From Methanomassiliicoccales archaeon (GTDB taxonomy: Archaea > Thermoplasmatota > Thermoplasmata > Methanomassiliicoccales > UBA472): 64,000 nucleotides of DNA. The stretch lies in contig JAVBWG010000011.1 of the NCBI GenBank assembly GCA_036677555.1, positions 14,177-78,176 on the forward strand, given 5' to 3'. Below are positions 1 through 64,000 of the stretch, one piece after another (within the stretch, counting starts at the first letter, position 1; every line of letters starts with the position of its first letter). The notes under the pieces were generated by a model that was not told where the DNA came from, did not search any database, and saw nothing but the letters and a program-made list of their open reading frames with translations. The position numbers and the translations under genes are program-made.

Positions 1-1
1 C

Positions 2-520
2 GGGCTGCTCAGGACTCTCGCGTCGATCGCCAAGGGATTGCCGTTCGAGGTATCGTACGAGGTCACCCATCACGGACCGTTCCTGGAAGTGCCGACCACT
101 TACGTGGAGATTGGCAGCGACGAGACAAGATGGGGCAATGAGGAGGCCGCCCGAGCCATGGCCAAGGCGCTTCTTGAAATGGTTCCTGCCGAGGGACCCG
201 TCGTGGTCGGCATCGGCGGAGGGCATTACGCCCCGCGTTTCACCGAGGTCACCCTGTCCAAGAAGGTCCGCTTCGGCCATATGGTGGCCAAGCATGTTCT
301 GGACGGGAGGACGGACCAGGAGATCCTGGAGATGGTGGGAAAGGCGATGCGGGCATCGGGGACCAGGTCGGCGTACCTGCACAAGAAATCGTTCTCCCGT
401 CCGGAGGCCAGACGCCTGGGCGACCTCCTGTCGGGAGAAGGTTACCAGGTTCTCGAGGGAAGCGATCTGGAGGAACTTCAGAGCCTGCCGCCTTCGACAT
501 CCTCGGACAGCAGCGCGTAG
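2..520 (+). CDS. dtdA: D-aminoacyl-tRNA deacylase, archaeal DTD2 type (5' end cut by window edge)
   Basis: Frame is open from nt 2 (GLLRTLASIAKGLPFEVSYEVTHHGPF...). HHGP and GIGGGHYAPRF motifs. The track ORF only begins at internal TTG 38. Confidence 0.7.
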   Translation, partial: GLLRTLASIAKGLPFEVSYEVTHHGPFLEVPTTYVEIGSDETRWGNEEAARAMAKALLEMVPAEGPVVVGIGGGHYAPRFTEVTLSKKVRFGHMVAKHVLDGRTDQEILEMVGKAMRASGTRSAYLHKKSFSRPEARRLGDLLSGEGYQVLEGSDLEELQSLPPSTSSDSSA

Positions 521-1116
521 CCGCAGCTCGGACAGGCCTTCCATCCGGGCCTGAGCTCCTCTCCACAGGAGGGACACGTAGGAGCCTTGACGGACCTCTC
601 GGGAGGCGTCCATTCCTTTCTTCCCGAAGGCTTGCCGCTGCGTTCCGCCAATGCGCTGAAGCCGGTGTTGGCTGGTTTCCGCCGATGACCGGACATCAGG
701 TGTATGAGAAGGGACCCGGCCATGAGCAGTATCGCTCCAACCACATCGGTGAAGGCCCCGGCGCCGTAAAGGGCCTCCGTCCCCTGGAAATCGCGGCGCA
801 CCAGGAGGAACGCTGCAATGACCAGCAGGGCGCCGGCCATGGATATAAAAGACTGCATCAGGGGAAGCCTGTCCAGCGGCTTGCTGGATATGAAGACCTT
901 CATCAGGACGAGCGACGTCAGGGCCACGGACAGCCCCCCGACGACCGAGGCCGCCGGAAGGACCGAATAGATGCTGTCGGAACCGAGAAGGTCGAGGAAG
1001 GTTAACGGTTCCTCGTCCGTCACCCAGGGGAGAAGCGCGGATATCGCCATGAGAATCCCGCCGATGATGGCGAAGATCCCGCCGGCCAGGATGGCGTCGT
1101 GCTGCACCTGGGGCAT
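478..1116 (-). CDS. Membrane protein with C-terminal zinc ribbon (hypothetical)
   Basis: Several hydrophobic helices followed by CPSCGEELRPGWKACPSCGY. Its 3' end overlaps the dtdA 3' end convergently by 43 nt. Confidence 0.55.
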   Translation of the reverse strand: MPQVQHDAILAGGIFAIIGGILMAISALLPWVTDEEPLTFLDLLGSDSIYSVLPAASVVGGLSVALTSLVLMKVFISSKPLDRLPLMQSFISMAGALLVIAAFLLVRRDFQGTEALYGAGAFTDVVGAILLMAGSLLIHLMSGHRRKPANTGFSALAERSGKPSGRKEWTPPERSVKAPTCPSCGEELRPGWKACPSCGYALLSEDVEGGRL

Positions 1117-1222
1117 CTGTGCCTGTTGCCTGGGGCGGGGAGGTACGGGAGGGGCCTTCTTATCGACCTTCTTCGGAGGGCCTTTGGCCTTCCCTTCCCT
1201 GGCCTCTCCCTTGGAGAACAGG

Positions 1223-1912
1223 CTAATCGGAAACCACCGTCCCTTTTATGGGTCTACCCTCGATGGCCGCCCTCATCTCGTCCAGATCACGGCCGTCTAC
1301 GATGGCTATGTCTATGTGGCTGTCCCGGGCGATCTGCGCCCCCAGCCTGTCGAACACGTTGGAGGGGCCGGCGCCGTGCATGCCGACGTTCACCAGCTCA
1401 TAAAGCTGCCGATGGGTGATTTTGGACAGCCGCTGAGCCTTGGGGTCCTTGCGGGGATCGGCCGTATACGCCGCGTCGACCGAGGTGCCGTTGATTATTC
1501 GGACCGCCCTTACCTCCTTGGCCAGCATGGCGGACACCGCATCGGTGGTGTGCCCCGGAACCGTGCCGCCCATGACCACCACCTTGCCCTTCCTCTCCAG
1601 CCGGTGCGCCTCCAGGATGTCCGCGGGTACCTTTCCGGCGGACCTGTCCCGCAGGGAATGGGATACCAAGGTGGCGTTGATGCGGGTCGACAGTATCCCC
1701 ATCTCATCCAGGTCGAACTCCGGCAGTCCCAGGTTCCGTCCGACCTTGATGTAGTAGCGGGCGATCTTCCCACCCCCGCACACGAGGTATATCTGATAGC
1801 GGTCGCAGAGGAGCGATATCATCTCGGAGAACCGCTTCAAGAACACGTCGTCGCCGTCATCTGGCACGATGACCGATCCACCAAGAGAGACCACTACCTT
1901 GTCCATTTGCAT
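1223..1912 (-). CDS. pyrH: Uridylate (UMP) kinase, archaeal type
   Basis: VVSLGGSVI N-terminus, VVMGGTVPGHTTD, about 229 aa amino-acid-kinase fold pattern. Confidence 0.85.
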   Translation of the reverse strand: MQMDKVVVSLGGSVIVPDDGDDVFLKRFSEMISLLCDRYQIYLVCGGGKIARYYIKVGRNLGLPEFDLDEMGILSTRINATLVSHSLRDRSAGKVPADILEAHRLERKGKVVVMGGTVPGHTTDAVSAMLAKEVRAVRIINGTSVDAAYTADPRKDPKAQRLSKITHRQLYELVNVGMHGAGPSNVFDRLGAQIARDSHIDIAIVDGRDLDEMRAAIEGRPIKGTVVSD

Positions 1913-1969
1913 ACCAACAGATATAAGTGAGAACCGTTTTCACCTAAAAAAAGGATAGGTCGTTGGATA

Positions 1970-3217
1970 ATGGAAGGAATTACCGGCGAGACCCTCTCCG
2001 ATCGTCAGAAGTACGATTTCAAGAGGTCTCTGGAGGAGATCAAGGACCTCAAGGGCCGAGGCACCGAGCTCATCTCAGTGTACGTGCCGCCCAACAAGCA
2101 GATCTCCGATGTCGCCGCCTATCTGCGCGAGGAGTTCTCCCAATCATCGAACATCAAGTCCCAGGGCACCCGTAAGAATGTCCAGGGAGCGATACAGTCC
2201 ATCCTCGCCCGCCTGAAGTATTTCAAGGCGCCCCCGGCCAACGGGGTCATTTTCTTCGTCGGGGAGGTGTCCTCCACTGGCGACCAGACCAAGATGGTGC
2301 AGTACGTGCTGGAGCCTCCGGACCCCATCACCACGTTCCTGTACCGCTGTGATTCCGATTTCTATCTCGAGCCCCTGCTCGACATGCTGGTGGACAAGAA
2401 GGTCTACGGGCTGGTGGTCATCGATCGTTCTGAAGCGACCATTGGCATACTGCGCGGGAAGCGCATATCGGTCATCCGGAACTTGCCGTCCCTGGTGCCG
2501 TCCAAGCACAGAATGGGCGGACAGTCGGCCCAGCGTTTCGAACGCCTGATCGAGATCTCCGCCAACGAGTACTACAAGAAGGTCAGCGACATAATGACCG
2601 AGTCTTTCCTGAACCTGGACGGACTGCAGGGCATCCTGGTCGGTGGACCTGGACCGTCCAAGGAGTTCTTTGTCAAGGAAGGGTATCTGCACCATGAGCT
2701 GGCCAAGCGGGTGATCGAGACCTTTGATACGGGCTATACGGACGAGTACGGCCTCAAGGAACTGGTGGAGAAGGCCAAGGACAAGCTGTACGACCTGGAC
2801 CTGATGAAGGAGAAGCGCTACATCCAGCAGTTCCTCAACGAGGTTCGGAAGTCCGAGGGCGGCCTTTCCGTCTACGGTGAGGACCAGATCCGCCATGCGA
2901 TCATGATCGGGGCGGTGGACACCTTGCTGGTGTCGGAAGGCCTTCGCAAGCGAAGGGTGACCCTGGACTGCCCGCAATGCGGAACGATGGAACTTACGAT
3001 CGACAAGAGCCCCGAAGGGACCACCATGACCTGCCCCAAATGCGGGACGGTCGGGACGGTCAGCAAAGATGTAGACCTGGTGGACGATCTGTTCGACCAG
3101 GCCGGTCTGATGGGCACCAAGGTGGAGCTCATCTCCCCGGAGTCGGAGGAGGGGGAGATGCTGCTCAAGGCCTTTGGGGGAATCGCCGGACTTCTCAGAT
3201 TCAGCATAGGTGTGTAA
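1970..3217 (+). CDS. prf1: Peptide chain release factor aRF1
   Basis: NIKS (SSNIKSQG) and GGQ (RMGGQSAQRF) motifs; 415 aa; C-terminal Zn-ribbon insert CPQCG...CPKCG. Confidence 0.95.
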   Translation: MEGITGETLSDRQKYDFKRSLEEIKDLKGRGTELISVYVPPNKQISDVAAYLREEFSQSSNIKSQGTRKNVQGAIQSILARLKYFKAPPANGVIFFVGEVSSTGDQTKMVQYVLEPPDPITTFLYRCDSDFYLEPLLDMLVDKKVYGLVVIDRSEATIGILRGKRISVIRNLPSLVPSKHRMGGQSAQRFERLIEISANEYYKKVSDIMTESFLNLDGLQGILVGGPGPSKEFFVKEGYLHHELAKRVIETFDTGYTDEYGLKELVEKAKDKLYDLDLMKEKRYIQQFLNEVRKSEGGLSVYGEDQIRHAIMIGAVDTLLVSEGLRKRRVTLDCPQCGTMELTIDKSPEGTTMTCPKCGTVGTVSKDVDLVDDLFDQAGLMGTKVELISPESEEGEMLLKAFGGIAGLLRFSIGV

Positions 3218-4930
3218 ATGGACGCCCTAGGTCATTTCGAGGAACATATCAGGTCCAAGCTGGCCGCCGAGCTCGGCGCCATGGGATTCGTGGGCGAGGT
3301 GGTCCTGGAAAGGCCGGACCATGAGATGGCCGATCTGGCGCTGCCGTGCTTCCAGTTCGCCAAGCAGCTGCGCAAGGCGCCGCCGGCGATCGCCCAGGAA
3401 CTGAGCGCGCGCATAACCACTGACGAGCGCATCGGAAAGGTCTGGGCCGACAAGGGTTACATCAACTTCCGGGTGAACGAATCGCTGCTGAGCGAGCTGG
3501 TCATCAGGGACGCCCTGCAGCGCCGGGAGGATTTCGGCCGAGGAGAGGCGAGGCCGGGGAAAGTGCTTCTGGAGCACACCTCGGTTAACCCCACCGGACC
3601 GATACATGTCGGCCGGGCCAGGAACCCGCTGATCGGGGACACCTTGGCCAGGTGCCTGAAGATGTGCGGACACGACGTCAGCACGGAGTACTACGTGAAC
3701 GACGTGGGAAAGCAGGTTGTGCTGCTGACCTGGGCCCTGGCGAACCTTACGGAGAAGGATGTGCCGCCTTCGGAACGCCAGAAGGACGACCACCGGCTGG
3801 TCGGCTATTATCAGGCGGCGAACAAGATGATGGAATCGTCAGCGGACGTCGCCAACGAAATCGCCGTCATGACCCAGAGGTTCGAGGCCGGCAATCCGGA
3901 GGTCATAGCCCAGGTGCGCCGCACCGTGGACCTAATGCTCGGCGGGATCAAGGAGAGCCTGGGCGGGGTGAACGTCCACCTGGACCGCTACACCTATGAG
4001 TCGCAGTTCATTTTGGACGGTTCCGCCAGGGAGATCGTGGACCGGCTGAAGGCATCCAGCTACGCCGAGATGGACGATGGTGCCTACTATCTCAACCTGG
4101 AGGAGTTCGGGGTGCATGGACGCGACACCCGCTTCTTCTTCACCAGGAAGGACGGGACCACCCTGTACACCACACGAGATCTAGCGTATCACATGGACAA
4201 GTTCGGCCGGGCCGACGAGCTGCTGAACATACTGGGCGAGGACCAGAAGCTGGGACAGAAGCAGCTCGCCTCCGCCCTGAAGATACTCGGCTCGGAGAGG
4301 TCCCCGGAATGCATCTACTACTCGTTCGTCTCCCTTCCCGAGGGACGCATGTCCACCCGGAAAGGCGTGGTAGTCTACTTGGACGACCTTCTGGAGGAGG
4401 CGGTGGAACGGGCTTACCAGGAGGTTTGCTCGCGCCGCCCCGATCTGGAGGAGGAGAAGAAGCGCAGCATCGCCGCTGACATCGGCGTCGGCGCTGTCCG
4501 GTACAACATCATCCGGGTTCAGGCGGAGAAGCAGCTCATATTCAAGTGGGAGGAGGCGCTGAACTTCGAGGGGAACAGCGCTCCCTTCGTTCAGTACGCG
4601 CATGCGCGCTGCTGCTCCATACTTCGTAAGACGGGAGATTTTAATAAAAGCGCCGACGTATCGGTTCTGACAGACCCCTACGAGCGAAAGCTCGTGTGGA
4701 TACTGGCGCAGTTCCCGGAAGTGGTTCGGCAGGCGGGGGACAAACGCCGCATAAACATGCTCCCCACCTACGGTCACGAGCTGGCCTCGGCCCTGAACCA
4801 GTTCTACGGCGCGGTGCCGGTGCTCCGGTCTGAGCATCAGGACGCCAGGCTGTGCCTGGTGGATGCGGCTCGCTGGGCGTTGCGAAACGCCTTGGTGACC
4901 ATGGGGATAGCGGCTCCGGAGGAGATGTGA
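3218..4930 (+). CDS. argS: Arginine--tRNA ligase
   Basis: Class I signatures PTGPIHVGRARN and MSTRKG; 570 aa; starts directly after the prf1 stop. Confidence 0.95.
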   Translation: MDALGHFEEHIRSKLAAELGAMGFVGEVVLERPDHEMADLALPCFQFAKQLRKAPPAIAQELSARITTDERIGKVWADKGYINFRVNESLLSELVIRDALQRREDFGRGEARPGKVLLEHTSVNPTGPIHVGRARNPLIGDTLARCLKMCGHDVSTEYYVNDVGKQVVLLTWALANLTEKDVPPSERQKDDHRLVGYYQAANKMMESSADVANEIAVMTQRFEAGNPEVIAQVRRTVDLMLGGIKESLGGVNVHLDRYTYESQFILDGSAREIVDRLKASSYAEMDDGAYYLNLEEFGVHGRDTRFFFTRKDGTTLYTTRDLAYHMDKFGRADELLNILGEDQKLGQKQLASALKILGSERSPECIYYSFVSLPEGRMSTRKGVVVYLDDLLEEAVERAYQEVCSRRPDLEEEKKRSIAADIGVGAVRYNIIRVQAEKQLIFKWEEALNFEGNSAPFVQYAHARCCSILRKTGDFNKSADVSVLTDPYERKLVWILAQFPEVVRQAGDKRRINMLPTYGHELASALNQFYGAVPVLRSEHQDARLCLVDAARWALRNALVTMGIAAPEEM

Positions 4931-5421
4931 TGGTGGACATAAGGAAGCTCAAGGACGATGACAAACCGCAGGTGAGGACGCTGGAGCTATTCTGCATACG
5001 CGAATACCTGGAAGGATCGCTGCAGAAGAGCTGGGACGATCTGCCGGCCGAGCTCATGGAGCAGTTGGGCGCCTCCACCAAGGACTCCTATGAATTCTAC
5101 CGCGACGGCGGCATGAGCTATGTCGCCGTGGACAAGGGACAGGTGGTCGGCTTCCTGTTCTCCCAGATCATCCAGCATGTCAACAACATCGAGAAGGTGC
5201 TGTGGATCGAGAACCTGGGCGTTCACCCGGACCATCGCCGGAAGGGCGTGGGCCTGAAGCTGTTGCGCCGGGCTGCCCTGGACGGCAAGAAAAAGGGCGC
5301 CAAGGCTGTGCAGAGCGTTGTCATGCCCGATGCCAAGGACGCGGTGATGCTGCACAAGAAGGTGGGCTTCTTCATCGACGGCCGCAAATTCGCCTTCCTG
5401 GACCTGGAAAATTTCCAGTGA
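4930..5421 (+). CDS. GNAT family N-acetyltransferase
   Basis: HRRKGVGLKLL acetyl-CoA motif. ATG at 4930 shares the A of the argS TGA stop; the track start at 4852 lies inside argS. Confidence 0.8.
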   Translation: MVDIRKLKDDDKPQVRTLELFCIREYLEGSLQKSWDDLPAELMEQLGASTKDSYEFYRDGGMSYVAVDKGQVVGFLFSQIIQHVNNIEKVLWIENLGVHPDHRRKGVGLKLLRRAALDGKKKGAKAVQSVVMPDAKDAVMLHKKVGFFIDGRKFAFLDLENFQ

Positions 5422-6156
5422 TCAGAACTGGAGGATGAAGTCCTCCTTTCCGTACTTTTCTTCCACGAGGGTCTTTACCCTCACTTTCTCCCTTTCGTTC
5501 ACCGGTATGCACACCGCCCTCTGCTCCAACTCCTCGGAGAACGCTCGAACCAGAGCGTCCTTGACCTGGTCCATGTCCGGAGACGTTCCCAGCTCGTCTC
5601 GCAGGCAGGTCATCTGCTCCCTGGTCCGGGCGCGCTTGTCCTGCCTGGGACGGAGGACGCGCAGCATGCGGTCCAGGTCCGTGTCCACCAGAAGCGTTCC
5701 GTGCACCATGAGAATTCCCATCTTCCGGGTCTGGGCACTGCCTGAAATCTTCCTTCCCTGCACGACGATGTCGTTCGGGGGCTTGTGCTTCGCTTCCACG
5801 CCCAATGAGCGAAGGGCGTTGACGATGACCCCGCAGGTGAGGGCGTAGGCGTCCTCGGGCCTGGGTACCGCCCCCTGATCGATGGTCAGCGAGAAGATGA
5901 GCTGCCCCTGGTCGGTGTAGATCGTGCTTCCTCCGGACATCCGGCGGATCAGGAACACATTCTCATCCAGAAGCGCCTGCGGATCGATGGCCACATCCAC
6001 CTTCTCAAAGTATCCCAGGGAGATCGTCGGTCTGTCCCTTATATAAAGATGCAGAGTGGGCGGCATGAGACCCTTGGAGCAGGATTCCATTATCGCCTCC
6101 TCGAGGGCGACGGAATAGAGCGGATGGCAGATGCCGGAATCTATGAGACGAAGCAT
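5422..6156 (-). CDS. Lipoate-protein ligase family protein (BPL/LPL catalytic domain)
   Basis: GRKISGSAQTR lysine motif, RMSGGSTIY, 244 aa. Confidence 0.75.
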   Translation of the reverse strand: MLRLIDSGICHPLYSVALEEAIMESCSKGLMPPTLHLYIRDRPTISLGYFEKVDVAIDPQALLDENVFLIRRMSGGSTIYTDQGQLIFSLTIDQGAVPRPEDAYALTCGVIVNALRSLGVEAKHKPPNDIVVQGRKISGSAQTRKMGILMVHGTLLVDTDLDRMLRVLRPRQDKRARTREQMTCLRDELGTSPDMDQVKDALVRAFSEELEQRAVCIPVNEREKVRVKTLVEEKYGKEDFILQF

Positions 6157-6197
6157 TATGACAAATAAAAAAGAAAAGGGATGGTAAAAGGTTTTGC

Positions 6198-9092
6198 CTA
6201 CTTCTTCTTGGCCGGCGGGGAGGGACCCTTCTTGCCGGACATCATGGGCAGCTTCTTCCTGAACAGGAAGAGAACGATGACCACGATGATAACGGCGAAG
6301 ATACCGCCGTAGAGCAGCCAGGACTTCCAGGCAGCCTCCTCCACGGTCAGGGACTTGGTGGCGGAGTTGTCGGTCATCTTGGAGCTGACCTCCTCGTTGG
6401 CGCTGACGTTCACCTGCAGGGTGTAGTCGCCCTTGGAGTCGAAGGCGTACTTGAACCTCAGCTGGCCGGTCTCTCCGACCTGAAGCTCGTCGTCCTCGGT
6501 TCCGTTGACCAGCAGGACGCTCACATCGGTGAGCAGCTTCCTGGTCCCGTCCAAGTTGACCTTGTACAGCTGGCCGTATATACCCTTGGCCTCGGCGGTG
6601 CCCACGTTGGTCACGTTGACGTAGATGTAGCCATCCTCGCCCTCGGTGAACTTGGTGGGATCGAAGCTAACGACGCCGACACGGAGGTCCGGACGGGCCG
6701 AGGACTCGACCTTGAGGCTCATAGTGGTGTTGGCCTTGTTCCCGGCGTTGTCGGTCAGGGTCAGCTTCACGGTGAAGGTCTTTATCGCCGAGTAGTTGTG
6801 GGTCGGGGAGGCCAGGGTGCTGTTGGTCCCGTCGCCGAACTCCCAGAAGTAACTTGCGATCCCGCTGGCATCGCTGGATGCCGAGGCATCGAAGGTCAGG
6901 GTCTGGTTCTCCTTGGCGCTGGTGACCACGGTGCCGTTCAGCTTGACGGAGAACTTCACGGTGGGCTTCACAGTGTCATTCACGGTAACGGTGACCGTCT
7001 TGCTGGAGGTGTGGTTCGCGACATCGGTCACGTTCAGGTACATGGTGAATATACCAGCCTTGGTCCAGGTCTTGGTCACGGTCTGGTTCTCACCCATGAG
7101 CACGGTGGTGGTGTTACCGTCGCCCCATACCCACTTGTAGCTGGCGATGAGACCGGCCTCGGTCGTGGCGTTCAGCCTGTCGTAGGAATCAGCGCTGTTG
7201 AAGGTGTATGCCTTGTTCTGGTCGACGGTGAGGGTCGTTCCCAGCACGGTCACGTTCTCCTTGGCGGCCACCTCGGGGTTGACGCCGTCCACCTTCACGT
7301 CGAAGGACTTGTAGGCGACGAGTCCGGCCTGGTCGGTGACGGTCAGGTTGACGGTGTACTGCTCAGCGTTGGCGTATGCATACACGTAGGTCAGGTTGGA
7401 CACCGGTCCGCTGCCGTTTCCGTCGCCGAAGTCCCAGGTGTATTCCAGCGGGTTCTGGTTCGGATCGCTGGACCCGGAGGCGGTGAAGGTCACGTTCTGT
7501 CCCTTGGCGACAATGTAGTGCAGGAAGGTGGAACCGTTCATCACCTTGTAGGCGTCGACGCCGGTGACTATGGCGGCGGCGGCCGTGGGGGCCACGGACT
7601 TCTGTACGGTCAGGGTCACATCGGCCTTGGCGGTAGCGCCGGAACTGACGGTCACATCGGTGTATCCAGTGACGGTCGCCCCGGAGTTGGACGGAGTGAT
7701 CGTGGCGCTTCCGACCTTCTCATAGAGGTTCGGGAAGGATACGGTATAGTTGTACCTCATGTCCGACAGGGTCTTCGGTATGGAGACCTTGACGGAGTAG
7801 GACGCCAGGTCGTTGGTCACGGTGCTGAGGGTGGTGTAGCCGGCGACCATCTCGATGTGTATGTCGGCGGAGGCGTTGACCGCGCCGACCAATCCAGTTA
7901 TGTCGTACTCAGGATCGGCCAGGTCGGACACCAGGATCTGGTTTCCGACAGTCAGCATGCCCTGGGTGGTGACTTCGATGGGGCCGAAGGCCACCATCTC
8001 GTCGACGAAGGCTGCGGCCTCGGTGGCGTTCACGTTGCCGTCGCCGTTTCCGAACACCAGGTCGATCTGCATCCTGGCGCTTGGGATCTCAGCATAGTCC
8101 AGCCCGGGAACGGTGTTGTCGTGGTCCACGGCCAGTTTCTTGGTCAGGGTGGCCACGTTCCAGTCGTTCGCATCGAACTCGAAGTTGTTCTCGGTGATCT
8201 GGACGTTCTGCGCGGCGAGATCAATGGTCTTCACCGGGTTCGTCGCTCCGATGGTGACCGTCTCGATGGTGGAGAGGGCTCCGTCGGCATCGACCACCAG
8301 GGTGAAGGTGCCCACGTAGGCGTCGAAGGTGAAGTACGGGGAGGTTCCAGCGGCCTTGATTATCTTCCTATCTGTCTCAACCAGAGGGTTGGAACCCACC
8401 AGATACGCAACGACCCCGGTCGCCGGGGCGTCGTTCACGGTCACGAATCCAGCGTAGACCACGGCTGCGGACAGGGTGATGTTGACGGTCTTGTTGGATC
8501 CGCCGATCACCACTCCGGCCTCCACATCGGTGGAGTATCCGGACTTGGAGCAGACCACGGAGTAGGTTCCGTTGGGCAGGCTCAAGGTGGCCACGCCGTT
8601 GTCGGCGACGGTGGATATGGAGGTGACAGCGTCATCATGGACGGTCTTGACGACAACAATGGCATCGTCAAGGGCCCCGGCGGTCCCGTTGACGTTTACC
8701 GTCATGGTGTAGGTGTCAGCGCTCATCTGGGCCAGAGGAGCGAACACGGTCTTCGCAGAAAGATCGTCGAAGCGGAAAACATCGCTCTGGTACGTGTAGT
8801 ATCCGGACCTGGACACCACGACCTTGTAGTATCCGTCCAAGGGAGTGAATTTGACCACGCCGCCCGTCCCGGTCGTCTGGGCAGGGATGGCGCTCTGCTG
8901 GTGTACGCCTATCAGGGCGACCGAGGCTCCGACCACAGGGGCAGCGTTGTTCTCATTATACACGATGATCGACAGTTCATTCCCGGAGGTCGCGGCGCTG
9001 ACGTTCCCAGGCACGACCGCCAAGAGCGGCATGGCCAAGAGCATCAGGACCATCAATCCGGTCGCTAGCTTCCAGGTTTTGTTCAATTGCAT
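6198..9092 (-). CDS. Large surface (S-layer-like) protein with PKD repeats and C-terminal TM anchor
   Basis: Signal peptide MQLNKTWKLATGLMVLMLLAMPLLA. Three PKD cores (YTWDFGDGNGS, YKWVWGDGNTT, YFWEFGDGTNS). CARDB-like NVTNVGTAEAKG. C-terminal helix plus a basic tail. 29 N-x-S/T sequons counted by eye. Confidence 0.85.
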   Translation of the reverse strand: MQLNKTWKLATGLMVLMLLAMPLLAVVPGNVSAATSGNELSIIVYNENNAAPVVGASVALIGVHQQSAIPAQTTGTGGVVKFTPLDGYYKVVVSRSGYYTYQSDVFRFDDLSAKTVFAPLAQMSADTYTMTVNVNGTAGALDDAIVVVKTVHDDAVTSISTVADNGVATLSLPNGTYSVVCSKSGYSTDVEAGVVIGGSNKTVNITLSAAVVYAGFVTVNDAPATGVVAYLVGSNPLVETDRKIIKAAGTSPYFTFDAYVGTFTLVVDADGALSTIETVTIGATNPVKTIDLAAQNVQITENNFEFDANDWNVATLTKKLAVDHDNTVPGLDYAEIPSARMQIDLVFGNGDGNVNATEAAAFVDEMVAFGPIEVTTQGMLTVGNQILVSDLADPEYDITGLVGAVNASADIHIEMVAGYTTLSTVTNDLASYSVKVSIPKTLSDMRYNYTVSFPNLYEKVGSATITPSNSGATVTGYTDVTVSSGATAKADVTLTVQKSVAPTAAAAIVTGVDAYKVMNGSTFLHYIVAKGQNVTFTASGSSDPNQNPLEYTWDFGDGNGSGPVSNLTYVYAYANAEQYTVNLTVTDQAGLVAYKSFDVKVDGVNPEVAAKENVTVLGTTLTVDQNKAYTFNSADSYDRLNATTEAGLIASYKWVWGDGNTTTVLMGENQTVTKTWTKAGIFTMYLNVTDVANHTSSKTVTVTVNDTVKPTVKFSVKLNGTVVTSAKENQTLTFDASASSDASGIASYFWEFGDGTNSTLASPTHNYSAIKTFTVKLTLTDNAGNKANTTMSLKVESSARPDLRVGVVSFDPTKFTEGEDGYIYVNVTNVGTAEAKGIYGQLYKVNLDGTRKLLTDVSVLLVNGTEDDELQVGETGQLRFKYAFDSKGDYTLQVNVSANEEVSSKMTDNSATKSLTVEEAAWKSWLLYGGIFAVIIVVIVLFLFRKKLPMMSGKKGPSPPAKKK

Positions 9093-9245
9093 TATTTCCC
9101 TCCCTCACGATAGGCGCACCTATAGTGCTGACTGAGTCTCGGGTTATCTCGGAATAGTGTTGCTCTTAATAAAGGTTATCCAAACGAAAAAACCATGCTG
9201 GCCATCGCCAATAAGAGGATGGAAAAGAGGTTTGCGAAGTATCGC

Positions 9246-10403
9246 TCAGGTGACGATCTCCGCCACGCGGTCCTGTTCGATGGCCCGCCTGACCTCCATC
9301 GCCAGCCGCCGGCCGGTGCTGACGCTCCGGCGCCAGAGCGAGTTGGCGTACGGGTGGCCGACGGACATGTGGACGTTCGTACCGCCGCCTATGCGCGGAG
9401 CCACGTCATAAATGAAGAACTTGAGGTCCTTGTCCACGCAGGTCTGCAAACAGAAAGGACCGATCATGCCGGGAGCGAAGTGCTTTTCCGCGGCCTTCAC
9501 GAACTTTTCGGCAAGCTCGAACGCTCCGTCCAGAAGAGATTCGCGCATGGTCGAGGAGTTGTGGCCGCAGACCGTCATTTCAGGGATGCGCTGCTTGTCG
9601 TTCAGCGCAAGCTGCTGCTCTGCCGGGAGCCTTACGAAACCGTCCAGGGAGGACTCGAAGCGCCAGTCGATGCCCAGCAGTTCTATCTTTGAACCTTTCT
9701 CCTCCAGAGGGGAATAGAAAAAGTCCAGATTGAAGACCGGGCCGATTATGTATTCCTCCATTCGCGCGTCGGCCAGGGAATCCTCCTCGATCACGCCGTC
9801 GCGGATCAGCTTCTTGGCCTTCTCCGAATATTCTTCCGGAGTGGAAGCGGTGAAGAACCCGCGCTCCAGCTTCTTCTGCTTGTGATGCAGCTTTACTATG
9901 GTAAGAGCGCTGATGTCCTCGGGTTTTTTCACTTTTCGCGGGGACGGCATTCCGGCCTTCTCAAGCACCCAGTAATAGTCTTTCTCGCCGCCGCGGTCCT
10001 CGCAGCGTAGCATGTTACGGGAGCCGACTAGGGGAACCGGGAAATCGTTCTCCACCGAGTCGATGCTGCAGTAGGAGGTGAACGAGCGGTTGGGCACGAA
10101 AAGCACGTTCTCCTTCAGCAGACGGTCGACCACCTGCTTGCTGGTCGCGTCCTTGAACTTCTTGAGCATGAGCGCTTCGTCGACAATGCCCCTCCTCAGC
10201 TGTCCGTTCTTCTCGCGGTAGGCCTTGAAGTATTTGGTGTAGGCGGAATCGCGCCCTTCCTGGCACACGGCCAGGGTGCGGAAGCCCTCCTCCACCGCGC
10301 CATCGCAGACGTCCAGCGCGGAGTGCGAGGCGAGCACCCCGATCTTGATCTTCTCCGGATTGTAAGCTTCCAGTTTGCCCAGGATGGTGTCCCTGTCGAT
10401 CAT
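9246..10403 (-). CDS. purP: FAICAR synthetase (5-formaminoimidazole-4-carboxamide ribonucleotide synthetase), archaeal PurP
   Basis: IKIGVLASHSALDVCDGAVEEGFRTLAVCQEGR N-terminus typical of PurP; ATP-grasp length of 385 aa. Confidence 0.85.
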   Translation of the reverse strand: MIDRDTILGKLEAYNPEKIKIGVLASHSALDVCDGAVEEGFRTLAVCQEGRDSAYTKYFKAYREKNGQLRRGIVDEALMLKKFKDATSKQVVDRLLKENVLFVPNRSFTSYCSIDSVENDFPVPLVGSRNMLRCEDRGGEKDYYWVLEKAGMPSPRKVKKPEDISALTIVKLHHKQKKLERGFFTASTPEEYSEKAKKLIRDGVIEEDSLADARMEEYIIGPVFNLDFFYSPLEEKGSKIELLGIDWRFESSLDGFVRLPAEQQLALNDKQRIPEMTVCGHNSSTMRESLLDGAFELAEKFVKAAEKHFAPGMIGPFCLQTCVDKDLKFFIYDVAPRIGGGTNVHMSVGHPYANSLWRRSVSTGRRLAMEVRRAIEQDRVAEIVT

Positions 10404-10459
10404 TCAGCTCCCTCAGGAATGATTAGGGAACGTTCCATAGCATATTAAGTTGTGCCAAA

Positions 10460-11692
10460 TCAGATGGAAAGGCCCAACATGACGATGGCGGCCATCAGCG
10501 CCAGGGAGCCGATGAAGTCGATGGCTGACGAGGTCACGGGAATGCTGTGGTCGTCCGGGTCGAGGGAGAACATGAAGGTGGTCACCGCCACATAGTAGGA
10601 CAGGAAGTTTAGCACGGTGACCGTCACCAGGCCGGCCACCAGACCCAGGGTGATCATGGCCAGGAGACCTGGAGAGGCCAGGCCGAGAGCCATGCAGACG
10701 AAGTGGGTGGCTATGCTAACGAAGGTGAAGACCCAGAGAGCGAAGATGTAGATGATGGCGAAGTTCTCGTAGCTGACCTTGCCTGGAGCCTTTCCAGGAA
10801 GCATGATACCCATGTGCAGGAGGGAGGACATACGGGATGTCAGTATTCCGCCCAGTGCGTTGCAGTTCTGCAGGAACAGAGGAATGAGAACCAGTAGCGC
10901 CGGGTAGGCCACCAGGTGGGCGATCTGGTCCTCGATGGTCAGGCCAGCCCCCAGGTCCAGGAGGATGCAGATAATCAGAACGGGGGAGCTCTGCACGAAA
11001 ATGCGCTTGGCCTCCTCATCCCTCCTGCAGAGCGCCTCGTAGACCAGGTACAATGTTATGATGAGGAACAGCACCATCATCACGTCGTAGAAGAGGGACG
11101 CGATATCCCCCTTCCAGTTCAGCACCAGGATGCCGGCCAGGAAGAGCATCGGCAAGGTAACGATATCGCCGGCGGCGGTGAGCAGCGGCGCGCTGATGTT
11201 GTCAATGTCCCAGTTCCGCCGGAAACCGAGGTCGGCCACCACGACGTTCACCACCAGCAGCACCAGCCCGGCCAGGACCCCGCCGAACACGGAGATGAAG
11301 ATGAACTGCTGCATGCTGATGCTGTTCACGCCCAGAGCGGTGGACACCACCTTGGCCAGGAAGCCCATCAGGAAAGATACCACCATGGTCAGGATGAGGG
11401 ATGCCTCCATGTTCTGGCGCAGGATGCTGCCTCTGCGGAGGGAGAGCTCGAAGGTGCCTACGTGCATGGAGGTCCCCAACCTGCTCCCCAGGGCCCCGAA
11501 GATGTTTCCCCTCATTCCAATGGCCGCCGGTATCAGGATCATCAGGCCGGGCAGGAGCTCGAGCGTATCGGTCATGAACCCCAGAGTAACTCCGGCCATG
11601 ATGTCGCCGAGGGATGAAATGAGCAGGGCGGTGAACCCCAGGGTGAAGACCGACCTGTTGTTGGAGAAGAAAGTCTTCACTGCCCCGCTCAT
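10460..11692 (-). CDS. MgtE-family divalent cation transporter (tandem MgtE membrane domains)
   Basis: Two repeats of a GDI..G.....LPGL..LIPA..GMRGNIFGALGSRL-type motif; polytopic. Confidence 0.8.
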   Translation of the reverse strand: MSGAVKTFFSNNRSVFTLGFTALLISSLGDIMAGVTLGFMTDTLELLPGLMILIPAAIGMRGNIFGALGSRLGTSMHVGTFELSLRRGSILRQNMEASLILTMVVSFLMGFLAKVVSTALGVNSISMQQFIFISVFGGVLAGLVLLVVNVVVADLGFRRNWDIDNISAPLLTAAGDIVTLPMLFLAGILVLNWKGDIASLFYDVMMVLFLIITLYLVYEALCRRDEEAKRIFVQSSPVLIICILLDLGAGLTIEDQIAHLVAYPALLVLIPLFLQNCNALGGILTSRMSSLLHMGIMLPGKAPGKVSYENFAIIYIFALWVFTFVSIATHFVCMALGLASPGLLAMITLGLVAGLVTVTVLNFLSYYVAVTTFMFSLDPDDHSIPVTSSAIDFIGSLALMAAIVMLGLSI

Positions 11693-11966
11693 CCTAGCAC
11701 CCGCTAGAGGTAGGATTTGACCCTATTAATATTAAGTCATCCGCCCCACCAGATGGTCGCGCTCGGGCGTCCTGGAAGCAACAATTTCTCCATAATTCGC
11801 AACGATGATATATGGCTAACCTCATAAGGAAGGAACGGCGGGTCCGCCAGGCCTCGACGGGCTGGTGGTTCCGTGAGGCCAACTGAGATGTCACGAGCGA
11901 TATCCTTGTTCAACCCCCGCAACAGCTGGAGGTCCATCGCTGTGATCCGGCGCAGGTGTTCTTTTT

Positions 11967-12617
11967 ATGTATGACCTTGGAAGGGAGCAACGTCTGGACA
12001 AGTATGACCTGGCACACGCTACGGTCAGGGAGATCCTCACCGAGATGAAGGACATCTCGGAGATCATGGTCGATCTGGCCTATGCGTCCATCATGTTCGA
12101 CAGCGAGGAGATCGCCGAAGAGGTCAAGAACCTCGAGGAGGACGTGGAGGAGCTCAGCAAGAACATACGGATAAAGGCAATGCTGTCCGCGCGCACCCAC
12201 AAGGACGCCACCAAGCTCTCTTCGTTGCTGGAGGTGGCTGCCGCCTCCCGGCGCATATCGAACGCCGCCGGGGACATCGTCAAGCTCATGGAATGTGAGG
12301 TGGACAAGCGCCCGTTCCTCACATTCATCCTCAGGGAGGCTGAGGAGAAGATCAAGCGCCTGGTGCTGGCGGACTCATCAGACATGGTCGGCCGTCAGAT
12401 AGGCGAACTGGGAGTGGAGTCGGAAACGGGAATGCGCATCATCGCCATCAAGCGCGGGAAACGGTGGATCTACGATCCTGAGGAGGAGACAAAGCTCAAG
12501 GCCGGGGACACCCTGATCGTGCGCGGCACGGACGACGGCTGCGAGATCCTGCGTTCCTTCGCCAACGGCGAGGAGAAGTGGCCGGTGTACCCGGGAGAGG
12601 AAGAGGAGGATGACTGA
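11967..12617 (+). CDS. PhoU-like + TrkA-C domain regulatory protein
   Basis: N-terminal helical PhoU-like region; C-terminal TrkA-C pattern (VGRQIGELGVESETGMRIIAIKRG...GDTLIVRG). Confidence 0.7.
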   Translation: MYDLGREQRLDKYDLAHATVREILTEMKDISEIMVDLAYASIMFDSEEIAEEVKNLEEDVEELSKNIRIKAMLSARTHKDATKLSSLLEVAAASRRISNAAGDIVKLMECEVDKRPFLTFILREAEEKIKRLVLADSSDMVGRQIGELGVESETGMRIIAIKRGKRWIYDPEEETKLKAGDTLIVRGTDDGCEILRSFANGEEKWPVYPGEEEEDD

Positions 12618-13195
12618 TGGACCAGCTTGACGAGATGCTGCTGGAGCTGAAGGACTCCTCCGAGCTGATGATCGATCTGGCGTATTCGTCCTTGCTGTAC
12701 AACAACAAGGAGATCGCCGAGGAGGTCATCCAGATGGAGGAGATGCTGGACGAGCTGGCCAATGATATCCAGCGCCAGGCCATCGCCAAGGTCATGCAGG
12801 ACCGGGACGAGGGGAAGGCGTTCACGGCTATCAAGCTGGCCGCGGCGGTGGAGGAGATCTCGGACGCGGCCATGCAGATCGCCATGGTCACCATTCATGA
12901 TGATGAACCGCATCCGGTCATCCGCCTGAGCATCAAAGACGCCGACACCACCATCACCTTGGCCGAGGTGAAGCAGGGCTCCGATCTGGTCGGGAAGAGC
13001 CTGGGTAAGATGAGACTGGCCAGCCAGAGCGGCATGTGGGCGGTCGCCATAAAAAGGGACCGCAAGTACCTGTACGGCCCGGACAAGAACACCACCCTGG
13101 ATGTGGGCGATGTGATAATAGCCCGCGGGCCGCCGGACGCAGAGAAATACTTCCATGACCTGTGCTCAGGCGAGGAACATCTGGAAGAGCCGTAG
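12617..13195 (+). CDS. PhoU-like + TrkA-C domain regulatory protein (paralogue)
   Basis: Same architecture as the preceding gene (VGKSLGKMRLASQSGMWAVAIKRD...GDVIIARG). ATGA overlap with the upstream stop. Confidence 0.7.
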   Translation: MDQLDEMLLELKDSSELMIDLAYSSLLYNNKEIAEEVIQMEEMLDELANDIQRQAIAKVMQDRDEGKAFTAIKLAAAVEEISDAAMQIAMVTIHDDEPHPVIRLSIKDADTTITLAEVKQGSDLVGKSLGKMRLASQSGMWAVAIKRDRKYLYGPDKNTTLDVGDVIIARGPPDAEKYFHDLCSGEEHLEEP

Positions 13196-13204
13196 GATAA
13201 GGAG

Positions 13205-13277
13205 TAGCCCCGGGCAGATTCGAACTGCCGTCGCAGGATCCAGAGTCCCGCATGATTGACCGCTACACTACGGGGCT
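13205..13277 (-). tRNA. tRNA-Gln (anticodon CUG)
   Basis: Reverse complement AGCCCCG...CGGGA-CTCTGGA-TCCTG...GGCAGTTCGAATCTGCC-CGGGGCT-A. Acceptor, anticodon and T arms all pair. 73 nt. Confidence 0.85.
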
Positions 13278-13331
13278 GTGCGGAACCGAGGTAAATGCTA
13301 CCTGGTTTTAACCTTTTCGCAGGAAGATGGT

Positions 13332-13964
13332 TCAGGCGGCCCTTATGACCGCCGATATGCGTTTGTAGACATCGTCTATCGCGCCCATGCCGTCCACGGA
13401 CCTGAGCACGCCCTTCTTGCGGTAATATTCGGTCAGAGGCGCGGTGCGCTCGGTGTAGGTGGTAAAGCGCTCGCGAACCACCTTCTCTGTGTCGTCGCTC
13501 CTCTGGTACAGCTCTCCGCCGCACTTGTCGCAGACGCCCTGCTTCTTGGGCGGGTTGAACTCCAGATGGAACACCGCGTTGCAGGCGCGGCAGGACCTTC
13601 TCTCGGTGAGGCGCTTGATCAGCGCCTCCTGGTCTACCTCCAGGTCGACGGCCATCTCCACCTTGAAGAACTGGTCCAGCGCCTGGGCCTGCTCCAGGGA
13701 GCGGGGGAACCCGTCCAGCAGCACTCCGCCCTTCAGCCCCTTGAGCTTTTCCTTGATCAGCCCGACGACCAGGTCGTCCGGCACCAGCTTTCCAGCGTCC
13801 ATGTAACCTTTCGCCTTGACGCCGAGCTCTGTCCCGTTGCGGACGGCTTCGCGCAACAGGTCCCCGGTGGATATCTTGGTGAAACCGAACTCAGCTACCA
13901 GCCTCTCGGTCTGCGTTCCCTTGCCCGATCCCGGAGGCCCCAAAAGGACGATCTTCAGGTCCAT
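13332..13964 (-). CDS. adk: Adenylate kinase (long form with zinc lid)
   Basis: GPPGSGKGTQ P-loop; lid CRACNAVF...CDKCGGEL. Confidence 0.9.
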   Translation of the reverse strand: MDLKIVLLGPPGSGKGTQTERLVAEFGFTKISTGDLLREAVRNGTELGVKAKGYMDAGKLVPDDLVVGLIKEKLKGLKGGVLLDGFPRSLEQAQALDQFFKVEMAVDLEVDQEALIKRLTERRSCRACNAVFHLEFNPPKKQGVCDKCGGELYQRSDDTEKVVRERFTTYTERTAPLTEYYRKKGVLRSVDGMGAIDDVYKRISAVIRAA

Positions 13965-14027
13965 GTTCGGCCATGCCGCTCCCCATAAATCATCTTTGCG
14001 ATTTTTCCGTCCGGCGTCAATAGGATT

Positions 14028-14585
14028 ATGTCCTATTCTGGCAATGCGATCCGTATGCTAGGTGGGGAATTGGTGGGGCTGGTGCCCCTGCAGACCTCCG
14101 ACGAGCTGGCGCTCTTCAAGTGGCTGAACGACCCGCGGGTCCGCAGAGCCGCGGGCCGGCCCACCTGGAAGCCAGCTTACAGCCTGGAGCAGGTGCAGGA
14201 CCTCATCAAGGAGAGGCTGACCCAGCCGTCCCGTTTCGACCTGGTCGTCGTCGACCGGCGGACCGAGCGGCCCATGGGGCTCATTGAGCTTGCCCATATC
14301 CTGCCGATGAGCGATTCCGCGCAGATGACCGTGATCTGGGGGGAGAAGGGCGACGACGATATGGCGACCGAGGCCTTGGTGCTGGCCGCCGGATACGCTT
14401 TCAACTCCCAGGGGCTACACCGCCTCTGGACCAGGGTCCCGGTCAAGGAGAAGGGATCTCTGGACCTGCTCAGGAAGGTCGGATTCCAGGAGGAGGGCGT
14501 CCTCAGGGAGGACCATTTCGGCGATGGCGGATGGCAGGACTCAGTACTGCTTTCGCTGCTGTCCGTGGAGGCCAGGCCATGCTGA
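14028..14585 (+). CDS. GNAT family N-acetyltransferase (RimJ/RimL-like)
   Basis: RimJ-like layout, FNSQGLHRLWTRV...NEKGSLDLLRKVGFQEEG. Confidence 0.75.
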   Translation: MSYSGNAIRMLGGELVGLVPLQTSDELALFKWLNDPRVRRAAGRPTWKPAYSLEQVQDLIKERLTQPSRFDLVVVDRRTERPMGLIELAHILPMSDSAQMTVIWGEKGDDDMATEALVLAAGYAFNSQGLHRLWTRVPVKEKGSLDLLRKVGFQEEGVLREDHFGDGGWQDSVLLSLLSVEARPC

Positions 14586-15124
14586 GCGGGGAGAAGGTGG
14601 ACCTGGTAGCCGCCGAACGCGCCTACGTTCCCATGTATGTCAAGTGGATAAACGATCCCGAGGTCACCCAATGGCTGAAGGCGGATCCCCCGTTCAGCGT
14701 GGAGATGGAGCACGGATGGGTGGACCGGTTGCGGCGCGAGGGGAAGATGACCTTCACCATCCTGACCAAGGATGGGCAGCCGATAGGCAACATCGGCATG
14801 GAGGAGATCGCCTGGAAGTATCGGCGGGTGACCATCGGCATCATGATCGGGGAGAAGGACCACTGGGGCAAGGGATACGGAAGCGACGCCATAACCACCT
14901 TGCTGCGCTACTGCTTCGAGGAGCTGGGAATGAGGAGGGTGGACCTGATAACCGATTCCGAGAACCACAGGGCGCAGCGGGCTTACAAGAAGTGCGGCTT
15001 CCGGGTCGAAGGGGTGATGCGGCAGTACCGGACCAAGAACGGGCGCATCATCGATGACGTGATGATGGCCGTCCTTTCCAGCGATTGGTTCTCCATGCAT
15101 CCCTCGGCGGGGCGGGGGGCATAA
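14579..15124 (+). CDS. GNAT family N-acetyltransferase (RimJ/RimL-like, paralogue)
   Basis: HWGKGYGSDA motif and NHRAQRAYKKCGFRVEG. ATG 14579 overlaps the upstream stop (ATGCTGA); the track start at 14531 is probably too early. Confidence 0.8.
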   Translation: MLSGEKVDLVAAERAYVPMYVKWINDPEVTQWLKADPPFSVEMEHGWVDRLRREGKMTFTILTKDGQPIGNIGMEEIAWKYRRVTIGIMIGEKDHWGKGYGSDAITTLLRYCFEELGMRRVDLITDSENHRAQRAYKKCGFRVEGVMRQYRTKNGRIIDDVMMAVLSSDWFSMHPSAGRGA

Positions 15125-15161
15125 GGTATTTGTACGAAAATACCATTGGCGTTAATCCTAG

Positions 15162-15245
15162 GCAGGGGTAGCCAAGCCTGGCCAACGGCGCTAGATTCAG
15201 GGTCTAGTCCTTAGTGGTCCGAGGGTTCAAATCCCTTCCCCTGCA
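15162..15245 (+). tRNA. tRNA-Leu (anticodon CAG), long variable arm
   Basis: GCAGGGG acceptor, CTAGA-TTCAGGG-TCTAG anticodon arm, variable arm TCCTTAGTGGTCCGA, GAGGG-TTCAAAT-CCCTT T arm, CCCCTGC-A end. Confidence 0.85.
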
Positions 15246-15246
15246 C

Positions 15247-15264
15247 TTTTTCCTCACTTTTTTT
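15247..15264 (+). terminator. Oligo-T tracts after tRNA-Leu
   Basis: T5 (15247-15251) and T7 (15258-15264) directly 3' of the tRNA; this matches the archaeal oligo-T termination signal. Confidence 0.45.
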
Positions 15265-15363
15265 ATGATGAATCATGTCTGGCGATCACCTCATCCGTTG
15301 GATAACTGAAGACCATATCCTCTAACTTAATTCAGTGGGGGATAGTTTTCCCTTGGCCCGGGT

Positions 15364-16188
15364 TCATAACAGCGGAATGGCCGGCTCGTCCGGTCCGTCC
15401 TTGGCCACTTTTCCGATCTGCTCAAGACGCATCGTGCAGATCCCCTTCCCCAGCTCGCTGGTGGCGAATATCGGGACCTTCCTTCCCACCTGCATGGCAC
15501 CCATCTCCTTCCCCAATCTCCATATGTGCCTCGAAGCGCAGGCGGTCACCACGTCACAATTGTCTAAAAGGGTCTGCGCATCGGCCTCACCGATACCGGT
15601 GGTATGGACCCCGAAAAGGATGACATCGTCACCGAACTCCTTGCGCAGGGATTTGGCCTCATCCGCCTTCACCACGGTGACCCCGATCTTCCGATAGCCC
15701 ATATCCCGGGCCTTTCTCGCCCCGGCCACCTGGTCGATCTTGGCCGTTTCCATGTCAAGCACCCGTTCCTGGCCGATGGCGGAGATGACCTTGGGGATAG
15801 GCGAGGTGAGCACCAACCCGGAGATGCGCCCCCCGATGCCTTGGACCATCTCCGGATCGTCCACCACCACCGTCCCGGCGCCGTCGGAGACGGTGACCGC
15901 GCACTCCAGTATTCCTTCGGAGACGCACATGGCCATGATCTCGGAGATCCCGAAGCTGAGGAAGTCCTTCATCCTCACCTCCCGATGCTCGGTGAAGATG
16001 CCGAAATCCCTGATGCGGAACTCGATGTTATTGCGAACGATCTCCCTCGAGAACTTTTCGATGCCCCGGTTCTTGAAGAAGAGAGGGCAGTGATCGACCA
16101 GAGGTTCGCTGACCTCGACGACCTTTCCATCCTCGATGGTCACTCTGGCCATTCCCAGCGCCTCCATAATATGACGGTCTCCGGCCAT
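15364..16188 (-). CDS. DUF2099 family protein (methanogenesis marker protein 8-like)
   Basis: IMEALGMARVTIEDGKVVEVSEPLVDHCPLFFKNRGI...FLSFGISEIMAM...VQGIGGRISGLV matches my memory of the marker-8 family. Not HMM-verified. Confidence 0.6.
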   Translation of the reverse strand: MAGDRHIMEALGMARVTIEDGKVVEVSEPLVDHCPLFFKNRGIEKFSREIVRNNIEFRIRDFGIFTEHREVRMKDFLSFGISEIMAMCVSEGILECAVTVSDGAGTVVVDDPEMVQGIGGRISGLVLTSPIPKVISAIGQERVLDMETAKIDQVAGARKARDMGYRKIGVTVVKADEAKSLRKEFGDDVILFGVHTTGIGEADAQTLLDNCDVVTACASRHIWRLGKEMGAMQVGRKVPIFATSELGKGICTMRLEQIGKVAKDGPDEPAIPLL

Positions 16189-16431
16189 GAGAGTGAGATC
16201 GTCCGTGCCCGATATTAAACTTTATTCTCTGTTCCACTAAGATGAGAGATGATGATAGATATTATAAAAAATAAAAATTAATGAATTCGGACGGCGGCCC
16301 ATAGCTACCAGCTATCTTTTCCTTAGTTGGATAACACCCTTGCCAGGGATTATTACGATTCGTCCCACGCTCCCCTCGGCCAATTAATTACAAATAGTAC
16401 ATGTATTGATATGGTGATTATGGTGATATAG

Positions 16432-16740
16432 GTGAGAATAACACCGGCGAAGTATGATGCGGAGTACGCCTGGCTGAGGAACGGGGAGGGGGTGCCGGCG
16501 TGGCAGACCGAGCCGAAGGTCAAGGCCCGCAGGGAATCTGGGATGAAAGGCGCATGGAGGATCGGACGCCCATCGGTGATGGGACTGGCCCTCCAGGTCC
16601 TGGGAGCTGCGGTGCTGGGGATCCTGGCGATGGACGGGCGACCGCTCATGCTGCTTCCCCTGATGGCGCTGATGGGGGGAGAGGTCATTTTTATTTCCTC
16701 CCTCGGGCATAGGGGGGAGCGTTCAGCGGGAGACCATTGA
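16432..16740 (+). CDS. Hypothetical small membrane protein
   Basis: GTG start. One or two hydrophobic helices (VMGLALQVLGAAVLGILAM, LMLLPLMALMGG). Its stop lies 1 nt before the next ATG. Weak call. Confidence 0.35.
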   Translation: MRITPAKYDAEYAWLRNGEGVPAWQTEPKVKARRESGMKGAWRIGRPSVMGLALQVLGAAVLGILAMDGRPLMLLPLMALMGGEVIFISSLGHRGERSAGDH

Positions 16741-16741
16741 G

Positions 16742-17122
16742 ATGACCAATGTGACCATCAGGGGCATCGACGACCAGACATATCTCAAGTTCTCGGCCCG
16801 GGCCACCCTGGAAGGAGTGGCCATCGGCGAACTCGCCACCAGGGCCATGAACGAGTATCTGGACAAGGACCAGGGCAAGATCTACCGCATCGCCGACATG
16901 GAGGACATATCCATAAACAGGAACGACCTGGAATCCCTGGATGGGGCGGTCATCCTCCAGAACATAGAGCGGCTCACTCTGGAGGGCGACCTGGACTGGA
17001 AGCTGGTGAACGATCGCATACGGTCCATCGAGAACGTGGAGGTCCTGGTCCTCCCCAAGGGCATTTCCAAGTTCCAGATGCTCACCAAGGCCCGGAACGT
17101 GGAGAAGATACGGACCACCTGA
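16742..17122 (+). CDS. Hypothetical protein with N-terminal ribbon-helix-helix (antitoxin/Arc-like) motif
   Basis: MTNVTIRGIDDQTYLKFSARATLEGVAIGELATRAMNEYL resembles FitA/VapB-type RHH N-termini. The roughly 80 aa C-terminus is leucine-repeat-like. Confidence 0.5.
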   Translation: MTNVTIRGIDDQTYLKFSARATLEGVAIGELATRAMNEYLDKDQGKIYRIADMEDISINRNDLESLDGAVILQNIERLTLEGDLDWKLVNDRIRSIENVEVLVLPKGISKFQMLTKARNVEKIRTT

Positions 17123-17164
17123 ACTGTCGACACCGATTAATATGATCCAAGGCCATGGTCGACC

Positions 17165-17569
17165 ATGGTCGCGCTCACCCCAGAGATGCAGGATCTTTTC
17201 AAGGGAACCAAGTACTTCGCCATGGCCACCGCCTCCAAGGACGGCGATCCGAACGTGGTGCCGATCGGCATGGCCATCCTGATGGACCCGGAGACCATCT
17301 GGATAGGCAACCAGTTCTTCCATCAGACCCTGGCCAACGTGAAGGAGAACCCCCGGGTGGCCTTGCAGGTATGGACCTTCGGCGTCCCGGGATGCTTGAA
17401 GATCAAGGGCGATGTGCAGGTCGTGGAAAAAGGGCCGGACTTCAACAGGATGTACAACATGGTCAAGGAGAGGAAGCCCAACCTGGAATGCAAAGGCCTG
17501 CTCATCATGAAGGTCACCGAAGTCTTCGACTGCCGTTCGGGGCCGGAAGCGGGAAAGCGCCTGCTCTGA
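17165..17569 (+). CDS. Pyridoxamine 5'-phosphate oxidase-like FMN-binding protein
   Basis: YFAMATASKDGDPNVVPIG split-barrel pattern, 134 aa. Confidence 0.7.
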   Translation: MVALTPEMQDLFKGTKYFAMATASKDGDPNVVPIGMAILMDPETIWIGNQFFHQTLANVKENPRVALQVWTFGVPGCLKIKGDVQVVEKGPDFNRMYNMVKERKPNLECKGLLIMKVTEVFDCRSGPEAGKRLL

Positions 17570-17570
17570 A

Positions 17571-18767
17571 TCAGGCCTTGTCAGTGAAGACCGGCTGCTT
17601 GAGGGCCAGGCGCACGGCGTCGATGAACATGATCAGCCCGATGAGGGCCAGGAAGAAGCCCAACAGCCAGCTGCCGTAGAACTCCACCGGCGGGGCTTTC
17701 GTTTCGCCCTGAGCGAACATGGTGGCCAGTATCATGGGGACGAAGGCGAAGAAGGTCCTCGCCCATATGCGCCGGTCCTGCACCGCCCAGACCGAGAGCA
17801 GCGCCACCAGCATTATCCAGTAGCCGCCGTGAACCTTGGGATAGAAGGTGAAGAAGGCCATGAGCATCAAGGTGACGCTCTGCCACACCGGCCAGCCTTT
17901 GAGATAGGGGTATAGGTAGGCGAAGGCCATGGCGCACCCCAGGATGACAAGCTGCACCAGGCTGGGCAGGTTCCAGCCGCCCATGTACAGGAAGTGCCAG
18001 ATGGAGTGGCCGCCGGTCGGCCTTCCCTCTTCGCCCAGGAAATAGAAGTTCAGGAAGAAGGAGAAGTCGTCCCAGCACATGACCACGAAGGGCAGGGCGA
18101 TCAGCCCGGTGGCCAGCCCCAGGAAGATTATGGACGTCATCCGCCCCTTCCAATCCCGCTGCTGGAGGAAGTGCACCGGGAAGAGGAGTATGGGGAACAT
18201 CTTGGTCCAAACGCCGACCCCGATGGCGGCGGAGGCGGTGTTCTGGCGCTTCAACAGCATCAGCACCACGGCCAGCATGAAGATGAATGCCACTATCGAC
18301 TCGTCCTCCCCGGTGCCGGATTCCACGATGGTGTACGGAGACAGCAGCACGAGCATGCCGGCGAAATAGGCCTTATTCTCGTCCAGGTGGCGCAGGCCCA
18401 GATACAGCAAGGCCGCCAGCAGGAAGGCGAACATCGAGAAATAGGCGCTCCACACCCAGTCGTGCTCCGCACCCCCCAGGACCTGGGCGGGGACCAGGAT
18501 GTAGTTGATGATCGGCGGGGTCTCGGTATGCACGTCCCGGTACAGAAGCCCGCCGTCCAATATGGTCTGCGTCCTCGCCCGGTACACGTCCATGTCCGGG
18601 TGCGACAGGTCGGGATCTATGGCCGCCATCAGGTAGGCGTTGTCGACCACGATCATCGTCCCGTAGACGAGCAGGGCGATTATCGCGTAGAGGGCGAGCT
18701 TGCGTCCGGGCGACAGGGAGCAGACCCTCATGAGCACCGGTTCAAAGCGCGCCTTCAGGCTGGACAT
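17571..18767 (-). CDS. Polytopic membrane protein, GT-C-like glycosyltransferase candidate (DUF2029-like)
   Basis: About 10 hydrophobic helices; lies in a cluster with a GT2 gene and a flippase-like gene. Confidence 0.55.
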   Translation of the reverse strand: MSSLKARFEPVLMRVCSLSPGRKLALYAIIALLVYGTMIVVDNAYLMAAIDPDLSHPDMDVYRARTQTILDGGLLYRDVHTETPPIINYILVPAQVLGGAEHDWVWSAYFSMFAFLLAALLYLGLRHLDENKAYFAGMLVLLSPYTIVESGTGEDESIVAFIFMLAVVLMLLKRQNTASAAIGVGVWTKMFPILLFPVHFLQQRDWKGRMTSIIFLGLATGLIALPFVVMCWDDFSFFLNFYFLGEEGRPTGGHSIWHFLYMGGWNLPSLVQLVILGCAMAFAYLYPYLKGWPVWQSVTLMLMAFFTFYPKVHGGYWIMLVALLSVWAVQDRRIWARTFFAFVPMILATMFAQGETKAPPVEFYGSWLLGFFLALIGLIMFIDAVRLALKQPVFTDKA

Positions 18768-18776
18768 GCACCACCC

Positions 18777-19481
18777 TCAGTCTTTCCGGCGGAGGGCGGC
18801 TATCTCCTCCTTGTGGTCCTTCTTGAACTTGGAGAAGTCGCGGAGGGTGATGAAGGGGACGGTGTAGAACTTGATGTACGACCTTCCGGACGGTCGGTCA
18901 TAGTGAACGATGGGCACCTCGGCGATCTTCATTCCCTTCAGCGCCGCCAGGGGCAGGATGAAGCGATGCAGGCCCTGGTATCCCTCGGGATCGAAGCCCA
19001 TGGCCACGGCCTTCTCCCTCCTGAATGCCTTGAACCCGCTGTTCTGATCCTTGATCTGCAGCTTGAACTTGCGACGGATTATGAAGCGGTTGTAAGTTCT
19101 GGAGATGAAGCGGCGGATGAACGTGTCGGTACGCTCCCGCCTCCAGCCGGTGACCACGTCGAAACCCTCGTCCATCTTGGACAGGAACAGGGGGATCTGC
19201 TTGGGCTCGTACTGGCGGTCGGCGTCCATGATTATGACCACCTCGCCCTTGGCCTGCTGAAAACCGGTGCGGATGGCGTACGACCGGCCCAGGTTGGTCT
19301 CGTGGTGGACGGCGCGCACGTTTGGGTGGTCCTTGGCCAGCTGATCGCATATATCGCCTGAGCGGTCCGTGCTGCCATCGTCGACCAGAAGCACCTCTCC
19401 GTCGATCTTCCTATCGGCGTAGACCGCCAGGATGTCCTCGGTGAGCGGTCCGACGTTCCCTTCCTCGTTCTTGAGCATCAA
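18777..19481 (-). CDS. Family 2 glycosyltransferase (dolichyl-phosphate sugar synthase-like); true start unclear
   Basis: LLVDDGSTDRSG and IIMDADRQY (DxD). The N-terminus at TTG/ATG 19481 lacks the first beta-strand (see finding). Confidence 0.85.
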   Translation of the reverse strand: MMLKNEEGNVGPLTEDILAVYADRKIDGEVLLVDDGSTDRSGDICDQLAKDHPNVRAVHHETNLGRSYAIRTGFQQAKGEVVIIMDADRQYEPKQIPLFLSKMDEGFDVVTGWRRERTDTFIRRFISRTYNRFIIRRKFKLQIKDQNSGFKAFRREKAVAMGFDPEGYQGLHRFILPLAALKGMKIAEVPIVHYDRPSGRSYIKFYTVPFITLRDFSKFKKDHKEEIAALRRKD

Positions 19482-19495
19482 GACGGTGGTGCACT

Positions 19496-20515
19496 TCAGT
19501 TGAATCCCCTCTCATTGTTCTCGGCCTCCTTGGTAGGGGAGGACCGGACGCGCTGGTCGATCACCATGGCCAACAGGCTGACCGGCACGGACAGCCAGAT
19601 AGAGGTTATCGCACTTAAAAGACCTGCGGTCGCCGCCACGTGGGGGTCCAATCCGCTGGCGGTGAAGACCGCGGAGGACATCAGGACGTTGCCGCTGCCC
19701 GCGGTGAGCACCACGGTGCTCAGGGAGGCCAGGCTGGCCGAGGCGATGACCGCCACCATCGATACGTCCACCCCCAGCGCCTCGATGATCAGGTACAGAC
19801 GAACGATTTCGTTGGTCCAGATTATCGCGGTCAGGCCGGCCGGCCATACGAGCTTCCTCCAGTTGCCTTTGAAGTTGAGTGCCTTATTGAAGGAGACGAC
19901 GGTCCCCATGAGCTTCCCGGAGATCATGGCCCCCTTGTCGCCCTTGATAGCCTTGGAGGCCAGCCGGGCGCCCCAGCCGCCCAGCCTCAACAGAAGCTTG
20001 GGACGGGCCAGCACATAGATGAAAAGCACGTTGGCCAAGACCATCAGGGCCACCAGGAACATCAGGTATCCGCGGAACTCCTCCACGATATGCGCCAACA
20101 GAAGAATCAGGCTGGTCACCGTAAGGATGGTCAGGAAGGCGAAGTCCATAATCCGCTCGGTCACCACCGACGCCAGCCCTTTTCCCACGGAGACCCCCTT
20201 CCGGGTGTTCATCTCGATGATGCGGGAGGTCTCGCCGACCACCCTCCCGGGGATGAGGTTGTTTATGGCCTGTGACAGGGAGAAGGCGGCGAATATGGTG
20301 CGGAACGATATCTCGTATCCGGCGTGCCTCATCAGGACGCCCCACCGGTATGCCTTGAAGACCAGGTTCCCCAGGTACAGCACCACCACCAGGGATATCA
20401 GGTCGTACCGGATGTCCTTGAGGGCGGTCCATACCTCCTCAGGGTTCGAGGCCAGCACTACGAGTAGGATGAGGGCTATGGAAATGCCCAGCCTGACCTT
20501 GGTGCCAAGGCTCAT
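19496..20515 (-). CDS. Flippase-like / UPF0104 (LPG-synthase TM region) membrane protein
   Basis: VVLYLGNLVFKAYRWGVLM pattern; polytopic; 339 aa. Confidence 0.7.
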   Translation of the reverse strand: MSLGTKVRLGISIALILLVVLASNPEEVWTALKDIRYDLISLVVVLYLGNLVFKAYRWGVLMRHAGYEISFRTIFAAFSLSQAINNLIPGRVVGETSRIIEMNTRKGVSVGKGLASVVTERIMDFAFLTILTVTSLILLLAHIVEEFRGYLMFLVALMVLANVLFIYVLARPKLLLRLGGWGARLASKAIKGDKGAMISGKLMGTVVSFNKALNFKGNWRKLVWPAGLTAIIWTNEIVRLYLIIEALGVDVSMVAVIASASLASLSTVVLTAGSGNVLMSSAVFTASGLDPHVAATAGLLSAITSIWLSVPVSLLAMVIDQRVRSSPTKEAENNERGFN

Positions 20516-20693
20516 TCTCCCCGTGGTCCATCCCCTTCCCCGACCAGAACGGACCTGTCTGTCTCCTCGACGATCGGACCCGTTGGCTGGTTGATGACTA
20601 GGATGGACTTATATGAAATTTTGGTAAGGATCGAATCCGGCGACGCGGAGAGCAATCAATGTAATGTAAAAGATGCATGACCGAAGGGATAGC

Positions 20694-21131
20694 ATGCGCA
20701 TTCTGGTCATCTACGACACCGTTTCCGGGAACACGGAGAGGATCGCCCTGCGGATCACCGAGGAGCTGGTCGCTTCCGGTCACGAGGCCAGCTGCCGGAA
20801 ACAGTCGGCTTCGGGGGAGGAGGACTTCGTGGGCGTTCCGCTCTGGGTGATCGGTGCCCCGACCCATTGGGGCCGCGCCCCCTTCCGTTTCAACACCCTC
20901 CTCCGCAATGCCGTGAAGGACGCCGGGAACGATCATGACTTTGTGGCCTTCGATACGCGCTATGAGAAGGTCCATTCAAGCGCCGCCGATCGGGTCCATC
21001 AGATGCTGGTCAAGGGTGGATTGCGGCCATTGCTGGGACCTCAACATTTTATTGTGGATGGTCCTGAACTGCGCCAGGGCGAGGAGGAAAGGGCCAGGGA
21101 GCTTGGACGCACCATCGCCTCATTGATTTAA
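20694..21131 (+). CDS. Flavodoxin family protein
   Basis: MRILVIYDTVSGNTERIA FMN-phosphate loop. ATG 20694 is preferred over the track start at 20673. Confidence 0.8.
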   Translation: MRILVIYDTVSGNTERIALRITEELVASGHEASCRKQSASGEEDFVGVPLWVIGAPTHWGRAPFRFNTLLRNAVKDAGNDHDFVAFDTRYEKVHSSAADRVHQMLVKGGLRPLLGPQHFIVDGPELRQGEEERARELGRTIASLI

Positions 21132-22475
21132 GGCCGTGTCCGGACGGGGGTCCTCCCCCTCCCCTTCCACATTTGTGGCGTAGAGCAGAAGAATGGCGCA
21201 TATTATGAACAGCGAGGATATCAGGAACAACGCCTGGTAACCGAAATACTGGGCCACCAGGCCGCCGAACAGCGAGCCGATTATCGTGGAAACGCCGCGA
21301 ACGGAGGAGTACATGCCCATGGACTGGCTCCGGAAGGACCGGTAGGACATCCTGGCCACCAGGGAATCGCCGGCCACGGCGAGCAGGGCCCAGCACATCC
21401 CGGCCAGACCGCTCAACGCGCACATCGTGATGAATGTGCTTCCCATGTTCAATGGCAGCAGGGTGACCAGGAAGAAAGAGGGGAATATGAGCACGCGCAG
21501 TCCGAACGCCAAGGCCTGGACCTTCCTTCCGCCGTACCTCTCCACCAGCTTGCCGGCCTTGGAGTACAGAAGGGCGGAAATGAAAGAGCTGGACAGGTAG
21601 ACCGCGAAGACCTCGGCGCTGCTCATTCCCACCTCTCGGGCGAGATAGGTCGGCAAGGCCACGTAGAAGCACAGGAAACCGGTGAAGGCCAGGAACACGA
21701 CCGCATAGTATCTTCGGAGATTCGAGGGGAAGTTGCGCAGGCGGAGGTTCCTCTGCGACATCTCCACCACGTAGAGCAGGCGCTGCGGCATGTAGCGCAG
21801 CTTCTCCATCAGATAGGAGGGGACCTTGAGCAGCTCCAACGGCGGCAGCTGCTGCCGGCTGAGCTTCTCCAGAGGCTCCCTCATGTAACGCCAGCCCAGG
21901 AAGACCGAGACGAAGCCCAGTACGCCGGACAATATGAAAAGGGCGCGCATCGGATTGGCGTCCGCGTCAGAGGGGAAGGCCATCAGCCAGAGAGTTCCCA
22001 GCAGCAGTCCGATGACCCAGCCGATGCCTCCCACCTTTGAGAAATCGCCCAGCCTCTTCGGCCATTCATCCTTGCGGAAGCATTCCAGCACCATGACCGT
22101 TCCGACGGGGGCGATGGCCGCCCCCAGGAAACCGAAGATGAAGTTGGCGACGTAGTATTCGGATATGCTCTGCGACAGCCCCATCAGGATGAGGGAGAAG
22201 GCCACCCCCAGAAATCCGGCCAGTACGAACGGCACTCGGCGCTTCGAGGTGTCCGATAGGTTCCCCCACAGAATGCCTGCCGGAACCGAGGCCAGGGAAG
22301 TGGCTGCGCTGACTATGCCCACCTGGGCCACCGTGCCCTTCAGCCCCTCGGTGATGAACAGGGGGATGAGGGCATTGGTGCTTCCTCCCGAGATGTTGTA
22401 GGGAAGGAAAGAGTAGTACCAGCGGTCGTCCTTGAGCCCGTCCTTGGCCATGTCCACAGGGGATTGTTGGCTCAT
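21120..22475 (-). CDS. MFS transporter
   Basis: 12-helix pattern, 451 aa, typical loop 2-3 motif region. Confidence 0.8.
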   Translation of the reverse strand: MSQQSPVDMAKDGLKDDRWYYSFLPYNISGGSTNALIPLFITEGLKGTVAQVGIVSAATSLASVPAGILWGNLSDTSKRRVPFVLAGFLGVAFSLILMGLSQSISEYYVANFIFGFLGAAIAPVGTVMVLECFRKDEWPKRLGDFSKVGGIGWVIGLLLGTLWLMAFPSDADANPMRALFILSGVLGFVSVFLGWRYMREPLEKLSRQQLPPLELLKVPSYLMEKLRYMPQRLLYVVEMSQRNLRLRNFPSNLRRYYAVVFLAFTGFLCFYVALPTYLAREVGMSSAEVFAVYLSSSFISALLYSKAGKLVERYGGRKVQALAFGLRVLIFPSFFLVTLLPLNMGSTFITMCALSGLAGMCWALLAVAGDSLVARMSYRSFRSQSMGMYSSVRGVSTIIGSLFGGLVAQYFGYQALFLISSLFIICAILLLYATNVEGEGEDPRPDTALNQ

Positions 22476-22510
22476 GTGGATATACTATGCGGTTCCACAG
22501 ATGACGATGC

Positions 22511-22849
22511 TCAGGCCGCTCCCAGGAGAACGGCCAACGCCACCGAGAGAAGCACCGCCAGGGATATCAGTATGAACTTGCGGTCGCGCTCCCGGATGAA
22601 AACGCACAGCGCCCCGATCACCCTGGCCAGGGGGGTGGCGATCAGCAACACTATACCCATGGTCAGGAAGGCCGCGGGATCCAGGTCCAGGGCCTGGGAG
22701 GGTATCTTCCCAAGGGGGACCACCGAAACATCCTCGATCCCGGTGATCACCCCCAGCAACAGGCCGAACAGCATGAGCGCCAGGCTCAGGACCATGCCCC
22801 AGCGCAGGATCGGCTGCACCACGCCGCACAGGGCGGACTGGGAAGGCAT
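22511..22849 (-). CDS. DUF1634-like small membrane protein
   Basis: Starts MPSQSALCGV at ATG 22849, sharing TGATG with the TauE stop. Helices are present and it sits in the usual partner position after TauE/SafE. The rest of track ORF 22511..23275 is overlap artefact. Confidence 0.6.
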   Translation of the reverse strand: MPSQSALCGVVQPILRWGMVLSLALMLFGLLLGVITGIEDVSVVPLGKIPSQALDLDPAAFLTMGIVLLIATPLARVIGALCVFIRERDRKFILISLAVLLSVALAVLLGAA

Positions 22850-23694
22850 CAGGCGCCACCCCACAGGCCGAAGGCCTTCAACACCATGGTGATGGCCACG
22901 ACGAAGAGAAGAACGGAGAACCACTTGCGCAGGTCGTTTGATGAGTACCTGGCCATGAGCATCGTCCCTACGTATGCGCCCCCGAACGTCCCCAGTGCAA
23001 CCGCTCCGCAGAGGTAGGCGTCCAGCAGCCCATGCCCGTAGAAGATAATCGCCCCGGTGAGGGCGGTCACCCCGATCATAAAATTGCTGGTGGCCGTGGC
23101 CGCCTTGAGTGGGACGCACATGCAGACATTCATCACTGGTACCTTCACCAGCCCTCCGCCCACACCCAGCAATCCGGATAGCATCCCGGCAACGCTGCTG
23201 TAGGCCAGCCCCTTCCGGAGCCCCTTGACGCCGTAGCTCACCTGACAGCTGTCCCTGGGGTCGACGTACTGGCATGATAGGTCCACCATCTGCCCCTCCG
23301 CCGCCGCCTGCTCAGGCGAGAAGAACACCTCCGTCCGGCGGAGCATGGTGTATCCGGCGTAAACCAGGAGCGCGGAGAAGAGCAGGAACAGAAGGGTCTG
23401 GTTCGTGTAGACGGCGATGAGCGCCCCGACTATGGAACCGACGGTCGTGGACATCTCCAGGAACAGCGCCAGACGCACGTTGGTCAGACCCTGCTTGACA
23501 TACTTGGTGGCGGCGCCGGTCGACGTGGCGATCACGCCTATGAGGCTGGCGCCGATCGCCTCCTGCATGGGCACCCCGAACCCCAGGGTCAGTAGCGGGA
23601 TGATGATCAGTCCGCCGCCGATGCCCATCAGCGCCCCGATGGTGCCGGCGCTCATGCAGAGCAGGGCGACGAGCAGCAGCACCAGCGGTTCCAT
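22849..23694 (-). CDS. TauE/SafE (TSUP) family anion exporter
   Basis: Two repeats, GIGGGLIIIPLL and GVGGGLVKVPVM. Start is MEPLVLLL at 23694 (alternative ATG at 23721). The upstream 288 codons of the track ORF are antisense to the THUMP gene. Confidence 0.85.
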   Translation of the reverse strand: MEPLVLLLVALLCMSAGTIGALMGIGGGLIIIPLLTLGFGVPMQEAIGASLIGVIATSTGAATKYVKQGLTNVRLALFLEMSTTVGSIVGALIAVYTNQTLLFLLFSALLVYAGYTMLRRTEVFFSPEQAAAEGQMVDLSCQYVDPRDSCQVSYGVKGLRKGLAYSSVAGMLSGLLGVGGGLVKVPVMNVCMCVPLKAATATSNFMIGVTALTGAIIFYGHGLLDAYLCGAVALGTFGGAYVGTMLMARYSSNDLRKWFSVLLFVVAITMVLKAFGLWGGA

Positions 23695-23769
23695 CGTGCG
23701 GCGATGACCTGATGAGGACATAATGCTAGCGGGAGAATGGTTTATAACCCCGCGCAACATGAAAGGGGT

Positions 23770-24618
23770 ATGGGCCTGCTGCTGGTCAGGTACGCGGAGA
23801 TGGGTCTGAAGAGCCCGGGGGTGCGCCGTTACTTCGAGAAGGTGCTCACCCACAACATGATGGCCGCCCTGGCCCAGGAGAGGGTGGAGGCATTCGTGGA
23901 GAGCCAGTACGGCCGCCTGTTCGTAACGACCGATAGGCCGGAGGAGGTTGCGGCGGCGCTCAGACGGGTCTTCGGGATCTCTTCCCTGAGCCATGTCCAA
24001 GAATGCACATCGGACGTTCAGGACATACGACGCCTGGCGCTTCAGGTGGCGACGCCCCTGCTGAAGGACGGTTCGACCTTCAGGGTGGAGGCACGCCGGA
24101 ACGGCGTACATCAGTATACCAGCATGCAACTGGCCGCCCAGGCCGGGGAGGAGATCTATGAGGCCCACAAGCCCAGGGGGGTGCGGGTGGATCTGCATCA
24201 TCCGGATCTTATCGTGTACGTTGAGGTGCGGGACCGCCGGGCGTACGTGTTCAGCGAGTATCTCGACGGACCGGGCGGGCTTCCCATGGGCAGCCAGGGA
24301 AAGGTGGTGGCGCTCATCGGGAACGAAAGGGACGCACTGGCCGCCTGGATGATGATGAAGCGGGGCTGCCGCGTCCTGTTCCTGGTTGAGGATGAGGATG
24401 CAATGCGCATCCTTCATCGCTGGGACCCCGAGCCCCGGAAGGTCAACGGCCCCGTTGGCAAGGCTGTCAGCGCCAACAAGGCCTTCGGCCTGGTCGTTGG
24501 CTGGTCCCTGGAAGAGCTTGGGGAGAACATATTGAACGCTGATGTACCGGTGTACCATCCGCTGATCGGAATGGGAAATGAAGAAGTGGAAAGGCGTTTG
24601 AAAGAGATCAAAGGGTAG
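23770..24618 (+). CDS. THUMP domain protein, ThiI-like with truncated/degenerate PP-loop region
   Basis: LLLVRYAEMGLKS...FRVEARR THUMP/NFLD pattern. GKVVALIGNERDALAAWMMMKRGCRV sits where ThiI has SGGxDS. Confidence 0.7.
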   Translation: MGLLLVRYAEMGLKSPGVRRYFEKVLTHNMMAALAQERVEAFVESQYGRLFVTTDRPEEVAAALRRVFGISSLSHVQECTSDVQDIRRLALQVATPLLKDGSTFRVEARRNGVHQYTSMQLAAQAGEEIYEAHKPRGVRVDLHHPDLIVYVEVRDRRAYVFSEYLDGPGGLPMGSQGKVVALIGNERDALAAWMMMKRGCRVLFLVEDEDAMRILHRWDPEPRKVNGPVGKAVSANKAFGLVVGWSLEELGENILNADVPVYHPLIGMGNEEVERRLKEIKG

Positions 24619-24627
24619 GCGTTCCGC

Positions 24628-25275
24628 CTACTTTATCTGCCTGTCATGGGCCTTGACGGACGGGCGCGCCTTCTCCGCACCCTTGCCCTTCCAGTGCAGA
24701 CCGCGACCCTTGCGTCCGGCGGAGGTCTTGCCGCGGAACACCCTGTTCTTGTTGGCGTTGTCGCACAGCCAGTTCAGGTTCTTGTCCGCCTTGATCGAGG
24801 GGTGGTGCTTGTCCACCAGGATGATCTCGTACCAGACATTCTTGCCGTCCTCGCCGACCCAGTAGGAGTTGAGCACCTCGAGGTTGGGGTAGCGCTTGGC
24901 GGCCCTCTCCTCGGCGATCCGCTTCAGGCTCTTTCCCATGGTGATCTTCTTCATACCCTCGCGCTTGGCGCGGCGTCCCTTGTATCCCATGCGCTTCTGC
25001 AGGCCGCCCTTGCGGACGTGACCGCGGACCACGATGATCCCCTGCTTGGCCTTGTAACCCAGAGCGCGGGCGCGGTCCAGGCGGGTGGGCCGTTCCAGGC
25101 GGCAGAAGTTGGGCTCCCGCCTCCAGAGAATGAGCCTCTCCCACATCAGTCCCTTCACGTAAGAAGCATCGGGCCGGTCCCAGGCGTCGGAGATGTAGGA
25201 GTACATGCTCTTTCCGTTCACTGGCCTGGGCCCTTCCTCGTTATCGTCGACCTTGTTGTCTACCATTTGTATCAC
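24628..25275 (-). CDS. rpl15e: 50S ribosomal protein L15e
   Basis: [12 protein letters not shown]...[30 protein letters not shown]. The true start may be the MYSYIS ATG at 25206. Confidence 0.9.
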
Positions 25276-25402
25276 CAGTGCCGCCGTTGGCGGCGCTTCG
25301 GGATTCGCCCCTTGCGGGGTACATATCCGGCGAGACTTATCTCGCTACAATGCCCACACAATATGTGGGGTTATTTAAACGATTTGTTCAGAGCAATTAT
25401 CC

Positions 25403-26026
25403 TCAGATATGCCCCAGTGATCGCGACTGATGATTGCGTTGTACCAATCCATCGATCTCTGAAAGGGCGATATGCATGGTGGTGCCGGGATTCGGCGGTA
25501 TCGATTCCTCGGTGCCTTCGCTCCATGTCCTCAGCGCCCTGTCCATCGCACCCTGTCTCAAAGGACCCAGCAGGTCGTGGTAGTCCTCGGTCTTGTGATA
25601 GCCTTTTATATGGTCCTTCAAGGACCGATGAGCCTCTTGGCAAGAGATTGCCACTCCCACATCCTGGAAATGCATCAGGAACCAGAGCTCGAAACATGGA
25701 TTGGTCATTGCTAGCATAATCCCTGATCCATGGGCGAGCTTTAACGCCTGCGAAAGGTTCCCTGCGTCGTTCCCCTCGATGTCGAAAACGCATACCGCCA
25801 TATCCCCCTGATCGATATCGATCCCTTTCATATCCATATTCTCAACGCAGAGCTTGACCAATCCCAGTGCATCGGTGGGATGCGATTTGGGCACCACGAT
25901 CTTTACGGCGCTTTTCCGGCTCCTAAGGCCAGTGAAGTAGATGCGCTCGGTCCATCCTTCAGCCACCACCAAGACGGTGCTTGATGGATTTCTGTTGGCC
26001 ATCCGCCTTTTGGATGGATATCCCAC
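25403..26026 (-). CDS. RloB-like (TOPRIM-like) protein, AbiLii-like
   Basis: VLVVAEGWTERIYF and TNPCFELWFLMHF signatures. GTG 26026 overlaps the ATPase stop; alternative ATG at 26002. Confidence 0.75.
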   Translation of the reverse strand: MGYPSKRRMANRNPSSTVLVVAEGWTERIYFTGLRSRKSAVKIVVPKSHPTDALGLVKLCVENMDMKGIDIDQGDMAVCVFDIEGNDAGNLSQALKLAHGSGIMLAMTNPCFELWFLMHFQDVGVAISCQEAHRSLKDHIKGYHKTEDYHDLLGPLRQGAMDRALRTWSEGTEESIPPNPGTTMHIALSEIDGLVQRNHQSRSLGHI

Positions 26027-27291
26027 TAAACCACCTTGGCGGGGGTGATGGCAGGTATCGCCCCGTATCTACCGGCCTGATATGCCTTCAGTACATCACG
26101 GTCCTTCCTTTCTTTGAACTCCACGAGGGAGACCAGTTCCGAAACGCCCCTGTCTGGGGACCGTTCAACGAACCAGATCTGGTCCCGTCGTAGGTTGGCA
26201 AGGTCCAGGAATAGCTGGTCATGTGTATTGAATATCAGCTGCGCTCCCCTCTTGTTCTGCGATGGGTCGTGGAACAGGGAGATCAACCATTCGCTTATGT
26301 CATGGTGAAGCTTGGTGTCGAGTTCGTCCACGACCAACGTTCCTCCCCTTTGCAGTACGTCGATCATCGGTCCAAGGATATTGAACAGCTTCCTGGTGCC
26401 CTCAGACTCGAATATGTAAGGAAGCTGTTTTTCGATCTCCGCGCCGTCAGCCCCCTTCACCCGGTGAGTGAACCGAAGGTCCGTTTGCTTGGCCTCGTTT
26501 CCAAGGACTGTCATTACGCCCAGTACCTGTGGTGGGATGGTATCATAGAGACTTGCGATGGGAACCTTGCGGACCCTTCCATCGACCCCCGTGATACCCA
26601 GGTCCGCGATCTGCAATGCTTTGACCATCAGCGATTTGGCCTTCTTGTTGTGATTCATGAACTCGATCGCGCCTTCGGTCAATTGGGGAGAGTCCGTATT
26701 GTCAATAGCGACGAGGCGATCCTGAAACCATTCGAAAGCCGGAGTGGTAGCGGCGTAGTTGAACTGTACCGATGTTGAAAGATATAGCTGATTTTCCAAG
26801 GTTCGACGGGATATGACCTCCTGCTCGGTCCGATCACGGTTGAACTTGAATTCGCTCCCACGGCGGGAGAATATCATAGCCAGCTTTCCGTTTGGATAAT
26901 GGCTGAGCTTCTCCTCCACGATCTTGGCGTGATCGTAGCTCATTGAATATTCATACATGACCTGTTTGTGCAGGAATGATATGGTAAACCTGGTAGGCTT
27001 CTGGACACATGATTCGTCGAAGGCGAACGGTTGGTGGTTGAGACCGGTACCCTTTTGATGATTGTGCGATCGGACCACGAAGTTCCGGAGGATCGCCATT
27101 GCCAGGACCAGGTTGGTCTTCCCGGAAGCGTTGGCCCCGAAGATGACCGCGCTGTTAAGGACCTTGTCACCCTTCAGCATTGGATCTCGGGACAGATTGT
27201 CAGGGAGGCTCCTATCAGAAGAAGCCATCATGCTGAAGGTGGTTGGGTCGCGGAACGACCGGAAGTTCTCCACCGTGAACTCAAGGAGCAT
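26026..27291 (-). CDS. AAA_21-type ABC-like ATPase, AbiLi/RloA-like
   Basis: FTVENFRSFRD, Walker A GANASGKTNL, Walker B LVVDELDTKLHH, FNTHD. Confidence 0.8.
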   Translation of the reverse strand: MLLEFTVENFRSFRDPTTFSMMASSDRSLPDNLSRDPMLKGDKVLNSAVIFGANASGKTNLVLAMAILRNFVVRSHNHQKGTGLNHQPFAFDESCVQKPTRFTISFLHKQVMYEYSMSYDHAKIVEEKLSHYPNGKLAMIFSRRGSEFKFNRDRTEQEVISRRTLENQLYLSTSVQFNYAATTPAFEWFQDRLVAIDNTDSPQLTEGAIEFMNHNKKAKSLMVKALQIADLGITGVDGRVRKVPIASLYDTIPPQVLGVMTVLGNEAKQTDLRFTHRVKGADGAEIEKQLPYIFESEGTRKLFNILGPMIDVLQRGGTLVVDELDTKLHHDISEWLISLFHDPSQNKRGAQLIFNTHDQLFLDLANLRRDQIWFVERSPDRGVSELVSLVEFKERKDRDVLKAYQAGRYGAIPAITPAKVV

Positions 27292-27315
27292 GAATGATGA
27301 TTACGAGATTGTTAG

Positions 27316-27341
27316 ATATATAAATTTGTGATATTATCACA
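27316..27341 (-). promoter_or_regulatory. TATA box plus adjacent perfect palindrome upstream of the ATPase/RloB pair
   Basis: On the minus strand, TTTATATAT (27324..27316) ends 24 nt before ATG 27291, which fits a leaderless-type layout. The palindrome TGTGATA-N-TATCACA (27327-27341) abuts it at the BRE position. Confidence 0.5.
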
Positions 27342-27372
27342 TTATTTGATTATTAATTTTATATTATATAAT

Positions 27373-29808
27373 TTACATGAAGTCATCCAGCGACAACTTC
27401 TTGTCGGTCTTCTTGACCTGTTCCAACTTGATCTTCGGCCTATCCTGCTCGGGCGCATAGTCGAACAGGCTCGCCTGCTGGTTACCGTTCAGGAGGTCCT
27501 TCTCCCCCCAGCCGAACACTTCTGTGGCTCGGGACAGCGTCTGCGCCAGTCGTTCCGCGTAGTATCGGTAGTCGGGGGTGTAGGTGAACTCCTGGCCGGA
27601 GATGTACGGTTGTACTTCCTGCGGCTTCCTGCGGAAGTTGGTGACGATCCAAGAGACCTTCATCCCTGGCACGAACTCGTATCCCATCTCCATGAGCTTC
27701 TTCGCCGTCTGCACCGTGGCCTGGGCGTCCGGGTTGGCGTATTCGCTGAACTTGCGGCAGCCCTTGGAGATGACCAGCTTTTCCAGCGGCACCTTGCCGG
27801 CCAGGGTGTCCTGCACGTAGCCTCGGGCGGCCTTCACCGCCTCATCGGTCTTCCCGTCCATGATGAACTCGAAAACGGTCATCAGCGACTCGGACTGCAG
27901 GTCGAAGGAGTCGGTGCGGCGCACCTCGTAGCCGCGGATGACCAGCTCCTCCTTGGGCCAGACCATCCGGCCCACGTAACGCTTCTTCTTGCCGTGCGAG
28001 AACAGCGGCTCCATGATCTTCTCGAACTCCAGCGAGCCGCCCTCCTTGGAGAAACGGGCCGCCAGCTCCTTGCCGAAGTTCAGGGATCCCTCCAGATCCT
28101 CGTGCGGGGATTGGACGAACACCGAGTCTGTGTCCGAATATATCACGTTCACCCCCTCGTCCGTAAGTGATCTGATGATGCCCTTGGTGGTCTCCCGGGC
28201 GAAGGCGGTTATGCTTCCCCCGATGGAACGGTCGGTGAAGCGGTAGAAGGAGGAGGCGAAAACGCCATAGAAGGAGTTCATGAGGATCTTTATCGCCCCC
28301 TGCAATCCGTCGTAGTAGTGAGCCTCTTCAGGGTCCTTGGCCTTCTTCGCCAACGACTTCGTCTCATCCCTGCGGCGCATGAGGTCCGCCAGTATGGACG
28401 GCAGGATCCCCGGTTGCTGCTCCTTGCTCAGGAAGTGCACGCCCAGAGGTGAGACTATCGTCCCCCGGTCGTCGCGGGTGGTGAAGCAGATGTTCCTTGA
28501 TATGATGAGGCTGGGGTACATGGACTTGAAGTCCAGGACGCACACCCAATGGTAGACGCCTGGCGATATCTCGTGCACATAGCCGCCCTCGATGGCGTTC
28601 TCCTCATCGTCGTCGTAATTTCCGGTCAACGGCACGGCCACCTGCGGCGCGTGGCGGTCGGCGGCCCGGATCATTATGGCATCGATGAGCTGCGAGGAAC
28701 CGGAATTGAGCACATCATCCACCGGCATCCGGGACACCGCCGCAAGGTCCATCCCCTTCCGGATACGGCCGACCTTGCCCAGGATCTTAAGCGCCAGCTC
28801 AGCGTCGCGGGTGCAGTACGCAAGGACCTTGTCCCGGTTGTTCATCCATTCCTTGTCTATGGCCCGGGGATCGTAGTCCTCCCCGACCTTCATCTTCATG
28901 TCCACGTCCAGCTTCTCTTCGCCCAGCAGCGATTTGGAGACCGCGTTCAACGTTTCCTGCTTGGGCTTGATCTCGATCTTGACCGCCCACCAGGCGTCCG
29001 CTATCAGCCGACCGGTGCAGCGCCAGAACTTGTTCATGACCCGGCGGGGGTTGGAGCGGTCGCGGCCCCATTTCAGCTCATCCATGCCATACTTCTTTGC
29101 CCGCTCCATGATGAACGGGATGTCGTAGCCGTCGATGTTGTAGCCGGTTATGACATCCGGGTCCTCCATCTGGATGACCTCGGTGAACCTCTCGATCATC
29201 TCCTTCTCCGTTCCGACCACTGGTTCGCCGGACCTGATCCCGCCCTCGTCCTTTATGACGTAGCAGATGGTGTAGATCGTCTCGTCGGTGATGGAGTTCT
29301 CGATGTCGAAGCTGAGGATCTTGAGCTTCGGCGTGAAAGGTGGTATCTCAGTGAAGCCGCGCAGGTTGACCACCAGGTCGGTGGTGTAATCTCCCTTGAT
29401 CTCCTCCCCGCGGGCCGTGAAGCAGGCCGGGAGATCGTTATCGTAAATGAAGCGATGATGGAACGGTATGTCGGCCGCGAAGACCTCCATCCCCTGGCGC
29501 TTCAGCTCGCTGCGGTACTGCGGCACCGCCCAGGGGAACTTGATGATGACCTTGGAGCACTTCTGCACCCGGCCTTTGCTGATGAGGAAGAGGTCCAATC
29601 CCTCGATCCCCAGGAAGTCGTCCTTGCCCTGTACGTACGGGAGGACATCCTCCGGCGGCGCCGCGACATGGAAGTAGGGACGGAAGCCGGTCTTGCGCAT
29701 GGTTATCGAGCGGCCGTCGCGGGTCTTGCCGAACAGTTCGACCACTATGCTGTCGTTGTCCCCCTTAGAATATGAGGCGGTCAGGAGCCGGACGTCCCAT
29801 TCGCCCAT
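27373..29808 (-). CDS. polB: Family B DNA polymerase
   Basis: Exo motif LSFDIEN, KILMNSFYGV, YSDTDSVFV; 811 aa; no intein. Confidence 0.95.
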   Translation of the reverse strand: MGEWDVRLLTASYSKGDNDSIVVELFGKTRDGRSITMRKTGFRPYFHVAAPPEDVLPYVQGKDDFLGIEGLDLFLISKGRVQKCSKVIIKFPWAVPQYRSELKRQGMEVFAADIPFHHRFIYDNDLPACFTARGEEIKGDYTTDLVVNLRGFTEIPPFTPKLKILSFDIENSITDETIYTICYVIKDEGGIRSGEPVVGTEKEMIERFTEVIQMEDPDVITGYNIDGYDIPFIMERAKKYGMDELKWGRDRSNPRRVMNKFWRCTGRLIADAWWAVKIEIKPKQETLNAVSKSLLGEEKLDVDMKMKVGEDYDPRAIDKEWMNNRDKVLAYCTRDAELALKILGKVGRIRKGMDLAAVSRMPVDDVLNSGSSQLIDAIMIRAADRHAPQVAVPLTGNYDDDEENAIEGGYVHEISPGVYHWVCVLDFKSMYPSLIISRNICFTTRDDRGTIVSPLGVHFLSKEQQPGILPSILADLMRRRDETKSLAKKAKDPEEAHYYDGLQGAIKILMNSFYGVFASSFYRFTDRSIGGSITAFARETTKGIIRSLTDEGVNVIYSDTDSVFVQSPHEDLEGSLNFGKELAARFSKEGGSLEFEKIMEPLFSHGKKKRYVGRMVWPKEELVIRGYEVRRTDSFDLQSESLMTVFEFIMDGKTDEAVKAARGYVQDTLAGKVPLEKLVISKGCRKFSEYANPDAQATVQTAKKLMEMGYEFVPGMKVSWIVTNFRRKPQEVQPYISGQEFTYTPDYRYYAERLAQTLSRATEVFGWGEKDLLNGNQQASLFDYAPEQDRPKIKLEQVKKTDKKLSLDDFM

Positions 29809-29810
29809 CT

Positions 29811-31001
29811 CTACCTCTTGGCCACTATGGTCATCACGTCCTCGTTCTCCAGCAGGTGGTCGTGGCCGACGACGCGGTGCGTGCGCGCGTTGATGGCCCG
29901 GATGAAGTTGTCGCCCAGGTCCGTATGCACCTTGTATGCCAGGTCCTTGGCGTTGCTCCCCTTTCGGAGCAGGAAGGCGTCCGGGAGCACCCGGCCGTCG
30001 TGGTCGGTCAGATGCGTCTCATCCTCCACCGGGTAGACCACGATCTGATCTAGCAGGTCGTAGGTCACCGTCTCCAGGCACCTCTGGATGCCGGTGCCGT
30101 CATACCTGGCCATCACCTGGGCCATGAAATCCAGGGCCTTCTTCTGATTGGGGCTGAGCTTGGCGGGGTCGTTGACCTTGAATCCCTTGTCGCCCGGGAC
30201 GTAGGTGACCAATCCGGCCTTGGCCGCTCGACGCAGCGCGAGCTCCGTCTCCGCGCAGGTGGGGACGGTCAGGTATCCCTCCAGCGCGCTCAGCCTCTTG
30301 ATCGTCTCAGGGTCCGCGGCGTCCGCCTTGTTGAGGGCGATGACCATCGGTTTGCTCAGCATCCTGATGTTGGCCGCCAGGCGGTACAGGTCCTCGTCCT
30401 TCCAGTCTATGATCTTATTGGGCATCTCCGAGGCGCGGAGGGCGGCGGACACCTGCGCTTCGGTCACCCCGAGCCCGGTCAGCCGCTCATGGATGACCAG
30501 TTCGATCTTCTGCCCCTCCAGATGCGCGCCGCGGGCCAGCTTGTCGAACCCCTTCATCATGATGCCCTTGATCCACTGGTTGATCTCCCTCTCCAGGAAC
30601 ACCAGGTCCTCCACCGGGTCATGGCTGCCGGGCTTAACGGCGTTCCCCTCGGCGTCCGTGGACCCGCTGGCATCGACCACGTGAATGAAGGCGTCCGCCT
30701 GCCGCAGATCGTCCAGGAACTGGTTCCCCAGGCCCTTTCCCTGGCAGGCATCTGGCACAAGCCCCGCCACGTCCAACAGTTCGATGGGCACCAGACGCAC
30801 CCCGTTCTCACAGGCCGAGTTCCGGGGATTGCACTTGACGTCGAAGTCCAGGTGAGGACATTTGGAACGGACGTACCCCATGCCCTTGTTCGGCTTGATG
30901 GTGGTGAACGGGTAGTTCGCTATCTCCGCGGTGGCCATGGTGGCGGCGGAGAAGAAGGTGGACTTCCCGACGTTGGGTTTGCCGACGATTCCGATCAACA
31001 T
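29811..31001 (-). CDS. ychF: Obg-like ATPase YchF/OLA1 family
   Basis: MLIGIVGKPNVGKSTFF P-loop at ATG 31001 (the track TTG at 31034 is less likely). The stop lies 2 nt before the polB ATG. Confidence 0.85.
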   Translation of the reverse strand: MLIGIVGKPNVGKSTFFSAATMATAEIANYPFTTIKPNKGMGYVRSKCPHLDFDVKCNPRNSACENGVRLVPIELLDVAGLVPDACQGKGLGNQFLDDLRQADAFIHVVDASGSTDAEGNAVKPGSHDPVEDLVFLEREINQWIKGIMMKGFDKLARGAHLEGQKIELVIHERLTGLGVTEAQVSAALRASEMPNKIIDWKDEDLYRLAANIRMLSKPMVIALNKADAADPETIKRLSALEGYLTVPTCAETELALRRAAKAGLVTYVPGDKGFKVNDPAKLSPNQKKALDFMAQVMARYDGTGIQRCLETVTYDLLDQIVVYPVEDETHLTDHDGRVLPDAFLLRKGSNAKDLAYKVHTDLGDNFIRAINARTHRVVGHDHLLENEDVMTIVAKR

Positions 31002-31125
31002 TGTGTTCCCTACTCCATGCAACTCCTTGGACAATAGCGTTTCCCATTATTACGTTTTGATTCCCTTACCAATAACGTTAAAGCTGGTCTTTCTGGTTCT
31101 CGTTGCCAGAGGCAAACCCTCGATC

Positions 31126-33624
31126 ATGGCCCAAGATCGCATCACGGTCCTCTATGTCGATGACGAGGAGGACATATTGGACATAACGCACGAATTCCTG
31201 GCGTTGGACGGCATCGAGTCCAGGACCACCACCGATCCCATGTTGGCAAGACGGTTGTTGGACGAAGAGGAGTTCGACGTGCTGATATCGGACTACCAGA
31301 TGCCGACCATGGACGGTCTGGTGCTTCTCAATTCCCTGCGCAAGGACGGCATCAGCATCCCATTCATCCTCTTCACCGGGAAGGGAAGGGAGGACGTGGC
31401 CATCCACGCCCTGAACAGCGGGGCGGACTTCTACCTGCAGAAGGGCGGAGATCCGAGGTCCCAGTTCGCCGAGCTATCCAATATGGTCAGGGCCTGCTCG
31501 GAACGGACCCGGCAGAGGCGGCTGATCACCCGCTTCACAGATATTGTCAAGAACGTGCAGTCCGCCCTGATGGCCTTCCACCTGGACCCGGAGAGCGGCC
31601 GGCTGATGCTCAACATGGCCAATCCCCGGGCCGACAAGCTCATCAAAGCGCTACACGGTAAAAAAGATCAGGACCTGGACGGGGTCGTTCCCGGCCTGTT
31701 CAGCGAGGCGGAGAAGGAACGACTGCTGGAACTGGCGTCGGGGGACGGCCCGCCGCTCAAGGCCGTCTGGGATGGGGTCCTGGGCGGCAAGACCCGTTTT
31801 CTCCAGATAGTGTCGTTCTCCCTGCCTGGAACGATGGTGGGGGTCATCGTCAACGAGATCACCGCCATAGCCATGGCCGAACAGAGGATGGCCTGGGCGG
31901 AGGAGAAGTACAGGAGCTTCTTCCACAGCGGCTACCTGCCCATGGTTGTGGCGGACAACGAGAACAAGCTCATCGTGGAGGTGAACGACCGCTTCTGCGA
32001 TTTCTATGGATACAGGCGGGAGGAGATCATCGGTCAGCCGCTGATCGCTATCTCCGCTGAACCGGAGGCCACGCTGGAAACATTGGAGAGAGTCCGGCAG
32101 ATCGGGCTGAAGGTGGTCCATACCAGATACCATCGCCGCAAGGACGGGGGGCTGATGCCCGTGCAGACCATATACGGGCGGATGGTCAGTGAAGGCAGAG
32201 AAATGGTCACAGGGATCGTGCTGGACATCAGCGAGCGCCTGGAGAGCGAGTCCAAGCTGCGAACGCTGTCCAAGGCCGTGGAGAACAGCCCGGTGACCAT
32301 CATGATAACCGACCCCCGCGGACTCATCGAATATGTCAATCCCAAGTTCACCTCCCTGACCGGATACGCGCTGGATGAGGTCAGGGGAAGGAAGCCTGGC
32401 CTACTCTCCTCCGACCGCAACCGCCGTGAGATGTACGACGAGTTATGGAGCGCCATACTGGCCGGGAGGACCTGGAAGGGGGAGTTCGCCAACCGGAAGA
32501 AGAACGGCGAACCGTACTGGGAATCGGCCTCCATATCCCCCATCCTCGACCCGAACGGGAACGTGGAACACTATGTCGCGGTCAAGGAGGACATCACGGA
32601 GGCCAAATCCCTGGCCGACCAGAACGCCCACCTCTCGGAGATGGTGACCAGGGCGGTCAACGAGATCTATTCCTTTTATCCGGATACGCTTCGCTTCGAG
32701 TTCGTCAACCGGTCGGCCCTCGACAATCTGGGATACACCATGGAGGAGATGCGGTCCATGGACCCGTTGGACCTCAAGAAGGACATTTCCCATGATAGAT
32801 TCCACGACCTGCTGGAAAGATTGCGCTCCGGAAAGGAGGCGGTGGTGCAGTTCGAGACCACCCACCTGAGGAGGGACGGCACCAAGTACCCGGTGGAGGT
32901 GCACCTGCAGCTGGTGGGCGAGGAAGGGGAGAAGAGGTTCCTGGCCATCATCATAGACATAACTTACCGCAAGCGCATGCAGGAGGACCTGGAGAGGCTG
33001 AGCGAGAAGGCCAAGGTGCTTGGGGCCCTGACCCGCCACGACATCGGGAACCAGATGTCCGTGCTGCTCGGAAACCTGGAGATGATGGCGATGAGGAACG
33101 GGACCGGGGACCGCCACACCCAGGCCGCCACCAAGGCCGCCCATCGCATCCAGCAGTACCTGGAGTTCTCGGAGACCTTCGACAGGGCGGGAAGCGTCTC
33201 TCCGGAATGGCAGGACCTGGGCGAGACAATCGCCGACTCCTGGGTGGGGACTGGGAATGAGAACGTGGAGGTCGTCTCGAACATACCTCCTTTGCAAGTG
33301 CTTGCCGATACTATGTTCCCCAAGGTCTTCGATAACCTTTTCGCCAATTCCCTGCGCCACGCCGGAGGGATGTCCAGGATAAGCATCGATTGGCGGGAGG
33401 ACGGTGGCGCCGGACGCATCATTTACCGGGACGACGGTCCGGGGATCCCTGACCATGTCCGCCCCATCCTGTTCTCCAAGCCGTACGAGGGTACCAAGGG
33501 GCTCGGCCTGTTCCTGATACGCGAGGTCCTCAAGGCCACCGGGATGGACATCGAGGAATGCGGCAAGGCGGGAGACGGCGTTTGCTTCGTGATCTCCGTC
33601 CCTGCGCCCAACTGGCGTTGGTGA
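31126..33624 (+). CDS. Hybrid sensor histidine kinase: N-terminal receiver, multiple PAS domains, HisKA-like + HATPase_c
   Basis: REC domain (ITVLYVDDEE...DVLISDYQMPTMDG...FTGKG). At least three PAS cores (e.g. NPKFTSLTGY...WKGEFANRKKNG). H-box LTRHDIGNQM. DDGPGIP and GTKGLGLFL. ATG 31126; the track start at 30931 is upstream read-through. Confidence 0.85.
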   Translation: MAQDRITVLYVDDEEDILDITHEFLALDGIESRTTTDPMLARRLLDEEEFDVLISDYQMPTMDGLVLLNSLRKDGISIPFILFTGKGREDVAIHALNSGADFYLQKGGDPRSQFAELSNMVRACSERTRQRRLITRFTDIVKNVQSALMAFHLDPESGRLMLNMANPRADKLIKALHGKKDQDLDGVVPGLFSEAEKERLLELASGDGPPLKAVWDGVLGGKTRFLQIVSFSLPGTMVGVIVNEITAIAMAEQRMAWAEEKYRSFFHSGYLPMVVADNENKLIVEVNDRFCDFYGYRREEIIGQPLIAISAEPEATLETLERVRQIGLKVVHTRYHRRKDGGLMPVQTIYGRMVSEGREMVTGIVLDISERLESESKLRTLSKAVENSPVTIMITDPRGLIEYVNPKFTSLTGYALDEVRGRKPGLLSSDRNRREMYDELWSAILAGRTWKGEFANRKKNGEPYWESASISPILDPNGNVEHYVAVKEDITEAKSLADQNAHLSEMVTRAVNEIYSFYPDTLRFEFVNRSALDNLGYTMEEMRSMDPLDLKKDISHDRFHDLLERLRSGKEAVVQFETTHLRRDGTKYPVEVHLQLVGEEGEKRFLAIIIDITYRKRMQEDLERLSEKAKVLGALTRHDIGNQMSVLLGNLEMMAMRNGTGDRHTQAATKAAHRIQQYLEFSETFDRAGSVSPEWQDLGETIADSWVGTGNENVEVVSNIPPLQVLADTMFPKVFDNLFANSLRHAGGMSRISIDWREDGGAGRIIYRDDGPGIPDHVRPILFSKPYEGTKGLGLFLIREVLKATGMDIEECGKAGDGVCFVISVPAPNWRW

Positions 33625-33626
33625 GG

Positions 33627-34430
33627 TCAGCGCCTCGGGAACGCCACCTCCTTCCTCTTGGTCAGGAAGGAACCGTCCAGGTCGCCGATAATCCGCCTGG
33701 CCACGGGCAGCGGGATGCCGATCGACATCATTCCAGGCGGCATCCATTCGTTGCCGGTGGGGTCGACCGGACCGACGACCGTCATGCTATCTGGAAGGTT
33801 GGGGCTCATGCCGGCGGGATAGCTCAGGAAGGACGCGCAGCTCGGACCCCATGGCACGCCGGCGGAGGTGAAGGCCTCCGGCGTTCCGTAATGATGCAGG
33901 GCCAGGATGTTCCGGGTCTGCTCGGCGCCCGCGAAGAGCAGCAGAGCCCTAGGGTTCCCCATCCCTTCCTGGTAGTTCCGGCAGGCGATGAGGCAAAGGT
34001 GCTCCTGGGGCGGCCGCATGCGACCGACACGGGAAAGGCTGGCCATCACCATCTCCGGGTCCCTTTTAAGGTATTCCGCCTCACCGCCGCGGAAGGTCGG
34101 GCTTCCACAGGAGATGAAATGCCTGAGCCCCTCGGACATCTCGGACAGTCCGGTCCAGAACAGGCCGCCCGGGCAAACCCCCCTGCGAGAATCGGGTCCG
34201 ATGTGCAAGGGCCCGAACTTCCCCTTGGCGCATAGGAATGCGGCCTTGGCCAGGCAGCGGTCCACCTGGCCGAAAGGCGTGCTTCCCTCGGGTGCGCGGC
34301 CGCTTTCGAACACGCACAGGGGAGTGGTCTCCAGATGCGCCGCTTCCGCAAGTCTTCGTCCCATCTCAGCGACCGAGGGTCCGGCATCATCGCTCATGGA
34401 CGGGAATCGATGGAGGGGAGCATCAATCAT
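33627..34430 (-). CDS. DUF169 family protein
   Basis: Cys-rich pattern with ...VPWGPSCASFLSYP... typical of DUF169. ATGA overlap with the ksgA stop. Confidence 0.65.
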   Translation of the reverse strand: MIDAPLHRFPSMSDDAGPSVAEMGRRLAEAAHLETTPLCVFESGRAPEGSTPFGQVDRCLAKAAFLCAKGKFGPLHIGPDSRRGVCPGGLFWTGLSEMSEGLRHFISCGSPTFRGGEAEYLKRDPEMVMASLSRVGRMRPPQEHLCLIACRNYQEGMGNPRALLLFAGAEQTRNILALHHYGTPEAFTSAGVPWGPSCASFLSYPAGMSPNLPDSMTVVGPVDPTGNEWMPPGMMSIGIPLPVARRIIGDLDGSFLTKRKEVAFPRR

Positions 34431-35218
34431 TCCCCTGCCCGAACGAGGGCGTCGGACAGCTGGGCGATCATCTCCGGCGTCAGCCTCTCCACCCTCTCGT
34501 CCAGGTAAGGTATTCCTTCCCGGAGTTCGGGAAGCATCCGCTTCTGCTTCAGTACCGTCCCGATCTTCTTCCGGCGCTGCTGGAAAAGAACGTCCACCAG
34601 CTTCAGGAAGTGTCTCTCGTCAATGACCGGGAAGGGGGCCGGACGGGGGATGAGGACCACCACCGTGGAATCCACCTCCGGCTCAGGCCAGAAGCGGGAA
34701 CGGGGCACGTTCTCCAGCAGCCTGCATTCCGCCCGGTAGTATACGTTGACCGAGAGCCGGGAGTACTCCTTGTCCTCCGGCGTGGCGGCCATGCGCTCGG
34801 CGAACTCCCTCTGGACCATTATGACCGCCCGCTTGAAGTCCATCTCCAGGAGGTGGAAGAGCAGCGGAGAGGAGATGCTGTACGGGACGTTCGATATGAA
34901 CAGATCGAACCCAGGCGGAACGATCTCCAGAAAGTCGCCCTGGACCACCTCCATCTGCGGGAACGTGTCGCGAAGATAGCGCACCGCCCCCTCCTCGATC
35001 TCGATGGCTGTGACTTTAGCCGTTCTTTCAAGGAGAGCCTGGGTGAGTATCCCGAAACCCGGACCGACCTCCAGGACGCGGTCCTCATCGGTGATGCCGA
35101 GATATTCCACCTCGCGTTCGGCCACCCTCCGGTCGATGAGATAGTTCTGCCCCTTGGACTTCGAGGGGCGCACGCCGTACCTATCCAGAAGGGAGCGCAG
35201 CTCCCCGATGCTTATCAT
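34427..35218 (-). CDS. ksgA: 16S rRNA (adenine-N6,N6)-dimethyltransferase KsgA/RsmA/Dim1
   Basis: KGQNYLID, VLEVGPGFGILT, SNVPYSISSPLL. Confidence 0.9.
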   Translation of the reverse strand: MISIGELRSLLDRYGVRPSKSKGQNYLIDRRVAEREVEYLGITDEDRVLEVGPGFGILTQALLERTAKVTAIEIEEGAVRYLRDTFPQMEVVQGDFLEIVPPGFDLFISNVPYSISSPLLFHLLEMDFKRAVIMVQREFAERMAATPEDKEYSRLSVNVYYRAECRLLENVPRSRFWPEPEVDSTVVVLIPRPAPFPVIDERHFLKLVDVLFQQRRKKIGTVLKQKRMLPELREGIPYLDERVERLTPEMIAQLSDALVRAGE

Positions 35219-35219
35219 C

Positions 35220-35768
35220 TCAGCGGGAGACGAAGACGCGGTACTTCTGGGTGGGATCGGCCAGCTCGACCTCTATGCGCTTGGCCACGACCTTCTCGGG
35301 ATGCTTGAAGGTCGGCAACCGGGTGGCGATGTCGGCGAAGGATTTGAACGGCCCCTTCTTCCTCTCGTCCAGAATGGCCAGCATGGTCTTCTTGCCCAGG
35401 CCGGGCAGGAGCTCCAGCACGTGGTAGCGGGTGGTTATGGCCTCCGACTCGTTGAAGAACTTGACGTAGTGCTCCTCGTTCTCCCTGACGACCTCCACGA
35501 TCACGAAGGGGAGCTCGTTCTGGGAGCCGGCGTTCAGCTCCTCGAAGCCCACCCGGCGCTTGACGTGCAGGATCTTGTCGCGCTTGTCCATGTCCTTTCC
35601 GATGTAGACCACCTCGCCGGGCGAGATGATGACCCCGGGCTTGGGCACAAGCTCGAACAGCTTCAGCTCGGTGCTGCCAAGGGCATACGCTACCGGTTCC
35701 TTCCTGAATCCTCTCTCCGTAGGCAGTCCCTGCGGTAGATAATCTAGAATGTGGGCGTAGTCCTCCAA
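35220..35768 (-). CDS. DUF655 family putative RNA-binding protein
   Basis: MEDYAHILDYLPQG...HVLELLPGLGKKTMLAILDERKKGPF (HhH). Conserved neighbour of rpoF/ksgA in archaea. Confidence 0.7.
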   Translation of the reverse strand: MEDYAHILDYLPQGLPTERGFRKEPVAYALGSTELKLFELVPKPGVIISPGEVVYIGKDMDKRDKILHVKRRVGFEELNAGSQNELPFVIVEVVRENEEHYVKFFNESEAITTRYHVLELLPGLGKKTMLAILDERKKGPFKSFADIATRLPTFKHPEKVVAKRIEVELADPTQKYRVFVSR

Positions 35769-35780
35769 AGCAACACCAGC

Positions 35781-36122
35781 CTAAAGGTATTCGTTCACCA
35801 ATTTAATAATCTGCTCGCCCTGCTTCTTGTCGAGCACCCGCCTCTCCTTCTGGAATATCAGGCGGACGTCGTCGAAGTGGGTGGGCAACAGATCGGTGAT
35901 CTTGACCGCCACTGCCTCTGCGTTGTTAAGGTCGGCCACGAACTCCAGTTCAAGCAGCTTCCCCTTCAGCTCCCTAGCCTGCTCGGCGCCCATCTTGGCG
36001 CCTTTGGCGTGCTCCAAGGCCAGCTTCTGCTCGGGGGTGAACTCCCGGGAATCAGCTTCAGCCTCCAGCAGCTCCTTTACCTCGGCCAGGGTGACGTAGC
36101 GATCCTTGGACATTGTCATCAC
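35781..36122 (-). CDS. rpoF: DNA-directed RNA polymerase subunit F (Rpo4)
   Basis: YVTLAEVKELLE...EQKLALEHAK pattern; size and position between rpl21e and the DUF655 gene. Confidence 0.75.
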   Translation of the reverse strand: MMTMSKDRYVTLAEVKELLEAEADSREFTPEQKLALEHAKGAKMGAEQARELKGKLLELEFVADLNNAEAVAVKITDLLPTHFDDVRLIFQKERRVLDKKQGEQIIKLVNEYL

Positions 36123-36124
36123 CG

Positions 36125-36421
36125 TCAGTTCTTGACCTTGCGCATGTGCTCAGGCCGGGACACGACGGTCTTGTATTTGTCGCCGTCCCTCACGGACAGC
36201 ACGTAGGCGCGTCCCTGGGCGGCCTTGACCGTCCCGGTCTTGCCGTGGAAGCGTATGTGCGGCGCGCCCTTTACAATGCTGGGGTCCAGGTGTATGTGGG
36301 CCTGCTCCCCGACGTCGAACTGAACGAACTCGTGAGTGATGGGGGAAAGTCCGCGGGCCCTGGGGCTCTTCTTGAGGATGTTCCTGCCTTTCCGCCTCAA
36401 ACCGTGCGATGCTTTTACCAT
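36125..36421 (-). CDS. rpl21e: 50S ribosomal protein L21e
   Basis: MVKASHGLRRKGRNILKK...FHGKTGTV. Confidence 0.9.
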   Translation of the reverse strand: MVKASHGLRRKGRNILKKSPRARGLSPITHEFVQFDVGEQAHIHLDPSIVKGAPHIRFHGKTGTVKAAQGRAYVLSVRDGDKYKTVVSRPEHMRKVKN

Positions 36422-36423
36422 AT

Positions 36424-37677
36424 CTATACCTCGTTGCTGTCGATGACCCCGATCACGTCCAGGGCGTCCACGGTGCAGGGCGCTCCCAACATCTCCGAGA
36501 GATTGGGTTGCGTTCTTCCCTGGTCGCCGTGCACGAACTCCTTCACGTAGGTTCCTGACTCGGTGCGCAGGCGCAAGGTCATCCGGTCATCCTGGAATTC
36601 CTCCAGGACCACATAGACGATGTAGCGCTCGCGTTTCAGGTCCGCGCGTCGGTGGGACACCCTAACGGGCGTCCGCTGGACTATACGGGTTCTGTTGAAC
36701 GTGCGAAGGACCTCATTGACTCTCTCCTTATTAACTTTGCCGTGAATGGATACCTGTACCCGGTACTCCTTGTCGTGCGCCGAATCCTTAACCAGGCGCA
36801 CCTCTTCCCGGTCCGAGGGGCGCAACTGCTCCACCTCCACAAAGCCTTTCGCCTTCTCGTTGATCTCCTGCTGAATGGCGGCGAGGTCCAGACCACGCAC
36901 CACAGGCCAGGATATCTCTATGACGAAAGGGCGCCCGGTGCCCAGCATCAACGCGTCTATGTCCTCCCGGCCCATCCCGTGGAAGAAATGCTCCTTCCCC
37001 TTGGCGTAGGGCAGGATGACGTCCCCGATCTGCTCCTGCACGCTGGTCTGGTACATCTTGCCGGTGTTGCCGCAGCGCGGGCATCCCTTTCCCTGACAGA
37101 CCCGGCATGGCCACTTGGTCTGCGGGATCTCCCGGGACAGTTTCCTGTAACGGCCGTAGATGAACAGCGGGGCCACGTCCAGCTCCACGTGGGCGAAGCG
37201 GGTGTCCACGAGAGCTACGACCTGCGGGTTCTTGAACTCCACCGCCTTGCCGTTCATTGCGTAAACGGCCTTGCCGATCTCGCGGTTCAGCTCGGACTTG
37301 ATGGGCTCGGCGTGCTCCTGCCCCACCAAGGACCATAGCTCCTCCTCCTTCGCCTGCACCGCTGGGTCCACCCTTGTGCCGACCAGGAAGTTATCGTACT
37401 GGACCTCCTGAAGCTTGAGCGCCACGGCCTCGGCGAAACGGGGGACCTGATCGAATATCTCGTCGCATAGCCAGCACCTCTCGTGCTTCATCGGGGCGAG
37501 CCCGCGGGACGACCGGTCGAGATCGATCAGCGCCCGCAGCTCCTCACCGCGTTTCTGATTGGTCGTGCCGGTGCCCACGTGGGCGAACGGGCGCCCCAGG
37601 CAGTGGTCGCACAGGTCGCGGTCCTGTGCCTTCAGGGCTTGCTCGAGAACTTCCTTCATGGTCGTCCGGCCTACCAA
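36424..37677 (-). CDS. pus10: tRNA pseudouridine(54/55) synthase Pus10
   Basis: N-terminal CDHCLGR zinc motif, CRVCQGKGCPRCGNTG, THUMP-like middle, VSHRRADLKRER catalytic region. Confidence 0.85.
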   Translation of the reverse strand: MVGRTTMKEVLEQALKAQDRDLCDHCLGRPFAHVGTGTTNQKRGEELRALIDLDRSSRGLAPMKHERCWLCDEIFDQVPRFAEAVALKLQEVQYDNFLVGTRVDPAVQAKEEELWSLVGQEHAEPIKSELNREIGKAVYAMNGKAVEFKNPQVVALVDTRFAHVELDVAPLFIYGRYRKLSREIPQTKWPCRVCQGKGCPRCGNTGKMYQTSVQEQIGDVILPYAKGKEHFFHGMGREDIDALMLGTGRPFVIEISWPVVRGLDLAAIQQEINEKAKGFVEVEQLRPSDREEVRLVKDSAHDKEYRVQVSIHGKVNKERVNEVLRTFNRTRIVQRTPVRVSHRRADLKRERYIVYVVLEEFQDDRMTLRLRTESGTYVKEFVHGDQGRTQPNLSEMLGAPCTVDALDVIGVIDSNEV

Positions 37678-37778
37678 TTCGTTCTAATTAAAACATTCCC
37701 TTGACACAAGATCGCCGTTTTGCCACTTTCGATCTACCTGGGAAAAAGGGGAATTATCCCAAATTCGTGCTCTGATCA

Positions 37779-37991
37779 ATGAGAGCTCATGCCGAACTCG
37801 TGAGTGATTATCTCAAATTCACTGACCTTAGATCCACTGCTCAATCGACCAAATCCATTGATCTGAAGTCGTTCCGGTTTTTCACTCCGACCACCCTCCT
37901 ACCATTGTCCATAATGCTGAAGAAAGGAAGCGTGGGCGGTCAATACGACATTAAGGTCCCCCTCCAACCCCGATGTCGCCCATTATCTTGA
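37779..37991 (+). pseudogene. Probable N-terminal part of the downstream GHKL ATPase gene, separated by a 1-nt frame break at a C5 run
   Basis: Frame-0 ORF ends ...QYDIKVPLQPRCRPLS*. Removing one C from CCCCC (37958-37962) reads ...QYDIKVPSNPDVAHYLELMTKEES and joins it to the ORF at 37996. Confidence 0.45.
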
Positions 37992-37995
37992 ACTG

Positions 37996-38580
37996 ATGAC
38001 GAAGGAGGAAAGCGTCGATGCACTGAACCGATCAACATACCTTCCTGTGGTCAGCATGCCCAAGGATGAGTCCAGAGGGCAGCCCATCCTAAGAAAAATC
38101 TTTCAGTTGAGCGGCGACCCGGGAGGAAGGAATTCCTTCAGATATCTGGTGGGGGAGCTTGTGGACAACATATATCAGCATTCAAGATTTGAGAACGGGC
38201 TGGTGATGGCTCAACAATATCCCAAGAAACGAACGATGCATATGTGCATCATAGACGATGGGATAACGATCGCCGGAAGCTTGAGGGAAGCGGGATTGAC
38301 ATTGGACGATGACCAAGCCATTGTGGATGCTCTACAAGGGACGTCCTCAAAGAAAGATCATGAGAGAGGAAGAGGATTGGGAACCGCCTTTGGTCTGACC
38401 ATCCTGGGGTATGGAGGATGTATGCTGGTGGTATCGGGGAGAGGTGCACTCTACAGAGGCCCGGACCGACAACAGAGATTTCAGTTGTCTGATAGGAATA
38501 AATATGAAGGAACTTTGATAAGCATAACGATCCCATTGACGAACAAGGAGGTGGACCTTTATGAGTATGCAAGCCTGTAG
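37996..38580 (+). CDS. GHKL/HATPase_c-type ATP-binding protein (RsbW/SpoIIAB-like fold)
   Basis: N-box ELVDNIYQHS, IIDDGITI, ERGRGLGTAFG. Confidence 0.7.
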   Translation: MTKEESVDALNRSTYLPVVSMPKDESRGQPILRKIFQLSGDPGGRNSFRYLVGELVDNIYQHSRFENGLVMAQQYPKKRTMHMCIIDDGITIAGSLREAGLTLDDDQAIVDALQGTSSKKDHERGRGLGTAFGLTILGYGGCMLVVSGRGALYRGPDRQQRFQLSDRNKYEGTLISITIPLTNKEVDLYEYASL

Positions 38581-38875
38581 AATAAACATCGCTGATGAAC
38601 TGTCTTCGGACCTGGCTTTCAGGGATATCGCCGCCTCTTTTATGGACAAGGTGGAATCTCAAAGGGATCGTGATGTGATCATAGATTTCCGGGACGTAGA
38701 ATCGATAACGCGTTCCTTCGCCCATGAGTATGTGAATCGGCGGGACATCACCAGCAAGAACATCGTAGAGGTTAATGTGCCTCCGGCCGTAACGCGTATG
38801 TTCGCGGTCATAAATAATTCGGAAAAGAGACCGCGGTTCGATGATCTGAAAAACGCTGAGCTGCTCAGCATCTAA
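38561..38875 (+). CDS. STAS-like domain protein (DUF4325-like)
   Basis: VIIDFRDVESITRSFAHEYV matches the DUF4325 core (x-lDF-gV-x-is-sSF). Overlaps the ATPase gene by 20 nt. Confidence 0.6.
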   Translation: MSMQACRINIADELSSDLAFRDIAASFMDKVESQRDRDVIIDFRDVESITRSFAHEYVNRRDITSKNIVEVNVPPAVTRMFAVINNSEKRPRFDDLKNAELLSI

Positions 38876-38928
38876 CCTTAGTGCCCAATGTCGTGAAAGG
38901 AACGTTAACAGGGCAAAGTGCTTAATCC

Positions 38929-39861
38929 ATGCCGGACATGCCGTTCCTCACTAAGCTCATGGCCGAGAACGGTGATATGCTCAAGCTCCTTCGGGAGCGG
39001 GGATACGACGCCCGGTCCATGTCCGTCTCCCACCTCGACGAGGTGCGGGAGGATGTGGAGGGGCTGTACGAGAAAGGTCAGCTGGACGAGGAGCTTTACA
39101 AGGAGTATCTTTTCCGGTTCAAGTACTTCGTTCCTGTCTCGTTCTCTGAGGCCAAGAGCGTGATCGTGGTCTCGGTGCCGCAGCCCACGTGCGAGATAAG
39201 CTTCAATGTCAAAGGTAGAAAGGTCCGGACCATCGTGCCGCCGACATACGCCAGGGCGGTCGATGTGGACATGGAGATCGTTGACCTTCTGGAGAAGGGC
39301 GACGGTAACGGGGTTCAGCTCATGAGGGCGATACTCCCGCACAAGACCCTGGCCGCTCGCACCGGACTGGTGCAGTACGGAAGGAACAACATAACCTACG
39401 TGCCTAGGTACGGGTCCTTCCACCGGCTGACCAGCTTTTTCACGAACCGGGAGCTGCCGGACGATTGGCAAGAGAGGAAGGTAATGGACCGGTGCGCGGA
39501 ATGCGGAGCCTGTGTCAAAGCCTGCCCGACCAAGGCCATCGATGACGACCGGTTCCTCCTTCACGGCGAGAGGTGCCTCACCTTCCACAACGAGATGCCC
39601 AATGAGAAGGCCTTCCCGGATTACATTCTAGAGGGAGCGCACAACGCGGTGGTCGGCTGCATGATCTGCCAGAAGGTCTGCCCTGAGAACGCTAAAGTCC
39701 GCAATTGGATGGTGCACTGCACCGAGTTCGACGAGGATGACACCTCGTACCTTCTGAAGGGCGATTTCTCCGGACCCCGGGCCAAGAAGATGGCCGCGAG
39801 GCTGGAGCCGCTGGGGCTGGAGCTGCAGCTGTTCCCCCGGAACCTGAAGGCGTTGCTGTAG
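38929..39861 (+). CDS. 4Fe-4S double-cluster protein, epoxyqueuosine-reductase/reductive-dehalogenase-like
   Basis: CAECGACVKACP and CMICQKVCP ferredoxin motifs after a roughly 190 aa N-domain. Confidence 0.6.
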   Translation: MPDMPFLTKLMAENGDMLKLLRERGYDARSMSVSHLDEVREDVEGLYEKGQLDEELYKEYLFRFKYFVPVSFSEAKSVIVVSVPQPTCEISFNVKGRKVRTIVPPTYARAVDVDMEIVDLLEKGDGNGVQLMRAILPHKTLAARTGLVQYGRNNITYVPRYGSFHRLTSFFTNRELPDDWQERKVMDRCAECGACVKACPTKAIDDDRFLLHGERCLTFHNEMPNEKAFPDYILEGAHNAVVGCMICQKVCPENAKVRNWMVHCTEFDEDDTSYLLKGDFSGPRAKKMAARLEPLGLELQLFPRNLKALL

Positions 39862-39931
39862 CTGCCTCGTTTGACGCCGCAGCAGAGCGGAAAGGTGATG
39901 AAAACCTGTGCCATATCCGAGCCGTGGCATC

Positions 39932-40771
39932 ATGGGCGACACCAGGATGATACCGTTCGTGACCCTTTCCGAATATGCTAACCGGGCCTGGATAACCCTG
40001 TCTGGATGCAATCTCCGCTGCCGCGGGTGCTTCTCCATTGCCAGGGACCCGGTGGGCGTGCCCATGACCCCCGATGACGTGACATCCCTTGTTGAGGCGT
40101 CGGCGAGAAGGACCTATGGGACGGACATGCTGGACGAGACTATGGTGACCGGCGGAGAACCTACGCTCGACCCAGAGTACCTGTTGAGACTGGTGAGGTC
40201 GTTGCGCGGGATCTCGAAGCGGGTATCGGTGCAGACCAACGCCTTCGGCCTCTTCCCCGATCTGACGGAAGAACTGATTGGCGCAGGGATGGATGAACTG
40301 GTGGTCGACATAAAGGCTCTTGATCGGGGCACCCATATTCTGTATACCGGCGTTCCCAACGATAAGATCCTGGCCAATGTGGCCTACGCCTGCCCCCGGA
40401 CCAGGATGGTGGTGAACACCCTTTTGGTACCGGGGCTGGTGGAACGCGCAGAGATATGCGGCATAGCGAGATTCCTGGCCGAATCTCGCCCTATGGACCT
40501 TGAGTACCGAATCAACCCTTTCCGGGCAGAACTGAGCCCTGAGGAAATGTCCAGGACGCCAGACGACAGTGAGCTGGAGTCGGCAGCAGAGGCCGCCCGC
40601 CTTTACTATGACAGGACCATCAGCAGCCGCAGTTGCCTTAAGGAGGCTGGCGGAGGCCCTTCCAAGAGTTGGGTGACGGTGTTCCCTGACGGCAGTATGG
40701 AAAGGCGGGGACTGACGGACTATCGCAGAGGCAATCGGGACCGCTTCGGCGAGGGATGCGGTCCGCGATGA
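39932..40771 (+). CDS. Radical SAM protein (small activase-like)
   Basis: CNLRCRGC (CxxxCxxC) near the N-terminus and GGEPTL. ATG 39932 is preferred over the GTG at 39908. Confidence 0.8.
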   Translation: MGDTRMIPFVTLSEYANRAWITLSGCNLRCRGCFSIARDPVGVPMTPDDVTSLVEASARRTYGTDMLDETMVTGGEPTLDPEYLLRLVRSLRGISKRVSVQTNAFGLFPDLTEELIGAGMDELVVDIKALDRGTHILYTGVPNDKILANVAYACPRTRMVVNTLLVPGLVERAEICGIARFLAESRPMDLEYRINPFRAELSPEEMSRTPDDSELESAAEAARLYYDRTISSRSCLKEAGGGPSKSWVTVFPDGSMERRGLTDYRRGNRDRFGEGCGPR

Positions 40772-40894
40772 GCGGTATGGACGACCAGGTACGGCAACAT
40801 AGCTGGCTCGACAGTTATTAATACGAAAGCAATAATCGTGTTACTCGGATAAAGCGTCGCGGTAAGATGCCGCGGCGCGCTGGAGCGATGCCTC

Positions 40895-41752
40895 ATGCTG
40901 TACGCGGATGCCGTCGAATTTTCCTATGGCGATAACAAGGTCATCGACGGCCTCTCGTTCCAGGCCAATGATGACGAGGTCATATCCATTCTCGGGCCCA
41001 ACGGCTGCGGCAAGACCACACTGCTGAAATGCATCTGCAACTTCCATCAGCCCCAGAACGGGAAGGTGACCATTGACGGAAGGAACGTCATGGCGCTGAC
41101 CGGCCGGGAGCTTGCCAAGAACATCGGGTATGTGCCTCAGAGGGCCTCGACCAACCGTTCCACGGTCTTCGATTCCACGCTGATCGGCAGGAGGCCCTAT
41201 ATAGAGATCTCAGCCACCAGGAACGACCTGGAGATAACCTGGAGCGTCCTTAAGGCATTGGGCCTGGACGGACTGTACCTGAGGTACATCGACGAGATAA
41301 GCGGTGGCGAGCTCCAGAAGGTGCAGATCGCCCGGGCCATGGTCCAGGAGCCGAGAATACTCATCCTGGACGAGCCGACGAACAATCTGGACATCGCAAA
41401 TCAGCATGCCACCATGCACACCATCATCGATGCGGTACGCTCCAGGGGAATGTGCACCATCATGACCATGCACGACATCAACCTGGCCGTGCATTACTCC
41501 GACCGCCTGATGTTCATGAAGGGCGGCAGGATATTCGCGTACGGCGGACCGGAGATAGTGAACGAGGAACTGATCTACGAGGTATACGGCATAAGGTCCG
41601 ACGTGATCTATCACAAAGGGGTGCCATTCGTCATACCGCACACCATGGGGAACTCGTCGCCCGCCTACGCCCACCGCCATGAGCATTCGCACGCCCATGA
41701 CGCCGCGGACCATGTTCATGAGGCCTACGAGGACGCCAGGAGCAAGGCCTGA
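40895..41752 (+). CDS. ABC transporter ATP-binding protein (FepC/BtuD type) with His-rich tail
   Basis: GPNGCGKTT, ISGGELQKV, ILILDEPT. C-terminal AHRHEHSHAHDAADHVHE. Confidence 0.9.
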   Translation: MLYADAVEFSYGDNKVIDGLSFQANDDEVISILGPNGCGKTTLLKCICNFHQPQNGKVTIDGRNVMALTGRELAKNIGYVPQRASTNRSTVFDSTLIGRRPYIEISATRNDLEITWSVLKALGLDGLYLRYIDEISGGELQKVQIARAMVQEPRILILDEPTNNLDIANQHATMHTIIDAVRSRGMCTIMTMHDINLAVHYSDRLMFMKGGRIFAYGGPEIVNEELIYEVYGIRSDVIYHKGVPFVIPHTMGNSSPAYAHRHEHSHAHDAADHVHEAYEDARSKA

Positions 41753-41753
41753 A

Positions 41754-42533
41754 CTACACGCCCCAGGTTATCAGCCTCAGCCGGTTCGAACTCGAATAAT
41801 GGAAGAGGCCGTCATCCGTCATTTCGTCCAGCACCTGACGGACGGTCGGCTCGATATCCTTCCCCATTCCATACAGCGAAAAGTCCCTGATCATCTCGGC
41901 CACCGCCTCCTCCATCGGCCGCGCGATCTCGATCTGCGCCTCGAACTCCTTGATCTGGGGCTTCAGCCCCATGCTGTTCAGCGCATCGAACACCCCGGTG
42001 GAGCTGCGCCCCTCGAAGGAGTAGTCCTTGCCCATCCTCCTCCAGATGTCGGCATGGAGGTCGTCCCATCCGTTGCGGACCCACATCACATGGGCGCAGG
42101 ACCTTTCAGCCCACCGCCCCATCCACTTCAGTCCAGCCTCGGAGCCGGTGCCTGGACAGAGGGAGGAGAGCACGACAGAGAACTTCGTATCCGGCCGGAA
42201 ACGTTCGAACTCGGTCCGGACGGTTCGGATGTTGCCGAGGCCGAGGTCCTTGGCGGCGGAAGCCAGCCGGTCCAGCATGCCCTGCGAGGTGTCCAGGCAC
42301 GTCATGCTCCGGACATGGGGCGATATCCTCAGGCTGTACGTCCCCGGGCCGCAGCCCAGCTCCAGCAGGGTGCGGTCCTTGGCCAGGAGGCCGATGTCTT
42401 GCAGATGGTCCACGATCTCAGCGACCATCGGGCCCTGCTGCGCCCCCGAGTACCAGGCGGAGAAGTCGTCCCAGAAGCGTATCGCCCGCTGGCGGTCGAA
42501 CCCCTCGCCGATGAAGGGATGCACGCCGCCCAT
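41754..42533 (-). CDS. Class I SAM-dependent methyltransferase
   Basis: LLELGCGPGTYS motif I. ATG 42533 shares an ATGA overlap with the permease stop. The upstream part of track ORF 41754..42902 is artefact. Confidence 0.8.
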   Translation of the reverse strand: MGGVHPFIGEGFDRQRAIRFWDDFSAWYSGAQQGPMVAEIVDHLQDIGLLAKDRTLLELGCGPGTYSLRISPHVRSMTCLDTSQGMLDRLASAAKDLGLGNIRTVRTEFERFRPDTKFSVVLSSLCPGTGSEAGLKWMGRWAERSCAHVMWVRNGWDDLHADIWRRMGKDYSFEGRSSTGVFDALNSMGLKPQIKEFEAQIEIARPMEEAVAEMIRDFSLYGMGKDIEPTVRQVLDEMTDDGLFHYSSSNRLRLITWGV

Positions 42534-43618
42534 CAGACCGTCCTCGTCCTTTTCGAGCCCCGGATCAGGAGGTAGAGGAAGAGAGGCCCCCCCAGGAAGG
42601 AAGTGACTATGCCGACCGGCAATGTGTATACCAGCAGGTTCTGTCCCGCGCAATCGGCGATGAGCAGTATGATGGCCCCGAGGAACATGGAGCCGGGGAG
42701 CACATATCGGTGGTCGTTCCCCAGGAACATCCTCACCATGTGAGGGCCGAGCAATCCGATGAAGGCTATTATCCCCATGAACGAGACGACCAGGGATGTG
42801 ATGAGCGCTGACAGGAACAGCGTCTGAATGCGCAGCCTGTCGACGTTGATTCCGAGCGAGCGGGCGACGTCGTCCCCGGCATCCAGGGCGTTGAAGTCCC
42901 ACCTCCTGTAGAGGAAGAAGAGGATTACCAGCAGCGAGACGACCGCCAGAAGGGTAAGCTCACCCCATGATGCCTTGCCCAGCGATCCGAACTGCCAGAA
43001 GACGATGGCCGAGAGGGCGTAATCGTTGTAGATGTACTGGAGCATGCTGATTCCGGCGGAAAATATCGAGCTGAGGGCCACGCCGGCCAGCACCATCGTC
43101 TCGGCGCTCACCTTGGTGACCTTGACCAGCAGGATGATTATGACCGTGGCGATCAGAGCCCACATGAAAGCGCTGCCGGAGACCAGATACGGGTTGTTGA
43201 TGAGTATGGATGCGTAGCTCTGACCCACCACCAGTCCACCTCCGAGCACCAGGATCCCCAGGGACGCCCCGAACGCCGCCGCGTTCGATATGCCCAGGGT
43301 GAACGGCGATGCTATCGGGTTGCGGAGGACGCATTGCATGACCGTTCCGGCGATACCAAGGGCGAAACCGGCCAGTATCCCGGACGCCATCCGGGGCAGA
43401 TAGAGGTTCCAGATCAGGATCTTGTCCGCCTTGGAGTTCTGCGCGTTGCCCTTGTCGAAGATGACCCTCAGCAGTTCCTGGAAGGTGATCGAGCCGACAT
43501 CGATCTTGAGCACCACGACGATGGTCACCAGAAGGATGGCCAGCAGCAGGATGAGGAAAAGCACCTTCCTGTGAGCGTGCTCGATATAACCCTGGACCCC
43601 TGCCTCAGTATCGTTCAT
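42533..43618 (-). CDS. ABC transporter permease, FecCD/BtuC family
   Basis: About 10 helices; conserved C-terminal PVGIVTSFLGGPLFLYLL. Confidence 0.9.
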   Translation of the reverse strand: MNDTEAGVQGYIEHAHRKVLFLILLLAILLVTIVVVLKIDVGSITFQELLRVIFDKGNAQNSKADKILIWNLYLPRMASGILAGFALGIAGTVMQCVLRNPIASPFTLGISNAAAFGASLGILVLGGGLVVGQSYASILINNPYLVSGSAFMWALIATVIIILLVKVTKVSAETMVLAGVALSSIFSAGISMLQYIYNDYALSAIVFWQFGSLGKASWGELTLLAVVSLLVILFFLYRRWDFNALDAGDDVARSLGINVDRLRIQTLFLSALITSLVVSFMGIIAFIGLLGPHMVRMFLGNDHRYVLPGSMFLGAIILLIADCAGQNLLVYTLPVGIVTSFLGGPLFLYLLIRGSKRTRTV

Positions 43619-43694
43619 CCTGCAACATCACCGACCCATGGAGCGCATCCAATATAGAAAAAGGAAAGGTCGCTGGCCGAGGCCAGCTTGAGGT

Positions 43695-44972
43695 TTAGGC
43701 CATCGCACCGAAGGTGATCGACCCGTCATCGGCCATGATTATGGTACCGTATACGGGGTTCGCCCGGCGGACCACGTACAGGGCGTTCATATCATCGTAT
43801 ATCGTGGTGGTCCCGGTGGGCGCTGGCACGCCGGACGCGGTCATGTCACGGTTGGACACGTGCGATCCCAGGAACGCGTCGTAGGTGGCGTTCACCTTGG
43901 CGTTGAACTGCGCCTCGGTCAATGCCCCGTAGGTGTCCTTCAGGATCTGGTACGCGGATATCAGGACGTTCTCGAAGTTCATCCCGGTCCAGATGTAGGG
44001 GAAGGCCACGTAGGCCCGGTGCCCTTCGAAGAGCTGGATGATGCCCTTGGCGGTGTTGTCCGTGCTCATGTATAGACCTGTGGCGTCCAGGAACAGAAGC
44101 ACTTCCTTCCCGTCCGCCTCCGCGGCCTCGATGCCCTCCTTGATCTTGGTGGCCGAGAAGGTGCTCACGCCGGAACCCTCCATGTCCATTTCCTCGCTGG
44201 CCATGATGTTCTCGACACCGGCCAGGGCGAACGGCATGTAGTATGCTATGGACGAGTCAGGGCCGTGCGCGCCGTTGTAGGCCAGGGAGCCGATGTAGGC
44301 GCTCTTGTTGCCGCTGGTCTGAGAGGCCAGGTTCCTGATGTCAGCGACCGTCGTATCGATGGCGGAAAGTATGGCGTTCCCGCGCTCCTCCATGCCCAGG
44401 ACCTTGGACATCAGGTTGATCTGGGCCTTGAAGTCGTCGACCACCTCGAAGGTGTCAGGCTTCAGGAAGGTGTATATGTAGCCGATGGACACGACGTTGA
44501 GGTCCCCGTCCAACAGGGACTGGTATTCGTTCGAGTAATCGGTGTAGAAGGACTCGGGCACCACGACCAGGGACGGGTCGGCGGCCAATATGTTGGCGAC
44601 GTCGTCAACGGTGATCCCGCAGTTGGTGTGCGAGAAGTCGTTGGCGTCCGATTCGTTGACATCGGCCAGGGTTCGGCCGACATACATGAAGGACTTGCCC
44701 ATGAAATTGGTCTTGTCGTTGATGTCGATCATTATGCACTTATCTGCAAGACCATAGTAGGTCACCCAGCGGAACGCGTCCTGGCCGATGGCGACTATGC
44801 CCCGGTCCAGGTCTTCCACGACCTGGATCTCCCTGCCCACGAAGTCCACGTCCTCGCCGACGACCGGCGTCTCGCCTCCGTCATCGTCGCCGTTGAGCAG
44901 CAGGACACCGCCAATGGCACCTGCGACGAGTATTGCTACAATGAATATCGCGTAAATGGCATTTTTCTGCAT
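43695..44972 (-). CDS. ABC transporter substrate-binding protein (iron-siderophore/cobalamin type), membrane-anchored
   Basis: N-terminal TM anchor, then a periplasmic-binding-protein class III-like body. Lies adjacent to the FecCD permease. Confidence 0.75.
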   Translation of the reverse strand: MQKNAIYAIFIVAILVAGAIGGVLLLNGDDDGGETPVVGEDVDFVGREIQVVEDLDRGIVAIGQDAFRWVTYYGLADKCIMIDINDKTNFMGKSFMYVGRTLADVNESDANDFSHTNCGITVDDVANILAADPSLVVVPESFYTDYSNEYQSLLDGDLNVVSIGYIYTFLKPDTFEVVDDFKAQINLMSKVLGMEERGNAILSAIDTTVADIRNLASQTSGNKSAYIGSLAYNGAHGPDSSIAYYMPFALAGVENIMASEEMDMEGSGVSTFSATKIKEGIEAAEADGKEVLLFLDATGLYMSTDNTAKGIIQLFEGHRAYVAFPYIWTGMNFENVLISAYQILKDTYGALTEAQFNAKVNATYDAFLGSHVSNRDMTASGVPAPTGTTTIYDDMNALYVVRRANPVYGTIIMADDGSITFGAMA

Positions 44973-45130
44973 GGCCCTTGAACAATATAGCTATAGATAT
45001 ACTTTTTTTTAATTCGTGTTACTGTCGTAACATCGATCGATCTTGCGATAATACTAAGCGTGTGTTAGCGTTCCAGTATCAGGCGGTCGGCCCTCCCCTT
45101 GGGAACTGGCCGCCTGGGAAGTGACCGCAT

Positions 45131-45955
45131 ATGGTTGACTGGGACGCGGAATGGAAGGCCGCTCACGAAAGGTCACCCTTGAGGGTGACGCCTGAGAACG
45201 AGCGCAGATGGCAGGAGTTCTGGAGCCTGGACGCCCAGTACTATCTGGACGAGGTCCGGTCCGAGTCCGCGTTCTATGACCTGGTGGTGGATCGTCTGGC
45301 GGGGGAGGGATGGGCGAGATCGGGGGATGATGTCCTGGACGTGGGATGCGGACCTGGGACGCTTGCTCTGCCGCTGTCATCCAAAGTGCGGTCCGTGACC
45401 GCGCTCGATGAAGCGGAGGGGATGCTGGAAGTTTTGGAGAGGGAGGCCGGGACGAGGGGGATCCGGAACATCACCCTTCAGGGAGGACCGTGGCGGAAGT
45501 TCCAGAAAAAGGGGATGTACGACCTGGTCCTGGCATCGCTCAGCCCGGCCGTGAGATGCGCCGATGACCTCCTGGCCATGGAGGTGGCCAGCCGGGACAG
45601 GTGCTGCCTGATAATGCCATTCACGAGCGATGCCATGGCCATGAGGAACGCGTTGTGGGAGAAGGTCGTCGGCCGGTTCGTTCCGAGCGATGCATACTCG
45701 GTCCGATATCCGTTCAACATTCTCCTGGACAAAGGGCGTTTCCCGGAGCTTTTCCGGGTGAGGGCCCGAACGAGGACCGAATCGCCCGTCGAGGCCGAGG
45801 TCCAGCACTTCCTGCGGTATTTCAGGATATTCACCGATATGGATGAGGAGAAGGAGGAGAGGGTCCGGGAACATGTGACATCCCGTTCCGTCAATGGCCG
45901 GTTCGTCCGGGAGGGGGAGAAGTGCCTCCATCTGCTATGCTGGAACATACCCTGA
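45131..45955 (+). CDS. Class I SAM-dependent methyltransferase (paralogue of 41754..42533)
   Basis: VLDVGCGPGTLA motif I; same overall layout as the other methyltransferase. Confidence 0.8.
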   Translation: MVDWDAEWKAAHERSPLRVTPENERRWQEFWSLDAQYYLDEVRSESAFYDLVVDRLAGEGWARSGDDVLDVGCGPGTLALPLSSKVRSVTALDEAEGMLEVLEREAGTRGIRNITLQGGPWRKFQKKGMYDLVLASLSPAVRCADDLLAMEVASRDRCCLIMPFTSDAMAMRNALWEKVVGRFVPSDAYSVRYPFNILLDKGRFPELFRVRARTRTESPVEAEVQHFLRYFRIFTDMDEEKEERVREHVTSRSVNGRFVREGEKCLHLLCWNIP

Positions 45956-46002
45956 CGCATAGATGACCGGATGAATGGCCGGCGCTTATCAGGCGGCAGA
46001 GA

Positions 46003-46548
46003 TCAGAGCTCGAAGCCCATTTCGGCGATGTGCAGCTCGGCGCGCTTCCGCTCAAGGAACTTGTATACCGTGGCGTGCTCGCTCCCGCTGAGCAACATGT
46101 CCACGGCGTTCCGCGCCACGGGCATTTGGACGGAATTTCCGATGATGCCCACTGTGTCGCCGTACACGGAAAGATGAACGCCGACCAGATCCTCGATGAT
46201 CCGGCGGGTCTTGCCTCCGGCGCCTATCACGCGCGCCCGCATGCGCACCAGTTGGTTCGTCCCTTTCCCGACGTAATCGTCGATGTTCATTATCTCCAGA
46301 TACTCATCGTCGTCCAGCAGCCGGAAGGCCTTGTGAGGCGCGAACCCGCGGCCGATGGCCTTCACGATGTCCATGACCTTTAGCGGCAGAAGGGGGTCCT
46401 CGGTCTTCGTTTCATCAAAAGAGACCTCGCCCTCCTCGGCGTCGATGGTGATCTTGAGGCCGGTCTTCTCCTCCAGGTACTTCTTGGTCTCGCCGCCCTG
46501 GCCTATGAGCACGCCCACGCGCTCCTTGGGAATTTTAACGATCTTCAT
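46003..46548 (-). CDS. KH-domain RNA-binding protein (archaeal Dim2/Pno1-like)
   Basis: MKIVKIPKERVGVLIGQGGETKK and VIGAGGKTRR GXXG loops. ATG 46548 overlaps the rio1 stop (ATGA). Confidence 0.8.
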   Translation of the reverse strand: MKIVKIPKERVGVLIGQGGETKKYLEEKTGLKITIDAEEGEVSFDETKTEDPLLPLKVMDIVKAIGRGFAPHKAFRLLDDDEYLEIMNIDDYVGKGTNQLVRMRARVIGAGGKTRRIIEDLVGVHLSVYGDTVGIIGNSVQMPVARNAVDMLLSGSEHATVYKFLERKRAELHIAEMGFEL

Positions 46549-47336
46549 TTCTCTCTGACCCCCTGCACGTACTTCAGGACGGTCTCGTCGCTCCACACCT
46601 TTATGTCGAGGTTGCGGAAGTAGCGGTTGATGTTCTTGACGTCCCTCTTCAGGAACTCGATGGCGTTGGGGTGGTCGGTCAGCATGGCCTGGCCACAGTC
46701 TATGATGTAAGGCACGCCATCATGCATCAGGATGTTGTACTCGCTGAGGTCGCCGTGCACCAGCTTGGCCTTCTGGAACATCCGTTTCATGAAACGGATT
46801 ATTTCCCGATAGACCTTCTGCGGCTGGTCCAGGCGAACCGAGCGCAGCTGCGGGGCGGCCATCACCTCATCCCCGAGATAGTCCATGACGATGACGTTCT
46901 TCATGAACCGCCTCGGATGCGGAACGCGCACCCCTGCCTGCTCCAGCCGGTTCAGGTTCTTGAACTCCTTTGTGCACCAGGCGTAGATGAGCTTGCGCGG
47001 GTTGCCCGTCAGCCCCTTGAAGCGGGTGTCGCCCTCGATGTACTTGGCGATGTTCTTGAAGGTGGCGTTCGAGGTGCGGTAGATCTTGAGCGCCACAAGC
47101 GTCCCGTCCGGGGCCGTGGCCCTGAAGACATTGCCTTCCTTGCCAGTGGAGATCGGAAAATCAACGCTGGCGATGCGCTTTTCACAGGTCAGCTTGAAAA
47201 TGACGCCCAGGGTGAGGTTGTCGAAGACCTCCTCCATGACCTTGCGGCCTTCCTGCGAGCTTTCAAAGGAACGGGTGAGACGGAGCTCCTCCACCTTCCG
47301 GTCCAGCTTGAGGATGTTCTTGTCCTCTTTTGGCAT
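46545..47336 (-). CDS. rio1: RIO-type serine/threonine protein kinase Rio1
   Basis: STGKEGNVF, LVHGDLSEYNIL, IDCGQA. Confidence 0.9.
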   Translation of the reverse strand: MPKEDKNILKLDRKVEELRLTRSFESSQEGRKVMEEVFDNLTLGVIFKLTCEKRIASVDFPISTGKEGNVFRATAPDGTLVALKIYRTSNATFKNIAKYIEGDTRFKGLTGNPRKLIYAWCTKEFKNLNRLEQAGVRVPHPRRFMKNVIVMDYLGDEVMAAPQLRSVRLDQPQKVYREIIRFMKRMFQKAKLVHGDLSEYNILMHDGVPYIIDCGQAMLTDHPNAIEFLKRDVKNINRYFRNLDIKVWSDETVLKYVQGVREK

Positions 47337-47343
47337 ATCTCCC

Positions 47344-47685
47344 TCAGAATATGTCCAAGTTCTTCGGCAGAACCTTCTTGCGGCTCAGATGGCTCGCTTG
47401 GGTTTTGGTGTAACGGTAGAGGACGTCGCACTTGTCCTCCTGGAAGTCCCAGGGGCGGACTATGACGAGATCGCCTTCGCGGATCCACATCCTCTTCTTT
47501 ATCTTCCCCGGAATACGGCCCATGCGGGACTTTCCATCGGCGCACATGATCTTGATGCGGGATGCGCCCAGCAGCTGGTCCGCTATCCCGAACATCTCGC
47601 CCTCCTTCTTGTTCGGGTACGGGAGGCGAAGAATCTCCTCGCTCTCAGCGCCTTGGTCCCCCTGGGTGTAAGGTTCGTTGCTCAA
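47344..47685 (-). CDS. eif1a: Translation initiation factor aIF-1A
   Basis: GKIKKRMWIREGDLVIVRPWDF S1/OB core. TTG 47685 is preceded by GGAGG; the track ATG at 47736 would add 17 aa. Confidence 0.85.
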   Translation of the reverse strand: MSNEPYTQGDQGAESEEILRLPYPNKKEGEMFGIADQLLGASRIKIMCADGKSRMGRIPGKIKKRMWIREGDLVIVRPWDFQEDKCDVLYRYTKTQASHLSRKKVLPKNLDIF

Positions 47686-47785
47686 TGGAAGCCTCCAATG
47701 GTAAGTTTCCTTTAAACCCGTTCCTCTATATAACATTGGTGTAACAGGGGCAAGTCGGCGGCCTGTCTGGAACGGGAGCCCGGGT

Positions 47786-48616
47786 TCACTCCAGAGCGTG
47801 CTGGATTATCTTCGTCATATCGTCGACGTTATACGCAGTTCCGCAGTACGAGCAGAACTTCAACCCTTCCTTCTTGGAGTCCTTGTCGATGGTGATGCTT
47901 GCCCCGCACGAGGAGCACTTGTACGGGATGGCGAGGCCTTTCGTTCCCACCTGGTCGATCAGCTCGTTCATGTCGACGGTGATGTGCTTGACCACCTTCT
48001 GGTCGTCCAGGCGGCGCATTCGTCCCGCTTCTTCCCAGAAACGGTATTTTTCCATGATGACCGCGGCCTTCTCGAAGTTGCCGGCCTTTTCCATATTGCG
48101 GGCCATGACGAGCTCGTCTATCATGGACTCTTCGGGCAGCTTGTTCGGGTTATCCGCCTTCCAGGACCTGATCAGCTTGCCGATCCAGGGGTCCCCGTTC
48201 TCCAGGCCCTCGACCTTGGCCTGGAAAGCGTAGGCCTGCGCTTCCTGCTTTGCCCTGGCCATCTCAGCCGCGTCTGCCTGCTCACGGGCGATGACGGATA
48301 CGCAGTCCTTGCAGGCCAGTACGCCTCCGCTCTTATGCCTCTTCTCAATGGCCGGGACGATGAAGGCCATCATTATGGGCATGCCGATGATGAGCAGAAT
48401 GAACGAGATCGCGATGTACTCCAGGCCGAAGGGCATGATCGGCTCCAAGAAAGACAACTTCTCCCGCATCCAGTCGTCTCCGGAGACCAGCAGGTTGAAG
48501 AAGAACATGGCGAAGAGATAGATGGCGTAGAGGGCGGCGAACGCTTTGATGGCCATCAGACCTACGAACGGCTTTCCGCACTTGGAGCAGGAACTCTTAC
48601 CCTTGTTAGCTGCCAC
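47786..48616 (-). CDS. Membrane protein with N- and C-terminal zinc ribbons (hypothetical)
   Basis: CSKCGKPF, two or three helices, C-terminal CSSCGASI...CSYCGTAY. Confidence 0.55.
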   Translation of the reverse strand: MAANKGKSSCSKCGKPFVGLMAIKAFAALYAIYLFAMFFFNLLVSGDDWMREKLSFLEPIMPFGLEYIAISFILLIIGMPIMMAFIVPAIEKRHKSGGVLACKDCVSVIAREQADAAEMARAKQEAQAYAFQAKVEGLENGDPWIGKLIRSWKADNPNKLPEESMIDELVMARNMEKAGNFEKAAVIMEKYRFWEEAGRMRRLDDQKVVKHITVDMNELIDQVGTKGLAIPYKCSSCGASITIDKDSKKEGLKFCSYCGTAYNVDDMTKIIQHALE

Positions 48617-48746
48617 GGAGAAAGGAGAGAGATATGTCGCTTAATAATGATTATCTACTATCCGAAGATGAGAATGGACAAGATCATTGAACCCCGTGGT
48701 TCATGATCGATGCTCGAGGATGACTGGTCTTCCCCACTTCGCCAAT

Positions 48747-48756
48747 CTTTAAGTAA
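48747..48756 (+). promoter_or_regulatory. TATA-like element upstream of tRNA-Glu
   Basis: CTTTAAGTAA lies about 25-34 nt before tRNA position 1. Confidence 0.4.
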
Positions 48757-48780
48757 TTAGTCAAATATCAAGCGCCACCC

Positions 48781-48880
48781 GCTCCCGTAGTGTAGTCCGG
48801 CCAATCATTCCGCCCTTTCGACATCGCTGAAAGGCGGTGGAAGGTAGGCGAAGACCCGGGTTCGAATCCCGGCGGGAGCA
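48781..48880 (+). tRNA. tRNA-Glu (anticodon UUC) with 25-nt intron at the canonical 37/38 position (about 48821..48845)
   Basis: GCTCCCG acceptor pairs with CGGGAGC-A. T arm is CCGGG-TTCGAAT-CCCGG. Anticodon arm is CCGCC-CTTTCG[intron]A-GGCGA. The intron folds as ATCGCT-GAAA-GGCGGT, and TTTC:GGAA forms a central helix flanked by 3-nt bulges. Confidence 0.8.
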
Positions 48881-48881
48881 C

Positions 48882-48887
48882 TTTTTT
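48882..48887 (+). terminator. Oligo-T tract after tRNA-Glu
   Basis: T6 begins 2 nt after the discriminator base. Confidence 0.45.
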
Positions 48888-48928
48888 ACCGTCAAAAAAT
48901 TGATATAGCCAGACGTCTTTTTCGTATC

Positions 48929-49525
48929 ATGGAAGGCCTGAAAAAAACGTCAGACAAAACGTCGGACAAGAGGGCTTCCGGCCGCCCTAATCAGGGCAAG
49001 ACGGAGACGATAAGGCAGCGGAAGATAGACGTTTATCTGCCTACGGTGGAGCTCATGCAGCAGTGGAAGAAGGCGGCCGAGGTCTCGGGCATGCCTCTGT
49101 CGAAATACATCCTGGAGGTGGTGGAGCAGCATCGCATGGGTGCGGTGAGGGTCACCATGCCCCCGGCTTTGCTTGAAGAAAAAGCCAACAAGCTGGAGAA
49201 GGAGCTGGCAGCCTTGCAGATGCGTTTCGATACGTTGAACTTGGCCTTCCACAACCAGGAGGTCGAGCTTTCTCGGCTGTCCAGTGCCTATCAGAGCGCC
49301 AAGGGCGGAAGCGTGGACGTCACTATGGTCAGGAGTTTGATCCAGGTATTACAAAGAGGTCCGAAGGGTGGCATGCACATAATCGACCTGATGGAATCGA
49401 TGCAGTTCGACAAGAACGACAACGACAAGATCAATAGATGGAGCGACGGACTGAACTTCCTTATGGACATAGAACTGGTTGGAAAGGACGAACGTGGGAA
49501 CCTGCGGTGGAAGGATGCGCGCTGA
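48929..49525 (+). CDS. Island-encoded hypothetical protein with ribbon-helix-helix-like segment
   Basis: KIDVYLPTVELMQQWKKAAEVSGMPLSKYILEVV (RHH-like), a coiled-coil middle, and a C-terminal wHTH-like region. Its end overlaps the integrase start. Confidence 0.5.
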   Translation: MEGLKKTSDKTSDKRASGRPNQGKTETIRQRKIDVYLPTVELMQQWKKAAEVSGMPLSKYILEVVEQHRMGAVRVTMPPALLEEKANKLEKELAALQMRFDTLNLAFHNQEVELSRLSSAYQSAKGGSVDVTMVRSLIQVLQRGPKGGMHIIDLMESMQFDKNDNDKINRWSDGLNFLMDIELVGKDERGNLRWKDAR

Positions 49526-50510
49526 AGTGAGCGAAAAGCGGGAGATGATGAGCAGCGCCCTTCTCGACCCGGACATGTTCGACTTGCTGGACAGCTTCAG
49601 GACCGAATGCAACCTGCAGGGAATGAGCAAGAGCTCAACGACCAGTTACGTTTCGTCGATGCGCATCTTCATGTTCTTTTTGATGTCCAAGCGCAAGACG
49701 GTCTTCGAGGTGGACAAGGACGTTCTGAAGTCGTACATTGACTACCTGATCAACCAAAGGAAGATCGCCTACCGGACGCTGAGCTATAACTTCTCCGCCC
49801 TGGCGGCGTTCTATGAATGGTTGCTGTTCGAGAACAAGATAAAGGAGAACCCGGTGCAGGCAGTTCGGAAACGGTATTTGAAGCGGTACAAGAACGGGGA
49901 AGGAATGCAGCAGGAAGGCCGCAAGCTTATCTCCGTGGAGGAGATGGCCATGCTCGTAAGGTCGATTGTCAGTTTGCTCGACCGGGCGATCGTGGTCACC
50001 CTGGCCAAGACCGGGGTGAGAAGAGGCGAGCTAATCAGTATGGACGTGGACGACATCGATTGGCAGAAGATGTCCATCAAGCTCAAGCCCACGGCCAAGA
50101 GAAGTAACCGGTTGGTGTTCTTTGACGAAGAAGCAAAGCAGGTACTGATGGAATGGATGAGCATGCGCCGATTGTACGCTCGTCCCGATTCTAAAGCGCT
50201 CTTCATTAGCCAGAGCGGTGGAAGGCTGAACAAGAACCATGTCTACGATATCGTGGTCCTGCACGCGGGACTGGTCGGTCTACACGACGCAAGCTCGGAC
50301 AAGCTGGATGAGCATTTCACACCGCACTGTTGCCGCCACTGGTTTACAACCCACCTAAGAAGGGCAGGGATGCAGCGTGAGCATATACAGGAGCTCAGAG
50401 GGGACTCGCGTCCGGACGCTATTGACATCTACTACCATATCGACCCGGAGGACCTCCGGTTGGCCTATCTGGCGTTCATACCGAAGTTGGGACTGTGTTC
50501 AACGAGGTGA
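49515..50510 (+). CDS. Tyrosine recombinase / phage-type integrase (XerC/D-like)
   Basis: SAM-like N-domain (YVSSMRIFMFFL). Catalytic residues GVRRGE, HCCRHWF (HxxR), IDIYYH (Tyr). ATG 49515 is preferred over the track start at 49479. Confidence 0.9.
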   Translation: MRAEVSEKREMMSSALLDPDMFDLLDSFRTECNLQGMSKSSTTSYVSSMRIFMFFLMSKRKTVFEVDKDVLKSYIDYLINQRKIAYRTLSYNFSALAAFYEWLLFENKIKENPVQAVRKRYLKRYKNGEGMQQEGRKLISVEEMAMLVRSIVSLLDRAIVVTLAKTGVRRGELISMDVDDIDWQKMSIKLKPTAKRSNRLVFFDEEAKQVLMEWMSMRRLYARPDSKALFISQSGGRLNKNHVYDIVVLHAGLVGLHDASSDKLDEHFTPHCCRHWFTTHLRRAGMQREHIQELRGDSRPDAIDIYYHIDPEDLRLAYLAFIPKLGLCSTR

Positions 50511-51214
50511 TATTATGGGAAAGAGCCAGAAGACAGGAAAAATAGTGAACGTTGACTAAGAGCAACTTGAGATCAGAGATGTCGTTTCTATTGAATAGTA
50601 TGATGTTCACGCGTATGAGAGAATTGAACTTAGCGATATCGATGAGCCCGAAGCGACCCGTCGCTGGGGTGCGGTCATCTGCTAGGGACAGAAATTCTTG
50701 TTCATCCAGAGTTCGACACTTGATCCAGTTAAAAAAATTATATGAGTTCGATAATGCTTTTTGCTAGATGCTACAGCGTCCAGCATTAGCTCATCAACCA
50801 AACCGTTTGAATTTCTCCAACATCAACTATCAAGGTCGGGAGAAACGGTGCTTTCGATGGGCAAAGGACTGAAAAAGCGGTTCTACTCGAACTTCAACGA
50901 TGTCAACAAGGCCTATTTTGGCTGAATATCTGTCGGGACGTAATAGAAAACACCCGATTTTGGGCGTTTTCGATGAAGTTCGGGCCTCAAAGGTCATCTG
51001 TTAAATTCTAAAACCAGTAAAATTTCGCTCGGTCAACTGCCTAAGTCGGGCATTGAGGTTGAGTTTAATAATCGAGAGGAAAGGGAAAGTGACGTTTAGA
51101 AATGATACGCGCAAATTGAAAAATTGGGATTTTATGCGCTCATAATTTATCAATATGTATAATATTAATTATAATTATATAACGATATTTTACATATCAA
51201 TTGAACCGTGTGGA

Positions 51215-51880
51215 CTAATTGGGTGGGAGGATTTGAACACCAATTTTTCTACATATAAAATACATGGCTAAAGCTTCATAGTTATTGAAAGTCTGTGATC
51301 CCATGGTCGATTCTGGCTCTTCCGAATTCCATTTATAATCAAAATCATGTTTCGCCATTCTATATAAAGTATTAATTTTCCATAAATATTGAATCAAATC
51401 GGAATTTAGCAGCTCCTTTTTTTCAATCGCACTAATTATTGTTCCCATTGGTTTTTTTTCGGCACCTTTAATTTGTTTACCAAATATTTTTTTTAAAACT
51501 TGTTCGATATGGGCACAGCTCATCTCTACCGAACTCCTAGATCTGGGTTCCCACCAAACTTGAATTGAATCCCTTAAAGCATACTGAAGAGGTCTATAGA
51601 TCGGGCGATCTTCAATATTGTATTTTCCAGTGAATCGTTTTCCATCTGAATAAAATAAATCTAGAACACCTTTTCCACCGATCTTATTTTCCAATGGAAT
51701 CATGATATTTTTAAGGATATCCATATCGGCAAATCGATCTCTTGAACCACAATTCAATCGCATTCCAGATAAGGATTTTCTTTTGTGGTACAATAATGTG
51801 ATAAGTACGCGATCTTCCCCATTAAATAATCTATCAAGAAGATAGTTAATTTCTTCATATTTTATTTTTGAATAGGTTAT
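51215..51880 (-). CDS. AT-rich small protein of unknown function (possible HEPN/DUF4145-like C-terminus); start codon uncertain
   Basis: The track ORF starts at TTG 51793. The frame stays open to 51888 and reads ...KYEEINYLLDRLFNGEDRVLITLLYHKRK. A GGAGGGG motif precedes an ATA codon at 51880. The C-terminal LIQYLWKINTLYRMAKHD is HEPN-like. Confidence 0.45.
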   Translation of the reverse strand: MTYSKIKYEEINYLLDRLFNGEDRVLITLLYHKRKSLSGMRLNCGSRDRFADMDILKNIMIPLENKIGGKGVLDLFYSDGKRFTGKYNIEDRPIYRPLQYALRDSIQVWWEPRSRSSVEMSCAHIEQVLKKIFGKQIKGAEKKPMGTIISAIEKKELLNSDLIQYLWKINTLYRMAKHDFDYKWNSEEPESTMGSQTFNNYEALAMYFICRKIGVQILPPN

Positions 51881-51976
51881 GGCAGCCCCTCCAATATTTC
51901 AATTTTATAAAGGAAAGAAATAACCGACAATAGACCGCTCCATTTAGAGATATATCTTTTCCAATTAGACTATGAC

Positions 51977-54900
51977 TTATTTTAGTTCTAATCCAGAGTT
52001 CACCTTTCTCAGCAGTTCATTGATTTTCGCTAGATCCTCTTTATTCTTCACTTTGGCGACATCCACTCGAAGGTGAAGCTTCAGATCGATATCGGGGTGT
52101 TGTCCGATGATGTCCGCGATAGCTTCGCTCAGGTTCTGCAAGTCTCCTATGGTGAGGTCCGCGTTTCCACTAAGGCCGCGTGGTCCAGGAACGGGTGTGG
52201 TTGATTTCGCAATCTTAAAAAATACGTTCTTAGATGCGCCCTCATCGCAGGGCCAAGAGGTCGAACCGGGAATAACTTCTATTAATCGCACCCGGACAGC
52301 CCCATCGATGGCCTCTCGTACGGTCTTCCACGGAAGATTGACCCGATGTTTTTTGGATAGAAAGAGGGCGACTGAATAGGCTGAAGCTTGTTCATCTTTC
52401 CACGCTTCATTCAAGTTTGGTGGAGTGATATCGAGGGTCTTGATCGGTTCAGGTGGCTGTCTGAGGCGAGCATCATCAGATAGCAAGCCGAGCGGGACCT
52501 CCTGTTCAAGCAGTGAAGCCGGTCCTGAGAGCATCCAAATATACCCCGCCTCGATGGCTTCCTTGATAGCGACTTCGACCACATCGGGAGGGGCCATTGG
52601 AATATGCATGCTTTCTTCAAAGCCGGATCGAGGCACCTTGATCGTCTTCGTCCCATCGAAGAGGTCCTTCACATCCTTAATCGAGATCTCTTCCCTCGAC
52701 CACAAACCGGTCAGTTCATCTCGGGCGAACATGCTTGATCGGATCGAAGTTAATTCCGCGAATTGTGGCAGGACAAGCTCCAGGCTAGGTTCCCTGAGAT
52801 CCGCCTCGCCAGGTGATTCTTTCCAAAAGGTCCTGATAGAGCGGTCTGGCCTCGTTAGGCGCAATACGAACTCACCCTGCAGCACGCCCTGCACCAAGGT
52901 GTCTAGGACCTCCTTACGCCTCAGCATCTTCGGTAGATGAGGGAACTGGGCGAACATACCAATGATATCGCTGACCCTTCTCGATTTGTCCCCCACTTTC
53001 CAGATGTCATATGGACCGTCAGGCAACAATGCCGAAGAGGTGATCGCCTGGTCCATGATCCTTGCCTTTTTCTCTGCCTTGATGGTTGCGAAGAGATCCG
53101 CACCGACGTTGATCTTGAAGGCGATGACATCGTTCTTCTCTGAAACGGTGACCACGATACAATATGCCTGAGCAATAGCCTCTGGCACGGACTTCTTAGA
53201 TCCATCCACATACGCGGAGACAGTGCTGAGGCGGCTCTCCCTGTCATCCCCTTTAACCTGTATTTGGGAGCGCACCTCATCCCAAGCGAGATAGTCCTTG
53301 ATCTTGTCCCGAGCACTTTGCAAAAGGTCCTTCGCCGGAGTGAGGATTATGATCGCGTTACGATATACGCGCGGTCGGTCCTCTGATGTCGTCTCATTGA
53401 TGAAGCGGGACGCCTCTGCGCTAGGCTTGCCGACCTCTGAAAAAGAGCGCGGCCCTAGAATTACTAGCTGGAGCTCACCGATATCCGCCACATCTGAAGG
53501 CCGTTCCGGCATATTGTAGACCTTAAGCCCAGAAGGTACGCCCGCCGTCAATGACCTGACACGCTTAGCGGTCTCATCGACCAGTCTGGATTCGACGAGG
53601 TCCGGAGATATCCGCACCAGCGCGTCGTCGTGCATGTGTTTGAGATTCGGCCTAGTGCCCAGCCTCCAGTTCTCCGGAAGCTCGTTCTTTCCACCGATGG
53701 CACTTTCCTCATCCAAGAACCAGGACTTATGGGTCCATGATAGCAGCGATTTCTGCAGATCGATCTTGTCCGGTCTGGAAGTACCGAGCATCACCATCAG
53801 ATCATGAGTTCGAGCTTTACGACCGATAGGTTGTGAATGTAAGAAGGTCGTGAAGACCGCCTGTTCCACCTCACGATGTCTGATTCCGGGCTGTTCGACC
53901 TGTATGCTCTTGGCCTTCTCAAGCTCGCCTTCGATTATCTTTGCCCATTCCTGCCTAGGGCCCTCAAAATCATCCGAGGCAGCGACTCCAGTCAGCTCCC
54001 TGGCTGCTTCGCTAAGTCCCTGCTTCTCTGGTTCTGCCAGGAAGACACTGACGCCGACCAAGGGTGAAGTGTCCCATTTACTCGCATCCCTCAGTGCTAA
54101 TGCGAACGTACGTAGAATACCCCTCGTCTTCTGGAAACCGTCCAAGCTGGTCCATTTGGTATAGAAAACATCCGTGAGTTCGGGGTGGAACGGATAGTTG
54201 TCGAGATATCGTTTCTCTGCGATCGCGCCTTCTTTCCGTGTCTCTTCGTCCAACTCAGCGATGCCTTTGAGAGCTTCGACCACCTGCGGTTTGAACGTAG
54301 AAGGATCCTTAATGGATTCGGGCTCAAAGAACCTGCGTCTGAGAATCTCCGCCACGTCGTCGCGACTGACCGGCTGCACACCTTCTTCTTTCTCACGACG
54401 GAAGATGTTGCCCATGTCATGGAGGAGCTCTTTACCCAGGTGGTCGCTCTTCTTGGGGTCAGTAGCTAAAAGCGATGCGATCAGTGCGCAGTTGGGTAGC
54501 TTGGTAGCGGCCTGTGTGAGACACTGGAAGAAGTTGAGAAGATTGTTCTTCCACTCGGGGTCCTGCGCCACCTTGACACGTGCGTACATCAAGACCTCGT
54601 CCAACAGAACGAGCGAGGCTAAACCATTCTTGGATGGAAGGGCGAGTATTTCCTTCAATAAAGGTTCGGCTGGATACTCCTCCCGCTCCTCCACTGATGA
54701 TGAGCCACTGAGGATCTTCAGCCCGGCGTCACCGCCGAGCTGGTAGGCCAGGATGCTCCAAGGATGTTTCAGCATGCGCGTCTTTCCATCTGGCCCCCTG
54801 GTCTTGACACCTACGAGCAGGTCGATCTTGTCAAAGACCAGAACGGCCATCCTAGCCCGGGGTAGTTGGACACCGATATGTGAACGAAAATCGAGAACGG

Positions 54901-55246
54901 AAGGTATGTCTGGAAGGCATTCTGGATCATTGAAGAGATGGTATAGGGTGATCAAGGTGTGGGTCTTGCCTCCACCGTAGGTGAGCTCCAACTGCCTTAC
55001 CGCCTTATCGTTCTGACCTGCCAACCGCAATGCCACGTCCTTGGCCAGTTCCCTCATGTTGTATGTCGGGTAAGTAAAGGCGAAGAATTTCTTGGGATCG
55101 CGGTATAAATCGGTACCTTCGTCCATTACAACATCATAGAGGTCGGCTGCGAACTGGGATAGGGAGAGGTCCCCATTCTTGAGGTCCTCACTCAACCTGA
55201 CAACCTGATGCCACGGCTTCCAATTGCTCTTGTTCCGCTCTTTCAT
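51977..55246 (-). CDS. DUF499-type P-loop ATPase (COG1483-like)
   Basis: FAADLYDV...FFAFTYPT...LELTYGGGKTHTL (Walker A), LVLLDEVLMY (Walker B). ATG 55246 has GGAGGT 7 nt upstream. Confidence 0.85.
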   Translation of the reverse strand: MKERNKSNWKPWHQVVRLSEDLKNGDLSLSQFAADLYDVVMDEGTDLYRDPKKFFAFTYPTYNMRELAKDVALRLAGQNDKAVRQLELTYGGGKTHTLITLYHLFNDPECLPDIPSVLDFRSHIGVQLPRARMAVLVFDKIDLLVGVKTRGPDGKTRMLKHPWSILAYQLGGDAGLKILSGSSSVEEREEYPAEPLLKEILALPSKNGLASLVLLDEVLMYARVKVAQDPEWKNNLLNFFQCLTQAATKLPNCALIASLLATDPKKSDHLGKELLHDMGNIFRREKEEGVQPVSRDDVAEILRRRFFEPESIKDPSTFKPQVVEALKGIAELDEETRKEGAIAEKRYLDNYPFHPELTDVFYTKWTSLDGFQKTRGILRTFALALRDASKWDTSPLVGVSVFLAEPEKQGLSEAARELTGVAASDDFEGPRQEWAKIIEGELEKAKSIQVEQPGIRHREVEQAVFTTFLHSQPIGRKARTHDLMVMLGTSRPDKIDLQKSLLSWTHKSWFLDEESAIGGKNELPENWRLGTRPNLKHMHDDALVRISPDLVESRLVDETAKRVRSLTAGVPSGLKVYNMPERPSDVADIGELQLVILGPRSFSEVGKPSAEASRFINETTSEDRPRVYRNAIIILTPAKDLLQSARDKIKDYLAWDEVRSQIQVKGDDRESRLSTVSAYVDGSKKSVPEAIAQAYCIVVTVSEKNDVIAFKINVGADLFATIKAEKKARIMDQAITSSALLPDGPYDIWKVGDKSRRVSDIIGMFAQFPHLPKMLRRKEVLDTLVQGVLQGEFVLRLTRPDRSIRTFWKESPGEADLREPSLELVLPQFAELTSIRSSMFARDELTGLWSREEISIKDVKDLFDGTKTIKVPRSGFEESMHIPMAPPDVVEVAIKEAIEAGYIWMLSGPASLLEQEVPLGLLSDDARLRQPPEPIKTLDITPPNLNEAWKDEQASAYSVALFLSKKHRVNLPWKTVREAIDGAVRVRLIEVIPGSTSWPCDEGASKNVFFKIAKSTTPVPGPRGLSGNADLTIGDLQNLSEAIADIIGQHPDIDLKLHLRVDVAKVKNKEDLAKINELLRKVNSGLELK

Positions 55247-55250
55247 CTCT

Positions 55251-56050
55251 TCAACCTCCAAAATTTGATAAATCCCTGGGTGCGCTTACCGCGCCACCCC
55301 TGGATATGATATGATTGCTGATGCTCTCCAACAAGCTTCTTTCCTCGTCTCCTTCCTTGGAGAGTTCTATTATCGCTTGCAGGATATGATGGAACGTTTT
55401 ATTCTTCAACAGCCCGTTCCCATCTAGATATTCATCGACCTTCGCCATGTCACCGTCTTTCCACAGATGCATGAGTTTATGCATTCGATCGATCATCGGA
55501 GCAGGCCGGCCATTGTTGTCCAAACCAAGAGTTTTACCAACGCGTTTGTTCCATTGTTTCAATCTAAGGGCGCTACTGGTGCCTTCCTCGAAGACATCCT
55601 CTTCTAGAACATCGCCTTCACCCTCATCCGGTTCTTCTATTCCTCCCGACCTGAGGAGTACATCATACTCACCTACGAGGGCACTATCCGAAAGGTCGCA
55701 GGATACCGCATAAAGAATGCAAGAACCGGCCGGTGCATCCCCAAATCCAAAGTCGTGACGATGCAACAAGTAGTAAGTTGTGATATTATCAAGGTCGCGG
55801 TCTCGTTCACCATCTTCACCTAGGACCCGTCCAACAACGAAGTCCATTACAATTCGTCTCACCTCGACGAGAAATTCTGAAACTGTCATGATTTGACCGG
55901 GATTGTCGGCCTTTTTTACAACTGAGTGCTTACTGTATGCCTCGAGCGCAGGACCCGTAGCAGCCCAGATAAAGTCAGGACCGCGAATTCCAGAATCCCA
56001 ATACTCACGAAGACGAAGCTGAATGTTAGAACGCATTTCTTCCAAGACCT
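55251..56050. repeat. About 0.8-kb high-identity direct repeat with 58321-59125 (3' ends of the two methyltransferase genes)
   Basis: The C-terminal 265 codons align without gaps until the acidic linker and have few substitutions (VLEEMRSNIQLRLREYWD...SISNHIISRGGAV). Confidence 0.8.
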
Positions 56051-58304
56051 GTGCGTCCCATCCTTGCCGCGCAGCGAGAGGTCTTTTTTTACATACTAAC
56101 CATATTGAAGAAGATAATGCCGCTGACGACAATGCTCTTGATCTAGTAGCTCGCTCAGTTTGAATTGGCCAACTGGATTCTACCACAAAACCGGCTCTAA
56201 TGATACTCGATACTAAAGTTTCCCAAGCATCTGGTTTTTTATGAGCGAAGACAATAGTCAAAATACCATTTTGGTTGAGCAAATTGTAACATTTTTGGAA
56301 TGTTTGTGCCATCCCGTTTTCATATGCCTGTTTTGAGAGAGCCGAATTGCCCGCAAATCTGCCTGAATCGTCGATCAGCTCACCATCTTGTTTTTTACTG
56401 TCCCATTTAATAGCAAGTGGCATTTTAAAAACAGCATTATGTTCATCATCTAGATCATAAAGGATCCTTCGAAGCCATACATAAAAGAAATCCATTGTGT
56501 CCGAATAAGGTATCGCATCATAATATGGTGGATCTGTTGTAATTAAATCATATGGACCTTTTAATTTATTACTTATTGCTGAAGAATTTATTATTATCGG
56601 TTTTTCCAAGCCGCTTACTACGAGATTGCTCATCATACGATTTGCAGCAATCATAGAATCCAACATTGAAAAGAAAGAGCCACATCCATCTGCAATAATT
56701 GAGACCTCAGCAAAATCCCAACTCACTGGAAGAGCAAATCTTGAAAATACATTTCTTATTTGTTCATTCGGCACATTCCATGAACAAATTGTTGAGGAAT
56801 GATCCAGTAGCTTATCGAATACACAAACTAGATAGGAGATTATTGCCTTCCTCCATTCATCTGGATATCCATTTTCTTTAAGTATTTCCATTAATGATCT
56901 GATCTTTAATACAAAGATGCCGTGACCAAATAATTGTCTTTTTGTGAAAACCATCGACCATTTATTGATTCCATACTTGTCAACAGAAAATGCCCGACTC
57001 GCCCCATTACCTCCTATTGGAGTCGGCTCATCTGGAACACCGAATGGGATGTTATTGAAAATTTCTTCCACCCTCGCCCCTGCATCTTCCGCTGCTTTAA
57101 GATCCTCTGCAACCGGTAGTCGATACTCCTTTCCTTTCTCCCCATCAATGACCACTGCCGTCATCATCGCTCCTATGCGGCCTTCAACGCCCTCGCGACG
57201 GATATCTTCCATGCTCATCGCTACCGTGCCTGGCTTGCCACAGTGAGGGCACCATGCACCATTACGGCTCATCGTGCCTTGCCCAAGACGCTTGTCATTT
57301 TCAATTCTTTCAGACTTACTGAGCCCTTCCTGCGCAACATTTGATTGTATCTCAAAGACCAACGACGATCGGTCATCATTTGTCCTCATCATCAGTAGAA
57401 CTCGCTTTCTTTCATTCTTGCATAGCCACCTCGTTTTCAGCAGAGGTATCGTCGACCGGCAGTTCTTGCAGGTGACCGTCTTTGCCCAGAGATATGCCAC
57501 CGTCGGTTTGCCTGCAACGCTTGGATAATAAGGTGTCAGATCATTCTTTGCCTGCTCCAACACCCACCACCCCCACGAACGCACATGCCAGGACAAATCG
57601 GCAATAGGCATTTCGGCTAAGATGTTGGATTCCAAAGCTAATTCGTCGAATGAAGCAAGTGATTTTTGCTTTTTATTTTTGGCTGACGGTTTGATCCCTT
57701 GCATTTTATAGAAATCATCCATGAACTCTTTATTCTCGAGGATAAAGTTTGGCAATGGTAGTTTCTGCCCAGCCAATTGCTGTGGGTACTCCAAAGTGCA
57801 TTTCTCTATGAACCAGGCTACAGGATTGATGTCGATGGACGTAGCCTCACATCCTAGTCTCATTGCTTCTAAAGGGATTGCTCCACCGCCTGCAAAGGGG
57901 TCCAATACCTTGGGCACCTCGCCACCATATGCTTTCCTAATTTCCTTCCGGAAGTAGTTTAGGTCAGATTCGGATTCCCTGCCCCAGTGGAGGATTCCTC
58001 CTTCTGTTTCCTCGACAAAGAATGTGTTCTCCTTGCCGTCCTTCTTTGTGCGCTTCTGCACGCGCACGACTTTTCCCCCGATCCGCTCCAGCAATTCCTT
58101 CCGCTTATCCGGGTCACCCGGATCTGGCAACAAGGTGGCAATGAGCGCCGCCCGGCAAGCTGCCAGGGGCCTTCGTGCTGGCCAGATGTGCAATGTTGAT
58201 ATATGTCCATGACGCACGTTCTTCTCTTGCAATGATTCAATGGATGCTTGCTTTAGGCAGAATCCTCTCTCAATCAATCTCGGTTTATTCTCATTCTCTG
58301 CCAT
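55251..58304 (-). CDS. DUF1156-type DNA methyltransferase with Zn ribbon (copy 2, promoter-distal)
   Basis: STLHIWPARRPLAA, DPFAGGGAIPLEA (motif I), CKNCRS...CPHCGKPG, ITTDPPYYDA (motif IV). ATG 58304; the track start at 58418 runs into the upstream gene. Confidence 0.85.
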   Translation of the reverse strand: MAENENKPRLIERGFCLKQASIESLQEKNVRHGHISTLHIWPARRPLAACRAALIATLLPDPGDPDKRKELLERIGGKVVRVQKRTKKDGKENTFFVEETEGGILHWGRESESDLNYFRKEIRKAYGGEVPKVLDPFAGGGAIPLEAMRLGCEATSIDINPVAWFIEKCTLEYPQQLAGQKLPLPNFILENKEFMDDFYKMQGIKPSAKNKKQKSLASFDELALESNILAEMPIADLSWHVRSWGWWVLEQAKNDLTPYYPSVAGKPTVAYLWAKTVTCKNCRSTIPLLKTRWLCKNERKRVLLMMRTNDDRSSLVFEIQSNVAQEGLSKSERIENDKRLGQGTMSRNGAWCPHCGKPGTVAMSMEDIRREGVEGRIGAMMTAVVIDGEKGKEYRLPVAEDLKAAEDAGARVEEIFNNIPFGVPDEPTPIGGNGASRAFSVDKYGINKWSMVFTKRQLFGHGIFVLKIRSLMEILKENGYPDEWRKAIISYLVCVFDKLLDHSSTICSWNVPNEQIRNVFSRFALPVSWDFAEVSIIADGCGSFFSMLDSMIAANRMMSNLVVSGLEKPIIINSSAISNKLKGPYDLITTDPPYYDAIPYSDTMDFFYVWLRRILYDLDDEHNAVFKMPLAIKWDSKKQDGELIDDSGRFAGNSALSKQAYENGMAQTFQKCYNLLNQNGILTIVFAHKKPDAWETLVSSIIRAGFVVESSWPIQTERATRSRALSSAALSSSIWLVCKKRPLAARQGWDAQVLEEMRSNIQLRLREYWDSGIRGPDFIWAATGPALEAYSKHSVVKKADNPGQIMTVSEFLVEVRRIVMDFVVGRVLGEDGERDRDLDNITTYYLLHRHDFGFGDAPAGSCILYAVSCDLSDSALVGEYDVLLRSGGIEEPDEGEGDVLEEDVFEEGTSSALRLKQWNKRVGKTLGLDNNGRPAPMIDRMHKLMHLWKDGDMAKVDEYLDGNGLLKNKTFHHILQAIIELSKEGDEERSLLESISNHIISRGGAVSAPRDLSNFGG
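58075..58184. repeat. 110-bp block identical to 61124-61233 (direct repeat inside the two methyltransferase genes)
   Basis: Compared base by base: cccccgatccgctccagcaattcc...cttcgtgctggcca is identical in both copies. Offset 3049 bp. Confidence 0.95.
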
Positions 58305-58320
58305 CAACCAGCCCCTCCAT

Positions 58321-61300
58321 TTAGCCCCCAAAATCCGAGAATCCCTTTGGGGCATTGACCGCACCACCCCTGGAAATGATATGATTGCTGATGCTCTCCA
58401 ACAGGCTTCTTTCCTCATCTCCCTCCTTAGAGAGTTCTATTATCGCTTGCAGGATATGATGGAAGGTCTTGTTCTTGAGGAGCCCATTGTTAACTAGATA
58501 ATCATCGACCTTCGCTATATCGCCATCCTTCCACAGTTGCATTAGCTTGTGCACCCGATCGATCATCGGTGCAGGACGACCATTGCTATCCATTCCCAAG
58601 TTCTTGCTCTTACGCTTGTTCCACGCCTTCAATCTGAAGGTGCTGCTGGTGCCTTCCTCGATGAAATCCTCTTCGGTTTCCTCACCCTCGTCTTCCGCGG
58701 GCTCTTCCATTCCTCCAGATCTGAGGAGGATATCATTTTCGCCCGCAAGGGCACTGTCTGAAAGGTCGCAGGATACTGCGTATAAGATGCAAGAGCCCGC
58801 CGGAGCATCCCCAAACCCGAAGTCATGACGGTGCAATAGATAGTAAGTCGTGATGTTGTCCAAATCGCGGTCTCTTTCACCCTCTTCCCTCAGGACGCGG
58901 CCGACCACGAAATCCATGACAATCCGCCTCACTTCAATTAAAAATTCTGTGACCGTCATTAATTGACCTGGGTCATTCGCTTTCTTCACAATCGCGTGCT
59001 TGCTATATGACTCAAGTGCAGGACCGGTAGCCGCCCAAATGAAGTCTGGACCGCGAATTCCAGCGTCCCAATACTCACGCAGACGAAGTTGAATGTTGGA
59101 ACGCATTTCTTCAAGGACCTTGTTGTCCCATCCTGGTTTCGATTCATTAGAACGTTTCCTGCAAACGAGCCATACGGAAGATGATAATGCTGCAGAGGAC
59201 AGAGCCCTTGTACGATTGCCCATCTCCGTTTGTATCGGCCAACTTGCTTCGACTGTGAAACCGGATCGTACGATTGCCGAGACTAGAGTCTCCCAAGCTT
59301 CTGGCTGCTTATGGGCGAACACCATCACGAATCTACCATTGGAGGTAAGTGATTCTCTGCAGTTTGAGAAAACATCAGCCATGCCATCTTCATAGGCGAT
59401 ACGTGAACTCTCCCGGTTCCCCGAGAATCGCGAAGAATCATCGATTAGCTCTCCATCATTTTTGTCCTTGTTCCATTTGGGTGCAAGAGCCTCCTTGAAT
59501 GATCCTTCGAATTCATCTGAGAATCCCCACATTGTTCTTCTAAGCCATACATAGAAGAAATCCATGAGAAGTGAGTAAGAGATTGCGTCATAGTATGGTG
59601 GGTCTGTCACAATCACATCATATTTTTCGGCAAATTGTTGTTTAGCACTTTGATTATCTACTCGCACTTTCGAATTCGGAGAGAATGATTTCAGAGAGTG
59701 ATCAATATAGTGGCAAATAATATTGAGTTGATTCCAATAAGATCCTGTCTTGTTACCGATTGGATTGGTCTCACAGTAATCCCATGCAATGGGCATGCGA
59801 TATCCTGAGAATGTCCCAGATACATTCTGACGAGTGACATCCCAATGACATACAGCACTGGATCTATCAACCGTTCTGTCGACTGCAATGCATAGGTAAC
59901 TCATGATTGCATCTGCCCATTCCTTCGGAACATCGGAAGAATCCATCAATATTCTTGCTTCCCGTGTGTACTTTACGAAGGCTGCTAGAGCATTTAGTTG
60001 TCTGCGAGTGAATTGCTTGCCCCAAGTGTTTGCTCCATATTGAACACACCACGTGTTGCCCTTTGAATCTTCAACAATTTCTTCGCCAGGGATTCCAAAA
60101 GGGATATCTTGAAACCGGGCTAGAAGATTAATATCTAGGCCTGTCCCTGACTCAACCTCAAGCTGCGATGGGGTTCTAAACTCCCGAATATCGCCACTTT
60201 CAATGACCACGGCGTACATTTCACTATCAAAATGGCCTCTTGCATACTGATCTCTCAAGGCCAATTGAATATCTTCCATCGTCATTGACACGGTGCCTGG
60301 CTTGCCGCAGAAAGGACACCACGCCCCCTTACCTCCTTTTGTTCCAATTGTCTCTGATTTTGGCAAATGGGCAGCTTCATATGGTGTACATTCAATAATG
60401 CTATACGAGATCCTGTTGGCTACGGAATCGGGGTTAATTTTGAGCAGAATCTGCCTCCCATTTTTTTTACATAGCCATCTCGTTTTCATAAGGGGAATGC
60501 TCGCACGGCAATTCTTGCACTTCACAGTGCGAGCCCATAGATACGCTACAGTCGGCTTGCCATCGCTAGAATGATAATACATTTCAAGGTCATTCTTTGC
60601 TTTCTGCAGTACCCACGAACCCCAGGCACGCACGTGCCAGGCCAAATCGGCCAATGGAGTTTCTAATGATTTGCCAGAAACCATCTTCTCCCCGTCGAAA
60701 GAGGCGAGCGAGCTCTGCTTCTTCATCTTGGCCGATGGTTTGATTCCCTGTGCCTCACAGAACTTGTCAATAAACTCCTTGTTCTCGAGGATGAAGTCAG
60801 GCAGGGGCACCTTCTTCCCAGCCAGGCGCTGCGGGTACTCCAATGTGCATTTCTCGATGAACCAGGCTACAGGATTGATGTCTATGGCTGTGGCTTCGCA
60901 TCCCAGTCTCATCGCTTCTAGTGGAATCGCTCCTCCTCCGGCAAAAGGATCCAGCACCTTAGGTGCCCTGCCACCATATGCTTTCCTTATCTCCTCCCGG
61001 AAATAGTCTAGGTCCGGTCCTGATTCCCTTCCCCAGTGGAGAATGCCTCCCTCTGTCTCCTCGACAAAGCGCACTTCCTCCTTGCCGTCCTTCTTGGTGC
61101 GCTTCTGCACTCGCACGACTTTGCCCCCGATCCGCTCCAGCAATTCCTTCCGCTTATCCGGGTCACCCGGATCTGGCAACAAGGTGGCAATGAGCGCCGC
61201 CCGGCAAGCTGCCAGGGGCCTTCGTGCTGGCCATATATGCAATGTGGATATGTGGCCATAACGCACGCTCTTCTCATGCACAGAGTTAATGGATGCTTGC

Positions 61301-61353
61301 TTGAGGCAGAACCCTCTTTCTATCAATCTCGGTTTATCTTCATTCTCTGCCAT
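58321..61353 (-). CDS. DUF1156-type DNA methyltransferase with Zn ribbon (copy 1, promoter-proximal)
   Basis: Same motifs (DPFAGGGAIPLEA, CKNCRA...CPFCGKPG, VTDPPYYDA). ATG 61353 shares TGATG with the helicase stop. Confidence 0.85.
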   Translation of the reverse strand: MAENEDKPRLIERGFCLKQASINSVHEKSVRYGHISTLHIWPARRPLAACRAALIATLLPDPGDPDKRKELLERIGGKVVRVQKRTKKDGKEEVRFVEETEGGILHWGRESGPDLDYFREEIRKAYGGRAPKVLDPFAGGGAIPLEAMRLGCEATAIDINPVAWFIEKCTLEYPQRLAGKKVPLPDFILENKEFIDKFCEAQGIKPSAKMKKQSSLASFDGEKMVSGKSLETPLADLAWHVRAWGSWVLQKAKNDLEMYYHSSDGKPTVAYLWARTVKCKNCRASIPLMKTRWLCKKNGRQILLKINPDSVANRISYSIIECTPYEAAHLPKSETIGTKGGKGAWCPFCGKPGTVSMTMEDIQLALRDQYARGHFDSEMYAVVIESGDIREFRTPSQLEVESGTGLDINLLARFQDIPFGIPGEEIVEDSKGNTWCVQYGANTWGKQFTRRQLNALAAFVKYTREARILMDSSDVPKEWADAIMSYLCIAVDRTVDRSSAVCHWDVTRQNVSGTFSGYRMPIAWDYCETNPIGNKTGSYWNQLNIICHYIDHSLKSFSPNSKVRVDNQSAKQQFAEKYDVIVTDPPYYDAISYSLLMDFFYVWLRRTMWGFSDEFEGSFKEALAPKWNKDKNDGELIDDSSRFSGNRESSRIAYEDGMADVFSNCRESLTSNGRFVMVFAHKQPEAWETLVSAIVRSGFTVEASWPIQTEMGNRTRALSSAALSSSVWLVCRKRSNESKPGWDNKVLEEMRSNIQLRLREYWDAGIRGPDFIWAATGPALESYSKHAIVKKANDPGQLMTVTEFLIEVRRIVMDFVVGRVLREEGERDRDLDNITTYYLLHRHDFGFGDAPAGSCILYAVSCDLSDSALAGENDILLRSGGMEEPAEDEGEETEEDFIEEGTSSTFRLKAWNKRKSKNLGMDSNGRPAPMIDRVHKLMQLWKDGDIAKVDDYLVNNGLLKNKTFHHILQAIIELSKEGDEERSLLESISNHIISRGGAVNAPKGFSDFGG
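61124..61233. repeat. Partner copy of the 110-bp identical block
   Basis: See 58075-58184. Confidence 0.95.
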
Positions 61354-64000
61354 CAACCAGTCCCTCCACCATTTCCAATAGATGCACGCAAAATGTCCCC
61401 TTCATTGACCATGAAACTGCCCTTTTGCTTGAAGCTTAAACGGTAGGCCGGGTCTTGTACACGCATAAGACGAGGCACGCTCTCGCAATCGAAAACAGCA
61501 TAGAGCCAGTACTTATGGCGCATGTTCGCCGCACGGTCCCACTCATTCTCGGTGATCTCCACGCCGCCGCCACCGCCCCTTCCCTTCACTTCGATACTTC
61601 TGATCTCCCCATCAGGACGACGGGAAAGTAGATCGAAGCCAGGGTGCGCTTGCAATCCCGCTTGCATCGCCAGTTCAGGCGTGTGCACATCGATGACCTC
61701 GGCACCCTCATTTTCCTCCATGGACCTCACTATATCCATGGACATAGCCTCGATGTCTAGATCATATCTCTTCCAATCCTCAGGATCAGATGAAGGCATG
61801 ACGAGGGCGTGGGCGATCATCTCCACATCGCCAATATCAAGCAGATCGATCTCTTTCGCCAACGCTTGGAACGATCTGTCCCTGACCTCGGTGAGCTCGC
61901 GTTGCATCTCACGGACCCGTTCCATCTTCAATCCGACCTCGGGGTCGTCCCTCTTCTTGCCCAATTCAGTGCGTTTCTTGGCCAGCTCCACTTCTTGGAG
62001 GTTGAAACCCCTGCGCATCAATTCCTGCCTTGAGGCGTTCAGTTTGGAAATACGCTCATGGCAGGCCCGCAACATCTCTCCCTGGATATCATGTACCAGG
62101 AAGGTCGGCACCATCCTAGTCAATGCCTCCCCTTTGGACATCATGGTCAAGGTCTTCATATCATGTCCTTCGTTCCCTCGAAGCAGAAGGAGCTTTTCCA
62201 GGGGTGCTTGCACCATCGCTCCCGATTCGTCTTGCACCACCGCTACCAATCGTTCATCGACGATGATCTCTCGAGCTAATGCTGGTACCGATGGGTCCGC
62301 ACGGCGAACGATGCTCAATTTGGCAAGATGGAACAGGTATGGGCTTTTTGCCGATGGATCGATGAACACACCTCCCCTTAGCGCGGCGGCTGAGCACCTC
62401 TCGTCGAGGAGATCGCTTATGCGGTCGAAGATGATCTCACCAGGGCGAAGGAAGATCGCCTTGGCCTCCTTGGATCGGTTGACGGTCATGGCACCGCGAA
62501 TATCATCCGGATAATCCTCCATCAGCGGAATGATCCTATCAAGGGCCTTCGGTTTCTGAGCGAAAAGGGAGAAGGTACCCCTCAGATCCCCTTCCCATCC
62601 GATGCCTAGGAGCGGCAGTGCCGACTCTAAGAAACTTGCGACGTATGCGGGTAGCAAATAACGATATTCCTCTTGAGCTAATCTTTCGCGCTCTTCGGGG
62701 AGATATCTTGCCACATCGCCACCTCCCCCGAATAACGACTCTTCCTTGGCTTTGATGGCTCTTACCTGCTCCTCGGTGAGCTTACCCTCGATGATGCGGC
62801 TAGCACCATCCTCGTCCCTGAGCGCCATGGCCATGATATCTTTGATGCTGACACCTTCGAAAACGCGGCCGATGACGTCGAACACCTTGTCCGACCGCAT
62901 TTCTAGGCGGATCCTCTCCATCTTCTCCAGCAGGGTCTGTAGTACCTTACCCTCTCGGGTGTTCGAGGAGATCATATTGATTATTACAACAGGGTCATGC
63001 ATCTGACCGTAACGATGGATCCGACCCATCCTCTGCTCGAGGCGTGCCGGATTCCAAGGAATGTCGTAATTGATCATTAGCCAGCAGAACTGAAGGTTGA
63101 TCCCCTCACCTGCGGCATCGGTGGCGATCAGATACTGAGCCCCATCGGCATGATGGTCTTTGCGGAAGAATGCGATCTGTTCCTCTCGGGCGGCGAAATC
63201 CATTCCGCCGTGGATCGAAGCTATCTTGCCGGTTAGCCCCTTTCCCTCCAATTTACGCATTAAGTAAGTGAGGGTGTCCCGATGCTCCGTAAAAATGATG
63301 GCCTTCTCATCGCGATATTTGTCATCGGTAAGCAATTCTTCCAGTCTGTCGAATTTTGATTCCGTCCCTCGTCGCATGACCTCATCGGACAAAGCGAGTA
63401 GCTTTTCAACCTCGATCTTCTCTTTTTCCAATTGAGAGAGGTTGAAGTTCACCATGACATCCATGATCTTCTTCTCATCGACCTCGTTCTGCTCCTCATC
63501 GCCTTCTGAGGACTCTTCTTCTCCCGTCCGATCCTCGAAGTCATCGCTCACCTTCAGGCGGCTTTGTTGTGCCTGTAATTTCTGTTCGTTCAAATCTCCA
63601 CATCGCAAGGCGTCAATCAGAAATTGAAGTCTCTCCACCCTTCTTTCGAACGAACGCTTTAAAGCATAGGTGGATGAGGCCATACGTCGCTGGAAAACGC
63701 TAGCTGCTAAGCTTGCCGCAGAACGGTTCAGCATTCGCGCCATATTATAGAAGTTATCGATATAGACGGTCGTCTTCTCGTAGAGATCTCTTTCATAGCC
63801 ATCACCCTCGGAGAGCGCGTAACTGCCCGTGTGACATTCCCGTGATGGGTAGATCTTCGAGCCGTCGAAGCGGACCATCTCTTCCTTGGTACGACGAATG
63901 AAATGCTCCTTCCTACAATCTTCTGGGAACGCATCAAATGCTTCCTTATTTGGGAGTAGCGTTGGTTCTAGTAGCCGCCAGAGACAGTAATATGGATAAT
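61353..64000 (-). CDS. SNF2/SF2 helicase with C-terminal PD-(D/E)xK-like (DUF3883-like) module; N-terminus beyond window
   Basis: Frame is open from 64000 (..YPYYCLWRLLEPTLLPNKEAFDAFPEDCRKEHFIRRTKEEMVRFDG). LIATDAAGEGINLQ, PWNPARLEQRMGRIHRYGQ. Tail GFDLLSRRPDGEIRSIEVKG...ITENEW...KYWLYAVF. Confidence 0.85.
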   Translation of the reverse strand, partial: YPYYCLWRLLEPTLLPNKEAFDAFPEDCRKEHFIRRTKEEMVRFDGSKIYPSRECHTGSYALSEGDGYERDLYEKTTVYIDNFYNMARMLNRSAASLAASVFQRRMASSTYALKRSFERRVERLQFLIDALRCGDLNEQKLQAQQSRLKVSDDFEDRTGEEESSEGDEEQNEVDEKKIMDVMVNFNLSQLEKEKIEVEKLLALSDEVMRRGTESKFDRLEELLTDDKYRDEKAIIFTEHRDTLTYLMRKLEGKGLTGKIASIHGGMDFAAREEQIAFFRKDHHADGAQYLIATDAAGEGINLQFCWLMINYDIPWNPARLEQRMGRIHRYGQMHDPVVIINMISSNTREGKVLQTLLEKMERIRLEMRSDKVFDVIGRVFEGVSIKDIMAMALRDEDGASRIIEGKLTEEQVRAIKAKEESLFGGGGDVARYLPEERERLAQEEYRYLLPAYVASFLESALPLLGIGWEGDLRGTFSLFAQKPKALDRIIPLMEDYPDDIRGAMTVNRSKEAKAIFLRPGEIIFDRISDLLDERCSAAALRGGVFIDPSAKSPYLFHLAKLSIVRRADPSVPALAREIIVDERLVAVVQDESGAMVQAPLEKLLLLRGNEGHDMKTLTMMSKGEALTRMVPTFLVHDIQGEMLRACHERISKLNASRQELMRRGFNLQEVELAKKRTELGKKRDDPEVGLKMERVREMQRELTEVRDRSFQALAKEIDLLDIGDVEMIAHALVMPSSDPEDWKRYDLDIEAMSMDIVRSMEENEGAEVIDVHTPELAMQAGLQAHPGFDLLSRRPDGEIRSIEVKGRGGGGGVEITENEWDRAANMRHKYWLYAVFDCESVPRLMRVQDPAYRLSFKQKGSFMVNEGDILRASIGNGGGTG

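What the first reader, a model, noticed from the sequence alone, without database searches (positions are those of the whole stretch)
55251..61353. Tandem DUF1156 methyltransferase paralogues with mosaic conservation: homogenised ends, diversified core
Seen: two directly repeated genes of 1010 and 1017 codons. The N-terminal ~330 codons and C-terminal ~265 codons are near-identical by eye. They include a perfectly identical 110-bp DNA block (58075-58184 = 61124-61233) and near-identical gene junctions (ctggttgATGgcagagaatga). The central ~400 codons, after the first CxxC and up to and around DPPYYD, align only weakly. Compare ...LLMMRTNDDRSSLVFEIQSNVAQEG... with ...LLKINPDSVANRISYSIIECTPYEAAH.... 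Inference: the core is probably the target-recognition region. If so, the island encodes two specificities or a heteromeric MTase. The homogenised flanks suggest ongoing gene conversion. They are also substrates for recombination that could collapse the pair into a single chimeric gene or swap cores, a route to specificity diversification. I do not recall this being described for this family.
Basis: partly seen in the sequence, partly recalled or inferred. Interest (0 to 1): 0.75.

Follow-up and report, generated by a model that had tools for sequence, protein, structure and literature searches.

The report
Two-methylase Hma defence operon, archaeal island
An archaeal anti-virus (Hma) gene cluster carries two complete, intact copies of its DNA-marking enzyme side by side, each with a different DNA-reading module; this is a rare layout that probably gives the system two target specificities, but the copies are old alleles brought together rather than a fresh duplicate being kept alike at its ends.

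Summary
Two directly repeated minus-strand genes (58321-61353, 1010 codons; 55251-58304, 1017 codons) share about 82% (N-terminal) and 75% (C-terminal) protein identity. Their ~290-codon core is only 33% identical. The 110-bp identical block is confirmed.

They are HmaB methylases of an Hma defence operon (also called a Type-1 DUF499-centred BREX-related system), hmaA-hmaB-hmaB-hmaC. It lies on a low-GC island with an integrase in a Methanomassiliicoccales archaeon. The core lies where published work places the nested target-recognition domain with its 4-Cys zinc finger.

The "homogenised ends" reading is mostly wrong:
- Flank DNA is only ~79% identical, and synonymous sites are saturated outside codons 1-180 and the last 60.
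- The A-B mosaic (0.82/0.33/0.75) matches that of any pair of alleles from different genomes.
- Strains whose hmaA and hmaC are 91-99% identical to the window's carry one different methylase.

So these are two old alleles from a hypervariable pool, joined head to tail. Copy-to-copy conversion is limited to the 5' ~120-180 codons, including the recent 110-bp tract.

Full tandem pairs were absent from 168 related loci. One fused double methylase exists elsewhere. Dual specificity is inferred, not shown.

The parts
61353..64000 (-). hmaA, 3' ~880 codons. SNF2-type helicase with a C-terminal NOV_C (PD-(D/E)xK) nuclease domain. The 5' end is cut off by the window end. Its TGA stop overlaps the ATG of methylase A by one base.
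   Evidence: Pfam Helicase_C 1.9e-24 and NOV_C 1.2e-14. PADLOC HmaA 4.4e-91, matching profile positions 315-1131 of 1176. 90-99% nt identity to hmaA of L004 and 92-96% to L001. Relatives are 1186-1187 aa.
58321..61353 (-). hmaB copy A: DUF1156 N6-adenine methylase, 1010 aa, intact
   Evidence: Pfam DUF1156 3.3e-15. PADLOC HmaB 3.6e-109. Motif I at 60931-60951 and motif IV DPPY at 59593-59604. Retains all family-invariant columns.
59638..60483 (-). Variable core of A (codons 291-572), the nested target-recognition insert. The CxxC pairs lie at 60508-60519 (just upstream of this interval) and 60307-60318.
   Evidence: 33% aa identity to B's core. The best relative anywhere is 37-38% identical. 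In the 1.84-billion representative library the best full-length matches are 29-37% identical and partial fragments reach at most 46%. Family entropy peaks at A 301-580. The AlphaFold model is confident here, pLDDT 80-95.
58305..58320 (-). A-B junction. 16 nt (atggaggggctggttg) copy the 3' tail of hmaA, including a GGAGG ribosome-binding motif. They are joined directly to A's TAA stop.
   Evidence: The tail is closest to the hmaA tail of L008 (atggaggggcttgttg), not to the window's own hmaA tail (ggtggagggactggttg). No long shared k-mer spans the join.
55251..58304 (-). hmaB copy B: DUF1156 N6-adenine methylase, 1017 aa, intact (= database protein P0005)
   Evidence: Pfam DUF1156 1.3e-16. PADLOC HmaB 7.5e-107. 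Motif I at 57882-57902 and DPPY at 56523-56534. Exact match to P0005.
56568..57434 (-). Variable core of B (codons 291-579), a second and different target-recognition insert. The CxxC pairs lie at 57459-57470 (just upstream of this interval) and 57240-57251.
   Evidence: Best relatives are 48-53% identical. Patches of 0.67-0.80 nt identity to the L004 and L005 alleles in codons 241-400.
61124..61233 (-). 110-bp tract in A that is identical to 58075-58184 in B (codons 41-77, DUF1156 domain). A recent gene-conversion tract.
   Evidence: 0 of 20,000 shuffles reach this run length. pS between A and B is 0.03 here, against 0.44-0.83 for A or B to every other allele.
58075..58184 (-). Partner copy of the 110-bp identical tract, in B
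51977..55246 (-). hmaC: DUF499 AAA+ ATPase, 1089 aa from the ATG at 55246. It begins 4 nt after B's stop.
   Evidence: Pfam DUF499 1.5e-15. PADLOC HmaC 2.9e-77. It clusters at >=90% with the hmaC of the L001 and L004 loci. 93-98% nt identity to L004.
49479..50510 (+). Tyrosine recombinase (integrase) at the edge of the low-GC island. It is homologous to the integrases next to the single-methylase Hma operons L001 and L004.
   Evidence: Pfam Phage_integrase 1.1e-24. Blastn 85-90% identity to L001 and L004. GC is 0.41-0.54 from ~48 kb onward, against 0.54-0.63 (mostly ~0.60) upstream.

Best explanation
The locus is an Hma anti-phage operon (Payne 2021), also called a Type-1 DUF499-centred BREX-related restriction-modification-like system. 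It sits on an integrase-bearing genomic island of a Methanomassiliicoccales archaeon. It has two complete methylase genes instead of one: hmaA - hmaB(A) - hmaB(B) - hmaC.

Each HmaB has four parts:
- a DUF1156 N-terminal domain;
- a split N6-adenine methylase fold;
- a large target-recognition insert, with a 4-Cys zinc finger, nested between motifs I/II and IV;
- a conserved C-terminal region.

A and B differ almost only in that insert. They are not a young duplicate. They are two anciently diverged alleles from a population-wide pool of hmaB alleles that recombine between strains while hmaA and hmaC stay nearly identical.

The tandem state arose by a non-homologous head-to-tail join. The stop codon of one allele is fused to 16 nt of hmaA tail that carries the ribosome-binding site of the next allele. 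Both copies therefore remain translatable in one transcript.

The similar ends are kept mainly by purifying selection on the catalytic fold and, by inference, on surfaces that contact the shared HmaA and HmaC partners. Copy-to-copy gene conversion has acted only on the first ~120-180 codons, most recently over 110 bp.

Inferred function: both enzymes methylate the host genome at two different motifs. If HmaB also supplies sequence recognition to the HmaA/HmaC restriction machinery, as Mod or PglX do in Type III and BREX systems, the cell restricts DNA lacking either mark. That would include viruses grown on neighbours that carry only one allele.
For: System identity: PADLOC HmaA, HmaB and HmaC hits with E-values from 1e-77 to 1e-109, and Pfam DUF1156, DUF499, Helicase_C and NOV_C. 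Literature: PMC8565338, PMC11232893, PMC12839542.

Host: neighbouring genes cluster with Methanomassiliicoccales proteins.

Old alleles:
- pS is 0.70-0.80 between A and B over codons 181-960, including regions with pN of only 0.07-0.13.
- All seven alleles of the clade are equally saturated against each other.
- hmaA and hmaC of the window are 90-99% (L004) and 87-96% (L001) identical in DNA, yet those loci have a single, different hmaB.

The mosaic is a family trait:
- A-B is 0.82/0.33/0.75, against N 0.75-0.83, core 0.34-0.54 and C 0.66-0.80 for the other 20 pairs.
- A-B block identity tracks family conservation, Spearman 0.53, p = 7e-5.
- Entropy is highest at A 301-580.

Recombination between strains: the last 750 nt of A are 88-96% identical to L001, with pS 0.20-0.33, next to a saturated segment. 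The last ~45 nt of B are nearly identical to L004.

Local conversion: the 110-bp tract, and A and B being nearest neighbours only in codons 1-120.

Both copies functional: all invariant family columns are kept, motifs and cysteines are intact, and pN is far below pS.

Junction anatomy and ribosome-binding site.

Rarity: 0 full tandems in 168 related loci, of which 97 have room on both sides.
Against: - No methylome, expression or read-level data exist. Activity of either copy, the two motifs, and any role of HmaB in restriction targeting are all inferred.
- In the one experimental Hma study, HmaA alone protected against T4 and over-expressed HmaB did not change phage sensitivity (PMC11232893). 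A classical modification/restriction coupling is therefore unproven for this family.
- The order of events cannot be resolved: capture of a second allele, versus an old duplication followed by allele replacement.
- The window comes from a metagenome-assembled contig.
- pS in codons 1-180 (0.45-0.55) and in the last 60 codons (~0.5) is below saturation. Part of the end similarity may therefore be older conversion, or constraint on translational-coupling sequences.
Confidence: 0.62

Rival explanations
1. A gene duplicated in place. The two ends are kept alike by continuing gene conversion (concerted evolution), while the core diverged rapidly under diversifying selection.
For: The 110-bp perfect tract is far longer than chance. 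pS between A and B is lower in codons 1-180 (0.03-0.55) than between either copy and other alleles (0.49-0.90). A and B are nearest neighbours in codons 1-120.
Against: Flank DNA is only ~79% identical. pS is saturated at 0.70-0.80 in the conserved C-terminal 586-960. The A-B identity profile equals that of unrelated allele pairs. A's 3' end is closer to L001 (88-96%) than to B (72-85%). The closest operons, with 91-99% identical hmaA and hmaC, have one methylase. B's upstream tail resembles a different hmaA lineage.
Confidence: 0.12
2. Assembly artefact. Two strains in the sample each carry one allele, and the assembler concatenated them into a false tandem.
For: The source is a metagenome-assembled contig. 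Strains with single alternative alleles do exist. An independent short-read assembly (L169) breaks inside B's 3' end, at the 35-nt block shared with A. I could not retrieve any contig spanning the junction.
Against: The A-stop to hmaA-tail join shares at most 2-3 nt with the alternative contexts, so no k-mer overlap could create it. The copies are only 67% identical overall. A contig break at a repeat shared by the two genes is what a real two-copy genome would also give. B carries its own ribosome-binding site in a tidy 16-nt spacer.
Confidence: 0.05
3. The two proteins form an obligate heteromer, or one serves only as a recognition or scaffold subunit. In that case the pair specifies one composite or asymmetric target rather than two independent ones.
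For: The conserved N- and C-terminal domains could mediate pairing. Type I (M2S) and Type III (Mod2) enzymes work as methylase dimers (general knowledge). Both genes are co-transcribed with only 16 nt between them.
Against: Every close relative works with a single HmaB, so the family does not need two different subunits. Both copies keep full catalytic motifs and all invariant residues. No structural or interaction data are available.
Confidence: 0.1
4. A switching device. Recombination between the direct repeats, possibly helped by the nearby integrase, repeatedly collapses and re-expands the pair or makes chimeras, giving phase-variable specificity.
For: Direct repeats with identical blocks of 110, 35, 28 and 26 nt are substrates for deletion. 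Methylases of related systems are switched by programmed rearrangements that keep the N and C termini constant (PMC9881135). An integrase lies 1.5 kb beyond hmaC.
Against: There are no inverted repeats, silent cassettes or partial copies in the window. The integrase is shared with single-methylase relatives and looks like the island's own integrase. Deletion between direct repeats is irreversible. The L001 allele is not a collapse product of this pair, because its 3' end is A-like, not B-like.
Confidence: 0.07

Closest known systems
Hma system (HmaA helicase-nuclease, HmaB methylase, HmaC ATPase; Payne et al. 2021, PMC8565338), also called the Type-1 DUF499-centred BREX-related system (PMC12839542)
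   Same: All three protein families are present, in the same order and with overlapping or tightly spaced genes. The helicase has a NOV_C nuclease. The methylase has DUF1156, a nested TRD with 4 Cys, and a conserved C-terminal region. It lies on a mobile defence island.
   Different: There are two full-length methylase genes in tandem with different TRDs. The descriptions I could read give one methylase per system and do not mention duplication. None of 168 related loci has it.
Type III restriction-modification mod alleles (Haemophilus/Neisseria; Bayliss et al. 2006, PMC1557822)
   Same: A hypervariable central TRD lies between conserved N- and C-terminal parts. The partner gene (res there, hmaA/hmaC here) is conserved between strains. 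Alleles are exchanged horizontally.
   Different: It is a different enzyme family and fold arrangement. Alternative mod alleles sit at one locus, one per strain, with ON/OFF switching by repeat tracts. Here two alleles coexist in one operon and no repeat tract is present.
BREX type 1 PglX and class 1 DISARM methylase shufflons (programmed inversions; PMC9881135)
   Same: The middle, specificity-determining part of a defence methylase varies while the N and C termini are kept. Extra methylase sequence lies next to the active gene. BREX is evolutionarily related to Hma according to PMC12839542.
   Different: Those loci use inverted partial cassettes plus an invertase, and express one variant at a time. 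Here both copies are complete, directly repeated and presumably co-expressed. No inverted repeats were found.
Fused double DUF1156 methylase P0328 (locus L172, metagenome contig)
   Same: Two DUF1156 methylase units lie head to tail, immediately upstream of a DUF499 ATPase gene.
   Different: The units are fused in one 1749-aa ORF and are uniformly ~58% identical without a strongly divergent core. The second unit lacks a 16-aa conserved segment. They are only 28-32% identical to the window proteins.

Membership tests
Hma / Type-1 DUF499-centred BREX-related system | SNF2-type helicase carrying a C-terminal NOV_C (PD-(D/E)xK) nuclease domain (HmaA) | tested here: met
   Pfam Helicase_C 1.9e-24 and NOV_C 1.2e-14. 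PADLOC HmaA 4.4e-91. The N-terminal third lies outside the window.
Hma / Type-1 DUF499-centred BREX-related system | DUF1156 methylase with the TRD insert nested in the methylase fold and a 4-Cys motif (HmaB) | tested here: met
   Pfam DUF1156 with E-values of 1e-15 to 1e-16. PADLOC HmaB 1e-107 to 1e-109. Motif I is at aa 135-141 and DPPY at aa 584-587 (A) / 591-594 (B), with a ~400-aa insert between them. The CxxC pairs are invariant.
Hma / Type-1 DUF499-centred BREX-related system | DUF499 AAA+ ATPase (HmaC) directly downstream | tested here: met
   Pfam DUF499 1.5e-15. PADLOC HmaC 2.9e-77.
Hma / Type-1 DUF499-centred BREX-related system | Simple three-gene core without a standalone DUF3780 gene or HKD-nuclease helicase (this separates Type-1 from Type-2) | tested here: met
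   The helicase nuclease is NOV_C, not PLD/HKD. The small ORF after hmaC (51215-51793) has no Pfam hit. The core here has four genes because hmaB is doubled.
Hma / Type-1 DUF499-centred BREX-related system | Anti-phage activity | not testable with these tools
   Shown only for HmaA of Halomonas meridiana against T4 (PMC11232893).
NCBIfam NF042963 'anti-phage-associated DUF1156' equivalog | Whole-protein score above the curated cut-off (1000 bits) | tested here: not met
   178 and 172 bits. These proteins belong to a different DUF1156 subfamily from that model.
N6-adenine DNA methylase | SAM-binding motif I (FxGxG) and catalytic motif IV (DPPY), both intact in both copies | tested here: met
   DPFAGGG and DPPY are read directly in both copies. 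Pfam N6_N4_Mtase scores 20.8 and 24.7 bits, below the 26.7 cut-off, so the profile match alone is sub-threshold.
N6-adenine DNA methylase | Demonstrated methyl transfer to a defined motif | not testable with these tools
   Needs a methylome or enzyme assay.
Concerted evolution (gene conversion) of tandem paralogues | Paralogues within the genome are closer to each other than to orthologues elsewhere, at synonymous sites | tested here: not met
   This holds only for codons 1-120 and weakly up to codon 180. Over codons 181-960, pS between A and B is 0.70-0.80, the same as between genomes. A's 3' end is closer to L001.
Concerted evolution (gene conversion) of tandem paralogues | Identity tracts longer than chance allows | tested here: met
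   The 110-nt run is reached by 0 of 20,000 shuffles. The run of 36 identical codons is reached by 0 of 20,000.
Programmed-inversion shufflon of a defence methylase (PglX type) | Inverted repeats, partial silent cassettes and a dedicated invertase | tested here: not met
   There are no further methylase fragments in the window. There are no meaningful inverted repeats in 47-64 kb. The only recombinase is an island-type integrase shared with single-copy relatives.

The most novel reading that the evidence does not exclude
The pair is a working dual-specificity Hma system. One helicase-nuclease/ATPase restriction module is programmed by two interchangeable methylase/specificity subunits. The tandem state is a normal intermediate in a recombinational cycle: capture of a foreign allele, co-existence, then collapse or chimera formation through the conserved ends. 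Through this cycle archaeal populations would turn over Hma specificities without ever passing through an unprotected state.
Probability: 0.25. Interest if true: 0.6.

Novelty: new variant of a known kind. Interest (0 to 1): 0.4.

Why it matters
Hma is widespread (26 phyla in PMC8565338; thousands of taxa in PMC12839542) but mechanistically almost unstudied. It is not even established that HmaB protects self DNA or directs restriction.

This archaeal lineage offers a natural experiment. The hmaA and hmaC genes are nearly identical between strains, yet they are combined with completely different methylase recognition inserts, and in one strain with two at once. This argues that sequence specificity resides in HmaB alone. 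It also gives a clean set of constructs (A, B, A+B, and the relatives' alleles) for methylome and phage-challenge tests.

The tandem layout also suggests how a restriction-modification-like system can acquire a new specificity without a lethal mismatch between modification and restriction.

As genomics the finding is modest. The mosaic itself is the expected behaviour of a methylase with a nested recognition domain.

Tried and rejected
- The first structure model, from 18 sequences, was poor (pLDDT 65). The 115-sequence model was better (pLDDT 74.9), but I used it only for domain boundaries.
- A sequence search of the PDB found no solved relative.
- Exact look-ups of A and B in the contig index returned nothing, so I could not fetch the source record or an independent contig across the junction.
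- A junction-sequence scan of viral contigs was empty.
- Cluster 'representative' P0122 turned out to be unrelated.
- Plasmid records with two DUF1156 hits (H23, H31) showed only one DUF1156 gene within 9 kb of the hit I inspected.
- I first read the blastn HSPs as showing a Campbell-type insertion, with the outer halves resident-like and the inner halves foreign. Finer windows rejected this: similarity to L004 and L001 stops at the methylase gene borders, and A's 3' end, not B's, is L001-like.
- Positive selection in the core cannot be tested because synonymous sites are saturated.
- A literature search for 'HmaB' was swamped by 'hmAb' antibody papers.

Full report
**1. The observation**

All large genes between 52 and 64 kb are on the minus strand. 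In gene order they are:
- a helicase ORF, 61353 to beyond 63878, cut by the window end;
- methylase A, 58321-61353, 1010 aa;
- methylase B, 55251-58304, 1017 aa from the MAENEN start, identical to database protein P0005;
- a DUF499 ATPase, 51977-55246.

A global alignment of A and B gives 64% amino-acid identity overall. By alignment column it is 82% for 1-290, 33% for 291-585, 61% for 586-750 and 83% for 751-1023.

The 110-bp block 58075-58184 = 61124-61233 is exactly identical and cannot be extended. No shuffle out of 20,000 produced a run that long, even when only codons 1-180 were shuffled. A codon-level shuffle that keeps the amino-acid differences in place also never reached the observed 36 identical codons. 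The shared start context ctggttgATGgcagagaatga is real.

Flank DNA identity is about 79%.

**2. What it is**

PADLOC profiles identify the four proteins as HmaA (4.4e-91), HmaB (3.6e-109 and 7.5e-107) and HmaC (2.9e-77). Pfam gives Helicase_C + NOV_C, DUF1156 and DUF499.

Three papers describe this system:
- Hma was proposed as a helicase-methylase-ATPase defence candidate by Payne et al. 2021 (PMC8565338).
- HmaA of Halomonas meridiana was shown to protect against T4 through the nickase activity of its NOV_C domain. HmaB over-expression had no detectable effect there (PMC11232893).
- A 2026 comparative study renames the family 'Type-1 DUF499-centred BREX-related system'. It describes the methylase as a DUF1156 helical domain, an N6-adenine methylase core with a large recognition insert after core strand 2 that carries a 4-Cys zinc finger, and three C-terminal HTH-like domains (PMC12839542).

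In A and B, motif I (DPFAGGG) is at aa 135-141. DPPY is at aa 584-587 in A and 591-594 in B. The two CxxC pairs lie between these motifs.

It is also the most variable stretch across 115 family members, with entropy of 1.2-2.8 bits at A 301-580, against 0.1-0.7 in the conserved N and C blocks. The AlphaFold model built from those 115 sequences (pLDDT 74.9, pTM 0.70) folds this stretch confidently as a separate alpha+beta module.

The host is a Methanomassiliicoccales archaeon. The RIO1 kinase, family-B DNA polymerase, arginyl-tRNA synthetase and other window proteins cluster at >=90% with proteins named for that order. The operon lies in a low-GC segment (0.41-0.54 from ~48 kb, against ~0.60). 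That segment ends with a tyrosine integrase at 49479-50510.

**3. Is the mosaic caused by homogenisation of the ends?**

Four tests say mostly no.

(a) Synonymous divergence. pS between A and B is 0.03 in the 110-bp tract and 0.45-0.55 in the rest of codons 1-180. It is 0.70-0.80, which is saturation, from codon 181 to about 960. That span includes C-terminal segments where pN is only 0.07-0.13. pS is about 0.5 in the last 60 codons. Conservation of most of the C-terminal half is therefore purifying selection on protein sequence, not recent DNA exchange.

(b) Comparison with alleles from other genomes. Five close relatives (P0001-P0004 and P0006; loci L001, L004, L005, L006, L008) show the same pattern against A, against B and against each other. 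Identity is 0.75-0.83 for N, 0.34-0.54 for the core and 0.66-0.80 for C. The A-B values of 0.82/0.33/0.75 fall inside those ranges. A-B block identity correlates with family-wide conservation, Spearman 0.53, p = 7e-5.

(c) Nearest-neighbour scan in 120-nt windows. A and B are each other's closest sequence only in codons 1-120. From codon 761 to the end, A is 88-96% identical to the L001 allele but only 72-85% to B.

(d) Operon context. The window's hmaA and hmaC are 90-99% identical in DNA to those of L004, and 87-96% identical to those of L001. The window's hmaC protein clusters at >=90% with theirs. Yet identity falls to 70-85% at the methylase borders and to ~50% in the core. All five related operons contain a single hmaB. 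The L004 contig also carries a >=90% identical RIO1 kinase, which suggests a closely related strain.

The A/B split is therefore far older than the split between these operons.

**4. How the tandem was built**

Immediately after A's TAA stop come 16 nt (atggaggggctggttg) and then B's ATG. These 16 nt are a copy of the last bases of an hmaA gene, including a GGAGG motif. They match the hmaA tail of L008 (atggaggggcttgttg) better than the window's own hmaA tail (ggtggagggactggttg). A's last ~45 nt are also L008-like. B's last ~45 nt plus the start of hmaC are almost identical to L004 and L001.

The repeat unit is thus 'hmaA tail with ribosome-binding site + complete methylase ORF', joined without homology.

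This can be read in two ways:
- a second, foreign allele was captured by an illegitimate join on one side and homologous exchange near or in hmaC on the other;
- an old microhomology-mediated duplication was later overwritten by allele replacement.

I cannot separate these two readings.

The join shares no long k-mer with the alternative single-copy contexts, so an assembler could not have produced it by overlap. An independent short-read assembly (L169) is 100% identical to 50070-55389 and stops inside the 35-nt block that A and B share (55360-55394 = 58430-58464). That is the behaviour expected of a real repeat, but it does not prove the tandem.

**5. Recombination**

Exchange between strains within hmaB is evident. 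For the A/L001 pair, pS jumps from 0.79 (codons 573-740) to 0.33 and 0.20 (codons 741-950). This places a breakpoint near codon 750, between a shared 3' end and unrelated cores. B's insert has patches of 0.67-0.80 identity to L004 and L005 in codons 241-400.

Both inserts are unique among public proteins:
- For A's insert, the best relative is 37-38% identical in the 5.8-billion-cluster search. In the 1.84-billion representative library the best full-length matches are 29-37% identical and partial fragments reach at most 46%. That library could hide closer relatives inside A's own 50% cluster.
- For B's insert, the best relatives are 48-53% identical.

I therefore could not demonstrate reuse of the same insert on different backbones.

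**6. How rare is the layout?**

Among 168 related loci, none has two full-length hmaB genes within 10 kb. The set comprises 80 species-representative genomes, 80 metagenome contigs and 8 contigs of the closest relatives. Of these, 97 have at least 3.2 kb on both sides of the gene. The rule of three puts the frequency below about 3% in this subfamily.

Three loci carry short extra fragments:
- L032 has a 61-aa N-terminal piece.
- L048 has a 109-aa N-terminal piece, with other genes inserted between hmaA and hmaB. This fits the 'insertion hotspot' reported for Halomonas.
- L149 has a 95-aa C-terminal piece.

A distant relative, P0328 (locus L172), is a single 1749-aa ORF made of two DUF1156 methylase units that are 58% identical. 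It is followed by a DUF499 gene. Doubling of this methylase has therefore happened at least twice, but in a different form.

The window contains no silent cassettes or inverted repeats, so this is not a PglX-type shufflon (PMC9881135).

**7. Function (inferred)**

Both copies keep every column that is invariant across 115 homologues. They keep motif I, motif IV and the four cysteines, and they show pN far below pS wherever pS is measurable. B has its own ribosome-binding site, and only 16 nt separate it from A. Both are therefore probably made from one transcript.

The simplest reading is two active N6-adenine methylases with different targets. Nearly identical HmaA and HmaC proteins coexist with unrelated recognition inserts in different strains. 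Sequence specificity of the system therefore most likely resides in HmaB. The conserved HmaB ends are plausible docking surfaces for the shared partners.

If HmaB also guides restriction, two alleles double the set of sites that mark DNA as foreign. They would also block viruses that were modified in neighbours carrying only one of the alleles.

None of this has been tested. The only experimental paper on Hma found no HmaB effect.

**8. Comparison and verdict**

The closest known parallel for the allele pattern is the Type III mod gene, which has a hypervariable central recognition region between conserved ends and a conserved res partner (PMC1557822). The parallel for 'vary the middle, keep the ends' in a related defence methylase is BREX PglX (PMC9881135).

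What is unusual here is the coexistence of two complete alleles in direct tandem inside one Hma operon, in an archaeon, with a short recent conversion tract. I rate it a new variant of a known kind. It has moderate interest, mainly as a natural handle on how Hma specificity is encoded.

Noticed in passing
window 48000-64000; integrase 49479-50510 (+); ORF 48929-49525 (+): The Hma operon sits on a low-GC island (0.41-0.54, against ~0.60 upstream). At its inner edge is a tyrosine integrase and a 198-aa ORF. These are 85-90% identical in DNA to genes beside the single-methylase Hma operons L001 and L004. L001 carries extra cargo (HTH-PIN-ankyrin, radical SAM, AAA, PRTase genes) between hmaC and the integrase. 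No tRNA gene lies nearby (the only ones are at 13-15 kb), and the attachment sites were not identified.
   Followed up: partly
L169 (= window 50070-55389); shared block 55360-55394 = 58430-58464: An independent short-read assembly (SRR22741940, the same contig seen in 3 samples) is 100% identical to the window. It terminates inside the 35-nt block shared by the 3' ends of A and B, as expected at a genuine repeat in a k=31 graph.
   Followed up: yes
L172 534-5783 (protein P0328), followed by a DUF499 gene at 5815-8526: A 1749-aa ORF consists of two DUF1156 methylase units fused head to tail. The units are 58% identical along their whole length. The first has NPPY and the second DPPY, and the second lacks a 16-aa conserved segment. 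This is a second, independent doubling of an Hma-type methylase.
   Followed up: partly
L048 6451-6726 and L032 501-659; L149 21061-21345: Short orphan fragments of hmaB lie near otherwise single-copy Hma operons. In L048, four other ORFs sit between hmaA and hmaB. The main L048 methylase ORF is 1460 aa, with an N-terminal extension. These look like scars of insertion or allele replacement at the hmaA/hmaB border.
   Followed up: partly
window 58321-59100 (A codons ~750-1010) versus L001 ~12250-13051: The last ~750 nt of methylase A are 88-96% identical to the L001 allele, although the rest of the two genes is 50-82% identical. This is a clear inter-strain recombination breakpoint inside hmaB.
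   Followed up: yes
L001 6441-10001, L004 4438-8001, L005 295-3858 (hmaA of relatives): Full-length HmaA proteins of this clade (1186-1187 aa) carry an N-terminal HTH_3/HTH_31 (XRE-type) domain according to precomputed Pfam hits. The corresponding part of the window's hmaA lies beyond base 64000.
   Followed up: no
window 58305-58418: B's reading frame stays open upstream to an ATG at 58418, giving a 1055-aa ORF that overlaps A's 3' end. The extension has no counterpart in any homologue, and the database protein starts at MAENEN, so it is probably not used.
   Followed up: partly
window 46003-47336: Adjacent RIO1 kinase and KH-domain (Krr1/Pno1-like) genes form a typically archaeal ribosome-biogenesis pair. 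This was the first clue that the host is an archaeon.
   Followed up: yes
methylase A residues 25-47, 132-159 and 709-724 in model mafb86615bffa: AlphaFold confidence is lowest (pLDDT < 50) in some of the most conserved sequence blocks: the DUF1156 core, the SAM-binding motif I region and the 'RALSSAALSSS' block. These may be segments that order only on binding a ligand, DNA or a partner.
   Followed up: no
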